The notes under the pieces: model-generated | Seen by the model: the letters and a program-made list of their open reading frames with translations, nothing else | Database searches by the model: none | What the model was told of the DNA's origin: nothing | Assembly (NCBI RefSeq): GCF_001644705.1 | Contig: NZ_CP015137.1 | Location: forward strand, 1-32,000 | Reading direction: 5' to 3' | DNA length: 32,000 nt | From: Dickeya solani IPO 2222 | GTDB lineage: Bacteria > Pseudomonadota > Gammaproteobacteria > Enterobacterales > Enterobacteriaceae | Position numbers and translations under genes: made by a program | Shown: piece by piece, positions 1 through 32,000 of the stretch | Layout: every line of letters starts with the position of its first letter | Position numbering within the stretch: position 1 is the first letter of the stretch

Positions 1-144
1 CGCCAGCCGGCTGGCTGAAATGCAACGGTCAGGCGTTCGACAAAAACGCCTTCCCTAAACTGGCGCTGGCGTACCCCGGCGGCGTCCTGCCGGATCTGCG
101 TGGTGAGTTTATTCGTGGCTGGGATGATGGGCGCGGGGTGGATG
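1..144. repeat. Left arm of a long inverted repeat (partner 4566..4709); probably continues upstream of the window
   Basis: Direct comparison: 1-115 is identical to the reverse complement of 4595-4709. There are 3 mismatches out to about 144, after which the sequences diverge. Confidence 0.9.
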
Positions 145-386
145 CGGGGCGTGCTCTGAGTTCCGTGCAAACGGATGAACTCCGGTCTCACAAACACCGT
201 TTCATTAATGAATATGGCACACCGACAGAACGGATCATTGCATTTAGCGATGAGAATAATGAAAAGATTGAGGTCACGCTCTCATCGGGAGCACGTGCGC
301 ATACATACATTTTTATGGAGAACACAGGGGGAGTTGAAACCCGTCCGCGCAATATCGCCTTTAGCTACATCGTGAGGGCTGCCTGA
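1..386 (+). CDS. Phage tail fibre protein, 3' end (5' part lies upstream of the window): tail-collar domain plus variable tip, cassette 1, apparently in the expressed orientation
   Basis: Frame 3 is open from the window edge to the TGA at 384-386. The translation PAGWLKCNGQAFDKNAFPKLALAYPGGVLPDLRGEFIRGWDDGRGVD is a phage tail-collar signature. It is followed by a unique tip of about 65 aa and the terminal TRPRNIAFSYIVRAA shared with the other two cassettes. Confidence 0.85.
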   Translation, partial: PAGWLKCNGQAFDKNAFPKLALAYPGGVLPDLRGEFIRGWDDGRGVDAGRALSSVQTDELRSHKHRFINEYGTPTERIIAFSDENNEKIEVTLSSGARAHTYIFMENTGGVETRPRNIAFSYIVRAA

Positions 387-468
387 GGACTGGAGAACTT
401 ATCTGTTTTATCGATGCCCGGCGCCGGCAGCCTCTTGGATGAGTCCGGAATAAACCGGTAAACCACCG

Positions 469-495
469 CGCGGTGAGGGGACTCACCGCGTTTTT
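469..495 (+). terminator. Rho-independent terminator after tip cassette 1
   Basis: 9-bp stem cgcggtgag / ctcaccgcg with loop ggga, followed by TTTTT (491-495). Confidence 0.8.
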
Positions 496-571
496 ACGCT
501 GTGGCCGACAAGGTGCTATTCCACCGTACTCCCGTTATAGTAGACAGGTGGTTTGGATAAGCGCGAGTGAC

Positions 572-1141
572 ATGATGAATCCTGATGAAAAAACGCTGTT
601 CCTGGATGCTATGGACGATGTCAAACCGCTAAAGCCGTCCGCTACCGTCGTTCATCTTAAACCCGTTTCGGCGAAAACCGTCCTTCCCCACATTGCGGAA
701 ACAGCGCCGGATAACTTTCTTATCACCGGCTTTCTCGATCTGTTTTCATGCGAGGTCCCGCTGGAGTTCAGGCGAGAAGGTATCCAGCAAGGCGTTGTGG
801 ATAAACTGCGGCAGGGAAAGTATCCGCTGGATGGCAGCCTCAACCTGCTGCGTCAGCCGGTTGAGACCTGTCGGCAGAATCTGTTGGCGTTCATGTTGCA
901 GGCACAGCAGGATAACTTGCGTAATCTACTGATTATTCATGGCAAAGGTCGTCATGAAAAATCACACGCCAATGTCATACGCAATTACCTGTTTCGCTGG
1001 CTGCAGCAGTTTGACGCCGTGCAAGCCTTTTGTACTGCGCAACCGTTTCATGGCGGTACCGGCGCCTGTTATGTGTCGCTTAAAAAATCCGACCAGGCCC
1101 GTCAGGATAACCGCGAGAGACACGCTAAACGCAGCCGTTGA
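572..1141 (+). CDS. smrA: Smr-domain DNA endonuclease SmrA (YdaL family)
   Basis: From MMNPDEKTLFLDAMDDVKPLK the protein is collinear with E. coli SmrA, including LIIHGKGRHEKSHANVIRNY and the C-terminal ERHAKRSR. The ORF-track start at 473 overlaps the upstream terminator and is rejected. Confidence 0.85.
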   Translation: MMNPDEKTLFLDAMDDVKPLKPSATVVHLKPVSAKTVLPHIAETAPDNFLITGFLDLFSCEVPLEFRREGIQQGVVDKLRQGKYPLDGSLNLLRQPVETCRQNLLAFMLQAQQDNLRNLLIIHGKGRHEKSHANVIRNYLFRWLQQFDAVQAFCTAQPFHGGTGACYVSLKKSDQARQDNRERHAKRSR

Positions 1142-1162
1142 TCTTTTGTTCAAGCCAAAGAA

Positions 1163-1184
1163 AACGCCCGGATAACCGGGCGTT
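1163..1184 (-). terminator. Hairpin between convergent smrA and the MFS gene; functions best on the minus strand
   Basis: Stem aacgcccgg / ccgggcgtt with loop ataa. On the minus strand it is followed by TTTTCTTTGG; on the plus strand the tail is poor. Confidence 0.6.
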
Positions 1185-1205
1185 GGTGTATGGGCGTCGG
1201 CATAT

Positions 1206-2552
1206 TTAGTAACTGAGTCCTGCAACGGCGGGCCGGCTATAGCCGAATTGTCCTTTGGCAAGAATCATCAGCGACGTCAACAGTGCAGGAATAGCCAGAA
1301 TAGTAAACATGGTGGTCAGCCCCCATCCCATATTAACCACCTGCGCGCCGGCGAACGCGCTCATGATGGCGCCCATTCGGCCAACGCCATGCATCCAGCC
1401 TGAGCCGGTGGCGCGAGCTTCTGTCGGATAGTAACGGGCGGAAAGCGCATTCATGCCGGTGTTGGCGCCGTTGAGGCAAAATCCGCTGCTGAACGCGACT
1501 ACCGCCAGCATCACGAAGTAGGCGTGGGTGAGGCCAATCATCGCGGTAGCTACGCCGCCGGCGGCGTAAATCATGCCAAGCGCCAGATGCGGGTTAACGC
1601 GGTCCATCAGCCAGCCGGCAAACAGCGAACCGAACGTGCCGCCGGCCTGATACAGGGCGGTAATAATAGTGGCCTCGGTCACGCTCATGCCGGCTTCCTT
1701 GATGACGGTCGGCAGCCAACTGCCCAACAGATACACCATAAACAAACCGAAGAAATAGCCACCCCACAACATGACGCTGCCAAAACGGTAAGAGCGGGAC
1801 AGCACCAGTTGAACGGCAAATGCAGGCGTTTTTTCTGCCACGGGCATAGCGAACTGACTGTCGGCCTGACTGATGCCGGGAGCGATTTTATCCACGATGT
1901 GATGAATCTGATGCGAATCCGCCCGCTTGCTGACCAGGAACCGCACCGACTCCGGCAGCTTCATCAGCAGGAACGGCACCAGCAGCAGTGGCAAAATGCC
2001 GCCCATCAGCAACACGGAATGCCAGCCCCACTGCGGAATCATCCAGGAGGCGGCAAATCCGCCGCTGGCGGCGCCGAAGCTGAAGCCGCAGAAGACCACG
2101 GTAATGATGAAGGAGCGTTTTTTCTCCGGCGCAAACTCCGATACCAGCGTACCGACGTTCGGCATCGCCGCCCCCAGGCCTAAGCCGGTCAGAAAGCGGA
2201 AAATCACCATGTGTTGTGAGGTTTGGGAGAACGCCGTCAATAAGGTCCACAAGCCGAACAAAAATACGCTGGCGATAATGATCGTTTTACGGCCTCGCCA
2301 ATCCGCCAGCGGCCCGGAAATCATCGCCCCGACGGCCAGCCCGATCAGCGCTGCGCTGATAACCACGGCCAGTTCTGCGTTGCCGATTCCCCAGGCTGCT
2401 TTCAACGATGGCGCGATAAAGCCCATGATGGCGATGTCCATGCCATCAAGCGCAATAATACAAAAGCAAAGAAAAACAATCAGTTTCTGGTAAGCGCCAA
2501 GAGGACGCTGATTAATCAGCTGGCGTACGTCAATCGCGGTGGAACCTGTCAC
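1206..2552 (-). CDS. MFS transporter, aromatic acid:H+ symporter type (PcaK/MhpT-like)
   Basis: A 12-TM-like hydrophobic pattern with MFS motifs (GPLADWRGRK, FLTGLGLGAAMPN). Start set at the GTG at 2552, which lies 6 nt after GGAGA; the longer ORF-track start has no RBS. Confidence 0.8.
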   Translation of the reverse strand: MTGSTAIDVRQLINQRPLGAYQKLIVFLCFCIIALDGMDIAIMGFIAPSLKAAWGIGNAELAVVISAALIGLAVGAMISGPLADWRGRKTIIIASVFLFGLWTLLTAFSQTSQHMVIFRFLTGLGLGAAMPNVGTLVSEFAPEKKRSFIITVVFCGFSFGAASGGFAASWMIPQWGWHSVLLMGGILPLLLVPFLLMKLPESVRFLVSKRADSHQIHHIVDKIAPGISQADSQFAMPVAEKTPAFAVQLVLSRSYRFGSVMLWGGYFFGLFMVYLLGSWLPTVIKEAGMSVTEATIITALYQAGGTFGSLFAGWLMDRVNPHLALGMIYAAGGVATAMIGLTHAYFVMLAVVAFSSGFCLNGANTGMNALSARYYPTEARATGSGWMHGVGRMGAIMSAFAGAQVVNMGWGLTTMFTILAIPALLTSLMILAKGQFGYSRPAVAGLSY

Positions 2553-2660
2553 GCTGTTTCTCCAACAATACCGCAAAAATGTTCACAATGGCTTACACTG
2601 TAAACAATTATTTCCGATAGGGAAATATAATGGCGGGAAAAAATTTTAAGGGCCGGAGAA

Positions 2661-2693
2661 ATAAAAGCGGCGCACCGTAAATGGATGCGCCGC
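2661..2693 (-). terminator. Rho-independent terminator after the phytase-like gene
   Basis: On the minus strand: gcggcgca ... tgcgccgc stem (8 bp, 11-nt loop) followed by TTTTAT. Confidence 0.7.
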
Positions 2694-2715
2694 CGAATAA
2701 TCAATGCAGAATGGG

Positions 2716-4071
2716 CTAGTAGAGCGGCTGGGGAAGGTGGATGATCCACAACTGGCTGGCGGCGTCATCGTTTGACAGCGGTTCCAGTTCCAGACGGGTA
2801 TCGACCGCTTTTCCATCCAGCAGCAGCGCGCCATCAGCGCCTACCTGATATTTCCCGATCTTCTTTACACCCTTGACAGGGTTGACCAGTACGGACTGTA
2901 CGCCAAAATCGTTGTCGTTGGTGACCGCCAGCGTACGGGCATCGATTAGCGCTAACCCTTCTGCCTTCTCAGGCCTCCAGCCCAACTGGCGCAAATCGAC
3001 CAGTTGCTGCTTTTTCGCCAGCACGACACCGCGTTTCGCCAGCGTTTTAGCATCATTCCACTCTGCCGGCTGTTTCGCATCCAACGCGCTCAGATCGCTG
3101 GCCTGGCTCAGGTCAACACGGTAAATCAGGTTACGCATCACCTTGTTTTTATCCGCTCCTTGCTCAATCACCAGCACTTCATGGTCGTTGAGCGCCACCA
3201 TGTCGCCAATTTTGGCGTCACCGTTTTTTTGCCACTGATCCGCATCCAGCGGATAGCCGTACATGGCAGTTTTGCCCGTTGCCGGATCAAAGCTGACCAG
3301 GCGAGTCAATAACGCCTTGTTTTTGGTTTTCCCCTCGATATCCAGCGTGCTTTGCACCGCAGCCAGAATGCGGCCGTCAGGCATGCGGGTGATGCCTTCA
3401 AAGCCCCGGTTAGGCTGGCGCCATTTAAGAATATTGGGTAAACCACTGGCTACGCCTTGTTCGCCGCTTAGTGGCGTCGGGCCGACTTTCTTCAGGATTT
3501 TTCCTTGCGCATCCACCTGAATCAGGAACGGACCGTATTCATCCGATAGCCAAAATCCCCCCTGACCATCCGGCGTAATACCTTCGGTATCCAGCCCACG
3601 GCGGTCATCCGTTAATTTTTGCAATCCATCGTTGAGCGCCACTTCATTGGTGGTGCCGACTAGCGAACCGGGTAACGGCAAGCCACTGATAGGGCCGGCT
3701 TCATCATGCAATTTGCGCAGCGCCGTAGCTTGCGCGCTTTTAGCATTAACGGTAATGGTCATGATGGAGGGGGTAAAATCAGGTGCGGCAAAGATTTTCG
3801 CGTCTTTGCCCTGATATTCCGGCGCATCGGCATTCGGGCCGCGATCGGTAACGGTAACAAACGTCAGCTTGTCGCCATCCCGCCCGATAAATGACAATCC
3901 GGAACCGACCCCCATGGGAAAACCGTTGGGAAAACGCGTCTGCCACTTACCGCGGTAACTGACCCGATCATTATCAGGAAAGGTAATCTGGTACTGCTCG
4001 GTTTGAATCTCTGCCGCCTGAACCACCTGGGCCAGCAGGAGCATAGGGAGAAATGATAAACGAAGACGCAT
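2716..4071 (-). CDS. Secreted phytase-like protein ('esterase-like activity of phytase' family)
   Basis: Signal peptide MRLRLSFLPMLLLAQVVQA/AE. Beta-propeller-like repeats with DTEGI, SDEYGP and NRGFEGI motifs recalled from the phytase-like family. Family assignment is from memory, not from a search. Confidence 0.55.
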   Translation of the reverse strand: MRLRLSFLPMLLLAQVVQAAEIQTEQYQITFPDNDRVSYRGKWQTRFPNGFPMGVGSGLSFIGRDGDKLTFVTVTDRGPNADAPEYQGKDAKIFAAPDFTPSIMTITVNAKSAQATALRKLHDEAGPISGLPLPGSLVGTTNEVALNDGLQKLTDDRRGLDTEGITPDGQGGFWLSDEYGPFLIQVDAQGKILKKVGPTPLSGEQGVASGLPNILKWRQPNRGFEGITRMPDGRILAAVQSTLDIEGKTKNKALLTRLVSFDPATGKTAMYGYPLDADQWQKNGDAKIGDMVALNDHEVLVIEQGADKNKVMRNLIYRVDLSQASDLSALDAKQPAEWNDAKTLAKRGVVLAKKQQLVDLRQLGWRPEKAEGLALIDARTLAVTNDNDFGVQSVLVNPVKGVKKIGKYQVGADGALLLDGKAVDTRLELEPLSNDDAASQLWIIHLPQPLY

Positions 4072-4163
4072 GGTCGAACCCCGTAAAAGAAATCAGCGAC
4101 ATCACACTAAAACTGTAATACGACGCGTTTATGACAGTACAGTACGGCAACGATACATATTGT

Positions 4164-4190
4164 AAAAACGCGGTAAGTCCCTTCACCGCG
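4164..4190 (-). terminator. Rho-independent terminator after tip cassette 2
   Basis: On the minus strand: cgcggtgaag-gga-cttaccgcg (one bulge) followed by TTTTT. It is homologous to the terminator at 469-495. Confidence 0.7.
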
Positions 4191-4278
4191 CTGTAGCTTA
4201 CCGGTTAGATTCCGGATTTATCCGACTATGAGGCCGTCGGCGCCGTGGCGATATCGTAAGGCTCGGTTTCACCCGATA

Positions 4279-4809
4279 TCAGGCGGCCCTCACGATGTAG
4301 CTAAAGGCGATATTGCGGGGGCGGGTAGCACCATACCCAAACTGCCAACCATTTGAATCCAAATCTTGTGCACCCGACGCCTCCACATTTATAGAGGAGC
4401 GTAGCATGCCATAATCGCCTTTATTAACAACATCAAACCCCATGGATTTGTATGTATTGGCACTATCGTTGTTTGCATGTATCAACGCTCCCACATTTAC
4501 TGAAGCTAAGTTAGGATCTGAAATAGTCAGAGTTCCTTTTTGCCAACTTAGCAATTCACGGGCAACATCCACCCCACGCCCATCATCCCATCCGCGAATA
4601 AACTCACCACGCAGATCCGGCAGGACGCCGCCGGGGTACGCCAGCGCCAGTTTAGGGAAGGCGTTTTTGTCGAACGCCTGACCGTTGCATTTCAGCCAGC
4701 CGGCTGGCGGCGTCGCCTGCGGCCAGGGCAGCGGTATGCCCGCCAGGTCGGTGGTTTTCAGCACGTCGCTTAAACCCAGGTTTGCGAGAAAACCAGAGGA
4801 TAAATACAA
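4279..4809 (-). CDS. Alternative tail-fibre C-terminal cassette 2 (tail-collar domain plus different tip); promoterless and silent in this orientation
   Basis: Encodes ...GIPLPWPQATPPAGWLKCNGQAFDKNAFPKLALAYPGGVLPDLRGEFIRGWDDGRGVD, then a unique tip of about 80 aa, then TRPRNIAFSYIVRAA. An in-frame TGA lies immediately upstream, and there is only a TTG 'start' with no RBS. Confidence 0.8.
   Translation of the reverse strand: MYLSSGFLANLGLSDVLKTTDLAGIPLPWPQATPPAGWLKCNGQAFDKNAFPKLALAYPGGVLPDLRGEFIRGWDDGRGVDVARELLSWQKGTLTISDPNLASVNVGALIHANNDSANTYKSMGFDVVNKGDYGMLRSSINVEASGAQDLDSNGWQFGYGATRPRNIAFSYIVRAA
4566..4709. repeat. Right arm of the long inverted repeat (partner 1..144)
   Basis: The reverse complement of 4595-4709 is identical to 1-115. 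Confidence 0.9.
4765..4790. other. Candidate 26-bp crossover site for a Din-family (hix/gix/cix-like) invertase
   Basis: The minus strand reads TTCTCGCAAACC-TG-GGTTTAAGCGAC. This has the 12-2-12 architecture with the AAACC-NN-GGTTT core of hix/gix/cix sites. It lies at the 5' edge of cassette 2 and 44 bp upstream of the invertase ATG. Confidence 0.65.
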
Positions 4810-4833
4810 TCAGCCTTTTCAGGAGGTTAGGTT

Positions 4834-5430
4834 ATGCTTATTGGCTATGCCCGGGTATCCACCAGCGATCAAAATACCGAATTGCAAAAAAACGCGCTGG
4901 TCGGCGCAAATTGTGAACTGATTTTTGAAGATCACGCCAGCGGCAAAAACGCCAGACGGCCGGGGTTGAAACGGGCCTTGCGCAAGCTCAAACGCGGCGA
5001 CACCCTGATCGTCTGGAAACTCGATCGGCTGGGCCGCAGCGTACGGGACCTGATTACCATGGTGTCGGACCTGCAAGCGCACGGCATTCACTTTCGCAGC
5101 CTGACCGATGCGATTGATACGACAACGCCAGCCGGCCGCTTCTTTTTCCACGTGATGAGTGCGCTGGCCGAAATGGAGCGAGAACTGATCGTCGAACGAA
5201 CCCGCGCCGGACTGGCGGCCGCCCGGGCGGCGGGTCGCATCGGCGGTCGTCGGCGCATCATGACGCCAGACGCCATCGAACACGCCAAAACGCTGCTGAC
5301 CAATGGTGCAACCCGCTGGCAAATCGCCAATATTATCGGCGTGTCGGAAAAAACCATTTATAAATATTTTCCCGTCACACAAAAAACAGTTGTTAGTGAA
5401 TTATTATCATATGGAAAATATGAAGGATGA
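4834..5430 (+). CDS. Site-specific DNA invertase, serine recombinase of the Hin/Gin/Cin/Pin family
   Basis: MLIGYARVSTSDQNTELQKNAL...GDTLIVWKLDRLGRS...FRSLTDAIDTTTPAGRFFFHVMSALAEMERELIVERTRAGLAAARAAGRIGGR is collinear with Gin/Hin. There is a C-terminal HTH and a strong RBS (AGGAGG) upstream. Confidence 0.92.
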   Translation: MLIGYARVSTSDQNTELQKNALVGANCELIFEDHASGKNARRPGLKRALRKLKRGDTLIVWKLDRLGRSVRDLITMVSDLQAHGIHFRSLTDAIDTTTPAGRFFFHVMSALAEMERELIVERTRAGLAAARAAGRIGGRRRIMTPDAIEHAKTLLTNGATRWQIANIIGVSEKTIYKYFPVTQKTVVSELLSYGKYEG

Positions 5431-5447
5431 TAATTAATATTAAAATA

Positions 5448-5469
5448 ATAAAGCCATCATCGGCTTTAT
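5448..5469 (+). terminator. Weak terminator-like hairpin after the invertase gene
   Basis: Stem ataaagcc / ggctttat with a 6-nt loop; the downstream T tract is poor. Confidence 0.4.
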
Positions 5470-5572
5470 CATTCTCCATACAACACAGTGGGAATGCGTA
5501 GCCAGTGTTTTCATCAAATAATAAATGGCGCGATATAACATGCGTTAATAAATTAACATTGAGAGAAAACAC

Positions 5573-6151
5573 ATGGAAAAAAATAATTCCCCCTGTTCAC
5601 TTGACCTGATTCTGGGCAAGGAGAACCTGTATAAAAATAGTCCAATTAATATCGGCAGCATTTCGCTTGGATGCTGCAAGTGCCAGGATACCCCTGCGAC
5701 TACCCCCACCACAACCGATGGGTTGAAAGATTTGGTCGGGATTCCGCAACCCTGGCCGTTGGCAGAAGCACCGGAAGGCTGGCTGAAATGTAATGGCCAG
5801 ACATTTGATACCGCAAAATATCCGCAACTGGCAAAACTATATCCTGCCGGCACCTTGCCGGACCTGCGCGGCGAATTTATTCGTGGTTGGGATGATGGGC
5901 GTGGGGTAGATGCCAAACGAGAAATTGGTTCCGCTCAATTGGGAACACATATCACTGGTGATAACGGCTTATATCCTGCTGTACATGGTATAGGGAAAAT
6001 AGCAGAATGTTATGTAGATAGTCCCGATGCTACTCCTCGTTCATTATATTGGATTGCCGCACCGAATAATGAACTCCAAACAGGACCAACATTTTGGGGT
6101 GCCACTCGCCCACGCAATATCGCCTTCAGTTATATCGTCAAGGCAGGCTAA
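5573..6151 (+). CDS. Tail-collar domain tail-fibre tip protein, cassette 3; has its own ATG and a fixed orientation
   Basis: GIPQPWPLAEAPEGWLKCNGQTFDTAKYPQLAKLYPAGTLPDLRGEFIRGWDDGRGVD, then a unique tip, then TRPRNIAFSYIVKAG. It is AT-rich, a stop codon lies at 5549-5551 just upstream, and it abuts the chaperone gene. Confidence 0.75.
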   Translation: MEKNNSPCSLDLILGKENLYKNSPINIGSISLGCCKCQDTPATTPTTTDGLKDLVGIPQPWPLAEAPEGWLKCNGQTFDTAKYPQLAKLYPAGTLPDLRGEFIRGWDDGRGVDAKREIGSAQLGTHITGDNGLYPAVHGIGKIAECYVDSPDATPRSLYWIAAPNNELQTGPTFWGATRPRNIAFSYIVKAG

Positions 6152-6153
6152 TC

Positions 6154-6765
6154 ATGACCACACAAAATGAAACCATGATTCAGCTGAATGAACAGGGGCT
6201 GAGTATCAGCAGTGGATATATTCAGGTCTACCATATTGAACCGCAAACGCGGGAATATATCGGCAGCACCCGGGAATATTTGATGGAAGGCGTGGGTATT
6301 CCGGCACACAGTTTCATCGATACGCCGCCGCCCCTTCAAGCCGGCCAGACTGTCGTACGCAGTCAGGACAGTTTAACCTGGGAAAGCATTGCTGATTATC
6401 GCGGGCAGACCGCCTACGAGAAACAAACACGGCAACCCAACCCAATCACCCAGCCCGGCGACCTGCCCGAAACCCTGACGCTGTTGCCGCCGGCCACCGA
6501 CTACGATGTCTGGCAAAACGACGGCTGGGTGACCGATGCCAAAGCGCAGCAGACCGCACAAGCCAGCGCGGCGCAACAGCAGATGGCTGGTTATCTCGCC
6601 CAGGCGGAAAAACGCCTTGCCGTGCTGCAGTACGCGGTGGAACTGGAGATGGCGACGGAACAGGAAACCCAGGCGCTGAAGAACTGGAAAACCTATATGG
6701 TGCAGTTAAGCCGGGTGGACGTGTCGTCTGCGCCCGCTATCGACTGGCCGACCATGCCCGCCTGA
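6154..6765 (+). CDS. G: Tail fibre assembly chaperone (P2 gpG / Tfa family)
   Basis: The C-terminal LQYAVELEMATEQETQALKNWKTYMVQLSRVDVSSAPAIDWPTMP is the characteristic Tfa motif. The ATG at 6154 lies just after the cassette 3 stop (TAATCATG). Confidence 0.88.
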   Translation: MTTQNETMIQLNEQGLSISSGYIQVYHIEPQTREYIGSTREYLMEGVGIPAHSFIDTPPPLQAGQTVVRSQDSLTWESIADYRGQTAYEKQTRQPNPITQPGDLPETLTLLPPATDYDVWQNDGWVTDAKAQQTAQASAAQQQMAGYLAQAEKRLAVLQYAVELEMATEQETQALKNWKTYMVQLSRVDVSSAPAIDWPTMPA

Positions 6766-6808
6766 TTCGCCTTTTCCCAGTGGCGTGAACTGATCCGCCC
6801 AACCCCCA

Positions 6809-6845
6809 CAGATGCCGTTGTCACTCCAACGGCATCTGTTTTTTA
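6809..6845 (+). terminator. Rho-independent terminator after the chaperone gene
   Basis: 12-bp stem cagatgccgttg / caacggcatctg with loop tcactc, followed by TTTTTTATTT. Confidence 0.85.
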
Positions 6846-6860
6846 TTTCAAATAACCAAT

Positions 6861-6965
6861 TGTTTTTAATCATTATAAAAACATTATTTGCGCCATCCTG
6901 TTGTGCCATCCCATACCCAACTCCATTCGGATGCCTTCTGTTTTCCGGCAAGGCACTATTACTCG
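6861..6965 (+). promoter_or_regulatory. Candidate late (Ogr-type) promoter region for the sheath operon
   Basis: Two dyads: TGTTTTTA-N7-TAAAAACA (6861-6883) and GTTG-N14-CAAC (6900-6921). A TATTAC -10-like hexamer lies at 6957-6962. Neither dyad matches the P2 TGT-N12-ACA spacing exactly. Confidence 0.25.
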
Positions 6966-6990
6966 CACCCCACAACAGGAGACATTCTTG

Positions 6991-8160
6991 ATGAGTGATT
7001 TTCATCACGGTACGCAGGTCGTCGAAATCAACGACGGTACCCGCGTCATTTCAACTGTATCAACCGCGATCGTCGGTATGGTCTGTACCGGATCGGACGC
7101 TGACGCCACCACTTTTCCACTGAATACACCGGTACTGATTACCGATGTGCTGACCGCCGCAGGCAAAGCCGGTAAAACCGGTACCCTGGCTGCCGCGTTG
7201 CAGGCCATCGGCGATCAGACCAAACCGGTGACGGTAGTCGTTCGCGTCGCCGAAGGCGCCAACGAGGCTGAAACGGTGTCCAACATCATCGGCGGCGCCG
7301 ATGCCAACGGCAAATACACCGGTATGAAAGCCCTGCTGGACGCCCAGGCCGTCACTGGCGTGAAGCCGCGTATCCTCGGCGTTCCGGGGCTGGATTCCCA
7401 GCCTGTCGCCACCGCGCTGGCCGCCATCTGTCAGTCGCTGCGCGCCTTCGGTTACGTCAGCGCCTATGGCTGTAAGACCCTGTCCGACGCCATCAAATAC
7501 CGCGGCAACTTCAGCCAGCGCGAACTGATGGTGATCTGGCCGGACTTTATCGCCTGGAACACCGCCACCAACGCCAGCGCCACCGCCTACGCCACCGCGC
7601 GTGCGCTGGGCCTGCGTGCCAAGATCGACCAGGAAACCGGCTGGCACAAGACCCTGTCCAACGTCGGCGTCAATGGCGTGACCGGTATCTCCGCCAGCGT
7701 GTACTGGGACCTGCAGACCATCGGCAGCGACGCCGACCTGCTGAACGAAGCCGGCGTGACTACGCTGGTGCGTAAGGACGGTTTCCGCTTCTGGGGTAAC
7801 CGCACCTGTTCCGACGATCCGCTCTTCCTGTTTGAAAACTACACCCGCACCGCGCAAGTGCTGGCCGACACCATGGCTGAAGCGCACATGTGGGCCGTCG
7901 ACAAACCGGTTACCGCCACCCTGATCCGCGACATCATCGAGGGTATCAAAGCCAAGTTCCGCGAGCTGAAATCCAACGGCTACATCATTGACGCCGACTG
8001 CTGGTTCGATGAAAGCGCCAACGATAAGGAAACGCTGAAGGCCGGCAAGCTGTACATCGACTACGAGTACACCCCGGTGCCGCCACTGGAAAACCTCACG
8101 CTGCGTCAGCGTATCACCGACAAGTATCTGGTGAACCTGGCCGCATCCGTTAACAGCTAA
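6991..8160 (+). CDS. FI: Contractile tail sheath protein (P2 gpFI)
   Basis: MSDFHHGTQVVEINDGTRVISTVSTAIVGMVCT... is nearly collinear with P2 FI through ...LTLRQRITDKYLVNL. The ORF-track start at 6901 is an upstream extension. Confidence 0.95.
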   Translation: MSDFHHGTQVVEINDGTRVISTVSTAIVGMVCTGSDADATTFPLNTPVLITDVLTAAGKAGKTGTLAAALQAIGDQTKPVTVVVRVAEGANEAETVSNIIGGADANGKYTGMKALLDAQAVTGVKPRILGVPGLDSQPVATALAAICQSLRAFGYVSAYGCKTLSDAIKYRGNFSQRELMVIWPDFIAWNTATNASATAYATARALGLRAKIDQETGWHKTLSNVGVNGVTGISASVYWDLQTIGSDADLLNEAGVTTLVRKDGFRFWGNRTCSDDPLFLFENYTRTAQVLADTMAEAHMWAVDKPVTATLIRDIIEGIKAKFRELKSNGYIIDADCWFDESANDKETLKAGKLYIDYEYTPVPPLENLTLRQRITDKYLVNLAASVNS

Positions 8161-8174
8161 GGAGCGACAGACTC

Positions 8175-8693
8175 ATGGCACTGCCACGTAAACTTAAATA
8201 TCTCAACCTGTTCAACGACGGTATGAGCTACATGGGCCAGGTGCATTCCGTCACCCTGCCGAAACTGACCCGCAAACTGGAAAACTACCGCGGCGGCGGC
8301 ATGCAAGGCTCCGCACCGGTGGATTTCGGGCTGGACAACGACGCGCTGGTGATGGAATGGAACATGGGCGGCCTGCCGGACAGCGCCTTCTGGAGCCAGT
8401 ACGCGCTGCCGGGCGCCGATGCGGTTCCGCTGCGTTTCGCCGGCTCTTACCAGCGTGACGATACCGGCGACATCACCGCCGTCGAAATCGTACTGCGCGG
8501 CCGCCACAAGTCGATTGACAGCGGCGAATCCAAGCAGGGTGAAGAAACCGACGTGCGCGTCTCCACCCAGTGCACTTACTACAAACTGATCATCGATGGC
8601 GTCGACATGATCGAAATCGACACCATCAACATGATCGAGAAAGTGAACGGCGTTGACCGTCTGGAACAACACCGCCGCAATATCGGTCTGTAA
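8175..8693 (+). CDS. FII: Tail tube protein (P2 gpFII)
   Basis: MALPRKLKYLNLF...TLPKLTRKLENYRGGGM...IDTINMIEKVNGVDRLEQHRRNIGL matches P2 FII. Confidence 0.95.
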   Translation: MALPRKLKYLNLFNDGMSYMGQVHSVTLPKLTRKLENYRGGGMQGSAPVDFGLDNDALVMEWNMGGLPDSAFWSQYALPGADAVPLRFAGSYQRDDTGDITAVEIVLRGRHKSIDSGESKQGEETDVRVSTQCTYYKLIIDGVDMIEIDTINMIEKVNGVDRLEQHRRNIGL

Positions 8694-8703
8694 CGACCGC
8701 TTC

Positions 8704-8732
8704 ATGGCCAGCTACGGCTGGCCATTCTTATT
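8704..8732 (+). terminator. Intra-operon hairpin (possible attenuator) between the tube gene and gpE
   Basis: 9-bp GC-rich stem atggccagc / gctggccat with loop tacg, followed by TCTTATT. Confidence 0.5.
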
Positions 8733-8753
8733 GATAGCACTGGAGTTTTTATC

Positions 8754-9044
8754 ATGACGGTTGAAACAACTGCACAAAACGACGTCATCATCCTGAACGC
8801 CCCGATCAAACGCGGCGAAACCCAGATTGACGCCATCACGCTGCTAACGCCAACCGCAGGCACGCTGCGCGGCATCGGTCTGGCGGCACTGGCGAGCGCC
8901 GATGTGGAAGCGCTGATTAAATTGCTGCCGCGTATCACTTACCCTGCCCTGACCGAAGCGGACGTCATGGGGCTGGAACTGCCAGACCTGCTTGAATTCG
9001 CCGGCAAGGTGATCGGTTTTTTATCGCCGGGCTCGGTACGCTGA
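8754..9044 (+). CDS. E: Tail assembly chaperone gpE
   Basis: NAPIKRGETQIDAITLLTPTAGTLRGIGLAALA...LELPDLLEFAGKVIGFLSP resembles P2 gpE. A GGAG RBS precedes the start. Confidence 0.85.
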   Translation: MTVETTAQNDVIILNAPIKRGETQIDAITLLTPTAGTLRGIGLAALASADVEALIKLLPRITYPALTEADVMGLELPDLLEFAGKVIGFLSPGSVR

Positions 9045-9196
9045 CGCTGCCGCCGAGCCTCACGGTTGACGACCTGATGGCGGATATCGCCGTGGTGTTC
9101 CACTGGCCGCCATCCACACTTTTCCCCATGAGCCTGGCAGAGTTGATTAACTGGCGTGCCAAGGCGCTACAACGAAGTGGACAAGACTATGCCTAA
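8754..9196 (+). CDS. E': gpE+E' frameshift-extended tail chaperone (-1 shift at 9017-9023)
   Basis: The -1 frame after the slip reads FFIAGLGTLTLPPSLTVDDLMADIAVVFHWPPSTLFPMSLAELINWRAKALQRSGQDYA*. The FHWP...SLxELxxW pattern is typical of the P2 E' extension. Its stop overlaps the next gene's start. Confidence 0.75.
9017..9023 (+). other. Programmed -1 frameshift slippery heptamer T_TTT_TTA
   Basis: An X_XXY_YYZ heptamer in the gpE frame (ggT TTT TTA) lies 7 codons before the E stop. The -1 frame stays open to 9196. Confidence 0.75.
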
Positions 9197-10283
9197 GCAA
9201 TCAACCACCCCGAATGACGGGTCGACGACAACAGGCGCCAGTGGACGAAGCAAAAGCGCCGGGGATAGCAGCATCTTCTCGCCGCTGGGGGATAATGTTT
9301 ATCTGAATAAAATCAGCAGCGTACTACAGGATTTTTTAAACAAAGCCGGTCAAATCACGCACAGTGGCGCGTTCAACGCCACCGGCTCGCCGAAAAAAAA
9401 CGCGACGGGCGGAAAAAAAGGCGGCAGACATTCTGCCGCGGCGCAGCTGGGAACACTGGGGAATCTCGCCAGACGATTCGACGCGCTGACCGCTATCCTG
9501 ACACCGGCCTCTTCCGCCCTGAAAACCGCGCATGACCGTTCGCCGGCGGACAATGCGGCGCTCTCCCGTAACGGCCAGTCCTCCGACGCCGGCGCAGCGC
9601 CATCGCTCATCGCTCAGGCAAGCGACGGCGTCAACAGCATCTATTTGTCCGCGACGGCGGCCATGCAGGCGCAACAGCGCATCGCCGGGCTGGTTCCTTC
9701 AGCGCGATGGGCTTCCGGCATTACCGCGCCGTCGCTGCCGGGCAACGTGGCGTCATTACTGCAAGCGCAGCAGAGCATCAATCTGCCCGCGAATCTCCTG
9801 CCACAGGTTGGCGCTGGCGCGACGTCGCAAACCGGTGCCGAAGGGCTGGACACGCTCGCCGGAACCGCACAGGAATCGTTCGTCGGCGTGGAAGAAACCA
9901 GCCTGATGCTGTCCGCATTAAGCAATGCGGACCTGGATGACGGCGACGGCGGCAACGGTGCAACCGGAGGGATTGACACGCTGCAAGCCATTTCAAGCCC
10001 GGCCCTGCAACTGCTGAGTCAATCCGCCCTGGCCGTTCAAAGCAGCGCAGAAACCCCGTCAAACCCGTTGTCTGACATGATGAACGGTCATTACCGCGCC
10101 CTCTCCCCGGCATCACAGCAAAGTTATGTTGACCAGCGCGTGGTGAATAACATCACCATCAACGTGCCGGAGAACAGCAACCTCGACACGATTAAACAAT
10201 ACATTGAAGAGGCCCTGAGAAAATACACCCCGAATAGCAGCGCGTACTCCTATAACTCCATGACCTCTAATCTCATTTCATGA
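9189..10283 (+). CDS. Protein in the tape-measure (gpT) position; unusually short (364 aa) and low-complexity
   Basis: Assigned by position only, between E' and U. The ATG at 9189 overlaps the E' stop. The protein is rich in Ala, Ser, Gly and Gln, and I saw no recognisable P2 gpT N-terminal similarity. Confidence 0.5.
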   Translation: MPKQSTTPNDGSTTTGASGRSKSAGDSSIFSPLGDNVYLNKISSVLQDFLNKAGQITHSGAFNATGSPKKNATGGKKGGRHSAAAQLGTLGNLARRFDALTAILTPASSALKTAHDRSPADNAALSRNGQSSDAGAAPSLIAQASDGVNSIYLSATAAMQAQQRIAGLVPSARWASGITAPSLPGNVASLLQAQQSINLPANLLPQVGAGATSQTGAEGLDTLAGTAQESFVGVEETSLMLSALSNADLDDGDGGNGATGGIDTLQAISSPALQLLSQSALAVQSSAETPSNPLSDMMNGHYRALSPASQQSYVDQRVVNNITINVPENSNLDTIKQYIEEALRKYTPNSSAYSYNSMTSNLIS

Positions 10284-10294
10284 GGATACCTATT

Positions 10295-10789
10295 ATGATG
10301 CTTGCGCTTGGTTTATTTGTATTTCAATTGCAAACGCTGCCCTACAGTACGCTCAGTCGTAATGTCAATTACCGCTGGGCCAACAACGGCCGTATTGGTC
10401 TGCGCCCGGCACAGCAGTTTTTAGGACAGGGAAATGAATCCATCAGCCTTAATGGCGTGCTATGTCCTGAAGTCAACGGCAAGTTCAGTAAGCTCTCGCT
10501 GTCGGCGCTGGAACTTATGGCGGGAATGGGGCGCGCCTGGCCGCTGATCGAAGGCAGCGGCACCATTTACGGCATGTACATTATTGAAAGTTTGCAACAC
10601 ACCAACACCGAGTTCTTTTCCGACGGCAGCGCCAAACGCATTGAGTTCTCGGTGAACCTGACGCGCGTTGACGAATCGCTGATTGCGATGTTCGGCGACC
10701 TCAGCCAGCAGGCGTCCGATCTGTACAACCAGCAGATCGCGCCGGCAATCTCATCCGCCAGAACCGCCATCGGGGGAGTGTTCTCGTGA
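10295..10789 (+). CDS. U: Tail protein gpU
   Basis: MMLALGLFVFQLQTLPYSTLSRNVNYRWANNGRIG...RAWPLIEGSGTIYGMYII...LTRVDESL is collinear with P2 gpU. Confidence 0.9.
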   Translation: MMLALGLFVFQLQTLPYSTLSRNVNYRWANNGRIGLRPAQQFLGQGNESISLNGVLCPEVNGKFSKLSLSALELMAGMGRAWPLIEGSGTIYGMYIIESLQHTNTEFFSDGSAKRIEFSVNLTRVDESLIAMFGDLSQQASDLYNQQIAPAISSARTAIGGVFS

Positions 10790-11964
10790 TAGTGAATAAC
10801 CGCATCGGCATTGCCGATCAACTCGCGCCGGATTATCAAATAACGCTGTCGGAGGCGTCAGGCGACGCCAAAACCACCCGCAACCTCAGCCAACGGCTTA
10901 TTTCACTGTCGCTGCACGATGTGCTGGGCTTCGAATCCGACCAGTTATCGCTGGATATCGACGACAGCGACGGCAAGGTGCTGATGCCCAAACGCGGTGA
11001 GAAAATTAACATCAGGATCGGCTGGAAAGGCAAGGCGCTGGTCGACAAAGGCACCTTTATCGTCGACCAGGTCAGCCACAGCGGCGCGCCGGACAGAATC
11101 ACCCTCAGCGCACGCAGCGTGAACTTTCGCGGCGATTTAAACACGCCGCGTGATGGCTCATACGATGTCACCACCCTGGGCGATATCGCCCGGACGATTG
11201 CGGAACGCTACAGTCTGCTGGCATCGATCGAGAACTCACTGGCCAACACCGCGATTACGCATGAAAACCAGTCTAAAGAATCCGACTTGTCGTTTCTTTG
11301 CCGTCTGGCCAGACGATACAGCGGTACGGTGGCGATCAAAAACGACACGCTGCGGCTTTTCGTCGCCGGCACCGGCACCGCCGCGGACGGCAAAAATGTC
11401 TCGACCTACCTGATCGAACGCAGCGACGGCGATTCACACAGTTTTACCATTGCCGACCGCATCGCCAATACGTCCGTCACCGCCAACTGGCATGACAGCA
11501 GCGATGCGAAAACACACACCGTGAAGATCAGCCGCAAGCGTCAAAGCCAACCAGACACGGTAGCAACACACCCCAACGCCAAATCGTCCGCCTCGTCCTC
11601 CGTACCGTCGACGGACAACTATCTTGCCGGGGAAGAAGAAAGCGAGCAAACGCTACAAACCACCTATTCCAGCCAGGACGACGCAACCCAGGCGGCGTTG
11701 AGCAAATGGCGTGAAACCCAGCGCGGCACGGTGACGTTCTCACTCACGCTGGCAAAAGGCATGGAAAATCTGAAGCCCGGCGCGCTGGTCCGGCTTAACG
11801 GCTTCAAACAGGTGATGGATGAGCGCCAGTGGACCATCAAGCGGCTGACCCACACCATTGCGGGCAGTGGTTTTATCACCGCTATCGAACTGGAAGTATC
11901 GATGCTGGATGTCGAGTACGACACCCGTTACAGCGTTATCGACAGCGCAATCGCCACTTCATAA
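10786..11964 (+). CDS. D: Late control / tail protein gpD
   Basis: PDYQITL...RLISLSLHDVLGFESDQLSLDIDDSDG is a gpD-family N-terminus. The GTG start overlaps the U stop (GTGA). Confidence 0.88.
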   Translation: MIVNNRIGIADQLAPDYQITLSEASGDAKTTRNLSQRLISLSLHDVLGFESDQLSLDIDDSDGKVLMPKRGEKINIRIGWKGKALVDKGTFIVDQVSHSGAPDRITLSARSVNFRGDLNTPRDGSYDVTTLGDIARTIAERYSLLASIENSLANTAITHENQSKESDLSFLCRLARRYSGTVAIKNDTLRLFVAGTGTAADGKNVSTYLIERSDGDSHSFTIADRIANTSVTANWHDSSDAKTHTVKISRKRQSQPDTVATHPNAKSSASSSVPSTDNYLAGEEESEQTLQTTYSSQDDATQAALSKWRETQRGTVTFSLTLAKGMENLKPGALVRLNGFKQVMDERQWTIKRLTHTIAGSGFITAIELEVSMLDVEYDTRYSVIDSAIATS

Positions 11965-12060
11965 CTCACTTTTCGAACTTTGAATTTGCAAATTCGAATT
12001 CAATGCAGTACCATATGTGTAAGATGTTTCACTAACCCGTACACATAAGGTGATTTCAAA

Positions 12061-12252
12061 ATGATGCATTGTCCTCTGTGCCGTCATGCTGCCCATGCCC
12101 GTTCCAGCCGCTACCTGTCTGAAAACACCAAGGAGCGTTACCACCAGTGCACCAACGTGAACTGCGGTCATACCTTCGTCACCATGGAAGCCATTACCCG
12201 CTCCATCATGGTGCCGGGCAAAACCGAACCGGTTGACGGCGAACGCAAGTAA
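12061..12252 (+). CDS. ogr: Ogr/Delta-family zinc-finger late transcription activator
   Basis: MMHCPLCRHAAHARSSRYLSENTKERYHQCTNVNCGHTF matches P2 Ogr, including the CxxC...CxxxxC zinc motif. An AAGGTGA RBS precedes the start. Confidence 0.92.
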   Translation: MMHCPLCRHAAHARSSRYLSENTKERYHQCTNVNCGHTFVTMEAITRSIMVPGKTEPVDGERK

Positions 12253-12302
12253 TTCGCCATTCCTCTCTCCCTCCGTGTTTCCTTACTTTTCTGACCGTCT
12301 TT

Positions 12303-12327
12303 CCCCGCCGCCCGGCGGGGTTTTTTA
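12303..12327 (+). terminator. Rho-independent terminator after ogr (right end of the phage-derived block)
   Basis: ccccgcc(gccc)ggcgggg followed by TTTTTTATT. Confidence 0.85.
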
Positions 12328-12642
12328 TTCCCCGCGAGCAATACACGAAGCGTGTTTTTATTGCTCTCATACTCCCGTATCGGAAAAACGTATTATTGAC
12401 GCTGACCGCCGTCGGCTTTTAGTATCGACCTGCTTTTGCTGATTTTCAGTCACTTGCCGCGACGATACCTGCCTGACGAGTTGTCAACGCCGCAAGGGAT
12501 GAATCCTGCCGTGACGATGGTGCCCTTCCCCCCTTCACCATCAAAAATCAGACGCTGACACCGCTTTGATTAACACGGGTTCAGGAAAAGCGTAATGGGC
12601 AATGACCCCCTGTTTTCCTGTTCCTCAGCAGGGAGAACACCG

Positions 12643-13953
12643 ATGATGGAAACCATCCAGGCTTACCGCGCCAGTCTGTTGCACTTTGTCGCCGACCCGC
12701 TGCATGACCCGCAGGCCACTCGCTTTATCGAAGACGGCCTGTTGCGGGTGCGCGATGGGCGTATTCAGGATGCCGTGCCGTATGACAGCCTCACTGAGGC
12801 CGAACGCCAGTCCATGACGGTGATCGACTATCGCGGCCGGCTGCTGATGCCGGGGTTTATCGACACCCATATCCATTTTCCGCAGACGGAAATGATCGCC
12901 AGTTACGGCGAGCAGTTGCTGTCCTGGCTCAATACTTACACCTTTCCCACCGAGCGTAAGTTCGCCGACGAGGATTACGCCCGGGAGCGGGCCGCGTTTT
13001 TCATTCAGGAACTGCTGCGGCACGGCACCACCAGCGCACTGGTGTTCGCCACCGTGCACCCGCAGTCGGTTGACGCGCTGTTCAGCGCCGCCGAAGCCAA
13101 AAACATGTGCCTCATCGCCGGCAAAGTGATGATGGACCGCCATGCGCCGGACTATCTGTGCGACACCGCGCAGCAAAGCTATGACGAGAGTAAAGCGCTG
13201 ATTGAAAAATGGCACCGGCGCGGGCGGTTGCGCTACGCGGTCACGCCGCGTTTTGCGCCCACCTCCACCCCGGCGCAGCTGGCGCTGGCGGGGCGACTGT
13301 TGCGGGAATACCCGGATGTGTATCTGCATACCCATCTGAGTGAAAACCCGGACGAAATCGCCTGGGTCAAATCGCTGTTTCCCGAACATCAACATTACCT
13401 TGATGTTTACCACCACCACGGTCTGACCGGACGCCGTTCGGTGTTTGCCCATGCCATCCATCTGCAGCCTGATGAAGTCCGCACGCTGGCGCAAAGCCAG
13501 TCCGCCGTGGCGTTTTGCCCCTGCTCCAATCTGTTTCTGGGCAGCGGCCTGTTTCGGCTGCATCCGCTAAAGGCCGCGGGGATTCGCATCGGAATCGGCA
13601 CCGACGTCGGCGCCGGCACCAGCCTGTCGCTGCTGCAAACCCTCAGCGACGGCTACAAAGTGCAGCAGTTGCAAGGAGAAAAACTCTCGGCACGCGAAGG
13701 GTTGTATCAGGCCACGCTGGGCAGCGCCGCCGCACTGTCGCTGGATGACCGGCTGGGTAACTTTCTGCCGGGCAAAGAAGCCGATTTCGTGGTGCTGGAC
13801 TGGGCCGCCACCCCACTGCAACAGTTGCGCCAGCAACAATCCACCTCGCTGGACGATCGGCTGTTCGCTCTGATGATGCAAGGTGACGACCGAAACATCA
13901 GCGCCACTTATGTGCATGGCGAATGCGTCTATACTCGTCATACGTCAAGTTGA
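12643..13953 (+). CDS. guaD: Guanine deaminase
   Basis: Collinear with E. coli GuaD (PGFIDTHIHFPQTEMIASYGEQLLSWLN, HTHLSENPDEIAWV, GTDVGAGTS). Start chosen at the ATG 8 nt after AGGGAG. Confidence 0.9.
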   Translation: MMETIQAYRASLLHFVADPLHDPQATRFIEDGLLRVRDGRIQDAVPYDSLTEAERQSMTVIDYRGRLLMPGFIDTHIHFPQTEMIASYGEQLLSWLNTYTFPTERKFADEDYARERAAFFIQELLRHGTTSALVFATVHPQSVDALFSAAEAKNMCLIAGKVMMDRHAPDYLCDTAQQSYDESKALIEKWHRRGRLRYAVTPRFAPTSTPAQLALAGRLLREYPDVYLHTHLSENPDEIAWVKSLFPEHQHYLDVYHHHGLTGRRSVFAHAIHLQPDEVRTLAQSQSAVAFCPCSNLFLGSGLFRLHPLKAAGIRIGIGTDVGAGTSLSLLQTLSDGYKVQQLQGEKLSAREGLYQATLGSAAALSLDDRLGNFLPGKEADFVVLDWAATPLQQLRQQQSTSLDDRLFALMMQGDDRNISATYVHGECVYTRHTSS

Positions 13954-14269
13954 CGATGCGGTGGCTTTATTTTTCTCGTCTATCGCCGCGAACAGCCGAC
14001 GATGATTCCGCCACAGCCCCTACGCCGCTGCGGCGGAATGGTACTCAGATCAGGCATGGCGGAGATAAAACGCACCGGCGTTTTCATCAGAAAGTGATCC
14101 ATTGCACATTTCACCCAAAAAAATCGCGCCGTGCTGTGCCGCTTACCGATAACTGTTCTTGAATAATATCGGACAAGCACTCAGGCCAACGGCGGGATGG
14201 CGACATCAGCTGAGCTCTGCCCCTTGCGGAGCTTGCAGCAATCATCACCAGGCACCATAAGGTTTCGTC

Positions 14270-16081
14270 ATGACTTCCCCATGCCATCGTTGTAGCGAAG
14301 AACAGCAAGACATCCTCGCGCGCATGCTGAATATCTTTGACACGCAGCCCGCCGAAGAGCTCCCTCGTCTGACGCGGATCACCCGCACCTTTTTTCAGGT
14401 AAAGAGCGTGGTGATTTCACTGGTGAACAATGAACGACAATGGTTTTTGTCTAAAGCCAACTTTCCCCTTCAGGAACCGTCCATCGAGTTTTCCTTCTGC
14501 GTGCATACGGTGAGCGCCAACGCGCCGCTGATCATCCCCGATACCCTGCTGGACGAGCGCTTCGCAACAAACCCGATGGTCACCGGCGATGATCCGATTC
14601 GTTTTCACGCCGGTTACCCGCTGCGTTCTTCGCTCGGCACGCCGCTCGGCGCGTTGTGCCTGTATCACGATCAGCCGCGCGCCTTCAGCGATGAAGACAT
14701 GCAGCAACTCAGCGACCTGGCATTTATCGTACAAACCGTGCTGCATAAAGTAGAGATGCAGGCGCGCGAAGCGATCGCCCGGGAAAAGCTGTATCAGTCG
14801 GATTACATCAGTCAGCAGATTTTTTCCCGCGCCGCCATCGGCCTGGCTCTGATAGCCCCAAACAAACGGCCGCTAAAATTCAATCACGCCTTCTGCGACA
14901 TGCTCGGCTACGACGAGGAAACGCTACTGACGCTACCGGTGGACAAAGTGGTGCACCCGGAAGACCTGCCCAGACTGATCAGCGATCACGACCTGCTGAT
15001 GGACAGTAATTTGCTGGAGAGCACCCTGCAGCGGCGCTATATCCGCGCCGACGGCAGCGAATTGTGGGCGCAGGTTTCCATTTCGGTGCTCTACAATCCG
15101 GATGGCGGTAAATTCGGCCTGTTGCTGGCGCTGACCGACCTCAGCGACCAAAAAGCGTCCGAGCAGGCATTGCGCGGCCTGAGTCAGGAACTGGAGCACC
15201 GGGTGGAACAACGCACCGCCGAGCTGCGCCAGAGCCACCAGTTTATTCAGGACATCACCGATCATATTCCGGCGATGATCTCCTGCATCAATCCGAACAA
15301 CGTACTGGTTTTCGCCAACCGCCACCTGCGGAAATTAATAGGCCACGAACATACCCTGTACCAGCGCGATATCCACGAGATTCTTCGCCCACAGGAGCTG
15401 GCGCTGTTCCTGCCGCGTCTGGAGGAGTCACGCCAGAAACGGCACTCCGCGTCGTTTGAACACGTGCTGGATATGCCCGACGGTCAGCTCATCACCTTTC
15501 ATACCGAACTGGTGCCTGCCGACTCGCCGGAGCTGGGCACCTATATTCTTTCTACCGATATCACCCACCTTACGGTATTGCGCGACCAGTTGACGTTCGA
15601 AGCCAATCACGATCATCTGACCGGTCTGCCTAACCGGCGTGCGGTCATCAGCTACCTGAACCGGCTGGCGGGGAAAAAACGGCGCGGCGCGCTGGCGCTG
15701 CTGTTTTTTGATATCAACAACTTCAAACACTATAACGACCGGTTCGGGCACGACTTTGGCGATCGGGTCATCAAAACCTTCGCCCGCTTGCTACGCCAGA
15801 ATACCCGCTCCTACGATTTCATCGGCCGTTTGTCGGGCGACGAATTCCTGATGGTAATTAATGAGCAGCGCAATCTGGCCAGTGAAATCCGCGCCATTAC
15901 CCAAAAACTGAAAGCGAAGATCGAAAAACCGATCACCATTCGCCAGCAGACCATCACGCTATCCGCCAGCGTGGGACGCGCGATTTTGCCTCAGGGCGCG
16001 CCGCTTAACGCCAACGAGCTGATCCGCCAGGCGGACACCGCCATGTACCAGGCCAAACGTCGCGCTATCTCCCCATCCTGA
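14270..16081 (+). CDS. GAF-PAS-PAS-GGDEF diguanylate cyclase (active-site variant SGDEF, I-site RSYD present)
   Basis: N-terminal GAF-like block (ISLVNNERQWFLSK...GALCLYHDQPRAF), then PAS-like segments. The C-terminal GGDEF domain contains HDHLTGLPNRR ... RSYDFIGRLSGDEF. Confidence 0.85.
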   Translation: MTSPCHRCSEEQQDILARMLNIFDTQPAEELPRLTRITRTFFQVKSVVISLVNNERQWFLSKANFPLQEPSIEFSFCVHTVSANAPLIIPDTLLDERFATNPMVTGDDPIRFHAGYPLRSSLGTPLGALCLYHDQPRAFSDEDMQQLSDLAFIVQTVLHKVEMQAREAIAREKLYQSDYISQQIFSRAAIGLALIAPNKRPLKFNHAFCDMLGYDEETLLTLPVDKVVHPEDLPRLISDHDLLMDSNLLESTLQRRYIRADGSELWAQVSISVLYNPDGGKFGLLLALTDLSDQKASEQALRGLSQELEHRVEQRTAELRQSHQFIQDITDHIPAMISCINPNNVLVFANRHLRKLIGHEHTLYQRDIHEILRPQELALFLPRLEESRQKRHSASFEHVLDMPDGQLITFHTELVPADSPELGTYILSTDITHLTVLRDQLTFEANHDHLTGLPNRRAVISYLNRLAGKKRRGALALLFFDINNFKHYNDRFGHDFGDRVIKTFARLLRQNTRSYDFIGRLSGDEFLMVINEQRNLASEIRAITQKLKAKIEKPITIRQQTITLSASVGRAILPQGAPLNANELIRQADTAMYQAKRRAISPS

Positions 16082-16236
16082 GGCGAGCGGCGCGTTATTT
16101 TTGCGTTGCCAGAAACAGTAAACTAATTTGCCGGAATTCGAATAACGAAAAACTATAAAAATAATCTCTGCCGGTGAATCATTCGGTTTATTTCCACCAA
16201 AAAGTTAATCCGCCTGACGACTATCCTATAAGTATT

Positions 16237-16258
16237 TCCTGTGATGAAAATCACGTTT
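16237..16258. promoter_or_regulatory. Candidate CRP-binding site
   Basis: TGTGA-TGAAAA-TCACG (16240-16255) has one mismatch to TGTGA-N6-TCACA. Confidence 0.35.
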
Positions 16259-16262
16259 TTTT

Positions 16263-16290
16263 TAAAGTTCTCACTTTTGATTGCCGATGG
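16263..16290 (+). promoter_or_regulatory. Candidate sigma-28 (FliA) promoter for the MCP gene
   Basis: TAAAGTTC-N12-GCCGATGG compared with the consensus TAAAGTTT-N11-GCCGATAA. It lies about 40 nt upstream of the ATG. Confidence 0.5.
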
Positions 16291-16331
16291 CTTTTTTACC
16301 GACGTCATTATTCATTTATTGAGAGCGTGCC

Positions 16332-18020
16332 ATGTTCAGGAATATAAAAATTGTCACCGGGCTATTTTCATTACTGCTGGCGTTAAGTGTGTTGCAATTG
16401 GTCAGTTATGGTTTTTTCTTCGACGCCATGAAAAATGACAGGAACAACTTTGTGGTCGCGCAAACGCTGCGCAAACAAAGTGGGGAACTGAACGCCTCCT
16501 GGATTGCGCTGATCCAGACGCGTAACACCATGAACCGCGCCATCGCCCGGATGATCATGGAAACCAACAATATTCCCAGCGCCGGAAAATCCGCCGATCT
16601 GATTGATGTCGCCAACCAGTCGCTGGCAGACGCGGATAAACATTTCGCCGCTTACAGCCAGATTCCGCCTCTGCCGGTACAGGACACCGCGCTGGCGAAA
16701 AACATTGACGAGAATTACCAGGCATTACGCAGCGTGCTGCAACAGATCGTCGAGCTGATAAAAACACAGGATGTCAAAACGATTCAGGCCCTGCCGACGC
16801 AGAAAATGCAGGACGCATTCCAAAAATCCTTCGACGCCTATTTCCGTCAGAATGATGCGCTGAATGACAGCGCGGTCAGCGACAGCGGTCAGAATTACCA
16901 TTACAGTATTATCGTGATCGCCGTGTGTGTGTTGATCCTGTTTTTCGCCACCACCAGCGCCTGGGTATATATTCGTCGGGTTCTGCTGCAACCGTTAAAT
17001 CGGGTTATTACCCATTTGCACCATATTTCTACTGGCGACCTGACGCAATCCCTGCATATCCACACGAAAAACGAAATCGGCCAGTTGGCGGACAGCGTTC
17101 GCCACATGCAGCACTCGCTGACCGATACCGTGGATAAAGTGCGGGTGAGCGCGCACGAAATTTATCGCGGCGCCAGCGAAATCGCCGGCGGCAACAGCGA
17201 TCTCTCCTCCCGTACCGAGCAACAGTCCGCCTCGCTGGTGCAAACCGCCGCCAGCATGGAACAGTTGACCGCTACCGTAAAACAGAACGCCGACAACGCC
17301 CACCACGCTTCCCAACTGGCGCGCGACGCGTCGGATACCGCCCACAAGGGGCTGCAGGTGGTCGATAACGTGGTCAGCACCATGGGGCAAATCAGCGGCA
17401 GTTCGCAGAAAATCAGCGACATTACCGGGCTTATCGACAGCATCGCCTTCCAGACCAATATCCTGGCGCTGAATGCGGCAGTGGAAGCGGCGCGCGCCGG
17501 CGAACAGGGACGCGGTTTTGCGGTGGTGGCCGGCGAAGTGCGCAATCTGGCCCAGCGCAGCGCCGACGCCGCCCGTGAAATCAAGGAACTGATTGAAGAT
17601 TCGGTCAGCCGGGTGCGCGAAGGGTCGGTACTGGTGGGGTCCGCTGGGGAAACCATGGGCGATTTGGTGAAAGCCGTTACCCGCGTTACCGACATCATGG
17701 GCGAAATATCCTCCGCATCGGAAGAACAAAGCCGCGGTATCGATCAGATAAGCCAGGCCGTCAGCGAGATGGATCGCGTGACACAGCAGAACGCGGTGCT
17801 GGTAGAACAGTCCGCCAATGCAGCGATGTCGCTGGAAGAACAGAGCGACCATCTCAACCGCGCGGTGTCGCTGTTCCGGCTCCATACCACCGCATCGCCT
17901 TCACCGGCCAGAACCGCACCGGCCGCCATCACGCCAGTAGCACCTCCGCAGTTACCCGCCGGCCGCAGCGTAGCGACCGCCGGCGCCTACAACACCGCCA
18001 GTCACTGGGAAACGTTCTGA
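16332..18020 (+). CDS. Methyl-accepting chemotaxis protein, Tar/Tsr-like (periplasmic 4-helix sensor, HAMP, signalling domain, C-terminal HWETF tether)
   Basis: Two TM segments flank a domain of about 160 aa. The highly conserved hairpin region reads [41 protein letters not shown]. The protein ends in HWETF (compare NWETF of E. coli Tar/Tsr). Confidence 0.9.
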
Positions 18021-18098
18021 CCGCCATTGTTATGCACCACGGATGGGTCGTTCCCTACTCCTGCTGACGTCCACGGGATGCGAACAAAAAACGGCCCG

Positions 18099-18126
18099 CG
18101 TCTACCGGCTATCTGACCGGTAGACG
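18099..18126 (+). terminator. Terminator-like hairpin downstream of the MCP gene
   Basis: 10-bp stem cgtctaccgg / ccggtagacg with an 8-nt loop. There is no T tract on the plus strand. Confidence 0.35.
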
Positions 18127-18611
18127 CAGTGGGTGGTCATGCCATTTCGCCACAGACGCTAGCGCTTATTTTCCGCCCTAAATAAGCGACAGGTCAGGCA
18201 AGCACCTGGCGAAATGATAGCGTTCTCCCTTTCGTTGCTATCAAAACGCCACCGATAGCCGTTACCCCATTTTATTTTTCATTGCCGCATTGCGATAACA
18301 CATCATTATTTTCTGCGGAAAATGAAATTCTCCAGACAAATGCTAAATTTAAAATGATATCGGATCAGATAGCCCGGATATCTCCGTTATGATTACGTTA
18401 CAGAAGCGTTAACTGCTGCGACCGCTGACTTTTCACCGCGGGATAGCGGGTATATATCGCCAGTCTTTTAACGGAAAGCTGACGACATATTGAGAAACAA
18501 AATACAACACATTGTTATGTGAAGTTATTTTTAAATGACAGGGAGGTAGCAATCATGTAAATAAAAACGGTTTTCATTAAAAACACACGCTGTCTTTTCG
18601 CTCACGTCTTT

Positions 18612-18651
18612 GTCGAGAAAATAGTTATCAGGTCGAGAAAATAGTTATCAG
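18612..18651. repeat. Perfect tandem duplication of a 20-bp unit (gtcgagaaaatagttatcag x2)
   Basis: Read directly: 18612-18631 equals 18632-18651. The repeat ends 76 bp upstream of the aer start codon. Confidence 0.95.
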
Positions 18652-18727
18652 CCAATAATCCGTTATGCCTTTTCAATGCGACATACCTTGAAGTCCAGAG
18701 TAAAAATAATCCTCAAGAGGACCTGAA

Positions 18728-20272
18728 ATGCGCAACAATCAGCCAGTCACACAGCGGGAATACGTTTTCGATAAGGATGCCACACTCATGTCGGTTACCG
18801 ACGTGAACAGCCATATTGTTTATGCTAACGATGCCTTTATTCAGGTGAGTGGTTTCGAACCTGACGAAATCGACGGTCAACCACATAATTTTGTACGCCA
18901 CCCGGATATGCCGGTCGAGGCTTTCCGCGACATGTGGCAAACACTGAAACATCAGGAACCCTGGACCGCGTTAGTCAAGAACCGGCGTAAGAACGGCGAT
19001 CACTACTGGGTGCGGGCCAATGCGGTGCCGATTGTGCGTCAGGGCCGCACGACCGGTTATATGTCCGTGCGCACCCAACCTTCACGTCAGGAGGTGGACG
19101 AGGCGGAAAAGTTGTATCAAACGATGCGCAACGAAGGTAAAAACCTGAAGCTGCACAGAGGGGTGCTGTTTCGCGCCGGCCTGACCGGGCTGTTTTCACG
19201 CCTGAAATTGATCTCCATGCGTTGGCGGCTACGCGGGCTGATCATGCTGGCGGCGCTGATCAGTTACGTCGCGTTCTGGACGATTCATGGCGATTTTGAC
19301 TCTGACTTTTATATTTCCAGCGCATTTATAACCGGCATGATGCTACTGCTGGATGGCTTACTTGAATGGCAGTTGATCAAACCGATCGAAATGGTTAAAC
19401 AACAGGCGCTGAATATCGCTACCGGCAACGCCAACACCATTGACTATGAAAATCGCGCCGATGAGATCGGCACAATTCAACGCGCCATCGGGCAGTTGGG
19501 GCTGATGTTTCGCTGGCTGGTGGATGATATCAGCACGCAGGTGTTGAATATCCGCTCCGCCAGTGACGAACTGGCCAGCGGCAGCGAAGACATGAGCGAC
19601 CATGCCGAACGTACCGCCGCCAATGTGCAGCAAACCGCCGCCGCCATGAACGAGATCAACACCACCGTGCAGACCAACACCACCACCACCAGCGAAGCCA
19701 GTCAACAGGCGGCAACCGCCTGCGATGCCGCCATCAGCGGCGGCCGGGTGATCGGCGAAATGGAAAAGACCATGGACAGCATTGTCGCCAGTTCGGAGAA
19801 AATCGCCGGTATCACGTCCATCATTGATAACATCGCGTTTCAAACCAACATTTTGGCCCTGAACGCAGCAGTGGAAGCGGCCCGCGCCGGCGAACAAGGA
19901 AAAGGGTTTGCCGTCGTGGCCGGTGAAGTGCGTAATCTGGCGCAACGCAGCGCCAGCGCCGCCAATGAGATCAAACAGCTGATCGAGTCCAGCGTAGAGC
20001 AGGTTCGTTACGGCTCCACCCACGTCAGGGACGCTGGCGACAGCACACAGAACATCGTGGCAAGGGTAAACAGCGTCAGCCAGTTGATTTCGCATATTGC
20101 CGATTCAACCAAGGAACAAACGATCGGGCTGTCTGAAATCGGCCGCGCGGTGGAAGAACTGGAACAGATTACCCAGAAAAATGCCTCGCAGGTGAATGCC
20201 TGCGCGCAGGCATCAGACCAACTCAAACTACAGGCACACCGGCTGGAACAGGCACTACACGTATTCCGATAA
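18728..20272 (+). CDS. aer: Aerotaxis receptor Aer (N-terminal FAD-type PAS domain plus MCP signalling domain)
   Basis: [85 protein letters not shown] is collinear with E. coli Aer. A conserved MCP hairpin is present. Confidence 0.92.
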
Positions 20273-20335
20273 ACCGTTCCCAACGACGCGCCCTGATGAT
20301 GACCTCGGGGCGCGAATCCATTGAACTGTCATGTG

Positions 20336-20635
20336 TTACTGCGCGCGCTCGCCGTTTTCTTCGCGCCAGCGCGCCACCCTCTCTTTGGTGACCTCGTCTT
20401 TATAACAGACTGGAGACGCGCCCCCTTTGCGGCTCCAGGCGCTGCGCCCGCCACAACGGCTGCCGTTTCTGGCCGAGCTGTACGGACAAGCGCAATTCCC
20501 CGAATAACCGGCAATGGATTCTTCAATAATGATTTGCTTGATCTGATTATCACTCAAACGGGTATTTTTCGCGTCCGCCGTCGCGGCGAATAAAAAACAT
20601 GACATGCAAAATAATTGGAAAAGATATTTTTTCAC
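20336..20635 (-). CDS. Small secreted Cys-rich protein of unknown function
   Basis: Signal peptide MKKYLFQLFCMSCFLFAATADA/KN. The mature part contains CACPYSSARNGSRCGGRSAWSRKGGASPVCY. I cannot recall a named family with confidence. Confidence 0.6.
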   Translation of the reverse strand: MKKYLFQLFCMSCFLFAATADAKNTRLSDNQIKQIIIEESIAGYSGNCACPYSSARNGSRCGGRSAWSRKGGASPVCYKDEVTKERVARWREENGERAQ

Positions 20636-20842
20636 GACGCTATCCTCGCTTATCCTCGCCCAGAAAAATGCCTATCCCCCACGCATTCACGTTGCAGGAT
20701 AAAACGCTCGTATTTCGAACAACGCAACACACCAGCCCTTCAGGGGCAAGGCCCGCGACTGAGCTGGGAATGCAGCCAACGCACCGGCAACGTGAGGTAT
20801 GACGGATATACAACGGTTCTTACTTTATTGCTCATGCCTCGA

Positions 20843-20861
20843 TTCGAATTGAAAATTCGAA
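20843..20861. promoter_or_regulatory. Perfect 8-3-8 inverted repeat TTCGAATT-GAA-AATTCGAA
   Basis: Read directly. It lies in the AT-rich region about 210 bp upstream of the small secreted protein gene. Confidence 0.3.
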
Positions 20862-20983
20862 GTATTAATAATAGACCGCTTTATTTCATGGGCCGGGATA
20901 AATTGCCTTGTTTGCTTATTTTCCCTGACGGCCGTCTTTACTCTTCGTACATCTTTACTCTTCTTCCCTTCTATTCTTCACGG

Positions 20984-21670
20984 CTATTCGCTAACGCCAC
21001 CCTGAATACAGAGCAACGTCAGTTCACCGCCGAACACGGCGCCGGTATCGATATACTGCACATTCCAGCAGGTCAGGACGTGCCGTAACGGCGTATGCCC
21101 GAACAGGAAACGGTCTGCGCCGATAATCGGCCCGCCGACGCCGGACATCGCCTGGCTGACCCGCTGCCGGTTCCATAACACCTGTGTCCAGGACAGCGGC
21201 TGGTCAAACTGATAGCAGTCCGCCGGGTAATCTGCATGCGCCACCACCGTGCGCTGGCCGGCGGTCTCAATCTCGATGACATACGGCAACTGCGCCGCCA
21301 GCGCCAGCAGCCGGCGGGCCAGCGCCTGACGCTCGTCATCCAGCCGGAAGAACCAGTCGCCGCCGTTGGCTCGCCACAGCGGAATCCGGGCAGTATCGTT
21401 CAGCGCGTCCAGCGCCATCTGCTCGTGATTGCCGCGCACCGCGCGAAACCAGCGCTGTTGCAGCAAATCGAGGCAAGCGAGATTCTGCGGCCCGCGATCG
21501 ATCAGGTCACCCACCGACACCAGCAGGTCGTGCCCGGTATCAAACCCGACCTGATCCAGCGCCGTCATCAGTTGCCGATAACAACCGTGCACATCACCCA
21601 CCACAAAGATATGATGCCAGTCGGCGCCGGTAATGCGTTGATAGGCAGACGGTTGCCGTTCGCTCACCAT
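20984..21670 (-). CDS. Ser/Thr protein phosphatase, PrpA/PrpB-like metallophosphoesterase
   Basis: YQRITGADWHHIFVVGDVHGC, GDLIDRGP, RGNHE, HADYP and GHTP...YIDTGAVFGGELT are collinear with E. coli PrpA. Confidence 0.88.
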   Translation of the reverse strand: MVSERQPSAYQRITGADWHHIFVVGDVHGCYRQLMTALDQVGFDTGHDLLVSVGDLIDRGPQNLACLDLLQQRWFRAVRGNHEQMALDALNDTARIPLWRANGGDWFFRLDDERQALARRLLALAAQLPYVIEIETAGQRTVVAHADYPADCYQFDQPLSWTQVLWNRQRVSQAMSGVGGPIIGADRFLFGHTPLRHVLTCWNVQYIDTGAVFGGELTLLCIQGGVSE

Positions 21671-21734
21671 AATGTTGCCCTCTGTCGCCGCATTGCCACC
21701 CAGAGACCCGCTGTTGATGTACAGTCAGTACAAT

Positions 21735-21798
21735 ATGCAGCAATAAATATGCGGTAATAAATCAATATGCGGTAATGAATCAATGTGCGGTAATGCCA
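21735..21798. repeat. Four imperfect tandem copies of ATGCGGTAAT(R)AAT(CAAT) in the divergent prpA-like/ClC promoter region
   Basis: atgcagcaataaat | atgcggtaataaatcaat | atgcggtaatgaatcaat | gtgcggtaatgcca. Confidence 0.85.
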
Positions 21799-21823
21799 TT
21801 TTCCAGACCTGATGTGAGCCTGT

Positions 21824-23098
21824 ATGTCCGAAATCACTTCCCAACGTATTCGTTTTGTCATCGCGCTAACGTTAACCGGCGTGCTGGCCGGTATCGGCGG
21901 TATGCTGCTGGCGCTGTTGCTTCATGCCATTCAGCATCTGGCCTATGGTTACAGTCTGGACCATATCATCAGCGAAGAAAGTTTTTTGCAGGGCGTTTCG
22001 GCAGCTGAACCCACCCGGCGCTTTATGGCTTTGCTGATCGGCGGTGTGGTGGCGGGTTTGGGCTGGTATGCGCTATATCGCTACGGCCGCCGACTGGTGA
22101 GTATCGCCTCGGCGTTGCAGGCGGAAAAACCAGATTCACCGGTAAACGATATGCCGGTAAAAGAAACCATCATCCACGCACTGCTGCAGATTGTTACCGT
22201 GGCGCTGGGTTCGCCGCTGGGACGGGAAGTCGCGCCGCGGGAACTGGGAGCGCTGGCCGCCAATCACCTCAGTCGCGCGCTACGCATGACGCCGGAGGAT
22301 ACCCGTTTACTGATCGCCTGCGGCGCCGGCGGCGGCCTGGCGGCGGTCTATAACGTGCCGCTGGGCGGCGCGCTGTTTGTGGTCGAAGTACTGCTGGCGC
22401 GCGTTCAGGTAAAAACCAGTCTGGCGGCGCTTCTGACTTGCTCGCTGGCGGCTCTGGTGGCGCGCGCCGGTCTGGGCGACGAATACCAGTATCACCTCAG
22501 TCTGCCGCTCAGCGTGTCCGGCGATTTAACCGTCTGGGCATTGCTCACCGGGCCGGTATTCGGCGTGGCTGCCTGGCTGTTCGTTCGCCTCACCCGTCAC
22601 GCACGGCAACATTCACCACAAAATGCCCGCCTCATCATCACCAACCTGCTCAACTTCACCCTACTGGGATTGCTGGTGATCATCCTGCCGCAGTTGGCGG
22701 GCAACGGCAAAGGCCCGGCGGAACTGAGTTTCACCAACCAGTTGCCGGTGCTGCTGGCATTGCTGCTGTTGGGCTGTAAGGTACTGGTGCAATGGAGCAG
22801 TTTGCGCGCAGGCGCGCAGGGCGGCCTGCTGACGCCCGGTCTGGCCAACGGCGCGCTGCTGGCGGTGGCATTAGGTGGCGTCTGGTCGTGGTTCTTCCCG
22901 CACAATCAACCGGGAGCCTACGCGGTGATTGGCGCGGCCGCTTTTCTGGCCGCCTCGATGAGAATGCCGGTCACCAGTCTGGTGCTGATTATGGAATTTA
23001 CCCGTATCAACAACGATTTCTTCATACCGATGGCGCTGTGTATCGCCGGTGCAGTCAGCACCAGCATACTGATGGAAAGAATGGCGTCGCCGTCCTGA
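21824..23098 (+). CDS. ClC-family voltage-gated chloride channel / H+-Cl- exchanger (ClcB-like)
   Basis: A polytopic protein with GSPLGREVAP, ACGAGGGLAAVYNVPLGGALFVVEVLL and GGLLTPGL motifs, as in E. coli ClcB. Confidence 0.85.
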   Translation: MSEITSQRIRFVIALTLTGVLAGIGGMLLALLLHAIQHLAYGYSLDHIISEESFLQGVSAAEPTRRFMALLIGGVVAGLGWYALYRYGRRLVSIASALQAEKPDSPVNDMPVKETIIHALLQIVTVALGSPLGREVAPRELGALAANHLSRALRMTPEDTRLLIACGAGGGLAAVYNVPLGGALFVVEVLLARVQVKTSLAALLTCSLAALVARAGLGDEYQYHLSLPLSVSGDLTVWALLTGPVFGVAAWLFVRLTRHARQHSPQNARLIITNLLNFTLLGLLVIILPQLAGNGKGPAELSFTNQLPVLLALLLLGCKVLVQWSSLRAGAQGGLLTPGLANGALLAVALGGVWSWFFPHNQPGAYAVIGAAAFLAASMRMPVTSLVLIMEFTRINNDFFIPMALCIAGAVSTSILMERMASPS

Positions 23099-23152
23099 CG
23101 GCCTTTATCCGCCTTCCTTTCCCCGTCAAGCCGGCGGCAGGTTGAACACATC

Positions 23153-24754
23153 TCACGGCGATGTGGGTATCTCAACCTTCTCCTTGATAATCTCATCAAA
23201 ATAGAGCATCGAATTGGCGATGCTCTGCCGAACATTCAATATATTATTGCGTACTGCCACCAACCGGTTGCCCTGTAACATGACCACGAACGGCGAGTTT
23301 TCCCTGACCGCCTGCTGCAATTGCAGGTAGATCTCGCGCCGCGTTTGCGGGTCGCGCTGGGCGGCGGCGGCGTTGGTCAACCGGCTCAACTCCGGGATTA
23401 CCCAGCCCAAACGGGCCGCCAGCGTACCTGGGGTATCGGGCTGATTGAGGGTGAACGCGCTGGCATTGCTGCTCGGGTCAATATAGTCCGGCCCCCAGTA
23501 GGCGAACACCGCCTGAAAACGCCCGCGGCGCATGCGTGTCCAGAGTTCGCTCTCCACCACCGTCTGCACATCAATACGGATATCGGCGCGGGCGAAACTG
23601 TCCTGCAGCGCCTGCGCCACCTCAACATAGGGCGGCTGGTTGGCGACCAGTAGCGTAAACCGACTGCCCGGCGCGATCCCGGCGCCGTGCAATATGCTCC
23701 GGGCTTTCTCCACATCAAGCCGGAACGGTTTCTCCATCGCCGCGCCGTCAAACCCCAGCGGCAGGAAATTCTGGTGGACCCGGAATTGCCTTTTCAACAA
23801 CCGATGGGCGATGCCCTGATAATCGACCAGCCAGCGCGCCGCCTGCCAGAAAGCGGGCTGACTCAGAAACGGCGCCTCGCTATTACGGGTGTTGAAGCCC
23901 AGATAATAGATTTTCGCCCCTGATGCCATGTTCACATTGATGCCCGGCTGATTCTCCAGCGCACTGAACTGGTCGGCGCCCAGATCGTAGGCCACATCGA
24001 CGTCGCCCTGCAGCAACAACAACCGGCGCACGCTCGGGTCTGCCACATCTTTTAAAATCACCTGCGCCAGCGCAGGCGCGCGGCGCGTATACGGGTTACT
24101 CTCCAGCAGCAATGCCTGCTGCGGCAGATAGTGACGAATCTGATAGCTGCCGCTACCCGCCGAGCGGCTTCTCAGCCACTGGTTTCCAAAATCGCCATTG
24201 TCGCGGTGTTTCTCCACCGTTTTGCTATCGACAATCAGCGCCACGCTGGCCGATAACAGGCTCAACACCAGTCCGCTGCCGACATCACTGCTCCAGCGAA
24301 TCTCCAACTGATGATCGTCGATTTTTCGGAACTGCCCGTCGATATTTCCCGGCATCCACCCGAGTTCGTTCAGAATAAACACCGGGGTTTTGTTGAGTTT
24401 CACCGCACGGGTCAGTGAATAGATAACGTCATCGGCCAGCACCGGATTACCCGAGGCGAAGACGGCGTTGGGATCAAGGGTAAAAATCAGGCTACGCCCG
24501 TCATGGCCTTCGCGCCAGGCAAGCGCCAGATCGGGGTTCAGTTGGGTAGGTTGATTACGATCGCTCGTCACCAGCCCCTGGTAAAGCGAGGCAAGACAGC
24601 TGTTGCTGACGGTTTCGAAACTTTCCGCCGGATCAAAACTGATGATGCCATTCAACGAGATCGCCACCACCAGCGTATTATCCGGCGTCAATGCCTTTAC
24701 CGGCGGGCTGGCCATCAGGGTCAGCGTCAGCAGAATGGCAAACCATGCCTTCAT
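23153..24754 (-). CDS. ABC transporter periplasmic substrate-binding protein, family 5 (peptide/nickel/opine type)
   Basis: Signal peptide MKAWFAILLTLTLMASPPVKA. The size (533 aa) and overall pattern are typical of DppA/OppA-class binding proteins. Start set at the ATG 8 nt after GAGGA. Confidence 0.8.
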   Translation of the reverse strand: MKAWFAILLTLTLMASPPVKALTPDNTLVVAISLNGIISFDPAESFETVSNSCLASLYQGLVTSDRNQPTQLNPDLALAWREGHDGRSLIFTLDPNAVFASGNPVLADDVIYSLTRAVKLNKTPVFILNELGWMPGNIDGQFRKIDDHQLEIRWSSDVGSGLVLSLLSASVALIVDSKTVEKHRDNGDFGNQWLRSRSAGSGSYQIRHYLPQQALLLESNPYTRRAPALAQVILKDVADPSVRRLLLLQGDVDVAYDLGADQFSALENQPGINVNMASGAKIYYLGFNTRNSEAPFLSQPAFWQAARWLVDYQGIAHRLLKRQFRVHQNFLPLGFDGAAMEKPFRLDVEKARSILHGAGIAPGSRFTLLVANQPPYVEVAQALQDSFARADIRIDVQTVVESELWTRMRRGRFQAVFAYWGPDYIDPSSNASAFTLNQPDTPGTLAARLGWVIPELSRLTNAAAAQRDPQTRREIYLQLQQAVRENSPFVVMLQGNRLVAVRNNILNVRQSIANSMLYFDEIIKEKVEIPTSP

Positions 24755-24846
24755 CGTTTTATTCCTCGGTATCACTGCATCAGCGCGAGGATCTGTTTAC
24801 TAGAAATCCGTCTGCGCCGCCAGATGGCAACGCATAAAAATTCCTT

Positions 24847-25530
24847 TCAGCGGGTTTGCAGCCGTCCTTCGTGTATCCACACCATGCGGTCACACATATG
24901 TTCCATCACATTGCAGTCATGGCTGACCATAATAATCGTCATCTCCTCCGTATCCCGCCAACGATTGAGCAGATTGAGGATGCGCGCCTGTCCGACCGTA
25001 TCCAGCGCCGAGGTTGCTTCGTCCAGCAACAGCAGTTGCGGACGCAGCAACAACGCGCGCAACAACGCCATTTGCTGGCGCTGCCCACCGGACAGCTGAT
25101 GAGGGTAGTTATCCAGCAGATGGCACGGCAGGCCGACCTGCCCGACGCCTTGCGCAAGCCGCGCATCGATATCCATCACTCCCATCAACCGCAGAGGGTC
25201 GCTCAGGGTTTTGCGCAGACTGTGGCGCGGATGCAATGACGCGTAAGGATCCTGAAACACCATCTGTACCTGCCGCCGCAGAACCGCATCGAACGGGCGA
25301 CCGGGGTATACAGGCTGGTCGAGCAGCATCATGCTGCCTGACCAGTGAGGGTTAAGCCCCGCCAGCGTCCATAATAGTGAGGATTTCCCGCTGCCGGACG
25401 GCCCGGCCAGCCCGAGACATGCCCCTTGCGCCACGCTGAAACTGACGTCATGTACGACCTCATGGCGCAGGTAACCCTGCCAGTGCGCCACGCTGACCTG
25501 CTGCAGCGTCACCGACGTAGGTTCACGCAT
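24847..25530 (-). CDS. ABC transporter ATP-binding protein (DppF-like, short)
   Basis: Walker A GPSGSGKSS, signature LSGGQRQ, Walker B LLLLDEATSALD. Start set at MREPTS (25530), which overlaps the upstream gene's end; the ORF-track extension is rejected. Confidence 0.85.
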   Translation of the reverse strand: MREPTSVTLQQVSVAHWQGYLRHEVVHDVSFSVAQGACLGLAGPSGSGKSSLLWTLAGLNPHWSGSMMLLDQPVYPGRPFDAVLRRQVQMVFQDPYASLHPRHSLRKTLSDPLRLMGVMDIDARLAQGVGQVGLPCHLLDNYPHQLSGGQRQQMALLRALLLRPQLLLLDEATSALDTVGQARILNLLNRWRDTEEMTIIMVSHDCNVMEHMCDRMVWIHEGRLQTR

Positions 25531-26371
25531 CGTACGGTGCCTCCGGCTGGTCTGCGGTCGTCGGCAGCGCCTGCCCGTGGGTATGTTTGCCCGGCCGGGC
25601 TTGCCACAGGGCCCGGGTATAAGGATGCGCCGCATCCGGCAGTTGCGAAGCGGCCAGTTCATCCACCAGTTTCCCCTGGCGCATCACCAGTATCCGGGCG
25701 CAATGGTGCACCACCAGCGGCAAATCATGGCTAATCAACAGAAGCCCCATGTGATGTTCGGTCAGCAGATGGTCGAGCAGCGATAGCACCTGCACGCGGG
25801 TTTCCCGGTCCAGCGCAAAAGTACGCTCATCGATAATCAACAGATCCGGCCGGGTGATCATCGCCATCGCCAGCATGACCCGCTGCGCCATGCCGCCGGA
25901 AATCTGGTGGGGATAGCACGCCAGCACCCCGCCGGGCTCCGCCAGACCAACCGCATTAAGACTTTCCAGCACCCGTTCGCGCCGTTCATGACGCGACAGG
26001 CTCGTATGCAGCCGCAGCGGCTCCGCCATTTGCCAGCCGATGGTTCGCATTGGGTTAAGCGCGTGTTTCGGCCCCTGCATCACCATCGCCATACGCCGGC
26101 CGCGCCACTGCCGCCATTGACGCGGACTGAGCGTCAGTAAGTCCTGCCCGGCCAGTTCGAGCCGTTCGGCCTGCATCCGGCATTCGGGTGGCAGCAACCC
26201 CATCAGCGCCCAGGCCAGCAGCGATTTACCCGCGCCGGATTCCCCCACCAGCGCCACCCGTTCGCGTCGCATGCTGAATGACAACGGTTGCACCAGCGTT
26301 TGCGGGTTGCCGTTATGGCGCCGGATCGACAGATTGCTGACCTCAAGCAACCCAGGTTCAGTGTTTGTCAT
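25523..26371 (-). CDS. ABC transporter ATP-binding protein (DppD-like)
   Basis: Walker A GESGAGKS, signature ISGGMAQR, Walker B-like LLIIDERTFALD. Confidence 0.85.
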   Translation of the reverse strand: MTNTEPGLLEVSNLSIRRHNGNPQTLVQPLSFSMRRERVALVGESGAGKSLLAWALMGLLPPECRMQAERLELAGQDLLTLSPRQWRQWRGRRMAMVMQGPKHALNPMRTIGWQMAEPLRLHTSLSRHERRERVLESLNAVGLAEPGGVLACYPHQISGGMAQRVMLAMAMITRPDLLIIDERTFALDRETRVQVLSLLDHLLTEHHMGLLLISHDLPLVVHHCARILVMRQGKLVDELAASQLPDAAHPYTRALWQARPGKHTHGQALPTTADQPEAPYDA

Positions 26372-27227
26372 AGCGGGGATCCAGTCTGTCGCGCAATACG
26401 TTGCCCAGCATATTAAAGGTCAGGCTGGTGAGGAAGATAGCCAACCCCGGCATGGTGGCGACCCACCACTGCTCAAGCATCACGCTGCTGCCTTCCGCCA
26501 CCATCGCGCCCCACTCCGCCATCGGCGGCGGCGCGCCCACACCGAGAAACCCAAGCCCGGCCGCCGCCAGGATCATGTTGCCCGGCGTCATGGCCGCCCG
26601 CGTCAGCGCGCCGGGCAGACATAACGGCAGCACATGGCCGTACATCAGCCGCCATCCGTCGATACCCTGCATACGGGCGGCAGCCAAAAATTCGCTGTTG
26701 CGCAGCGCCATGGTTTCAGCCCGCGCCTGACGGGCAAACTGCGGCCAGGCGGTCAACGCCAGCGCCAGTGCGCCATGCAGCAGCCCCGCCCCCAACACCG
26801 CCACCAGCGACAAGGCAATCACCAGCCCGGGCAACGCCAGCATAATATCCGTCAGCCGCATCAGTAGCCGATCGACCCAGCCGCCAAGATAGCCGGCGCC
26901 CACCCCGATCAGCAACCCGATGGGAATGGTGATCACCAGAATCAGCGCCACCATCGTCAGCGCCGGCCGGGTGCCATAAATTACCCTTGAGAACAGGTCT
27001 CGGCCAAAGCCGTCGGTCCCCAGCCAGTGGTCCGCGCCAGGTGGCTGCAAGCGGTGCATCACATTTTGGCTATAGGGATCAAACGGCGCCAACCAGGGTG
27101 CGAACAGCGCGAGCAGTGTCAGCAGGCTCAACATCACAATGCAGACATTGAGACTGTTCAGCACCGTGGCGCGGCGCGCTGACCGGCGCGGCTGACGGTC
27201 GGTATAAAATGAATGTATCCGCCTCAT
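26358..27227 (-). CDS. ABC transporter permease (DppC-like)
   Basis: MRRIHSFY...WLGTDGFGRDLFSRVIYG is an N-terminal motif typical of DppC/OppC permeases. There is an ATGA overlap with the upstream permease stop at 27224-27227; the 420-aa ORF-track form is an artefactual extension. Confidence 0.85.
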   Translation of the reverse strand: MRRIHSFYTDRQPRRSARRATVLNSLNVCIVMLSLLTLLALFAPWLAPFDPYSQNVMHRLQPPGADHWLGTDGFGRDLFSRVIYGTRPALTMVALILVITIPIGLLIGVGAGYLGGWVDRLLMRLTDIMLALPGLVIALSLVAVLGAGLLHGALALALTAWPQFARQARAETMALRNSEFLAAARMQGIDGWRLMYGHVLPLCLPGALTRAAMTPGNMILAAAGLGFLGVGAPPPMAEWGAMVAEGSSVMLEQWWVATMPGLAIFLTSLTFNMLGNVLRDRLDPRYDKH

Positions 27228-28264
27228 CGTGTTCGGGGGTCCAGCAAAAAGATCAAGGCATCCGCCAGCGCGTTCAGCAGAATAAAGCAGACGCCAATCA
27301 ACAGCGTCGCCCCCAGCACCGCCGGGATATCGGCGGCAAACAGCGCGGTGGTCAGATAGCGCCCCACGCCCGGCCAGGAGAATACGGTTTCCACCAGTAT
27401 CGCCCCTTCCAGCAGGCTGGCGTAAGACAGCATCAATACCGTTACCATCACCGTCTGAATATTCGGCAGGATATGAAAAAACAGGATGCGTAGCGGACTG
27501 GCGCCCATAGCGCGGGCCAGCGTCACGTACTCTTTGCCGCACTCTTCCAGAATGGCGGTGCGCAGCATACGGGCGATGCTGGCCATCGACACAAAACCCA
27601 ACACGCAGGCCGGCAGCCACAAATGCGCCAGCGCGTTGCGAAACATCGCCAGATCGCTATTCCAGCCGCCCAGCAGCACAAACCCGGTCGGCAATTCCGC
27701 CGAGTACTGATAGATATCATCGAATCGCCCGGGTCCCGCGGACCAGTGCAGGACGGCATAAAACAGCAACAGACTCAGCAGACCGATCCAGAACACCGGC
27801 ACCGAATAGCCCAGCAACGTAATGCCGCGCACCAGATAATCCAGCACGCCGCCGGGTTTCAACGCCGACAACAGCGCCAGCGTGATGCCGCCGCCAAACC
27901 CAATCACAATCGCACTGGTCGCCAGTTCAAAGGTCGCCGGAAAGGTACGCAGCAAATCCTCTAGCACCGGCTGCGCAGTGGTACGCGATACGCCGAAGTC
28001 GCCCTGCAACAGCGCGGAAAGATAGTGCCAGAATTGCAGCCACACCGGCTGGTCCAACCCCAATTGCTGGCGCACCTGGCTGTAGGTGGCATCGCTGGCA
28101 TGCTCGCCCATCACGGGCAGGGCCTGATCGATAGGCGCCAGATGGGTTAACAGGAAGGTGAAAAACAACAGGCCCAACAGCGTCAGGCACAATGAAAGGA
28201 AACCACCCAGCACTTTGCCGGGACGCGCCGCAGTTCCCCATATCTGTTGATAAAATGGACTCAT
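27224..28264 (-). CDS. ABC transporter permease (DppB-like)
   Basis: A six-TM pattern with the EAA-loop-like segment YVTLARAMGASPLRILFFHILPN. The start is ambiguous between ATG 28264 and GTG 28309. Confidence 0.8.
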   Translation of the reverse strand: MSPFYQQIWGTAARPGKVLGGFLSLCLTLLGLLFFTFLLTHLAPIDQALPVMGEHASDATYSQVRQQLGLDQPVWLQFWHYLSALLQGDFGVSRTTAQPVLEDLLRTFPATFELATSAIVIGFGGGITLALLSALKPGGVLDYLVRGITLLGYSVPVFWIGLLSLLLFYAVLHWSAGPGRFDDIYQYSAELPTGFVLLGGWNSDLAMFRNALAHLWLPACVLGFVSMASIARMLRTAILEECGKEYVTLARAMGASPLRILFFHILPNIQTVMVTVLMLSYASLLEGAILVETVFSWPGVGRYLTTALFAADIPAVLGATLLIGVCFILLNALADALIFLLDPRTR

Positions 28265-28414
28265 TGACGGATGCCTTGTTGCCGGGAAGGCAACCCCAGG
28301 TCGTGACACGTTGCCAGCATGGTATCATCACTGTTGCCGGACCGGTATAGACAACCTCCGTCTCAGTTCACGCCCGCGTCAGGCCTGCGCCGCGCAGAGT
28401 TAAAGGGCGCCGAT

Positions 28415-29092
28415 TTACGCCTGACCGGCGGAAGGGCCCTGCAGCAGTTCCCGCACTCGCTGCGCCAGCGCGCTCAGGCTTTCGTCCGCCATGCCGTAAT
28501 GTTTCAGCTCCTGCTCCAGCGCGAACAGATACTGGGCGTTGGTGCCGAGTGGCCCGCTGGCGCAGGCAATCAGCGGCGCAATACTCTGTATGCAGGTGTC
28601 GGCTTCCAGCAGCGGATGTTCGGGATTGGTGACAAACACCAACGCGGTGATCGGTTTGCCCCCCTGGCAGCGCAGTTCGCACCACAACGGCCGGTAACAA
28701 CCGGTCAGCATTTCGCGCTTCCACAGCAGTTCCAGTTCTTCGCGCAGGGTGGCTTCAGGCAACCGGTAGGCCAGTCCGGTGGTTTCACCGCCGGGTTTCA
28801 GCCCCAGCATGCGGCCGGGCTGGCTGTGGGTACCGCGGCCGGCGGTGAGGCGCAAACAAAAAGTACGATGCCAGCCGTTAAGCGTAGCCACACAAACCTC
28901 TTCGGCATCGAATACCGGATTCCACATCAGGGAGCCGTAACCGAACACCCAGACCGGGCTTTGGTCAGGGCGGGATGTCAGCATGCACGCCAGAGACGCC
29001 GCGCGCTGCTGTGGGGTCAGCAACAAGGATTCATCAATATTGCCAAACGAGGTTTTACAATCTGCTTTCTGCAAAAAATCACGCGTCAACAC
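28415..29092 (-). CDS. chaC: Glutathione-specific gamma-glutamylcyclotransferase ChaC
   Basis: MLTRDFLQKADCKTSFGNIDESLL...VWVFGYGSLMWNP...WHRTFCLRLTAGRGT...GPLGTNAQYLF is collinear with E. coli ChaC. Confidence 0.9.
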   Translation of the reverse strand: MLTRDFLQKADCKTSFGNIDESLLLTPQQRAASLACMLTSRPDQSPVWVFGYGSLMWNPVFDAEEVCVATLNGWHRTFCLRLTAGRGTHSQPGRMLGLKPGGETTGLAYRLPEATLREELELLWKREMLTGCYRPLWCELRCQGGKPITALVFVTNPEHPLLEADTCIQSIAPLIACASGPLGTNAQYLFALEQELKHYGMADESLSALAQRVRELLQGPSAGQA

Positions 29093-29471
29093 TACCCACT
29101 GCCCTCACTAAAACGTTTTTTACTGCGCGGCGGCATCGCCTCGCCTATTCTGGCCGATCATCAACCCTGTGATCAACGCAGGTATTGCTTATTTCTACGG
29201 CAAAATATCGTTAACCTTTACCAGAATTGTGCTAAACAGGCGGCGCAATAGCACAGGGAACATCTGTTCTTTGCTTCGCGGTGATGTCAGGCGGCGCCCT
29301 TCTTTCGCATTCATGAGAAAATGACAATCCTGTCTTATTTATGCTTTGTTTAGTCTGAAAAGGACAACCTATAAAAGGATAAAATACGTTATCATTTGAT
29401 AAAAAAAGTAAACAAAAAGTACAAAATCTTTTATTATTAATCAGATAAAACATAAAGAATGAAAACACCCC

Positions 29472-29494
29472 ATAAAAACCCGCTGATACGGGTT
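29472..29494 (-). terminator. Terminator-like hairpin on the minus strand in the chaC-chaA intergenic region
   Basis: On the minus strand: aacccg-tatcag-cgggtt followed by TTTAT. No convincing protein gene lies upstream of it on that strand. Confidence 0.4.
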
Positions 29495-29651
29495 ATACCG
29501 GGCTTTAAGTAACAATACTCTTGGCTCCAAGGGGTCGGAGAGGCAGGGAAAAATTATCCGGGCAAAACCGGCGGCATCGCCCCAAGGCATCAATCAACGC
29601 TCGGATACAATAAAAAACGATTATCTTTAGACGGTATAAGGAGACCCGACC

Positions 29652-30752
29652 ATGCCAACATCCTCCGACGCGGTGAAAACCCGTCACCACGAATACACCC
29701 TGATTTTTCCGTTGCTGGCGCTGCTGGCCCTGACATTATGGGGCGATGCCCGCAGCCTGCCGGCCATGGTTGGCATCAACCTGCTGGCGCTGGTGGGGAT
29801 CCTCGCCAGCGCATTCAGCGTGGTGCGCCACGCCGATGTGCTGGCGCATCGCCTGGGCGAACCCTATGGCTCGCTGATCCTCAGCCTGTCGGTCGTGATT
29901 CTGGAAGTCAGCCTGATTTCGGCGCTGATGGCCACCGGCGATGCCGGTCCGACGCTGATGCGCGATACCCTTTATTCTATCATTATGATCGTCAGCGGCG
30001 GTCTGGTCGGCTTCGCCCTGTTGCTGGGCGGCCGCAAATTCGCCACCCAGTACGTCAATCTGGGCGGCATCAAGCAGTATCTGATGGCAATCTTCCCGCT
30101 GGCGATACTGGTGCTGGTGTTTCCCGCCGCGTTGCCGGAAGGCAATTTCTCCGTGACGCAATCCATCATCATCGCGCTGATTTCCACCATGATGTACGGC
30201 GTATTCCTGCTGATTCAGACCCGCACGCATCAGAATCTGTTTGTCTACGAGCACGAAGATGAAAGCGATGATGACAACCCGCACCACGGCAAACCCTCGG
30301 CACACAGCTCCGCCTGGCATGCCATCTGGCTGTTGGTGCATTTGGTGGCGGTGATTGGCGTCACCAAAATGGATTCGCCGCAGTTGGAAGGGTTACTGGA
30401 GGCGATGAATGCGCCGGCCCAGTTTACCGGTTTCCTGGTAGCGCTGCTGATCCTGTCGCCGGAAGGGCTGGGCGCCATCACCGCCGTACTGCGCAATCAG
30501 GTACAACGCGCCATGAACCTGTTCTTCGGGTCGGTGCTGGCTACTATTTCGCTGACGGTACCCGCCGTGACGTTGATCGCCACCCTCACCGGCCGCTCCC
30601 TACAGTTTTCGCTCGATCTGCCGCACATTGTGGTGATGCTGTCGGTGCTGGTGCTGTGCCATATTTCCTTTTCCACCGGTCGCACCAACGTCCTCAACGG
30701 CAGCGCGCACCTGGCGCTATTCGCCGCTTACCTGATGACCATCATGCTGTAA
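29652..30752 (+). CDS. chaA: Ca2+(Na+,K+)/H+ antiporter ChaA
   Basis: [18 protein letters not shown]...[55 protein letters not shown]... is nearly collinear with E. coli ChaA. An AAGGAG RBS precedes the start. Confidence 0.95.
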
Positions 30753-30760
30753 GCGCCGCC

Positions 30761-30788
30761 GCCGGTATCGCCGTTTTGCGATACCGGC
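30761..30788 (+). terminator. Hairpin downstream of chaA
   Basis: 11-bp stem gccggtatcgc / gcgataccggc with loop cgtttt; the downstream T tract is weak. Confidence 0.45.
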
Positions 30789-31098
30789 ATCATGCTACTT
30801 ATTCTTGTCTACTCCTTATCGGTCTACCCTTTCCTGCCTGCGACTTCCTCCGCGTATCGGTAACGCAGCGGTTTATACGACGAGATCCTCTTCTTGTCCG
30901 GAAAAATCCTTTCCATTGATTTACCGCTGGATCTGCGTCAAAAAACAGGCGTATGGTATCGGCTTTGGACTGTGTCCCACCGCGGCGGCTGCGCTTTTTA
31001 TTTTCACTTCTCCGGCAACCACCATAGGCGGCACATGCCCTGGCCGTGACGGGCCGCTATCGACCCGCCTGTTTTTCATTGTTTGGTTCTTGTTTTCC

Positions 31099-32000
31099 AT
31101 GAAATCACACCGAATTAACGGTATCAGACCGTTCAGCGCGCTGATTGAAGCCTGCTGGCGAGAAACGTACACACTGTCGCGTTTTACTCATGATGTTATT
31201 GCCGGGATTACCGTTGGGATCATCGCCATCCCGCTGGCGATGGCGCTGGCTATCGCCAGCGGCGTGCCCCCGCAGTATGGACTCTACACGTCGGCGATCG
31301 CCGGACTGGTGATCGCGCTGTGCGGCGGTTCTCGCTACAGCGTCTCCGGCCCTACCGCTGCATTTGTGGTTATCCTTCATCCCGTGTCCCAGCAGTTCGG
31401 CATCTCCGGCCTGCTGGTCGCCACCTTGCTCTCCGGCGTGTTTTTGCTGCTGATGGGCCTGTGTCGGCTGGGCCGGCTGATTGAATACATTCCTCTGCCG
31501 GTGACGCTCGGATTTACCTCCGGCATCGCCATCACTATCGCCACCATGCAGGTAAAAGATTTTTTCGGCCTGACCATGACCACGGTGCCGGAGCACTACG
31601 TTGAAAAAGCGACGGCGCTGGTACAGGCGCTGCCGACGCTGAACATCGGCGATACGCTGGTTGGCGCAACCACGCTGCTGGTGCTGGTAGTCTGGCCGAG
31701 GCTGGGTATTCGCCTGCCGGGTCATCTCCCCGCGCTGTTGATGGGTACCGCCGTGATGGGCGTGTTGTCACGGTTTCATATGGACGTGGCGACCATCGGC
31801 TCGCGTTTCAGCTATCTGCTGGCCGACGGCAGCCACGGTCAGGGGATCCCGGCGATTCTGCCGCAGTTTTTACTGCCGTGGAACATTCCCGCGCCGGACG
31901 GCCACACCATGACGCTGAGCTGGAAAAGCCTGTCCGATCTGTTGCCCGCCGCGTTTTCTATGGCGATGCTCGGCGCCATCGAGTCGCTGTTGTGCGCAGT
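31099..32000 (+). CDS. dauA: SulP-family C4-dicarboxylate transporter DauA (YchM), 5' part; continues beyond the window
   Basis: My own translation from the ATG at 31099 gives [64 protein letters not shown]... This is collinear with E. coli DauA. It is absent from the ORF track because there is no stop within the window. Confidence 0.9.

Follow-up and report, generated by a model that had tools for sequence, protein, structure and literature searches.

The best explanation for the arrangement at the start of the window, by which we mean the whole 32,000-nt stretch of DNA from the potato soft-rot bacterium Dickeya solani IPO 2222 analysed here, is that a Gin/Cin-type invertase flips a 4.85-kb segment within the fibre gene of the tailocin P2D1, thereby swapping the tips of the H fibre. 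We put the probability of this reading at roughly 0.85. The original prediction of a tail-fibre tip inversion switch is supported at its core by a partner site, both orientations, intact fibres and a Gin-type invertase. Here, the invertase (4834-5430) would recombine two identical inverted 26-bp sites, one within H and the other at 4765-4790, and exchange at the central TG would flip the 4.85 kb between them. A constant shaft of ~232 aa would be joined in frame to either tip A (a 386-aa fibre, the state of the window) or tip B (a 401-aa fibre). Since the tips differ in a stretch of 65 or 80 aa that would be receptor-facing, a flip should alter which bacteria are killed. Each cassette would end at its own terminator, with the smrA, transporter and phytase-like genes between the terminators riding along, and a single assembly gene outside the segment probably serves both tips through their shared last 15 residues.

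The window opens in the interior of tail-fibre gene H of a P2-like headless tailocin cluster that is, judged by its gene content, dickeyocin P2D1. The P2-like tail genes X, R, V, W, J, I and H, an assembly gene, FI, FII, E, a short T, U, D and ogr are present and head genes are absent, matching the description of P2D1 (PMC10719855). P2D1 of D. dadantii 3937 is the same cluster, with five genes between the fibre RS12070 and the 'side tail fiber' RS12100, as in the window, and highly similar regions have been reported in D. solani (PMC10719855; bioRxiv 10.1101/2024.09.28.615580). The source proteins carry the Dickeya solani name and CP017453.1 (D. solani) shows 0 mismatches to the window over 14,071 bp. 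This identity was a point absent from the original prediction. According to the authors of P2D1, strains differ in the 'orientation' of their transporter and phytase genes; in the same two papers (PMC10719855; bioRxiv 10.1101/2024.09.28.615580) the stems inversion, invert and recombinase do not occur, and a switch, its sites and alternative tips are not described. The flip switch is of a known type, that of the Mu G and P1 C host-range switches, and for P2D1 it is undescribed in the papers searched.

P2D1 tailocins attract study both as determinants of how soft-rot pathogens compete and for a possible use in biocontrol. The locus supplies primers and sites with which strains fixed in either orientation could be built. 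If the tip flips, one strain makes two kinds of particle, and measured killing spectra would therefore depend on the orientation mix of the culture. Moreover, differences between near-clonal D. solani strains could then stem from orientation alone. The general understanding of how such switches work is unchanged.

Fibre tips and invertase

The start of gene H lies 775 bp before the window, and its full product is 386 aa long; the 3′ end of the gene, carrying tip cassette A, occupies 1-386 (+), and tip A is the one expressed in the window's orientation. The full-length gene in the source genome (L003, 13686-14846) encodes a Phage_tail_fib N-terminal domain and a Collar domain. Silent cassette B lies at 4279-4764 (-). 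Cassettes A and B match Pfam Collar (E = 7e-10 and 4e-13, respectively) and reach E = 1e-52 to 1e-55 against tail-fibre families of PHROG, bearing out the claim of two convergent tail-fibre C-terminal cassettes. The two tips share 74 residues encoded by the arms, diverge over 65 aa in A and 80 aa in B, and end in a common 15-aa C-terminus, in agreement with the predicted exchange of tips of about 65 and 80 aa on a constant shaft. Gene calls return an intact in-frame fibre in each orientation, 386 aa with tip A in L003 and 401 aa in L001, where cassette B is joined in frame to the H shaft. The locus thus has the constant N-terminus and opposed alternative C-termini, in frame in both states, of fibre inversion systems such as Mu G, P1 C, e14 P and carotovoricin. 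Across Dickeya there are at least five tip types, shuffled between slots.

Cassette B had been described as having neither a start codon nor a ribosome-binding site. No convincing ribosome-binding site was found, but the statement on the start codon does not stand, as a 176-aa TTG-initiated ORF is called by an ORF finder and by public gene callers. The first codons of this ORF coincide with the invertase promoter region. Each cassette also carries a terminator-like element of its own, which had been missed previously. Downstream of cassette A, a 3′ UTR (387-497, +) recognised by homology to the region downstream of cassette B contains an intrinsic-terminator-like hairpin (468-490; predicted fold -21.5 kcal/mol, z = -3.5) followed by TTTTT. 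The 3′ UTR of cassette B (4162-4278, -), identified by alignment with the cassette A 3′ flank, holds a terminator-like hairpin (predicted fold -16 kcal/mol) and a U-run.

The gene at 4834-5430 (+) encodes a 198-aa serine DNA invertase of the Gin/Cin/Hin type, with Resolvase (PF00239, E = 1e-48) and HTH_7 (PF02796) domains, Ser9 in MLIGYARVSTSDQ, and a match to the PHROG DNA invertase family at E = 1.5e-86. It is 63-68% identical to Gin, Cin and the invertase of a P2-like phage. The full-length alignment to Gin and the presence of the catalytic Ser9 confirm that a Gin-like invertase lies downstream of the site. Moreover, the basic helix-B residues K46, R47 and R50 (Gin numbering) are present; such residues (K47, K/R48 and K/R51 in Hin) are unique to invertases (PMC3798978). 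All Dickeya loci examined have a conserved, intact copy of this ORF.

A consensus scan predicts a sigma-70-like promoter, TTGCGA-17-TACAAT (4782-4810, +; 9/12 matches), whose -35 hexamer falls inside the outer half-site of the crossover site. Its -10 hexamer is conserved across species, as is the ribosome-binding site, and the element may function as the invertase promoter. On the basis of the P1 annotation and alignment, 4852-4923 (+) is equivalent to the annotated recombinational enhancer of P1 cin (gene nt 19-90). Within it, the 15-mer GCGCAAATTGTGAAC at 4904-4918 agrees with 7/7 specified positions of a Fis consensus; it covers nt 71-85 of the invertase gene, which is also its position in P1 cin, within the annotated P1 enhancer. 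Nothing convincing was found in the enhancer-equivalent region for a second Fis site 48 bp from the first. Three residues in helix 1 of the DNA-binding domain that contact Fis, Q151, R154 and L155 of Hin, are said to be conserved in Fis-dependent invertases (PMC3798978). The window invertase has H150, T153 and L154, keeping the leucine alone; in the other Dickeya copies the three positions are Q or H, T and L. Fis may assist inversion, and Fis dependence is uncertain because two of the three contact residues are changed.

Crossover sites and natural inversion

The crossover site at 4765-4790 (-) reads TTCTCGCAAACC-TG-GGTTTAAGCGAC, with the central TG at 4777-4778, and is the sole copy in the window; 43 nt separate its end from the invertase ATG at 4834. 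A partner had been predicted 56-81 bp upstream of position 1. On extending the sequence upstream in the source genome it was present exactly there, inverted and identical at 26/26 positions (L003 14127-14152, window -80 to -55), where it encodes the codons F-L-A-N-L-G-L-S-D within H. The two copies therefore form an inverted identical pair with the same non-palindromic TG core, as is proper to invertase sites. No further site with fewer than 9 mismatches in 26 exists near cassette C or elsewhere in the window, and a multi-site shufflon in this genome is rejected for that reason.

The sites are far more constant than their surroundings. Variable columns number 0/26 over seven H-side copies and 1/26 over six invertase-side copies, compared with 14-37/45 in the flanks. 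The 26 bp do not vary, in either copy, across D. solani, D. chrysanthemi, D. parazeae and D. fangzhongdai, and they are also unchanged in IMG/VR contigs, with variation in the neighbouring codons and flanks.

Inverted-repeat arms accompany the sites. The in-window part of the left arm, which begins at the partner site, spans 1-153 and is 95% complementary to 4557-4709. Arm identity is perfect over 196 bp from the outer edge of the site, a stretch that reaches window position 116 and so agrees with the 115 bp of identity originally claimed (window 1-116 as measured). Further inverted matches pair 339-397 with 4268-4326, the common C-terminal codons, and 453-497 with 4162-4206, the common 3′ UTR with its terminator hairpin.

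Both orientations occur in nature. The two sites bound a segment of 4,871 bp, which shows 0 mismatches between L001 and L003, and the flanks of 2,087 bp and 7,204 bp are exchanged and reverse-complemented, again with 0 mismatches. Two D. solani assemblies thus differ by the flip only, and the lack of any other difference over ~14 kb points to a very recent event. Both orientations also appear among finished genomes of different species, and the segment of Ech1591 is inverted with respect to that of Ech586 and D. fangzhongdai. These observations, together with the evident constraint on the sites and the invertase, make it highly improbable that the locus is a frozen relic, where switching no longer occurs and the differing orientations are either events fixed long ago or errors of assembly. 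That explanation does draw on real irregularities. Several public assemblies, some of them long-read, are clearly problematic at the locus, with palindromic or tandem duplications, and draft assemblies from short reads (L046, L048 and L050) break exactly at the site, within the repeat. The duplications could reflect mixed cultures or real rearrangements, and the orientation of any individual assembly should therefore be treated with caution.

Over 196 bp the two arms do not differ, which leaves the position of exchange in the natural flip unmappable, and RecA-dependent recombination would yield the same product. The flip might then be the work of homologous recombination between the ~200-bp identical inverted arms, with the invertase inactive or irrelevant. 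The perfect identity is compatible with exchange anywhere in the arms, and the arms evolve in concert, with 95-98% identity inside one genome and 83-92% between species, from which it follows that homologous exchange between them does occur. The loss of two Fis-contact residues would also fit. We nevertheless consider this explanation quite unlikely. Homology between the junctions starts at the outer edge of the 26-bp site. The outer half-site is kept in otherwise unrelated flanks, and the site does not vary from species to species, which the adjacent coding sequence does. In contig L053 divergence sets in directly after the 26 bp, and both sites are retained there without homologous arms. The conservation of an intact invertase ORF likewise speaks against an idle enzyme. 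Site-specific inversion remains our preferred reading, in which the window invertase would perform the flipping; the support for its activity is at the population level, both orientations being present in otherwise identical genomes.

Cargo genes and the region beyond the invertase

Three cellular genes lie between the cassettes. The first (575-1141, +) encodes a 188-aa DNA endonuclease SmrA (Pfam Smr; NCBIfam equivalog endonuc_SmrA, 232.7 bits against a cutoff of 180). The second (1206-2552, -) encodes a 448-aa PcaK-like MFS transporter of the aromatic acid/H+ symporter type (Pfam MFS_1 and Sugar_tr), for which the best NCBIfam matches, PcaK and TIGR00895, are both under cutoff. The third (2716-4071, -) encodes a 451-aa phytase-like (esterase-like) family protein (Pfam Phytase-like, E = 2.9e-46). 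The segment is large because of these genes, which had been missed in the original prediction and are the sole unusual aspect of the switch. The locus offers a clear natural example of how cellular genes can be caught within a phage-type invertible segment.

In each of the four Dickeya species examined the invertible segment contains the trio, and in Musicola the trio is part of the same tail cluster. There, the three genes hold the same position with neither sites nor an invertase, and blastn and tblastn found no remnants of H, cassette A/B or the invertase. One relative has lost the phytase-like gene. Across Enterobacterales, the phytase-like protein has homologues at 58-64% identity; in the two looked up, from Pectobacterium and Brenneria, the gene stands in an unrelated context without smrA or the transporter. 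An origin from two prophages flanking an old chromosomal block is unsupported, the trio not being syntenic in these two genera. When a genome contig collection was scanned with the phytase-like protein, the best match was from Wohlfahrtiimonas (54%) and no Dickeya locus was returned, the collection seeming to lack or mask such genomes; the Dickeya contexts described here come from look-ups of exact proteins.

Most likely, the cargo genes are passengers that flip with the segment. Alternatively, the switch could chiefly serve the cargo, as phase-variable control of host genes placed downstream of an induced fibre gene. smrA is co-directional with H-A in the window, its start 189 bp past the H-A stop codon; the flipped state puts the phytase-like and MFS genes in its place; and the trio persists in the four Dickeya species and in the Musicola tail cluster. 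We give this idea hardly any credence, however, as a terminator hairpin follows each cassette, Musicola keeps the trio in place without the means of inversion, and the phytase-like gene has been lost in one relative. A broader proposal, in which the trio has been kept in the tail cluster since before the Dickeya-Musicola split and tailocin specificity and host gene expression are phase-varied together, since each flip exchanges what directly follows the SOS-induced fibre gene, smrA in one state and the phytase-like and transporter pair in the other, is speculative and we regard it as unlikely. The same holds for the related proposal that the palindromic four-site arrangements are real and make up a multi-state switch.

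Beyond the invertase lies a static third cassette, C (5573-6151, +; 192 aa), which has Collar and PHROG matches and an ATG of its own, is extended at the N-terminus by AT-rich sequence, and has no crossover site nearby. Its 90%-identity cluster spans four Dickeya species, and Musicola has a single fibre-like gene, to which it is 68% identical. By gene order, cassette C is probably the 'side tail fiber' RS12100, which was detected by mass spectrometry in P2D1 particles (PMC10719855). It is followed by the only tail-fibre assembly (chaperone) gene of the locus (6154-6765, +; 203 aa; Pfam Caudo_TAP and PHROG tail fibre assembly). Caudo_TAP genes are absent between the two sites, so the segment lacks the matching pair of assembly genes expected of phage-type fibre inversion systems; this absence, and the placement of cassette C and the assembly gene after the invertase, had also gone unremarked. 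All three cassettes have a common C-terminal ..RPRNIAFSYIV.. motif, and the locus would represent a natural case of one external chaperone serving several tips.

Comparison with known inversion systems

Mu follows the same logic of a constant and a variable fibre part, and gin adjoins its invertible segment. The Mu G segment measures ~3 kb and contains assembly genes; it is not known to contain host genes. The window invertase is colinear with Gin structures over residues 1-183 (E = 3e-69), and the two share Ser9, K46, R47 and a basic residue at 50. They differ at the Fis contacts, where Gin has Q150 and R153 and the window protein H150 and T153.

The C segment of P1 (AF234172) is similar in several respects. 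Cin is 65.9% identical to the window invertase, and the 26-bp sites share an AAACC-NN-GGTTT core, the P1 inner half-site being GGTTTAAGAGAA compared with GGTTTAAGCGAC in the window; overall, the window site matches cixL at 18/26 and cixR at 19/26 positions. In both, crossover falls within the fibre ORF at an ..LGL.. motif, and a Fis-like 15-mer occupies the matching position in the 5′ part of the invertase gene, where P1 has its annotated enhancer. Moreover, P1 has internal inverted arms of 636 nt (98%) and an annotated invertible segment of similar size (4,256 bp), and the earlier description of the Dickeya arms and segment as 'unusually long' therefore fails. The differences are that the P1 segment consists of two tips and two assembly genes (U and U') with no cellular genes, that cixL lies at the 3′ end of cin and not upstream of the invertase gene, that the core dinucleotide is TT in P1 and TG in the window, and that P1 is a complete phage whereas the window locus is a tailocin.

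Carotovoricin Er is a tailocin of the sister soft-rot genus Pectobacterium, in which invertase-driven inversion of the fibre locus changes the killing range (Nguyen et al. 2001, as cited in PMC13195805). Carotovoricin tips are exchanged between species by recombination, according to passages of PMC13195805, and Dickeya tips are likewise shuffled; those passages report no host-gene cargo. The ancestry is that of another phage than P2D1, with no significant nucleotide similarity between the two tailocins and sheath proteins that are 34% identical (PMC10719855).

The P2-like Yersinia phage vB_YenM_201.16 (OM046628) shares the gene order V-W-J-I-H-(invertible tips)-invertase-sheath-tube. Its invertase is 69.6% identical to that of the window, and its H-side site, CTCTCGCAAACC-TT-GGTTTAGGCGAC, matches at 23/26 positions and lies at the same LANLGL codons. 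The phage segment of ~1.4 kb holds two tips with their assembly genes and nothing more. In contrast, the Dickeya segment has no assembly genes and instead carries three cellular genes between terminated cassettes, and the Dickeya locus has an extra static cassette and an assembly gene after the invertase.

Orientation of the fibre segment in Dickeya

The tail-fibre gene H belongs to a P2-like tailocin cluster that we identified as dickeyocin P2D1 (PMC10719855). The window matches D. solani CP017453.1 with 0 mismatches over 14,071 bp, and in that genome the start of H lies 775 bp upstream of the first window base. In both sequences H ends in tip A (1-386, +) and encodes 386 aa. In a second D. 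solani assembly, JABAOO010000002.1, the protein is 401 aa long and carries tip B (4279-4764, -). The whole segment is identical between the two assemblies (0 mismatches), and flanks of 2,087 bp and 7,204 bp likewise show 0 mismatches after swapping and reverse complementation. A further 13-16 assemblies were grouped with JABAOO010000002.1 on shared neighbouring genes, whilst both junctions of CP024710.1 show the window orientation. Among other species, D. chrysanthemi Ech1591 is in the flipped state and D. parazeae Ech586 and D. fangzhongdai are in the window's state. The inversion mechanism put forward from the sequence alone is correct. The locus is a real tail-fibre tip switch of Gin/Cin type, almost certainly functional, and belongs to a known tailocin.

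The word stems inversion, invert and recombinase are absent from the P2D1 paper (PMC10719855) and from bioRxiv 10.1101/2024.09.28.615580. In a genomics paper on D. solani, smrA, pcaK and hin are among the annotations of the prophage, and small between-strain inversions are mentioned. A literature search that covered journals other than subscription titles found no explicit description of the fibre switch.

Several assemblies have unusual structures at this locus. In D. solani CP051458.1 (locus L043, 212-9957) the 4,871-bp segment is present twice as a perfect palindrome centred on 5057-5112, with the layout H-[A..B']-site-AATT-site-[B..A']-invertase and one base of difference between the copies; the junction reads GCGAGAAAATTTTCTCGC. 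Five other assemblies binned with it share this double segment. The palindrome may reflect a genuine inverted duplication, which would give four sites, or may have arisen during assembly because the culture was mixed in orientation. In CP024711.1 (L041/L042) and CP051459.1 (L044/L045) part of the cluster is duplicated in tandem, the duplicated stretch reaching from the invertase as far as ogr and an amidohydrolase gene that is truncated; several genes are fragmented or truncated, and the second cargo copy of CP024711.1 has the opposite orientation. Similar duplications of smrA, pcaK and hin have been noted in strain IFB0223 (PMC6127512). Breaks in draft assemblies fall exactly on the 26-bp crossover site (L048/L050, IMGVR_UViG_2706794495_000003, and L046, 1-62). 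In one draft scaffold a poly-A/T filler has a copy of the site on each side, and another draft contig begins 62 bp upstream of the invertase.

Crossover sites, arms and invertase

The crossover 26-mer, TTCTCGCAAACC-TG-GGTTTAAGCGAC (4765-4790, -), is present as a single copy in the window and ends 43 nt before a 198-aa invertase ORF. Its partner had been predicted 56-81 bp upstream of the window, and there the same 26-mer is found inverted at -80 to -55, matching at 26/26 positions, in the upstream sequence of CP017453.1. The two sites bound a segment of 4,871 bp; measured from one central TG to the other, the distance is 4,845 bp. On the H side the site codes for F-L-A-N-L-G-L-S-D, placing the exchange point within a Leu codon. 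The inverted repeat originally described is real, with arms at 1-153 and 4557-4709 that are 95% complementary. Further inverted matches join 339-397 with 4268-4326, the last codons of both cassettes, and 453-497 with 4162-4206, a downstream element common to both.

The two junctions are homologous from precisely the outer boundary of the 26-bp site inwards; outside it they have only 'tt' in common. Within the site, variable columns number 0/26 on the H side (seven copies) and 1/26 on the invertase side (six copies), against 14-37 in the 45-nt flanks. Conservation thus falls on the 26-bp site itself, beyond the arms alone. In IMG/VR contig L053, divergence begins right after the 26 bp and both sites are still kept at 25-26/26. 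For any single flip event a RecA-dependent inversion between the arms is possible, mainly on the ground that the D. solani arms are identical over 196 bp and the exchange point of a natural flip therefore cannot be mapped within them. Inside the segment the arms undergo concerted evolution, being 95-98% identical within one genome compared with 83-92% between species, regardless of slot, and gene conversion between them therefore takes place as well. The segment of L053 (IMGVR_UViG_2847235940_000004, 2532-6449) is only 3.9 kb long and is missing the phytase-like gene; its arms are unrelated outside the 26-bp sites and the H-fused tip looks degenerate or frameshifted.

The invertase has Resolvase and HTH_7 domains, is colinear with Gin structures (E = 3e-69) and shares 65.9% identity with P1 Cin and 69.6% with the invertase of a P2-like Yersinia phage. 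Ser9 is present, as are the basic residues K46, R47 and R50 that serve as an invertase-specific criterion (PMC3798978). Fis is contacted in Hin by Q151, R154 and L155 (PMC3798978); the equivalent residues here are H150, T153 and L154, the leucine alone being retained. The region matching the annotated P1 cin enhancer contains one good Fis-like 15-mer in the same position as in cin, and no second Fis-like site was found in it. A promoter-like TTGCGA-17-TACAAT overlaps the outer half-site of the crossover site, with conservation across species of both the -10 hexamer and the ribosome-binding site. The invertase may regulate its own expression. A sharp AT-rich island (5250-5700, 36-39% GC against ~55% around it) takes in the C-terminal tail of the invertase, which is species-specific, as well as a hairpin at 5442-5475 and the beginning of a third cassette.

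Cassettes, cargo and the surrounding tail cluster

Cassettes A and B are tail-fibre C-termini by Pfam Collar and PHROG tail-fibre matches, each followed by a homologous 3' region of ~110 nt that ends in a hairpin and U-run. Across four species the A and B slots hold at least five unrelated variable stretches, and the same tip type can fill either slot. The third Collar cassette, C (5573-6151, +), is static, has its own ATG and forms a single 90%-identity cluster across four Dickeya species. Its 192-aa protein has a ~50-aa N-terminal extension unrelated to H and is without a fibre N-terminal domain. Mass spectrometry of P2D1 detected two such proteins, RS12070 (fibre) and RS12100 ('side tail fiber'), with five genes lying between them (PMC10719855). 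This spacing fits the present layout, and therefore cassette C is, by gene order, probably RS12100 and a likely component of the particle. The invertible segment contains no tail-fibre assembly gene; the only one lies downstream of the invertase (6154-6765). Because the C-terminal sequence ..RPRNIAFSYIV(R/K)A.. is common to all three cassettes, a single external chaperone probably serves them all.

Between cassettes A and B lie three cellular genes: smrA, above its NCBIfam equivalog cutoff, a gene for a PcaK-like aromatic-acid/H+ MFS transporter, and a gene of a phytase-like family. Homologues of the phytase-like protein at 58-64% identity are spread over Enterobacterales, and those of Pectobacterium and Brenneria occur in unrelated contexts. 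In Brenneria rubrifaciens (L037, 3306-9362) the homologue sits beside CI-type repressor, antiterminator, holin and levansucrase-type (Pfam Glyco_hydro_68) genes, another phage-flavoured setting for the family. A scan of one contig collection with exact D. solani phytase-like peptides brought up no locus from Dickeya, Musicola or any other member of Enterobacterales; the collections used for protein and contig look-ups do include such genomes. In Musicola paradisiaca (L027/L028, 9633-14557), of a sister genus to Dickeya that is reported to make tailocins, the same three genes lie directly between gpI and a cassette-C homologue of 183 aa, the only fibre-like gene in the cluster stretch read. That stretch contains no H, cassette A or B, crossover site or invertase, nor remnants of them. 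The cargo has therefore been part of the tail cluster for a long time.

After the assembly gene come the sheath and tube genes and the other genes of a P2-type tail operon, as far as gpD. The gene found where a tape-measure gene would lie (9156-10283) encodes only about 364-375 aa; its counterparts in Musicola and the P2-like Yersinia phage have 737 aa and about 810 aa, respectively. The short length is in agreement with the published remark that P2D1 is without a normal tape-measure protein. Upstream of the window (14847-15204 of the CP017453.1 locus), gpI and H are 358 bp apart; the spacer between them is non-coding, with a terminator-like hairpin and T-run directly after gpI. H and the end of I overlap in the Yersinia phage, and therefore the Dickeya H may have its own promoter.

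Comparison with known inversion systems

The arms and segment had been called unusually long, and novelty was claimed on that account. This is incorrect, since phage P1 has arms of 636 nt at 98% identity and an annotated segment of 4,256 bp. The shuffling of Dickeya tips between slots resembles the tip exchange reported for carotovoricin (PMC13195805). The canonical P2-like version of the switch is that of Yersinia phage vB_YenM_201.16, with the layout H-[tip, assembly gene / assembly gene', tip']-invertase-sheath, about 1.4 kb, and a site that matches that of Dickeya at 23/26 positions and is placed at the same LANLGL motif. The Dickeya locus is such a P2-like phage module in which host genes have replaced the internal assembly genes, and this host-gene cargo within the invertible segment is its only structural oddity.

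What the first reader, a model, noticed from the sequence alone, without database searches (positions are those of the whole stretch)
497..4163. About 3.7 kb of cellular-type genes (smrA, MFS transporter, secreted phytase-like protein) sit exactly between the two cassette terminators, inside the predicted invertible segment
The homology between the two cassettes continues past their stop codons through homologous terminators (469-495 and 4164-4190) and then stops. Everything between is unrelated to phage tails: smrA (+), an aromatic-acid-type MFS transporter (-) and a signal-peptide phytase-like protein (-). The two minus-strand genes each have their own terminator.

Classical invertible fibre segments carry only tips and chaperones. 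I know of no described case in which an invertase-flipped fibre segment carries metabolic, transport or nuclease passengers.

One consequence follows. In the present orientation, read-through from the fibre gene enters smrA in sense. After inversion it would enter the phytase-like gene and the MFS gene in sense. Passenger expression could therefore be coupled to the fibre phase.

An alternative explanation is a rearrangement between two related prophages flanking chromosomal DNA.
Basis: partly seen in the sequence, partly recalled or inferred. Interest (0 to 1): 0.8.

Follow-up and report, generated by a model that had tools for sequence, protein, structure and literature searches.

The report
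Tailocin fibre switch carrying three host genes
A DNA segment that flips to change the tail-fibre tip of a phage-tail-like bacterial weapon (tailocin) in Dickeya also carries three ordinary cellular genes, which look like old, self-contained passengers; the classical flipping mechanism is unchanged, and the same locus in a related strain is already listed in a published survey.

Summary
Window 497-4163 holds smrA, an MFS transporter gene and a secreted phytase-like gene. They sit between two homologous terminators that follow two convergent tail-fibre tip cassettes.

The window matches Dickeya solani CP017453.1 at 100% and belongs to a P2-like tailocin cluster (dickeyocin P2D1 type). The whole 4.87-kb unit inverts. 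Another D. solani assembly carries window -82..4792 reversed at 100% identity, with colinear flanks.

The unit is bounded by two identical 26-bp Gin/Hin-type crossover sites. A Gin-like invertase gene (4834-5430) lies next to the right-hand site.

The same layout, with identical sites and seen in both orientations, occurs in four Dickeya species. D. aquatica has the sites but only the MFS gene and smrA between them.

The passengers are under purifying selection (dN/dS 0.03-0.17). Each looks like a separate transcription unit, and terminator hairpins conserved across species bracket the block. I therefore read them as old cargo genes (morons) at the junction between the fibre and sheath genes. 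They were probably enclosed when the inverted tip and the invertase came to lie on their far side. Coupling of their expression to the fibre phase is unlikely.

The two-prophage alternative is refuted. Novelty is limited: Milman et al. 2023 list the D. dadantii homologue as a long-read-confirmed inversion and name the three genes.

The parts
1..386 (+). 3' part of tail-fibre gene H, currently fused to tip A. The gene starts at window -774 and encodes 386 aa. The left crossover site, TTCTCGCAAACCTGGGTTTAAGCGAC, lies at window -80..-55, outside the window.
   Evidence: Gene calls and Pfam Phage_tail_fib plus Collar on the identical contig L003. Coordinates mapped. Collar domain.
1..144 (.). Left arm of the inverted repeat. 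The full arm is window -82..144, 227 nt, with 3 mismatches to 4566-4792.
469..496 (+). Intrinsic terminator behind tip A: CGCGGTGAG-GGGA-CTCACCGCG followed by TTTTT.
   Evidence: Fold of -21.5 kcal/mol, z = -3.5. The stem is conserved and the loop varies in four Dickeya species.
572..1141 (+). smrA, DNA endonuclease SmrA orthologue (189 aa).
   Evidence: Pfam Smr. NCBIfam SmrA equivalog above its cut-off. 62% identical to E. coli SmrA. dN/dS 0.06-0.17.
1163..1184 (.). Hairpin between the convergent smrA and MFS genes. On the minus strand a T-rich tail follows it, so it is the terminator of the MFS gene.
1206..2552 (-). MFS transporter resembling the aromatic-acid/H+ symporter (PcaK-like) group, 448 aa, GTG start.
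   Evidence: Pfam MFS_1 and Sugar_tr. NCBIfam PcaK and TIGR00895 are the best matches but fall below their cut-offs. Gene call. dN/dS 0.03-0.10.
2580..2606 (.). Imperfect palindrome TGTTTACAGTG-N5-CATTGTGAACA, 28 nt upstream of the MFS start. It lies in the best-conserved 100 nt of the whole segment and is a candidate operator.
   Evidence: 97% invariant columns over 2517-2616 in four species. Sequence, hairpin. Function not tested.
2666..2694 (-). Intrinsic terminator of the phytase-like gene.
   Evidence: -20.6 kcal/mol, z = -4.7.
2716..4071 (-). Secreted phytase-like (PF13449) protein, 451 aa.
   Evidence: Pfam, 2.9e-46. Signal-like N-terminus. Homologues across Enterobacterales. dN/dS 0.08-0.11.
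4164..4190 (-). Intrinsic terminator behind tip B, homologous to the one at 469-496.
   Evidence: (-16.0 kcal/mol).
4279..4764 (-). Silent fibre tip B. After inversion it is joined in frame to the constant part of H, giving a 401-aa fibre.
   Evidence: Collar domain. The 401-aa H gene is called in the flipped assembly L001.
4765..4790 (-). Right crossover site, TTCTCGCAAACC-TG-GGTTTAAGCGAC, at the outer end of the inverted repeat.
   Evidence: One match in the window and none in shuffles. Identical at both ends in four Dickeya species and, apart from one base in one copy, in D. aquatica.
4834..5430 (+). Gin/Hin-type serine DNA invertase (198 aa, catalytic Ser9).
   Evidence: Pfam Resolvase plus HTH_7. 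Full-length match to Mu Gin structures 4m6f and 3uj3, E = 3e-69. dN/dS 0.06-0.14.
5573..6151 (+). Stand-alone collar-domain fibre-tip protein ('ColC', 192 aa), outside the switch.
   Evidence: Pfam Collar. About 47-48% identical to both tips from just after the point that corresponds to the crossover site. The D. dadantii gene that I infer to be its homologue, from locus-tag order, was found in purified particles (PMC10719855).
6154..6765 (+). The only tail-fibre assembly chaperone gene in the fibre region. None lies inside the segment.
   Evidence: Pfam Caudo_TAP. Gene calls.

Best explanation
This is a classical Gin/Cin/Pin-type fibre switch inside the domesticated P2-like tailocin cluster (dickeyocin P2D1 type) of Dickeya solani.

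The invertase (4834-5430) recombines two identical 26-bp sites, at window -80..-55 and at 4765-4790. This turns over a 4,871-bp segment and replaces the last ~150-165 codons of fibre gene H: tip A gives a 386-aa fibre and tip B a 401-aa fibre. That step is shown by genome comparison and by published long reads.

The segment contains no chaperone genes. One chaperone gene outside it probably serves all tips, which share the C-terminal motif RPRNIAFSYIV (inferred).

smrA, the MFS gene and the phytase-like gene are carried along passively. They are old host-derived cargo genes (morons) at the junction between the fibre and sheath genes. They became enclosed because the alternative inverted tip and the invertase lie on their far side (inferred from relatives).

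Each passenger looks like a separate transcription unit, and the block is shielded from the fibre operon by a terminator behind each tip. Inversion therefore changes their direction but probably not their expression (inferred).
For: **The segment flips.** The window is 100% identical to CP017453.1. Assembly GCA_013339815.1 has window -82..4792 inverted at 100% identity, with flanks colinear at 99.9%. Of the 24 contigs read that carry the identical phytase-like protein, 17 group with the flipped locus L001 and 5 with the window-type locus L003.

**Site-specific mechanism.** The sites sit exactly at the outer ends of the inverted repeat, and the right-hand one is 44 nt from the invertase start. 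The same 26-bp sites are found in D. fangzhongdai, D. chrysanthemi, D. parazeae and D. aquatica. The repeat beyond the site shrinks from 225 nt to 25 nt across these species. The invertase resembles Gin at E = 3e-69, has Ser9, and shows dN/dS 0.06-0.14. H is read in frame in both states, 386 and 401 aa. Long reads show both variants coexisting in D. dadantii S3-1 (PMC9881135 Table 3).

**Passengers are old and functional.** dN/dS is 0.03-0.17 with synonymous sites near saturation, and divergence rises from D. fangzhongdai through D. chrysanthemi and D. parazeae to Musicola.

**Relatives keep the passengers in the same interval without a switch.**
- Musicola: I, phytase-like, MFS, smrA, collar protein, chaperone, sheath.
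- Brenneria uluponensis: three fibre genes (two followed by full-length chaperone genes, the third by a chaperone fragment), then phytase-like, smrA, sheath.
- Lonsdalea: only the MFS gene and smrA between the phage repressor and ogr.

**Insulation.** Terminator hairpins lie behind both tips in four species, with conserved stems and variable loops. The phytase-like and MFS genes have their own terminators, and upstream sequences are conserved.
Against: - No transcription data were examined, so leaky read-through during tailocin induction is not excluded. The right-hand terminator is weaker (-16 kcal/mol, with a bulge), and the T runs are short in D. chrysanthemi and D. parazeae on the smrA side.
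- The crossover point can only be placed within the first ~196 nt of the repeat in D. solani, because the three mismatches lie at the inner end.
- Retention of the passengers through several independent decays of the cluster (Lonsdalea, Musicola, Brenneria) could mean that they matter to the cluster rather than being bystanders.
- The order of events (passengers first, switch second) is inferred from a few genomes. The opposite history fits some data equally well: an ancestral switch lost in several lineages. Supporting that are a 20-nt relic of a cassette end in Musicola and a hix-like site in Brenneria H3.
Confidence: 0.8

Rival explanations
1. Phase-coupled cargo. Late transcription of the fibre operon leaks through the tip terminator. 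One orientation then co-expresses smrA with tip A, and the other co-expresses the phytase-like and MFS genes with tip B.
For: The geometry is right. In the window state H reads towards smrA in sense. In the flipped state H reads towards the phytase-like and MFS genes in sense. The arrangement has been kept across the genus. The right-hand terminator is weaker.
Against: Terminator hairpins behind both tips are conserved across four species. The phytase-like gene has its own strong terminator before the MFS gene, so read-through would have to cross two terminators to reach the MFS gene. Relatives without any switch keep the same genes. From general knowledge of tailocins, cells that express the late operon normally lyse, so coupling would act mainly in doomed cells (inference).
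Confidence: 0.1
2. The passengers have a job in tailocin biology, for example changing a surface receptor for self-protection, helping release, or scavenging after lysis. They sit in the fibre region for that reason.
For: The association with this cluster is long-lived and under strong purifying selection. The MFS gene and smrA survive in Lonsdalea, and the phytase-like gene and smrA in Brenneria, at the same chromosomal locus. The phytase-like protein appears to be secreted.
Against: The three products are functionally unrelated and separately transcribed. Homologues of each occur in ordinary chromosomal settings without phage genes: Pectobacterium, Brenneria rubrifaciens, Serratia, Erwinia and E. 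coli. In Lonsdalea they persist after all tail genes have gone, which points to a function independent of the tailocin. None was reported among the particle proteins (PMC10719855).
Confidence: 0.08
3. The inversion is general homologous recombination between the 150-225-nt inverted repeats, and the invertase is a relic.
For: The repeats are long and nearly identical in D. solani: 227 nt with 3 mismatches. The crossover cannot be placed more precisely than the outer ~196 nt.
Against: The invertase is intact, Gin-like and under purifying selection. The repeat ends exactly at a conserved 26-bp hix/gix-type site. In D. aquatica the repeat is the bare site, 25 bp, too short for efficient RecA exchange.
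Confidence: 0.04
4. Two related prophages, or an assembly artefact, flank a piece of chromosome. The left cassette then belongs to a different element.
For: smrA and a related MFS gene are chromosomal near-neighbours in Erwinia, so the block does look cellular.
Against: There is one P2-like tail module with each gene present once: X, R, V, W, J, I, H, segment, invertase, collar protein, chaperone, sheath through D, then ogr. The left cassette is the 3' end of that module's own H gene. The same layout is found in complete genomes of four species.
Confidence: 0.01

Closest known systems
Phage Mu G segment with Gin (also P1 C segment with Cin, and e14 P segment with Pin)
   Same: A serine invertase of the same family: full-length match to Gin structures, E = 3e-69. 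Two inverted 26-bp sites, one inside the fibre gene at the constant/variable junction and one next to the invertase gene. Inversion swaps the fibre C-terminus.
   Different: From established knowledge, the Mu and P1 segments hold only the two tips and their two chaperone genes. Here the segment has no chaperone gene, and instead has three cellular-type genes occupying 3.7 of its 4.87 kb. The single chaperone gene, and a third stand-alone tip-like gene, lie beyond the invertase. The host element is a capsid-less tailocin cluster rather than a phage.
D. dadantii S3-1 locus CP076386.1:93499-94659 in Milman et al. 2023 (NAR 51:553, PMC9881135, Table 3)
   Same: [quoted passage not shown] It is among the 22 loci for which the paper reports long-read evidence that variants coexist in one sample. 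The listed fibre CDS is 1,161 nt, the same length as H with tip A here.
   Different: That paper gives it one table row. It does not discuss the passengers, the tailocin identity, the crossover sites, the terminators or the distribution across the genus.
Carotovoricin Er fibre inversion by Ein in Pectobacterium (Nguyen et al. 2001, as cited in PMC13195805)
   Same: A tailocin of a soft-rot bacterium whose killing range is switched by invertase-driven inversion of the fibre locus.
   Different: It is a different tailocin lineage: Borowicz et al. 2025 found that no strain has both types. No cellular cargo in the inverted region is mentioned in the passages I read.
P2 cargo (moron) site between the fibre genes H-G and sheath gene FI (the Z/fun position)
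   Same: In Brenneria uluponensis the passengers occupy exactly the interval between the fibre genes and the sheath gene, and in Musicola and Dickeya the same general region of the same cluster. The MFS and phytase-like genes have terminators of their own, and conserved sequence lies upstream of each passenger. That P2-like phages pick up foreign genes at this position is established knowledge, not tested here.
   Different: In Dickeya the cargo lies inside the invertible unit. Its base composition matches the host and the tail genes rather than standing out.
Erwinia phage ENT90 (a P2-like phage with an invertase)
   Same: The nearest phage match to the invertase gene, 73% DNA identity. Its invertase sits directly upstream of the sheath gene, next to an inverted tip gene and a chaperone gene.
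   Different: It is compact, with no cellular genes, and the invertase is followed directly by the sheath gene. No site similar to the Dickeya one was found at up to 6 mismatches.

Membership tests
Gin/Hin/Cin/Pin-type invertible fibre switch | A small serine recombinase with an N-terminal catalytic serine and a C-terminal helix-turn-helix, closely related to Gin or Hin. | tested here: met
   Pfam Resolvase plus HTH_7. Residues 1-183 match Gin structures 4m6f and 3uj3 at E = 3e-69, and Ser9 is aligned.
Gin/Hin/Cin/Pin-type invertible fibre switch | Two 26-bp imperfectly palindromic crossover sites in inverted orientation that bound the segment, one of them next to the invertase gene. | tested here: met
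   TTCTCGCAAACC-TG-GGTTTAAGCGAC at window -80..-55 and at 4765-4790. Conserved in five Dickeya species. The resemblance to hix, gix and cix is judged from memory of those sequences.
Gin/Hin/Cin/Pin-type invertible fibre switch | The segment is found in both orientations, and each gives an intact fibre reading frame. | tested here: met
   L001 against L003, an exact 4,875-bp inversion. H is 401 aa or 386 aa. Within-sample coexistence is published for the D. dadantii homologue.
Gin/Hin/Cin/Pin-type invertible fibre switch | A Fis-dependent recombinational enhancer in cis, usually in the 5' part of the invertase gene. | not tested
   The Fis consensus is too weak for a meaningful scan, and I had no verified enhancer sequence to align against.
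Gin/Hin/Cin/Pin-type invertible fibre switch | The segment content is limited to fibre tips and their chaperones. This is typical of the family rather than strictly defining. | tested here: not met
   There is no chaperone gene in the segment, and 3.7 kb of it is smrA, the MFS gene and the phytase-like gene.
P2-like tailocin (dickeyocin P2D1 type) | A P2-type tail and baseplate gene set without capsid genes, at the Dickeya tailocin locus. | tested here: met
   L001 reads GPA, X, R, V, W, J, I, H ... sheath, tube, E, T, U, D, with no capsid genes between GPA and X. The gene order matches the D. dadantii 3937 cluster described in PMC10719855 and PMC11974492.
P2-like tailocin (dickeyocin P2D1 type) | Production of bactericidal tail-like particles. 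| not testable with these tools
   Reported for D. solani A623-S20-A17 and D. dadantii 3937 in PMC11974492 and PMC10719855, not for this strain.
Phage cargo gene ('moron') | An autonomous transcription unit, with its own promoter and terminator, set between phage operons. | tested here: inconclusive
   Terminators are clear for the MFS and phytase-like genes, and insulating terminators lie on both sides of the block. Upstream sequences are conserved. The sigma-70 consensus scan found no convincing promoter for any of the three genes, and overall it was at chance level: 8 matches against 6.5 expected.
Phage cargo gene ('moron') | Base composition distinct from the surrounding phage genes. | tested here: not met
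   The tetranucleotide profile of 497-4163 correlates at 0.87-0.88 with both the tail genes and the chromosomal flank. The outliers are the fibre tips, the invertase and the collar protein gene.
SmrA DNA endonuclease | A score above the curated cut-off of the NCBIfam equivalog NF033154. | tested here: met
   232.7 bits against a cut-off of 180. 62% identical to E. coli SmrA.
PcaK / aromatic-acid:H+ symporter (AAHS) transporters | A score above the curated cut-off of NF053517 (PcaK) or TIGR00895 (AAHS subfamily). | tested here: not met
   473 bits against 770, and 392.6 bits against 418.55. These are the best matches, so the protein resembles this group, but the substrate is unknown.

The most novel reading that the evidence does not exclude
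The three genes are not bystanders. Being inside the switch ties their expression, through terminator read-through or a change in local topology, to which fibre tip is made. A subpopulation armed with tip A would then differ physiologically from one armed with tip B: a DNA nuclease in one state, a secreted esterase plus a transporter in the other. That could provide matching self-protection or post-lysis scavenging. It would be a phase-variable link between a weapon's target range and host metabolism.
Probability: 0.07. Interest if true: 0.75.

Novelty: new variant of a known kind. Interest (0 to 1): 0.38.

Why it matters
It shows that the Dickeya P2D1-type tailocin, now under study as a competition weapon and a possible biocontrol agent, has a built-in two-state fibre switch. 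The tailocin papers I searched contain no mention of inversion, an invertase or a recombinase, so killing-range assays on single cultures may be averaging two particle types.

It also explains a published oddity, that the transporter and phytase genes differ in orientation between strains. And it gives a clean natural example of host genes kept for a long time inside an invertible phage-derived segment.

The mechanism is classical, and the locus type has already been catalogued once, so the gain is in annotation and evolutionary history rather than in concept.

Tried and rejected
1. **Scan of genome contigs with the phytase-like protein.** It returned no Dickeya at all; the nearest hit was Wohlfahrtiimonas at 54%. 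For a moment this suggested a species-specific foreign gene. The protein database then showed homologues in Dickeya, Musicola and many other Enterobacterales. The scan result reflects that collection, not biology.
2. **Ogr-type late-promoter element TGT-N12-ACA.** There were 5 matches against 5.15 expected and none upstream of the collar-protein or sheath genes. The one upstream of the MFS gene is too close to the start codon for a -55 activator site. No conclusion was drawn.
3. **Sigma-70 consensus scan.** It was at chance level and did not identify passenger promoters. It also missed the two cassette terminators, which I confirmed by folding instead.
4. **Base composition as a marker of foreign origin.** The passengers are not distinct from the host or the tail genes.
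5. **Phage database search with the 6.8-kb region.** Only the invertase (ENT90, 73%) and a ~60-nt collar motif matched. No phage carries the passenger block.
6. **Synteny of all three passengers outside the cluster.** The trio was not found together. Only smrA and a related MFS gene are near-neighbours, in Erwinia. Phytase-like homologues in Pectobacterium and Brenneria rubrifaciens, and an MFS homologue in Serratia, sit in unrelated contexts.
7. **Two-prophage or artefact explanation.** Rejected.
8. **Orthology of the flanking GGDEF protein with E. coli DgcM, the neighbour of smrA in K-12.** Only the GGDEF domain aligns, at 32%. Not established.

Full report
**1. What is in the window**

Positions 1-386 (+) are the end of a collar-domain fibre gene. 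Then come, in order:
- smrA (572-1141, +);
- an MFS transporter gene (1206-2552, -);
- a phytase-like gene with a signal-like N-terminus (2716-4071, -);
- a second collar-domain cassette on the opposite strand (4279-4809, -);
- a serine recombinase gene (4834-5430, +);
- a stand-alone 192-aa collar protein gene (5573-6151, +);
- a fibre assembly chaperone gene (6154-6765, +);
- sheath, tube and the remaining P2-type tail genes up to gpD (to 11964).

An amidohydrolase gene, a GAF-PAS-GGDEF gene and a chemoreceptor gene follow.

The homology between the two cassettes runs past their stop codons: 339-497 matches 4162-4326 at 79%. It ends in a pair of matching hairpins, 453-497 and 4162-4206, 89% complementary. 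Both hairpins fold as GC-rich stems followed by a U run, at -21.5 and -16.0 kcal/mol.

**2. Where it comes from**

The window is 100% identical to CP017453.1 over the 13 kb compared. That is a 4.92-Mb genome whose proteins are named Dickeya solani in the protein database.

The identical contig supplies what the window lacks. Fibre gene H starts at window -774, has the P2 gpH-type N-terminal domain, and follows baseplate genes V, W, J and I. Upstream, the replication gene GPA is followed directly by tail genes X and R, with no capsid genes.

This is the P2-like tailocin cluster described as dickeyocin P2D1 in D. dadantii 3937. Similar clusters are reported across Dickeya and Musicola (PMC10719855, PMC11974492).

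**3. The whole unit flips**

The inverted repeat is 227 nt with three mismatches: window -82..144 against 4566-4792. Its outer 26 bp, TTCTCGCAAACC-TG-GGTTTAAGCGAC, has the form of a hix/gix/cix crossover site. The site occurs once in the window and never in shuffled sequence. The right-hand copy ends 44 nt before the invertase start.

A second D. solani assembly (GCA_013339815.1) carries window -82..4792 in the opposite orientation at 100% identity. Both flanks stay colinear at 99.9%. The fibre gene is intact in both states, 386 aa with tip A and 401 aa with tip B. Of the 24 contigs read that carry the identical phytase-like protein, 17 group with the flipped locus and 5 with the window-type locus.

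The invertase aligns over its whole length with the Mu Gin crystal structures (E = 3e-69), with Ser9 in place.

**4. The arrangement is conserved across the genus**

D. fangzhongdai, D. chrysanthemi Ech1591 and D. parazeae Ech586 have the same order: H, tip, smrA/MFS/phytase-like, tip, invertase, collar protein, chaperone, sheath. Two are in the window orientation and one is flipped. The same 26-bp site lies at both ends in each.

D. aquatica has the sites, the invertase, the MFS gene and smrA, but no phytase-like gene. Its repeat is only the 25-bp site. Across species the repeat shrinks through 225, 208, 150, 157 and 25 nt, so the crossover site is the only shared part. This favours site-specific recombination over general recombination.

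In the four-species alignment, the middle parts of the tips are hypervariable (5-40% invariant columns). The passengers are conserved (mostly 60-97%). A tip-B-like cassette lies next to the phytase-like gene in D. solani and D. chrysanthemi, but next to smrA in D. parazeae. Tips are therefore exchanged independently of the cargo.

**5. Are the passengers functional, and how are they transcribed?**

dN/dS is 0.03-0.17 for all three genes against four Dickeya species, Musicola and Lonsdalea, with synonymous sites near saturation. They are maintained genes.

The phytase-like gene ends in a strong terminator (2694-2666, -20.6 kcal/mol). The MFS gene has its own terminator (1184-1163) and a highly conserved upstream region (2517-2616, 97% invariant) containing a palindrome. 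Sequences upstream of smrA and of the phytase-like gene are also conserved.

The hairpins behind both tips are present in all four species. The stems are kept, with one G-U change, while the loops differ. The block therefore looks insulated from the fibre operon on both sides. This is why I rate phase-coupled expression as unlikely, although no expression data were examined.

**6. Origin of the passengers**

Relatives at the same chromosomal locus keep the passengers without a switch:
- Musicola paradisiaca has I, phytase-like, MFS, smrA, collar protein, chaperone, sheath. It has no H, tips, invertase or sites. A 20-nt relic of a cassette 3' end lies upstream of its phytase-like gene.
- Brenneria uluponensis has three tandem fibre genes (two followed by full-length chaperone genes, the third by a chaperone fragment), then phytase-like, smrA and sheath. 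A hix-like site sits at the constant/variable junction of the third fibre gene.
- Lonsdalea quercina keeps only the phage repressor, a small gene, smrA, the MFS gene and ogr.

Outside these clusters:
- smrA and a related MFS gene are near-neighbours in a phage-free setting in Erwinia: uspE, fnr, smrA, LysR, MFS.
- E. coli has abgR, smrA, dgcM.
- Phytase-like or MFS homologues in Pectobacterium, Brenneria rubrifaciens and Serratia sit in unrelated contexts.

Base composition does not set the passengers apart from the host or the tail genes. The outliers are the tips, the invertase and the collar protein gene.

The simplest reading is that host-derived genes settled long ago in the interval between the fibre and sheath genes, the classical cargo site of P2-like phages. 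In Dickeya they lie between the two crossover sites because the alternative tip and the invertase are on their far side. I could not decide whether the switch was built around them or they entered an existing switch.

**7. What is already known**

Milman et al. 2023 (PMC9881135, Table 3) list CP076386.1:93499-94659, which is D. dadantii subsp. dieffenbachiae S3-1 (PMC8444975). It is among 22 loci where long reads show inversion variants coexisting in one sample. They describe it as a prophage with SmrA, MFS and phytase genes.

Borowicz et al. 2025 (PMC11974492) noted that the orientation of the transporter and phytase genes differs between Dickeya tailocin clusters. The word stems 'invert' and 'recombinase' did not occur in the P2D1 papers I searched. 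No paper in the library combined dickeyocin or P2D1 with inversion terms.

The link to the tailocin, the sites, the terminators and the history across the genus appear to be undescribed.

**8. Verdict**

The feature is real and is a working Gin-type fibre switch. Its content is unusual: three conserved cellular genes and no internal chaperone gene. Most likely it is passive cargo. The two-prophage alternative is refuted.

Interest is moderate to low. The mechanism is classical and the locus type has been catalogued. It does matter for interpreting dickeyocin host-range experiments, and it is a tidy example of cargo trapped in an invertible segment.

Noticed in passing
window 5573-6151 (and L029 14006-14557): A stand-alone 192-aa collar-domain protein with its own ATG lies just after the invertase, with the chaperone gene starting 3 nt after its stop. 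Its similarity to tips A and B begins immediately after the point that corresponds to the crossover site. It therefore looks like a third tip frozen outside the switch, and it lacks the baseplate-binding N-terminal domain of H. It has the lowest GC3 in the region (0.415). By locus-tag order I infer that its D. dadantii homologue (RS12100) is the 'putative side tail fiber protein' that PMC10719855 found in purified particles. In Musicola it is the only fibre-like gene left. How it attaches to the particle is unclear.
   Followed up: partly
window 2517-2616: This is the best-conserved 100 nt of the whole invertible segment (97% invariant columns in four species), just upstream of and into the MFS gene. 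It contains the imperfect palindrome TGTTTACAGTG-N5-CATTGTGAACA, which may be an operator for an unknown regulator.
   Followed up: partly
window 9156-10283: The gene at the tape-measure position encodes only ~364-375 aa in D. solani, D. fangzhongdai and D. parazeae and has no Pfam match. It encodes 737-794 aa in Musicola, D. aquatica and Brenneria uluponensis. The P2D1 paper says the cluster lacks a tape-measure protein. How tail length is set in these species is unexplained.
   Followed up: no
window 4782-4810: A promoter-like match (TTGCGA, 17 nt, TACAAT) has its -35 element inside the right crossover site and reads towards the invertase gene. Because both sites are identical, the -35 element would be the same in both orientations. 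From memory, this resembles the overlap of promoter and crossover site described for cin.
   Followed up: no
L036, L035 and L003 (tip cassettes): A tip-B-like cassette (88-90% aa identity) sits next to the phytase-like gene in D. solani and D. chrysanthemi, but next to smrA in D. parazeae. The partner tips are only 52-58% identical to tips A and B. Tips are evidently exchanged between species and between the two slots, independently of the cargo.
   Followed up: partly
L045 (Brenneria uluponensis CP135917.1), about 13085-13110: A hix-like sequence, TTGTCAAAAACCTTGGTTTAGGAGAT, sits at the constant/variable junction of the third of three tandem fibre genes. The cluster has no invertase and no partner site. 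It could be a relic of a lost switch, or a target for an invertase encoded elsewhere.
   Followed up: no
L038-L040 (Lonsdalea quercina): At the same chromosomal locus (amidohydrolase and GGDEF genes on one side, rsmF and proQ on the other), only the P2-type repressor, a 73-aa gene, smrA, the MFS gene and ogr remain. All tail genes are gone, but the two passengers are intact and under purifying selection.
   Followed up: partly
L002 (CP024710.1): This D. solani assembly matches the window with six 1-nt gaps that break the sheath, gpD, invertase and collar protein genes. GPA genes appear at both ends of the locus. This fits the duplication of the cluster reported for strain IFB0223 in PMC6127512. 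The indels may be sequencing errors.
   Followed up: no
L044 (Erwinia sp. P6884) and L046 (E. coli K-12 1,404,741-1,407,795): smrA lies in a conserved chromosomal neighbourhood in other enterobacteria: uspE, fnr, smrA, LysR, MFS in Erwinia, and abgR, mcaS, smrA, dgcM in E. coli. The 120 best SmrA matches shown for Dickeya and Musicola were all of the cluster type (71-94% identical to the window copy). The SmrA orthologue of these genera may therefore reside only inside the tailocin cluster.
   Followed up: partly
Genome-contig collection: The scan with the phytase-like protein returned no Dickeya, Musicola or other enterobacterial locus, although the protein database holds many at 60-99% identity. 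Negative results from that collection should not be read as absence.
   Followed up: yes

Follow-up and report, generated by a model that had tools for sequence, protein, structure and literature searches.

The 32,000-nt window (positions 1 to 32,000 of contig NZ_CP015137.1 of Dickeya solani IPO 2222, forward strand) corresponds to dickeyocin P2D1, a P2-like tailocin cluster, in its D. solani version, with the gene order V W J I H ... FI FII E T U D ogr at a conserved chromosomal site. Synteny was assessed from the window and from loci L001 to L020, with 10 kb seen on either side. The P2D1 cluster is known to be without head genes (PMC10719855). That the locus is a known tailocin cluster was absent from the original prediction.

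The fibre region lies at the left end of the window and contains three tip cassettes, a serine DNA invertase, three cargo genes, and a tail fibre assembly gene (Table 1). In D. dadantii 3937, the orthologue of the third tip gene is DDA3937_RS12100, a “putative side tail fiber protein” at the same position. Both species have the order invertase, this gene, tfa, and sheath, the same leader family, and the same chromosomal site with amidohydrolase and GGDEF genes downstream, whereas the insert of RS12100 differs in type from that of D. solani tip 3 (21% identity in the insert). Published work on P2D1 treats RS12070 (H) as “the fibre” (PMC10719855), and the P2D1 papers searched discuss neither the invertase nor the switch nor how RS12100 is built.

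Table 1. Features of the fibre region, in window coordinates.
Feature	Position	Strand	Remarks
Tip cassette 1, H 3' end in this orientation	1-386	+	Collar domain; ORF runs off left window end
Terminator-like hairpin with U-run, 3' of tip 1	469-495	+	9-bp stem then UUUUU
Smr-domain gene, cargo	575-1141	+	Pfam
MFS aromatic-acid-type transporter, cargo	1206-2552	-	Pfam
Phytase-like esterase, cargo	2716-4071	-	Pfam
Terminator-like hairpin with U-run, 3' of tip 2	4162-4192	-	10-bp stem then UUUUU
Tip cassette 2, silent in this orientation	4279-4809	-	Collar-type tip
Right crossover site TTCTCGCAAACCTGGGTTTAAGCGAC	4765-4790	-	Core AAACC-NN-GGTTT; inversion breakpoint falls here
Serine DNA invertase (Hin/Gin/Cin/Pin type)	4834-5430	+	Resolvase (E=1e-48) and HTH_7
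AT-rich upstream region of tip 3 gene	5431-5572	+	Alignment of ten loci; GC 0.36-0.39
Conserved upstream block CATACAACA	5477-5485	+	Ten-locus alignment
Conserved upstream A/T block	around 5516-5523	+	Ten-locus alignment
Purine-rich RBS of tip 3 GAGAGAAA	5561-5568	+	Ten-locus alignment
Tip 3 ORF	5573-6151	+	192 aa, ATG start
Tip 3 leader (codons 1-37) and T/P/Q-rich linker (codons 38-52)	5573-5728	+	Lineage-specific module
Tip 3 body	5729-6151	+	Collar N-block, variable insert, C-terminal collar strand, stop codon
Tip 3 collar N-block	5729-5896	+
Tip 3 variable receptor-binding insert (putative)	5897-6106	+
Tip 3 C-terminal collar strand RPRNIAFSYIVKAG	6107-6148	+	Then stop codon
tfa, tail fibre assembly protein	6154-6765	+	Caudo_TAP, Pfam E=3e-34
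Strong intrinsic terminator closing tip 3-tfa unit	6808-6849	+	13-bp stem and T-run; fold z-score -5.8

The Invertible Two-Tip Switch

In the orientation of the window, H ends in tip 1, and the full H::tip1 protein of D. solani (P0158, 386 aa) matches the 229-aa H N-terminal query from end to end at 100% identity. In the sister genome L001, tip 2 is fused to H as a 401-aa fibre; both forms of H exist. The two D. solani genomes are distinguished by an exact 4,792-bp inversion, as positions 1-4792 of the window are 100% identical to L001 in reverse and the remainder is 99.96% identical in direct orientation. The crossover sequence TTCTCGCAAACCTGGGTTTAAGCGAC has a single match in the window at three or fewer mismatches; its left copy is located in H just beyond the window edge, and H of L001 contains an identical sequence at approximately 4346-4371. 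Tips 1 and 2 also form an inverted repeat (1-153 and 4557-4709) that is 95% alike over 153 nt, and the hairpin at 469-495 is the inverted-repeat partner of 4162-4206.

Tips 1 and 2, with an adjacent serine invertase (named DNA-invertase in D. solani records), inverted sites, and both orientations in nature, constitute a switch of the Hin/Gin/Cin kind. The arrangement of two opposed 3' cassettes beside the invertase is that of the Mu G segment (Gin) and the P1 C segment (Cin), and Hin-family switches also share the 26-bp site, with its AAACC-NN-GGTTT core, where the constant part of the fibre gene meets the variable part. The Mu and P1 segments have a separate tfa behind each cassette (U, U') and contain nothing else. 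In contrast, neither tip 1 nor tip 2 has a tfa inside the segment, approximately 3.7 kb of the ~4.9-kb Dickeya segment is non-phage cargo, and a third, fixed tip gene and the sole tfa lie outside it, beyond the invertase. The cargo genes (Smr, MFS, and phytase-like) are reversed in L001; they were not mentioned in the original prediction.

An inverting fibre 3' end also occurs in another tailocin of soft-rot bacteria, carotovoricin Er, whose switch was reportedly described by Nguyen and colleagues in 2001. A study of Pectobacterium (PMC13195805) states that inversion of the fibre 3' end by the Ein invertase switches the killing range of carotovoricin Er and that recombination at conserved flanking sequences moves fibre loci between members of the genus. 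Its tail lineage differs from that of P2D1 (sheath 34% identical, no nucleotide similarity), and, unlike in Dickeya, no fixed stand-alone leader-collar gene is described for it there.

A Third, Stand-Alone Collar-Type Tip

The tip 3 ORF is located beyond the invertase on the forward strand, and a TAA codon read directly from the sequence lies in frame at 5549-5551, 5' of its ATG, as the original prediction had it. Also as predicted, the region is AT-rich (GC 0.36-0.39 over 5251-5700 compared to ~0.55 in the surroundings). The sole Pfam match of tip 3 is Collar (residues 56-103, E=9e-15), and the Collar N-block and a C-terminal (R)PRNIAFxYIV flank a variable insert, as in gp37-like tips. Alignment of the three cassettes bears out the claim that tip 3 has the collar block and terminal motif of cassettes 1 and 2: all three tips share the block PxGWLKCNGQ...LPDLRGEFIRGWDDGRGVD and the end TRPRNIAFSYIV without variation, tip 3 closes with KAG where tips 1 and 2 close with RAA, and the DNA of tip 3 in these blocks is 75-82% similar to that of tips 1 and 2. 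This similarity is far beyond chance and is ordinary homology within the Collar tip family. The T4 gp37 tip (PDB 2XGF) and gp12 (1OCY) likewise have a collar N-block and a terminal NIAFNYIVR motif, although the tip 3 insert has no HxH repeats, while tip 1 has one SHKH.

Residues 1-52 of tip 3 did not align with tips 1 and 2 or with the H shaft, which was taken from the sister genome. The N-terminal part had been described as 45 unrelated residues; its unrelatedness holds, whereas its length is 52 aa (leader of 37 plus linker). The N-terminal baseplate-attachment domain PF12571 (Phage_tail_fib) of P2 gpH-type tail fibres, present in H of L001, was not found in tip 3 by Pfam.

As stated in the original prediction, simple inversion cannot fuse cassette 3 to H. 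Only one crossover site was found in the window, without a second set, and cassette 3 has its own ATG and RBS rather than a 5' crossover site; in 5431-5760, there was no crossover-like site at 2-3 mismatches and no match to the core at two or fewer. The position of tip 3 homologous to the crossover site retains 9 of 18 identical bases with a 4-nt spacer. Rarer recombination, either invertase-mediated deletion between directly repeated sites or homologous recombination in the collar blocks, could in principle still join cassette 3 to H as a third, locked fibre form, for which the direct repeats of tips 1 and 3 (75-81% identical) would offer a substrate, and a palindrome at 5711-5724 (CAACC-GATG-GGTTG) resembles the crossover core except that its spacer is 4 nt instead of 2 nt. 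Nevertheless, such a product, in which H is fused directly to a tip ending in KAG and followed by tfa, was absent from all 16 prophage-type loci, and its formation would delete the invertase and cargo, so that this route is hardly credible.

Conservation of the Leader and Start Signals

Stand-alone orthologues of tip 3 that share its leader and measure 183-230 aa are present in no fewer than 12 species or strains of Dickeya/Musicola, their genomic context having been obtained via exact-protein look-ups. The leader codons 1-37 are under strong purifying selection, with 15 synonymous and 5 non-synonymous differences relative to D. oryzae (dN/dS 0.04) and dN/dS values of 0.03 and 0.06 relative to D. 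zeae and D. undicola, respectively. The ATG is invariant and preceded by a purine-rich RBS in all ten loci aligned, which represent two genera, and the upstream blocks are kept in Musicola too, although no invertase lies upstream there.

Profile and homology searches found no homologues of the leader outside Dickeya/Musicola. A word-index search with the 56-aa leader, using a tool limited for short queries, returned no candidates, and a scan of genome contigs with the leader alignment confirmed two loci among 147 pattern matches. The leader has no recognisable baseplate-binding domain. An AlphaFold2 model of tip 3 (52-sequence alignment) had a mean pLDDT of 50 and was confident only at residues 51-100 and the last 12, with residues 1-50 below 50.

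These data bear on the proposal that cassette 3 originally formed the 3' end of H and was displaced, having been cut off on insertion of the invertible module, and that it is now nonfunctional, with a fortuitous ATG. The P2 gene order H-G is established, and cassette 3 immediately precedes tfa, the place that the 3' end of H takes in P2. Moreover, the homology to the H tips starts exactly where the crossover site would have its right half, G-L-(K/S)-D, and a match to phrog_523 extends back to residue 23. The latter was not borne out as shaft homology, and the idea that the leader is a degenerate fibre-shaft motif (..IYSPNNKPTxADIGA..) was rejected, as profile-profile alignment covered only TDGLKDLVGIP onwards. 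The selection on the leader and the intact ORFs with invariant start signals in ten loci of two genera oppose a passive remnant, which is very unlikely also in view of the protein and Musicola evidence below. A common origin of cassette 3 and the H 3' end in the distant past is possible, but cassette 3 today is a real, conserved, separately translated gene that is not decaying in relatives.

A candidate P2 Ogr-type late promoter (TGT-N12-ACA) was sought upstream of tip 3 and of the sheath gene and was absent from both; the five matches in the window are all elsewhere and at chance level. The sequence CAYACAACA occurred only once, and the only sigma-70-like match upstream of tip 3 is weak and overlaps the start codon. 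The tip 3-tfa pair may nonetheless have its own promoter and would form its own transcription unit, bounded by a weak hairpin behind the invertase gene and by the terminator at 6808.

Tip 3 Orthologues in Tailocin Preparations

The 3937 orthologue of tip 3 was found by MS in purified P2D1 tailocins, from distinct gel bands and alongside sheath, tube, J, W, and H, in PEG-purified preparations that can carry co-precipitating proteins (PMC10719855). The protein detected, P0121 (ADM98777.1), clusters at 90% with the tip 3 orthologue P0019, whose gene sits between the invertase and tfa. This D. dadantii protein is 47% identical overall to D. solani tip 3 and its variable insert is of another kind. 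The possibility that peptides in common with H had produced the identification was considered and rejected because no tryptic peptide of six or more residues is common to RS12100 and H, nor to the silent tip of the close strain L010.

In Musicola paradisiaca Ech703 and NCPPB 2511 (CM001857), the order is I, phytase, MFS, Smr, tip 3 orthologue, tfa, and sheath. Neither an H N-domain nor an invertase was found within 8 kb of the locus, Musicola proteins were absent among the 120 best H N-domain homologues, and a 20-nt relic of a tip 3' end (RPRNIA) remains between I and the phytase gene. Within this scope, H and the invertase have been lost from the cluster, and the tip 3 orthologue is the only fibre gene kept, intact where H itself is deleted. 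The tailocins of NCPPB 2511 are still active and kill Dickeya strains.

Together with the leader selection and start signals, the MS detection and retention in M. paradisiaca support the original suggestion of an independently expressed collar protein, and tip 3 is a putative structural component of the tailocin particle. Alternatively, tip 3 could be a soluble, non-structural protein that shields the producer or its kin by blocking receptors or assists Tfa in fibre assembly, which would fit the lack of the H-type PF12571 domain and a leader that is short and predicted without confidence. However, the orthologue was recovered from distinct bands of purified particles, and the NCPPB 2511 particles kill specifically although their cluster has no other fibre gene; a soluble role is therefore improbable. 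As a structural “side fibre,” tip 3 may dock to the baseplate or to H through its leader. The baseplate of phage Bas63 similarly bears two distinct fibres, both with a gp37-like tip and an N-terminal domain for docking, although the fibres of T4 and Bas63 are long and have recognised baseplate- or fibre-joining domains, whereas tip 3 has only the 37-aa leader.

A Single Tfa and Shuttling Tip Modules

The Tfa protein matches phrog_105 over its full length (E=8e-78) and belongs to the Caudo_TAP family, and its ATG begins 2 nt past the stop codon of tip 3. Like lambda gpK-type and Mu proteins (TfaMu, PDB 5YVQ), it has the family's C-terminal domain and lies right after a fibre gene. As the original prediction stated, only cassette 3 is followed by such a gene: there is one Caudo_TAP gene per orthologous cluster, with no other called in any of them and none within the invertible segment. 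Tips 1 and 2 are followed by terminator-like hairpins, and tfa therefore cannot simply be read through from H.

According to the published model, a variable N-domain of Tfa binds the fibre tip and a conserved C-domain trimerises (PMC9608196). In Dickeya, in contrast, the N-domain stays conserved from species to species even where the neighbouring tip insert is entirely different. The N-domain tracks lineage rather than tip type (Spearman 0.20) and did not co-vary with the tip served, with 94% identity of the N-domain versus 25% of the tip insert between L013 and L019, and 84% versus 24% between L016 and L018. Modules of variable types 2 and 4 occur both in the fixed slot, with a KAG end, and in the H/invertible slot, with an RAA end. 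The predicted single chaperone for three tips is correct as regards gene content, and the absence of co-variation and the presence of modules in both slots support it indirectly; the only Tfa of the cluster may serve all three collar tips. The collar tips might also need no Tfa at all.

The original prediction further proposed that the invariant C-terminus allows one chaperone to serve the three tips. This argument is weak, as the terminal motif is invariant family-wide in Collar tips, including the differently chaperoned T4 proteins: gp37 uses gp57A and gp38, and gp12 uses gp57A. The invariant C-terminus is hence no evidence for chaperone sharing and most likely completes the collar fold. This structural explanation is sufficient because, in the solved gp37 structure, the chain extends as far as the head and then turns round to reach the collar again (PMC12609058).

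Which three residues end the tip depends on the slot, which places the breakpoints of module exchange in the conserved blocks. Variable modules shared across species between fixed and invertible slots, the 75-82% identical blocks flanking the insert, and the same module type in both invertible cassettes of L006 would all be expected if cassette 3 were mainly a reservoir of tip sequence for recombination or gene conversion, its expression being incidental. Such a primary role is unlikely, as it leaves unexplained the selection on the leader, the conserved RBS, the spacing to tfa, and the protein in particle preparations, although it is compatible with the favoured explanation, a separate tip 3 fibre, as a secondary effect.

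A Switched Fibre and a Proposed Fixed Side Fibre

On balance, we favour, with some reserve, a fibre region that encodes two receptor-binding proteins, a switched H fibre and a separate, fixed tip 3 side fibre, together with a Tfa general to collar-type tips. H would be a P2-type fibre whose collar-type tip is switched between two cassettes by the Hin-family invertase, which would flip the segment together with its three cargo genes. Translation of tip 3 from its own ATG would give a protein of ~190 aa consisting of the ~37-aa leader, a flexible linker, the collar scaffold, and the variable insert. Tfa would act on the collar-type tips of the cluster in whatever slot, and the collar and C-terminal blocks could serve as homology arms by which inserts are swapped between the fixed gene, the invertible slots, and species. 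It is more doubtful, and suggested only tentatively, that the particle carries two receptor-binding proteins at once, that a short tip 3 docked by its leader can arm a particle alone, for which M. paradisiaca would be the natural experiment, and that one Tfa reads the constant collar and not the variable head. The original observation is confirmed overall, and its interpretation is partly supported.

Tailocins are under development as narrow-spectrum antibacterials against soft-rot pathogens, and their fibres set the target range. If a fixed short and a switchable long fibre coexist, the killing spectra of cultures would reflect at least two particle types with two specificities each, work treating RS12070 alone as “the fibre” would miss a determinant, and tip 3, at 190 aa with a docking leader of 37 aa, would offer a very compact retargeting scaffold. 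The locus also provides a clean natural test of Tfa recognition, as the same chaperone adjoins tip inserts that are unrelated to one another, and these inserts can be found both beside a chaperone and away from one.

The invertible slot can also hold tips of another kind. Gly_rich_2 tips in this slot bring their own gene of 75-76 aa (phrog_18617), which collar tips never do; this small accessory gene was absent from the original prediction.

Gene content and identity of the cluster

The proteins encoded in the window match Dickeya solani records exactly, and the window contains that species' copy of the tailocin cluster "dickeyocin P2D1", which was described in D. dadantii 3937 (PMC10719855). 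The locus is a variant of known fibre-diversification systems. The gene for its fixed tip, cassette 3, has been annotated before and mass spectrometry (MS) has detected its product, although the papers searched do not describe the architecture of cassette 3, its relation to the invertible switch, the natural deletion of the tail-fibre gene H in Musicola, the exchange of inserts among slots, or the behaviour of the chaperone.

Features in the first 12 kb of the window
Feature	Position	Strand	Remark
Fibre gene 3' end (tip 1)	off left end of window, to 386
Terminator-like hairpin	469-495		after tip 1; has U-run
Smr-domain gene			after first hairpin; within invertible segment
MFS transporter gene		minus	after Smr-domain gene
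Phytase-like esterase gene		minus	after MFS gene
Second terminator-like hairpin	4162-4192	minus	after tip 2; has U-run
Tip 2, inverted	4279-4809	minus
Serine invertase	4834-5430
AT-rich spacer			between invertase and cassette 3 ORF
Cassette 3 ORF	5573-6151	plus
Caudo_TAP gene (tfa)	6154-6765		followed by strong terminator
P2-type sheath, tube, E, T, U, D, ogr			downstream of strong terminator

At the tape-measure position, between E/E' and U, the window has a low-complexity ORF of 375 aa without a Pfam match (9156-10283), and the gene in this place encodes 737-825 aa in Musicola, D. lacustris, and Dickeya sp. DW0440. The P2D1 tape measure was said to be missing, yet the tails measure ~166 nm (PMC10719855).

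Cassette 3 is a conserved, independently expressed gene

The sequence observation behind the original prediction was correct, and every element of it was confirmed. Cassette 3 has its own start (ATG at 5573, preceded in frame by the TAA of 5549-5551), a Collar domain, AT-rich surroundings (GC 0.36-0.39 over 5251-5700), and a single Tfa (tail fibre assembly protein) gene, and it has in common with tips 1 and 2 an invariant block, GWLKCNGQ...LPDLRGEFIRGWDDGRGVD, as well as the end TRPRNIAFSYIV, the final three residues being KAG in tip 3 and RAA in the other two. Its N-terminus, with CCKC, is indeed unrelated to those of the other tips, but measures 52 aa rather than the 45 aa claimed.

The leader (codons 1-37) has no known relative. 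Alone, it had no match in PHROGs, and in an exhaustive phmmer search of 1.84 billion representatives the sole matches were the Dickeya cluster and a single low-complexity artefact. In a profile-profile comparison against fibre shafts the alignment began only at TDGLKDLVGIP, all 652 matching records among 50,697 phage records start at about residue 55, and the AlphaFold model over the leader is unreliable.

Cassette 3 is a gene under selection. A protein search recovered stand-alone homologues (183-230 aa, query coverage 96-100%) in D. dianthicola, D. chrysanthemi, D. dadantii, D. lacustris, D. poaceiphila, D. fangzhongdai, D. zeae, D. oryzae, D. undicola, Musicola paradisiaca, and M. keenii. 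The gene lies between the invertase (where present) and tfa in all the loci examined, and in the alignment the leader pattern M[EK]K..SPCSLDLILGKENLYKNSPINIGSISLGCCKC is kept even beside unrelated receptor-binding inserts. Between the window and D. oryzae, the leader has 15 synonymous and 5 non-synonymous differences (dN/dS 0.04; 0.03 against D. zeae and 0.06 against D. undicola), values as low as those of the collar block. The start codon is invariant in 10 of 10 loci, all with a purine-rich ribosome-binding site before the ATG (GAGAGAAA in most Dickeya, GGAGG in Musicola), and several upstream blocks are conserved, also in Musicola, which has no invertase gene upstream.

Of the two readings in the original prediction, a displaced 3' end of H or an independently expressed collar protein, the first, taken as a passive remnant, is judged wrong because the leader is under selection and the gene is intact in relatives; the low leader dN/dS and the invariant start and ribosome-binding site contradict decay. 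The second is borne out by the same features and by MS of the D. dadantii orthologue. In the P2D1 study, eight gel bands of purified particles were cut and the peptides mapped to six proteins (PMC10719855). One of them is the "putative side tail fiber protein" RS12100. The 3937 protein of this name, P0121 (ADM98777.1, 230 aa), shares a 90% cluster with P0019, which is at the cassette 3 position in D. dadantii, and the locus-tag spacing agrees (seven genes between RS12070, which is H, and RS12110). No P0121 tryptic peptide of at least 6 aa occurs in H or the silent tip of a close strain, so the MS identification cannot stem from shared peptides, and the cassette 3 protein, as its D. dadantii orthologue, is made and travels with the particles. 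Later Dickeya tailocin papers take RS12070 as "the fibre", and none returns to RS12100, the cassette 3 orthologue.

Natural loss of H in Musicola

The genes of the M. paradisiaca loci, in Ech703 (CP001654) and NCPPB 2511 (CM001857), are arranged in the order X, R, V, W, J, I, phytase, MFS, Smr, cassette 3 orthologue, tfa, and sheath. Neither the H N-domain nor the invertase was found in these two 16.5-kb loci by tblastn, even at E <= 10, and the best 120 H N-domain homologues (down to 66% identity) include every Dickeya species and no Musicola. A 20-nt relic between I and the phytase gene, CGCCCTCGCAATATCGCCGG, encodes RPRNIA and is the last trace of the deleted H tip. According to the literature, NCPPB 2511 tailocins kill Dickeya strains specifically. 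Unless a fibre gene lies elsewhere in the M. paradisiaca genome, the leader-collar protein is thus sufficient as receptor-binding protein and must attach to the particle by itself, from which we infer that the leader may be a docking module.

In the tailocin cluster of M. keenii (JAAWVW010000002.1, 4032-10060), all baseplate, sheath, and tube genes are lost, while phytase, MFS, Smr, tfa, ogr, and an intact tip 3 orthologue are retained, the last with an insert type different from that of M. paradisiaca. In a Musicola locus (L013, ~7790-7860), four tandem ATGACTAATAACC-like units of ~13 nt between Smr and the tip 3 orthologue occupy the place of the silent tip and invertase in Dickeya and may be a regulator-binding array.

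The invertible switch and transcription

Cassette 3 is not part of the switch, which is real and active. The window holds a single copy of the 26-bp site TTCTCGCAAACCTGGGTTTAAGCGAC (4765-4790), located at the 5' boundary of tip 2, and a sister D. solani genome (L001) shows the partner site to be in H, immediately beyond the left end of the window. Read in reverse, L001 matches window 1-4792 at 100.000% identity, and the other 7.4 kb of compared sequence is 99.96% identical in direct orientation; the two genomes therefore differ by one precise whole-segment inversion, cargo included. D. solani records contain both forms of H, one of 386 aa that carries tip 1 and one of 401 aa that carries tip 2. 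As originally predicted, simple inversion cannot fuse cassette 3 to the shaft: a motif scan of the window found no crossover-like sequence upstream of or within cassette 3, hence no second site set there, and the tailocin's H fused to cassette 3 was seen in none of the loci fetched.

The hairpins after tips 1 and 2 form an inverted pair with U-runs, and the H message likely stops behind the tip that is fused at the time. No U-run accompanies the hairpin downstream of the invertase gene, and a strong terminator follows tfa, a pattern that makes tip 3 and tfa their own transcription unit. A search of the window identified no promoter for this unit, which is transcribed either from a promoter within the AT-rich, conserved spacer or through continued transcription of the invertase gene; Musicola shows that an upstream invertase gene is dispensable.

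The invertible segment is ~4.9 kb long (window 1-4792, continuing left; L001 4346-9137). Its cargo of three non-phage genes between the two tips (Smr-domain, MFS aromatic-acid-type transporter, phytase-like esterase) is kept at the same place across Dickeya and Musicola, except that the phytase gene is absent in D. zeae and D. lacustris. The invertase is mentioned in none of the papers retrieved on Dickeya tailocins, and a preprint reports only strain-dependent orientation of the transporter and phytase genes. A sigma-70-like promoter match for the invertase gene (TTGCGA-17-TACAAT, 4782-4810) overlaps the crossover site, so that site occupancy and invertase transcription could interfere. In D. 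solani CP136339.1, both invertible cassettes (4482-4859 and 8752-9129) have the tip 1 insert type with few differences, which suggests gene conversion between them; inversion would hardly alter specificity there. Other D. solani assemblies (CP024711.1, CP051458.1, CP051459.1) have head-to-head or tandem duplications around the segment, with phytase-MFS-Smr back to back in both orientations and an extra copy of the stretch from tip 3 to ogr in which genes are frameshifted. Such duplications may reflect misassembly of an orientation-mixed population or be real rearrangements at the crossover sites.

Invariant C-terminus, insert exchange, and the shared chaperone

The motif RPRN..F.YIV is invariant in an alignment of 52 diverse collar tips from many genera, and aligns with the C-terminal ends of T4 gp37 (2XGF, NIAFNYIVR) and gp12 (1OCY) and, in the recently solved short tail fibre 9CUY, with the point where the collar-tip region ends (residue 303 of 554). 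As gp12 and gp37 rely on other chaperones, the motif cannot be taken for an adaptation to a single common Tfa. The chain of gp37-type tips extends out to the head domain before it folds back onto the collar (PMC12609058), so the last strand belongs to the collar fold. This fold suffices to explain the invariance, and chaperone sharing, offered originally as its significance, is not needed. The motif may still be what Tfa recognises. In the DNA, the two conserved blocks are the evident homology arms for insert exchange.

Variable inserts change slots. In D. oryzae, D. undicola, and D. zeae, the fixed gene carries the insert type that the window has in tip 2, and the fixed-gene insert type of D. 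dadantii recurs as an invertible cassette of DW0440 and D. lacustris; the end residues KAG and RAA go with the slot, not with the insert.

One chaperone gene for three tips is correct as gene content, each cluster having one Caudo_TAP gene, always after the fixed gene, and the point has gained indirect support. In the Tfa model, the N-domain binds the tip (PMC9608196). This domain tracks lineage rather than tip type (Spearman correlation 0.20): it is 94% identical between two Musicola species with inserts 25% identical, and 84% identical between DW0440 and D. lacustris with inserts 24% identical. Conversely, inserts 71-74% identical stand beside N-domains just 62-64% identical. The non-collar tip (Gly_rich_2) in the invertible slot has its own 75-76-aa gene (phrog_18617) in either orientation, always after the tip (L015 6260-6487, minus; L016 4049-4279, plus; L018 4033-4263, plus), and the product is a candidate dedicated chaperone of this tip type. 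Together with the moving inserts and an unrelated Erwinia island, these patterns fit a Tfa that serves collar tips generically. The island (Erwinia sp. AG740, QJJH01000010.1, 3029-11609) is a tandem array of five complete P2-H-type fibre genes, and no tail genes are nearby: four collar-tip fibres with one common Tfa, after the fourth gene, and a Gly-rich fifth with its own short Caudo_TAP gene. Among full-length relatives, the tip encoded by the fourth gene comes closest to tip 3 (66% identity).

Follow-up and report, generated by a model that had tools for sequence, protein, structure and literature searches.

Gene content of the D. solani locus

The window, a stretch of 32,000 nucleotides at positions 1 to 32,000 of contig NZ_CP015137.1 of Dickeya solani IPO 2222, contains the right half of the D. 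solani copy of the locus for the tailocin dickeyocin P2D1, as identified by gene content, gene order and synteny. Both content and order are those of the D. dadantii 3937 cluster (NC_014500, 2,734,508-2,757,061), without head genes. In this comparison the right half of the cluster was taken from the window, the left half from a close relative (locus L024), and H together with the cargo segment from D. solani locus L004. The left half in the relative consists of B, A, X, R, an unknown 254-aa ORF, V, W, J, I and H. The cluster is no remnant; the window merely begins within the tail-fibre gene H. The cluster lies at the same chromosomal locus as P2D1 of strain 3937 and differs from it in belonging to another species, D. 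solani, and in holding the invertible fibre segment in one particular orientation. The features of the window are as follows.

1..386, plus strand: 3' end of the tail-fibre gene H, one of two alternative Collar-domain C-termini; translation ending in RPRNIAFSYIVRAA, TGA at 384-386; gene cut by the start of the window
1..4709, no strand: invertible segment, with inverted repeats 1-153 and 4557-4709 as boundaries
575-1141, plus strand: Smr, in the invertible segment
1206-2576, minus strand: MFS transporter, in the invertible segment
2716-4071, minus strand: phytase-like secreted protein, in the invertible segment
4279..4809, minus strand: alternative tail-fibre C-terminus (Collar domain, PF07484), silent in the window's orientation; the same as the C-terminus of the 401-aa H protein in L004
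4834..5430, plus strand: Hin/Gin-type serine DNA invertase (PF00239 and PF02796 on the identical gene in L004 and L005)
5573..6151, plus strand: Collar-domain fibre protein (PF07484), by synteny with locus L009; positional ortholog of the P2D1 'side tail fibre' DDA3937_RS12100
6154..6765, plus strand: tail-fibre assembly protein (PF02413)
6991..8160, plus strand: tail sheath, FI (PF04984, PF17482, PF22671)
8175..8693, plus strand: tail tube, FII (PF04985)
8754..9044, plus strand: gpE tape-measure chaperone (PF10109), 60% identical to P2 gpE
8754..9196, plus strand: E+E' -1 frameshift product of 147 aa; slippery heptamer T TTT TTA at 9017-9023, E' stop TAA at 9194-9196
9189..10283, plus strand: 364-aa protein, ATG to TGA, ortholog of DDA3937_RS12125 and truncated tape-measure derivative
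9375..10022, plus strand: residues 63-278 of that protein, putative N-terminal and TP901-core remnant (BLASTP against Prodigiosinella residues 165-403)
10083..10271, plus strand: residues 299-361, conserved tape-measure C-terminal module, nearly invariant in Dickeya (BLASTP, HMMER, hhalign)
10295..10789, plus strand: gpU (PF06995), 54% identical to P2 gpU
10786..11964, plus strand: gpD baseplate hub (PF05954), 45% identical to P2 gpD
12061..12252, plus strand: Ogr late-gene activator (PF04606), right end of the cluster
12595-13953: guanine deaminase, beyond the right end of the cluster

The arms of the inverted repeat are 153 nt each and 95% complementary. D. solani L004 carries the segment in the opposite orientation, and the 3' end of H in the window is identical to the inverted 161-aa Collar ORF of that locus. 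RS12100, the P2D1 counterpart of the Collar-domain fibre protein, was found in P2D1 particles by mass spectrometry (PMC10719855). Beyond the cluster, the succession of ogr, deaminase and GGDEF genes is common to Dickeya, D. lacustris and Prodigiosinella; in Musicola the GGDEF gene directly follows ogr with no deaminase called between them.

Within the late tail operon the 364-aa ORF has the E/E' frameshift chaperone genes on one side and gpU on the other, which is the position of a tape-measure gene. Its start codon overlaps the E' stop by 8 nt, the same overlap as between T and E' in P2 (T starting at 19850, E+E' ending at 19857), and its stop is separated by an 11-nt spacer from the gpU ATG at 10295. 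PF06528 matches the E' ORF in homologous loci, and the position of the heptamer and the 57-aa E' extension are conserved in five Dickeya species, Prodigiosinella and P2. The coordinates, the slip site and the domain matches agree with the first-pass annotation, which had placed the ORF between an intact E/E' pair and gpU with P2-like junctions. Lengthening of the ORF by read-through or fusion is ruled out by clean stops and by the different frames of E' and T. No other tape-measure candidate was found among the ORFs of the cluster, including the left half in the relative and the fibre, invertase and cargo genes of the middle, and no recognisable gpS homolog was found in it.

The protein is a true outlier in length. 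P2 gpT (NP_046782.1) has 815 aa, so that the window protein reaches 45% of it, and in 40 P2-like IMG/VR loci the E-to-U ORF spans 543-1165 aa with a median of 931, which confirms the earlier view that the protein is below half the length expected of a tape measure. The same annotation had described it as low-complexity. A biased composition is indeed present, with A 14%, S 14%, G 9% and Q 6%, a sum of A, S, G, Q, T, N and P of 62% versus 49% in P2 gpT, and charged residues making up 13%. Low complexity is an overstatement, since tandem repeats are absent from the ORF beyond a minor one of 16 nt and the mean 20-residue entropy is 3.15 bits versus 3.27 in P2 gpT.

Relationship to full-length tape measures

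The sequence of the 364-aa protein matches, at 100%, a D. solani protein present on many D. solani contigs. In D. dadantii 3937 the corresponding protein is WP_033111905.1 (DDA3937_RS12125), which has 363 aa and is 87-88% identical, while the sheath and tube of the two clusters are ~99-100% identical. In strain 3937, E is RS12120 (2,753,566-2,753,856) and U is RS12130 (2,755,104 onward), and the 363-aa protein lies in the gap with the same spacing. Tape measures are low-copy proteins in the particle. The RS12125 protein was not among the six proteins from excised P2D1 gel bands (PMC10719855); the same paper states that a tape measure is absent from the cluster, does not discuss RS12125 (Borowicz et al. 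2023), and reports that a BLASTp search with P2 gpT had no match anywhere in the 3937 genome (supplementary file 3). The P2D1 papers in Sci Rep 2025 and ISME Commun 2026 contain no mention of RS12125. The P2D1 cluster is known; what is new is the recognition of this overlooked gene as a truncated tape-measure derivative under selection.

The 364-aa protein has no match in Pfam or NCBIfam even at E <= 10, whereas P2 gpT scores 155 bits with PF10145 and 357 bits with TIGR01760, the curated core-domain models, on the same collections. Its sole PHROG match is phrog_11151, of unknown function; the 50,697 phage records searched by tblastn contain no match to the ORF, and neither the Dickeya profile nor the Prodigiosinella tape measure gave a meaningful match among PDB sequences. 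An HMMER profile built from 11 Dickeya orthologs and run against 1.84 billion representative proteins recovered, besides Dickeya proteins, a single protein of 771 aa (cluster representative P0036), matched through its C-terminus with an E-value of 2.4e-8. This protein (WP_021015751.1) is a PF10145 tape measure with a core 42% identical to that of P2 gpT. Its source is Prodigiosinella confusarubida / Serratia sp. ATCC 39006, and Brenneria has near-identical copies. The Prodigiosinella locus is orthologous to that of the window: it has the order FI-FII-E-T-U-D-ogr followed by the guanine deaminase and GGDEF genes that also follow the Dickeya cluster. The identity between the D. solani and Prodigiosinella proteins is 93% for FI, 85% for FII, 73% for E, 63% for U, 52% for D and 25% for T.

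Two collinear blocks link the short protein to this full-length one. In BLASTP, residues 63-278 align with Prodigiosinella residues 165-403 (30% identity over 244 columns, E 2e-10) and residues 299-361 with residues 705-768 (41% identity, E 2e-11); in shuffle controls the blocks have z-scores of 11.6 and 15.6, the real score being reached in none of 500 shuffles. The register is the same in six of seven Dickeya orthologs, the D. dadantii 3937 protein (P0011) having the C-terminal match only against Prodigiosinella/Brenneria. Comparison of the two family profiles by hhalign recovers the C-terminal block alone, at 96%, and the homology of the middle region rests on BLASTP and the shuffles. The N-terminal 62 residues have no significant likeness to the full-length proteins, their score being reached by 44 of 500 shuffles. 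The C-terminal block also matches D. lacustris residues 762-821 and Musicola residues 672-736, and P2 gpT has a weak collinear similarity, with residues 232-286 of the window protein corresponding to gpT residues 349-401 and residues 302-361 to 752-814. A homolog search with the Prodigiosinella tape measure gave distant TP901-type proteins only and no intermediate forms.

By these comparisons the 364-aa ORF is a truncated derivative of a tape measure (gpT), and the two blocks bear out the earlier opinion that the short ORF is not an annotation error. Replacement of the gene by an unrelated sequence without tape-measure descent is scarcely tenable: the failure of Pfam, NCBIfam, the phage records and PHROG to assign the protein is what such a replacement would give, but the two significant blocks lie in the same order at an orthologous locus, with a consistent register in six of seven orthologs, and contradict it.

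Alignment to the full-length relative also locates what has been lost. In a gapped global alignment with the Prodigiosinella protein the main loss corresponds to about residues 404-704, so that ~300 internal residues are absent between the two collinear blocks, as the first-pass annotation had supposed in proposing a large in-frame internal deletion; in the same alignment the N-terminal third of the 364-aa protein is ~100 residues shorter. The loss takes in the second half of the TP901 core and all of the hydrophobic segment, a stretch of 70-85 residues in the P2, Prodigiosinella and Musicola tape measures. The 364-aa protein contains no 19-residue window with a mean Kyte-Doolittle value of 1.6 or more; its maximum is 1.03, versus 2.3-2.6 in those three proteins, and the hydrophobic or membrane-active segment typical of the C-terminal half of a tape measure is therefore missing. 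AlphaFold2, given an 11-sequence alignment, predicted ~55% helix, with long unstructured linkers between the helices, at a mean pLDDT of 33, which is too low for the model to be informative.

The full-length relatives in Prodigiosinella, Brenneria, Musicola and D. lacustris occupy the same slot between E/E' and U, and the Prodigiosinella, Musicola and D. lacustris loci have the same flanking chromosomal neighbourhood as the window. They share the C-terminal module of ~65 residues and part of the core with the window protein, and are 2.0-2.3 times longer. The Prodigiosinella and D. lacustris proteins match PF10145, and those of Prodigiosinella and Musicola keep the hydrophobic segment, unlike the window protein in both respects. 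P2 gpT has the same operon position and differs in the same two features, the match to PF10145/TIGR01760 and the hydrophobic segment; gpT belongs to a virion, whereas the window protein belongs to a headless bacteriocin.

Distribution and selection in Dickeya

The short form, of 353-377 aa, is found in at least nine Dickeya species: solani, dadantii, dianthicola, poaceiphila, oryzae, zeae, undicola, chrysanthemi and NCPPB 3274. A search of genome contigs with the family alignment gave one locus only, that of D. undicola. The syntenic locus of D. lacustris encodes an 825-aa PF10145 protein and that of Musicola paradisiaca a 737-aa protein; the Brenneria uluponensis tape measure has 767 aa, and the full-length forms of D. 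lacustris, Musicola, Prodigiosinella and Brenneria range from 737 to 825 aa. Since D. lacustris and Musicola keep long forms, the truncation appears to have arisen inside Dickeya after the split of D. lacustris and to have been kept since. Some Dickeya strains carry a second gpU, 55% identical, implying extra P2-like prophages.

The gene has a dN/dS of 0.17 overall among five Dickeya species, falling to 0.04-0.09 in the conserved blocks, of which the strongest are at alignment positions 141-180, 221-260 and 321-360, and to 0.07 locally in the C-terminal module. Its operon neighbours have values of 0.02 (FI, with a mean identity of 98.8% among Dickeya), 0.01 (FII), 0.08 (E), 0.03 (U) and 0.10 (D). 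The short tape-measure gene is thus the fastest-evolving gene of the operon, yet clearly constrained. In every species examined, the E/E' pair keeps both the slippery site and the E' sequence. The tape measure is the only known client of this chaperone pair. On this evolutionary evidence the short gene is a maintained, functional gene and not debris, because its length is fixed in core Dickeya, it is under purifying selection and the E/E' pair upstream is intact. A pseudogene is ruled out by the dN/dS of 0.17 and the conserved length.

Particle length and the role of the short protein

That the tape measure acts as a ruler is textbook knowledge for long-tailed phages, with lambda gpH and T4 gp29 as the general cases, and is assumed for tailocins; the rule also serves for recognising tape-measure genes and for predicting the length of a tail from its sequence. 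At 0.15 nm per residue a helix of 364 residues would measure 55 nm, and the same chain fully extended ~127 nm. Published electron microscopy of other strains gives quite different values. The P2D1 particles of D. dadantii 3937, whose homologous cluster has a protein of practically the same size (363 aa), are contractile and 166 ± 7 nm long (PMC10719855), which is a normal length, and the tailocins of Dickeya and Musicola average 153 ± 20 nm with a similar morphology in all strains (PMC11974492). Deletion of the 3937 sheath or tube gene adjoining the short gene results in no particles and no killing (PMC12904277), and D. solani A623-S20-A17 makes active tailocins (PMC11974492). For both strains, induction by mitomycin of contractile particles that kill bacteria is published. 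The first-pass annotation had foreseen either tails of ~55 nm or a defective cluster. Neither has held: the first is at odds with the particles of strain 3937, and the second with the active tailocins of the D. solani strain and with a short form that is old, fixed and under purifying selection. The three-fold mismatch between the short protein and the published particle length is also new.

P2D1-type tailocins do not seem to follow the usual ruler rule. Unless a second tape measure comes from elsewhere, one helical chain is excluded as the ruler, because 55 nm as a helix and even 127 nm as an extended chain fall short of the published lengths. On balance, tail length in the P2D1 tailocins of core Dickeya seems to have become uncoupled from tape-measure length, a remnant of 353-377 aa supporting tails of ~150-166 nm either independently of any ruler or by means of a ruler that is non-helical or serial. 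A search of the literature for a precedent of a too-short tape measure found the usual ruler arguments only.

The D. solani ortholog of RS12125 would then be a descendant of P2-type gpT that is still functional and is no longer a helical ruler spanning the tube, a reading that we favour with some reserve. The nearly invariant C-terminal module and the intact chaperones suggest that the C-terminus, with E/E', may still dock into the gpD/gpV hub and start tube polymerisation, so that the protein would nucleate or plug the tube. The hydrophobic part of a tape measure is generally tied to the formation of a membrane channel for the passage of DNA, and this membrane-channel or DNA-transit part may no longer have been needed when the element had turned into a headless bacteriocin. 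Since particles of 150-166 nm are built by orthologous clusters that carry the short protein, the protein would no longer reach across the whole tube as an α-helical ruler. Tail length would be set by something that is not proportional to the length of the short protein. For the narrow length distribution there are three candidates: a mechanism without a ruler, the short protein itself stretched out or with copies in series, and a protein provided in trans.

That the short protein is still a ruler, with a non-canonical geometry in which an extended or disordered chain or several copies end to end fill the lumen of the tube, is possible but rather unlikely. The 62% of Ala, Ser, Gly, Gln, Asn, Thr and Pro, the 13% of charged residues and a model of very low AlphaFold2 confidence with helices broken by linkers would suit an extended chain; three helical lengths in series would amount to ~164 nm, close to the 166 ± 7 nm published for P2D1; so narrow a spread, ± 7 nm, speaks for a ruler of some sort; and the length of the protein is tightly kept at 353-377 aa in core Dickeya. 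The extended chain is nevertheless still shorter than the reported particle, and the numerical match of three copies may be a coincidence. To our knowledge a serial or fully extended tape measure has no precedent. In Musicola, where the protein has 737 aa, morphologically similar particles are reported (PMC11974492), which also counts against a length set by the short protein.

It is improbable that another part of the genome, such as a further prophage, provides a full-length tape measure and that the short protein is kept for another role. D. dadantii 3937 has other phage-derived regions, with head genes at 915-932 kb and lysis genes at 3.10 Mb, and the second gpU of some strains points to prophages that might supply such a protein. 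On the other hand, P2 gpT finds no match in the whole 3937 genome (PMC10719855), and the tailocin is made across many species that differ in prophage content (PMC11974492). A foreign tape measure would need to fit the E/E' chaperones and the gpD/gpU hub of the cluster, and the short gene with its dedicated chaperones is under purifying selection in every core Dickeya genome examined.

A classical ruler of 0.15 nm per residue, implying ~55-nm tails or a defective cluster, is very hard to maintain: the general rule and an ORF of less than half the P2 length speak for it, but it is contradicted for D. dadantii 3937 by active particles of 166 ± 7 nm from a cluster with a 363-aa protein, active tailocins of similar morphology come from one D. 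solani strain (PMC11974492), and the neighbouring structural genes are all intact and strongly constrained.

The uncoupling favoured here concerns an experimentally characterised tailocin family, in which a tape measure at 45% of the P2 length accompanies published particles of normal or greater length. If it is true, a contractile tail can keep to a defined length with no helical ruler along its whole span, or with a ruler of an unusual kind; a tail that has become a bacteriocin can do without the hydrophobic part of its tape measure, which serves DNA transit; and the engineering of tailocin length and cargo may need different rules. The natural variants of 737-825 aa at the orthologous locus provide a ready test system, in which the sheath and tube are 93% and 85% identical for the one pair measured, that with Prodigiosinella.

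Chromosomal site and inheritance of the cluster

No integrase is found at the end of the tailocin cluster, which stops at ogr both in the window (at 12061-16081) and in the three loci compared for the right-hand neighbourhood (L012, L022 and L023). Dickeya, D. lacustris among them, and Prodigiosinella share the genes that come after ogr, guanine deaminase and GAF-PAS-GGDEF; in Musicola ogr is followed by the GGDEF gene only. These common flanking genes indicate long vertical inheritance of the cluster at a single chromosomal site. The tape-measure protein cluster takes in Brenneria too at the protein level, the locus comparison covering the other genera.

In the reduced genome of D. poaceiphila (L010 1-6200), chromosomal genes of the OutS and MerR types lie 5' of the invertase in place of the tail-fibre gene H and the cargo segment, from which it follows that the baseplate half is not adjacent there. 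The genes from FI (sheath) through ogr are nevertheless still intact, the short T gene among them. In the left half of the cluster of a close Dickeya relative (L024 5413-7100), no homolog of the tail completion protein gpS is present between gpR and gpV, the slot being filled by a 254-aa ORF of the unknown-function family phrog_18172. S is likewise given as absent in the BLAST table for P2D1, the tailocin of D. dadantii 3937 (PMC10719855).

The tail-fibre switching region

Tail-fibre switching resides in an invertible element of ~4.4 kb (window 1-4809) that adjoins the invertase gene and holds two alternative fibre C-termini and three cargo genes of cellular appearance.

Features of the switching region (window coordinates; strand where noted)
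1-153 / 4557-4709, inverted repeats of the segment
575-1141, Smr, cargo gene
1206-2576, minus strand, MFS transporter, cargo gene
2716-4071, minus strand, phytase-like secreted protein, cargo gene
4834-5430, Hin/Gin-type invertase
5573-6765 (both genes), third Collar-domain ORF, 192 aa, free-standing, with its own tail-fibre assembly gene, 3' of the invertase

The segment has the opposite orientation in another D. solani genome (L004 38-5621 compared), and the same Smr, MFS and phytase-like cargo occurs within the Musicola and D. oryzae clusters. The positional ortholog of this 192-aa Collar ORF in P2D1 is RS12100, the 'side tail fibre' found in the particles by mass spectrometry (PMC10719855). 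The N-terminal shaft that H has is missing from the Collar ORF. Weaker inverted repeats (4566-4638 / 5840-5912, 82%) tie this ORF to the switching region.

Pieces of the locus are duplicated in two D. solani assemblies, CP024711.1 (L005 308-832) and CP051459.1 (L006 1-4900), reflecting either true tandem duplication or misassembly. In one of them an N-terminal fragment of guanine deaminase is fused immediately 5' of the fibre crossover, and the other has a second, partial tfa-FI-FII-E copy with T and U in fragments.

A full-length tape measure and probable additional prophages

The syntenic tape-measure gene of D. lacustris (L022 7511-9988) is full-length, encoding an 825-aa protein that is rich in Lys, Asn and Glu and has no hydrophobic segment. 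Its GC content is 34%, versus 55% in the adjoining sheath and tube genes, and the gene looks like either a foreign replacement or the product of extreme drift of its middle part.

A second gpU, with only 55-56% identity to the tailocin gpU, occurs in certain genomes of D. undicola and D. zeae (matches P0133, P0137 and P0145), which implies that extra P2-like prophages are present. Such prophages could encode full-length tape measures.
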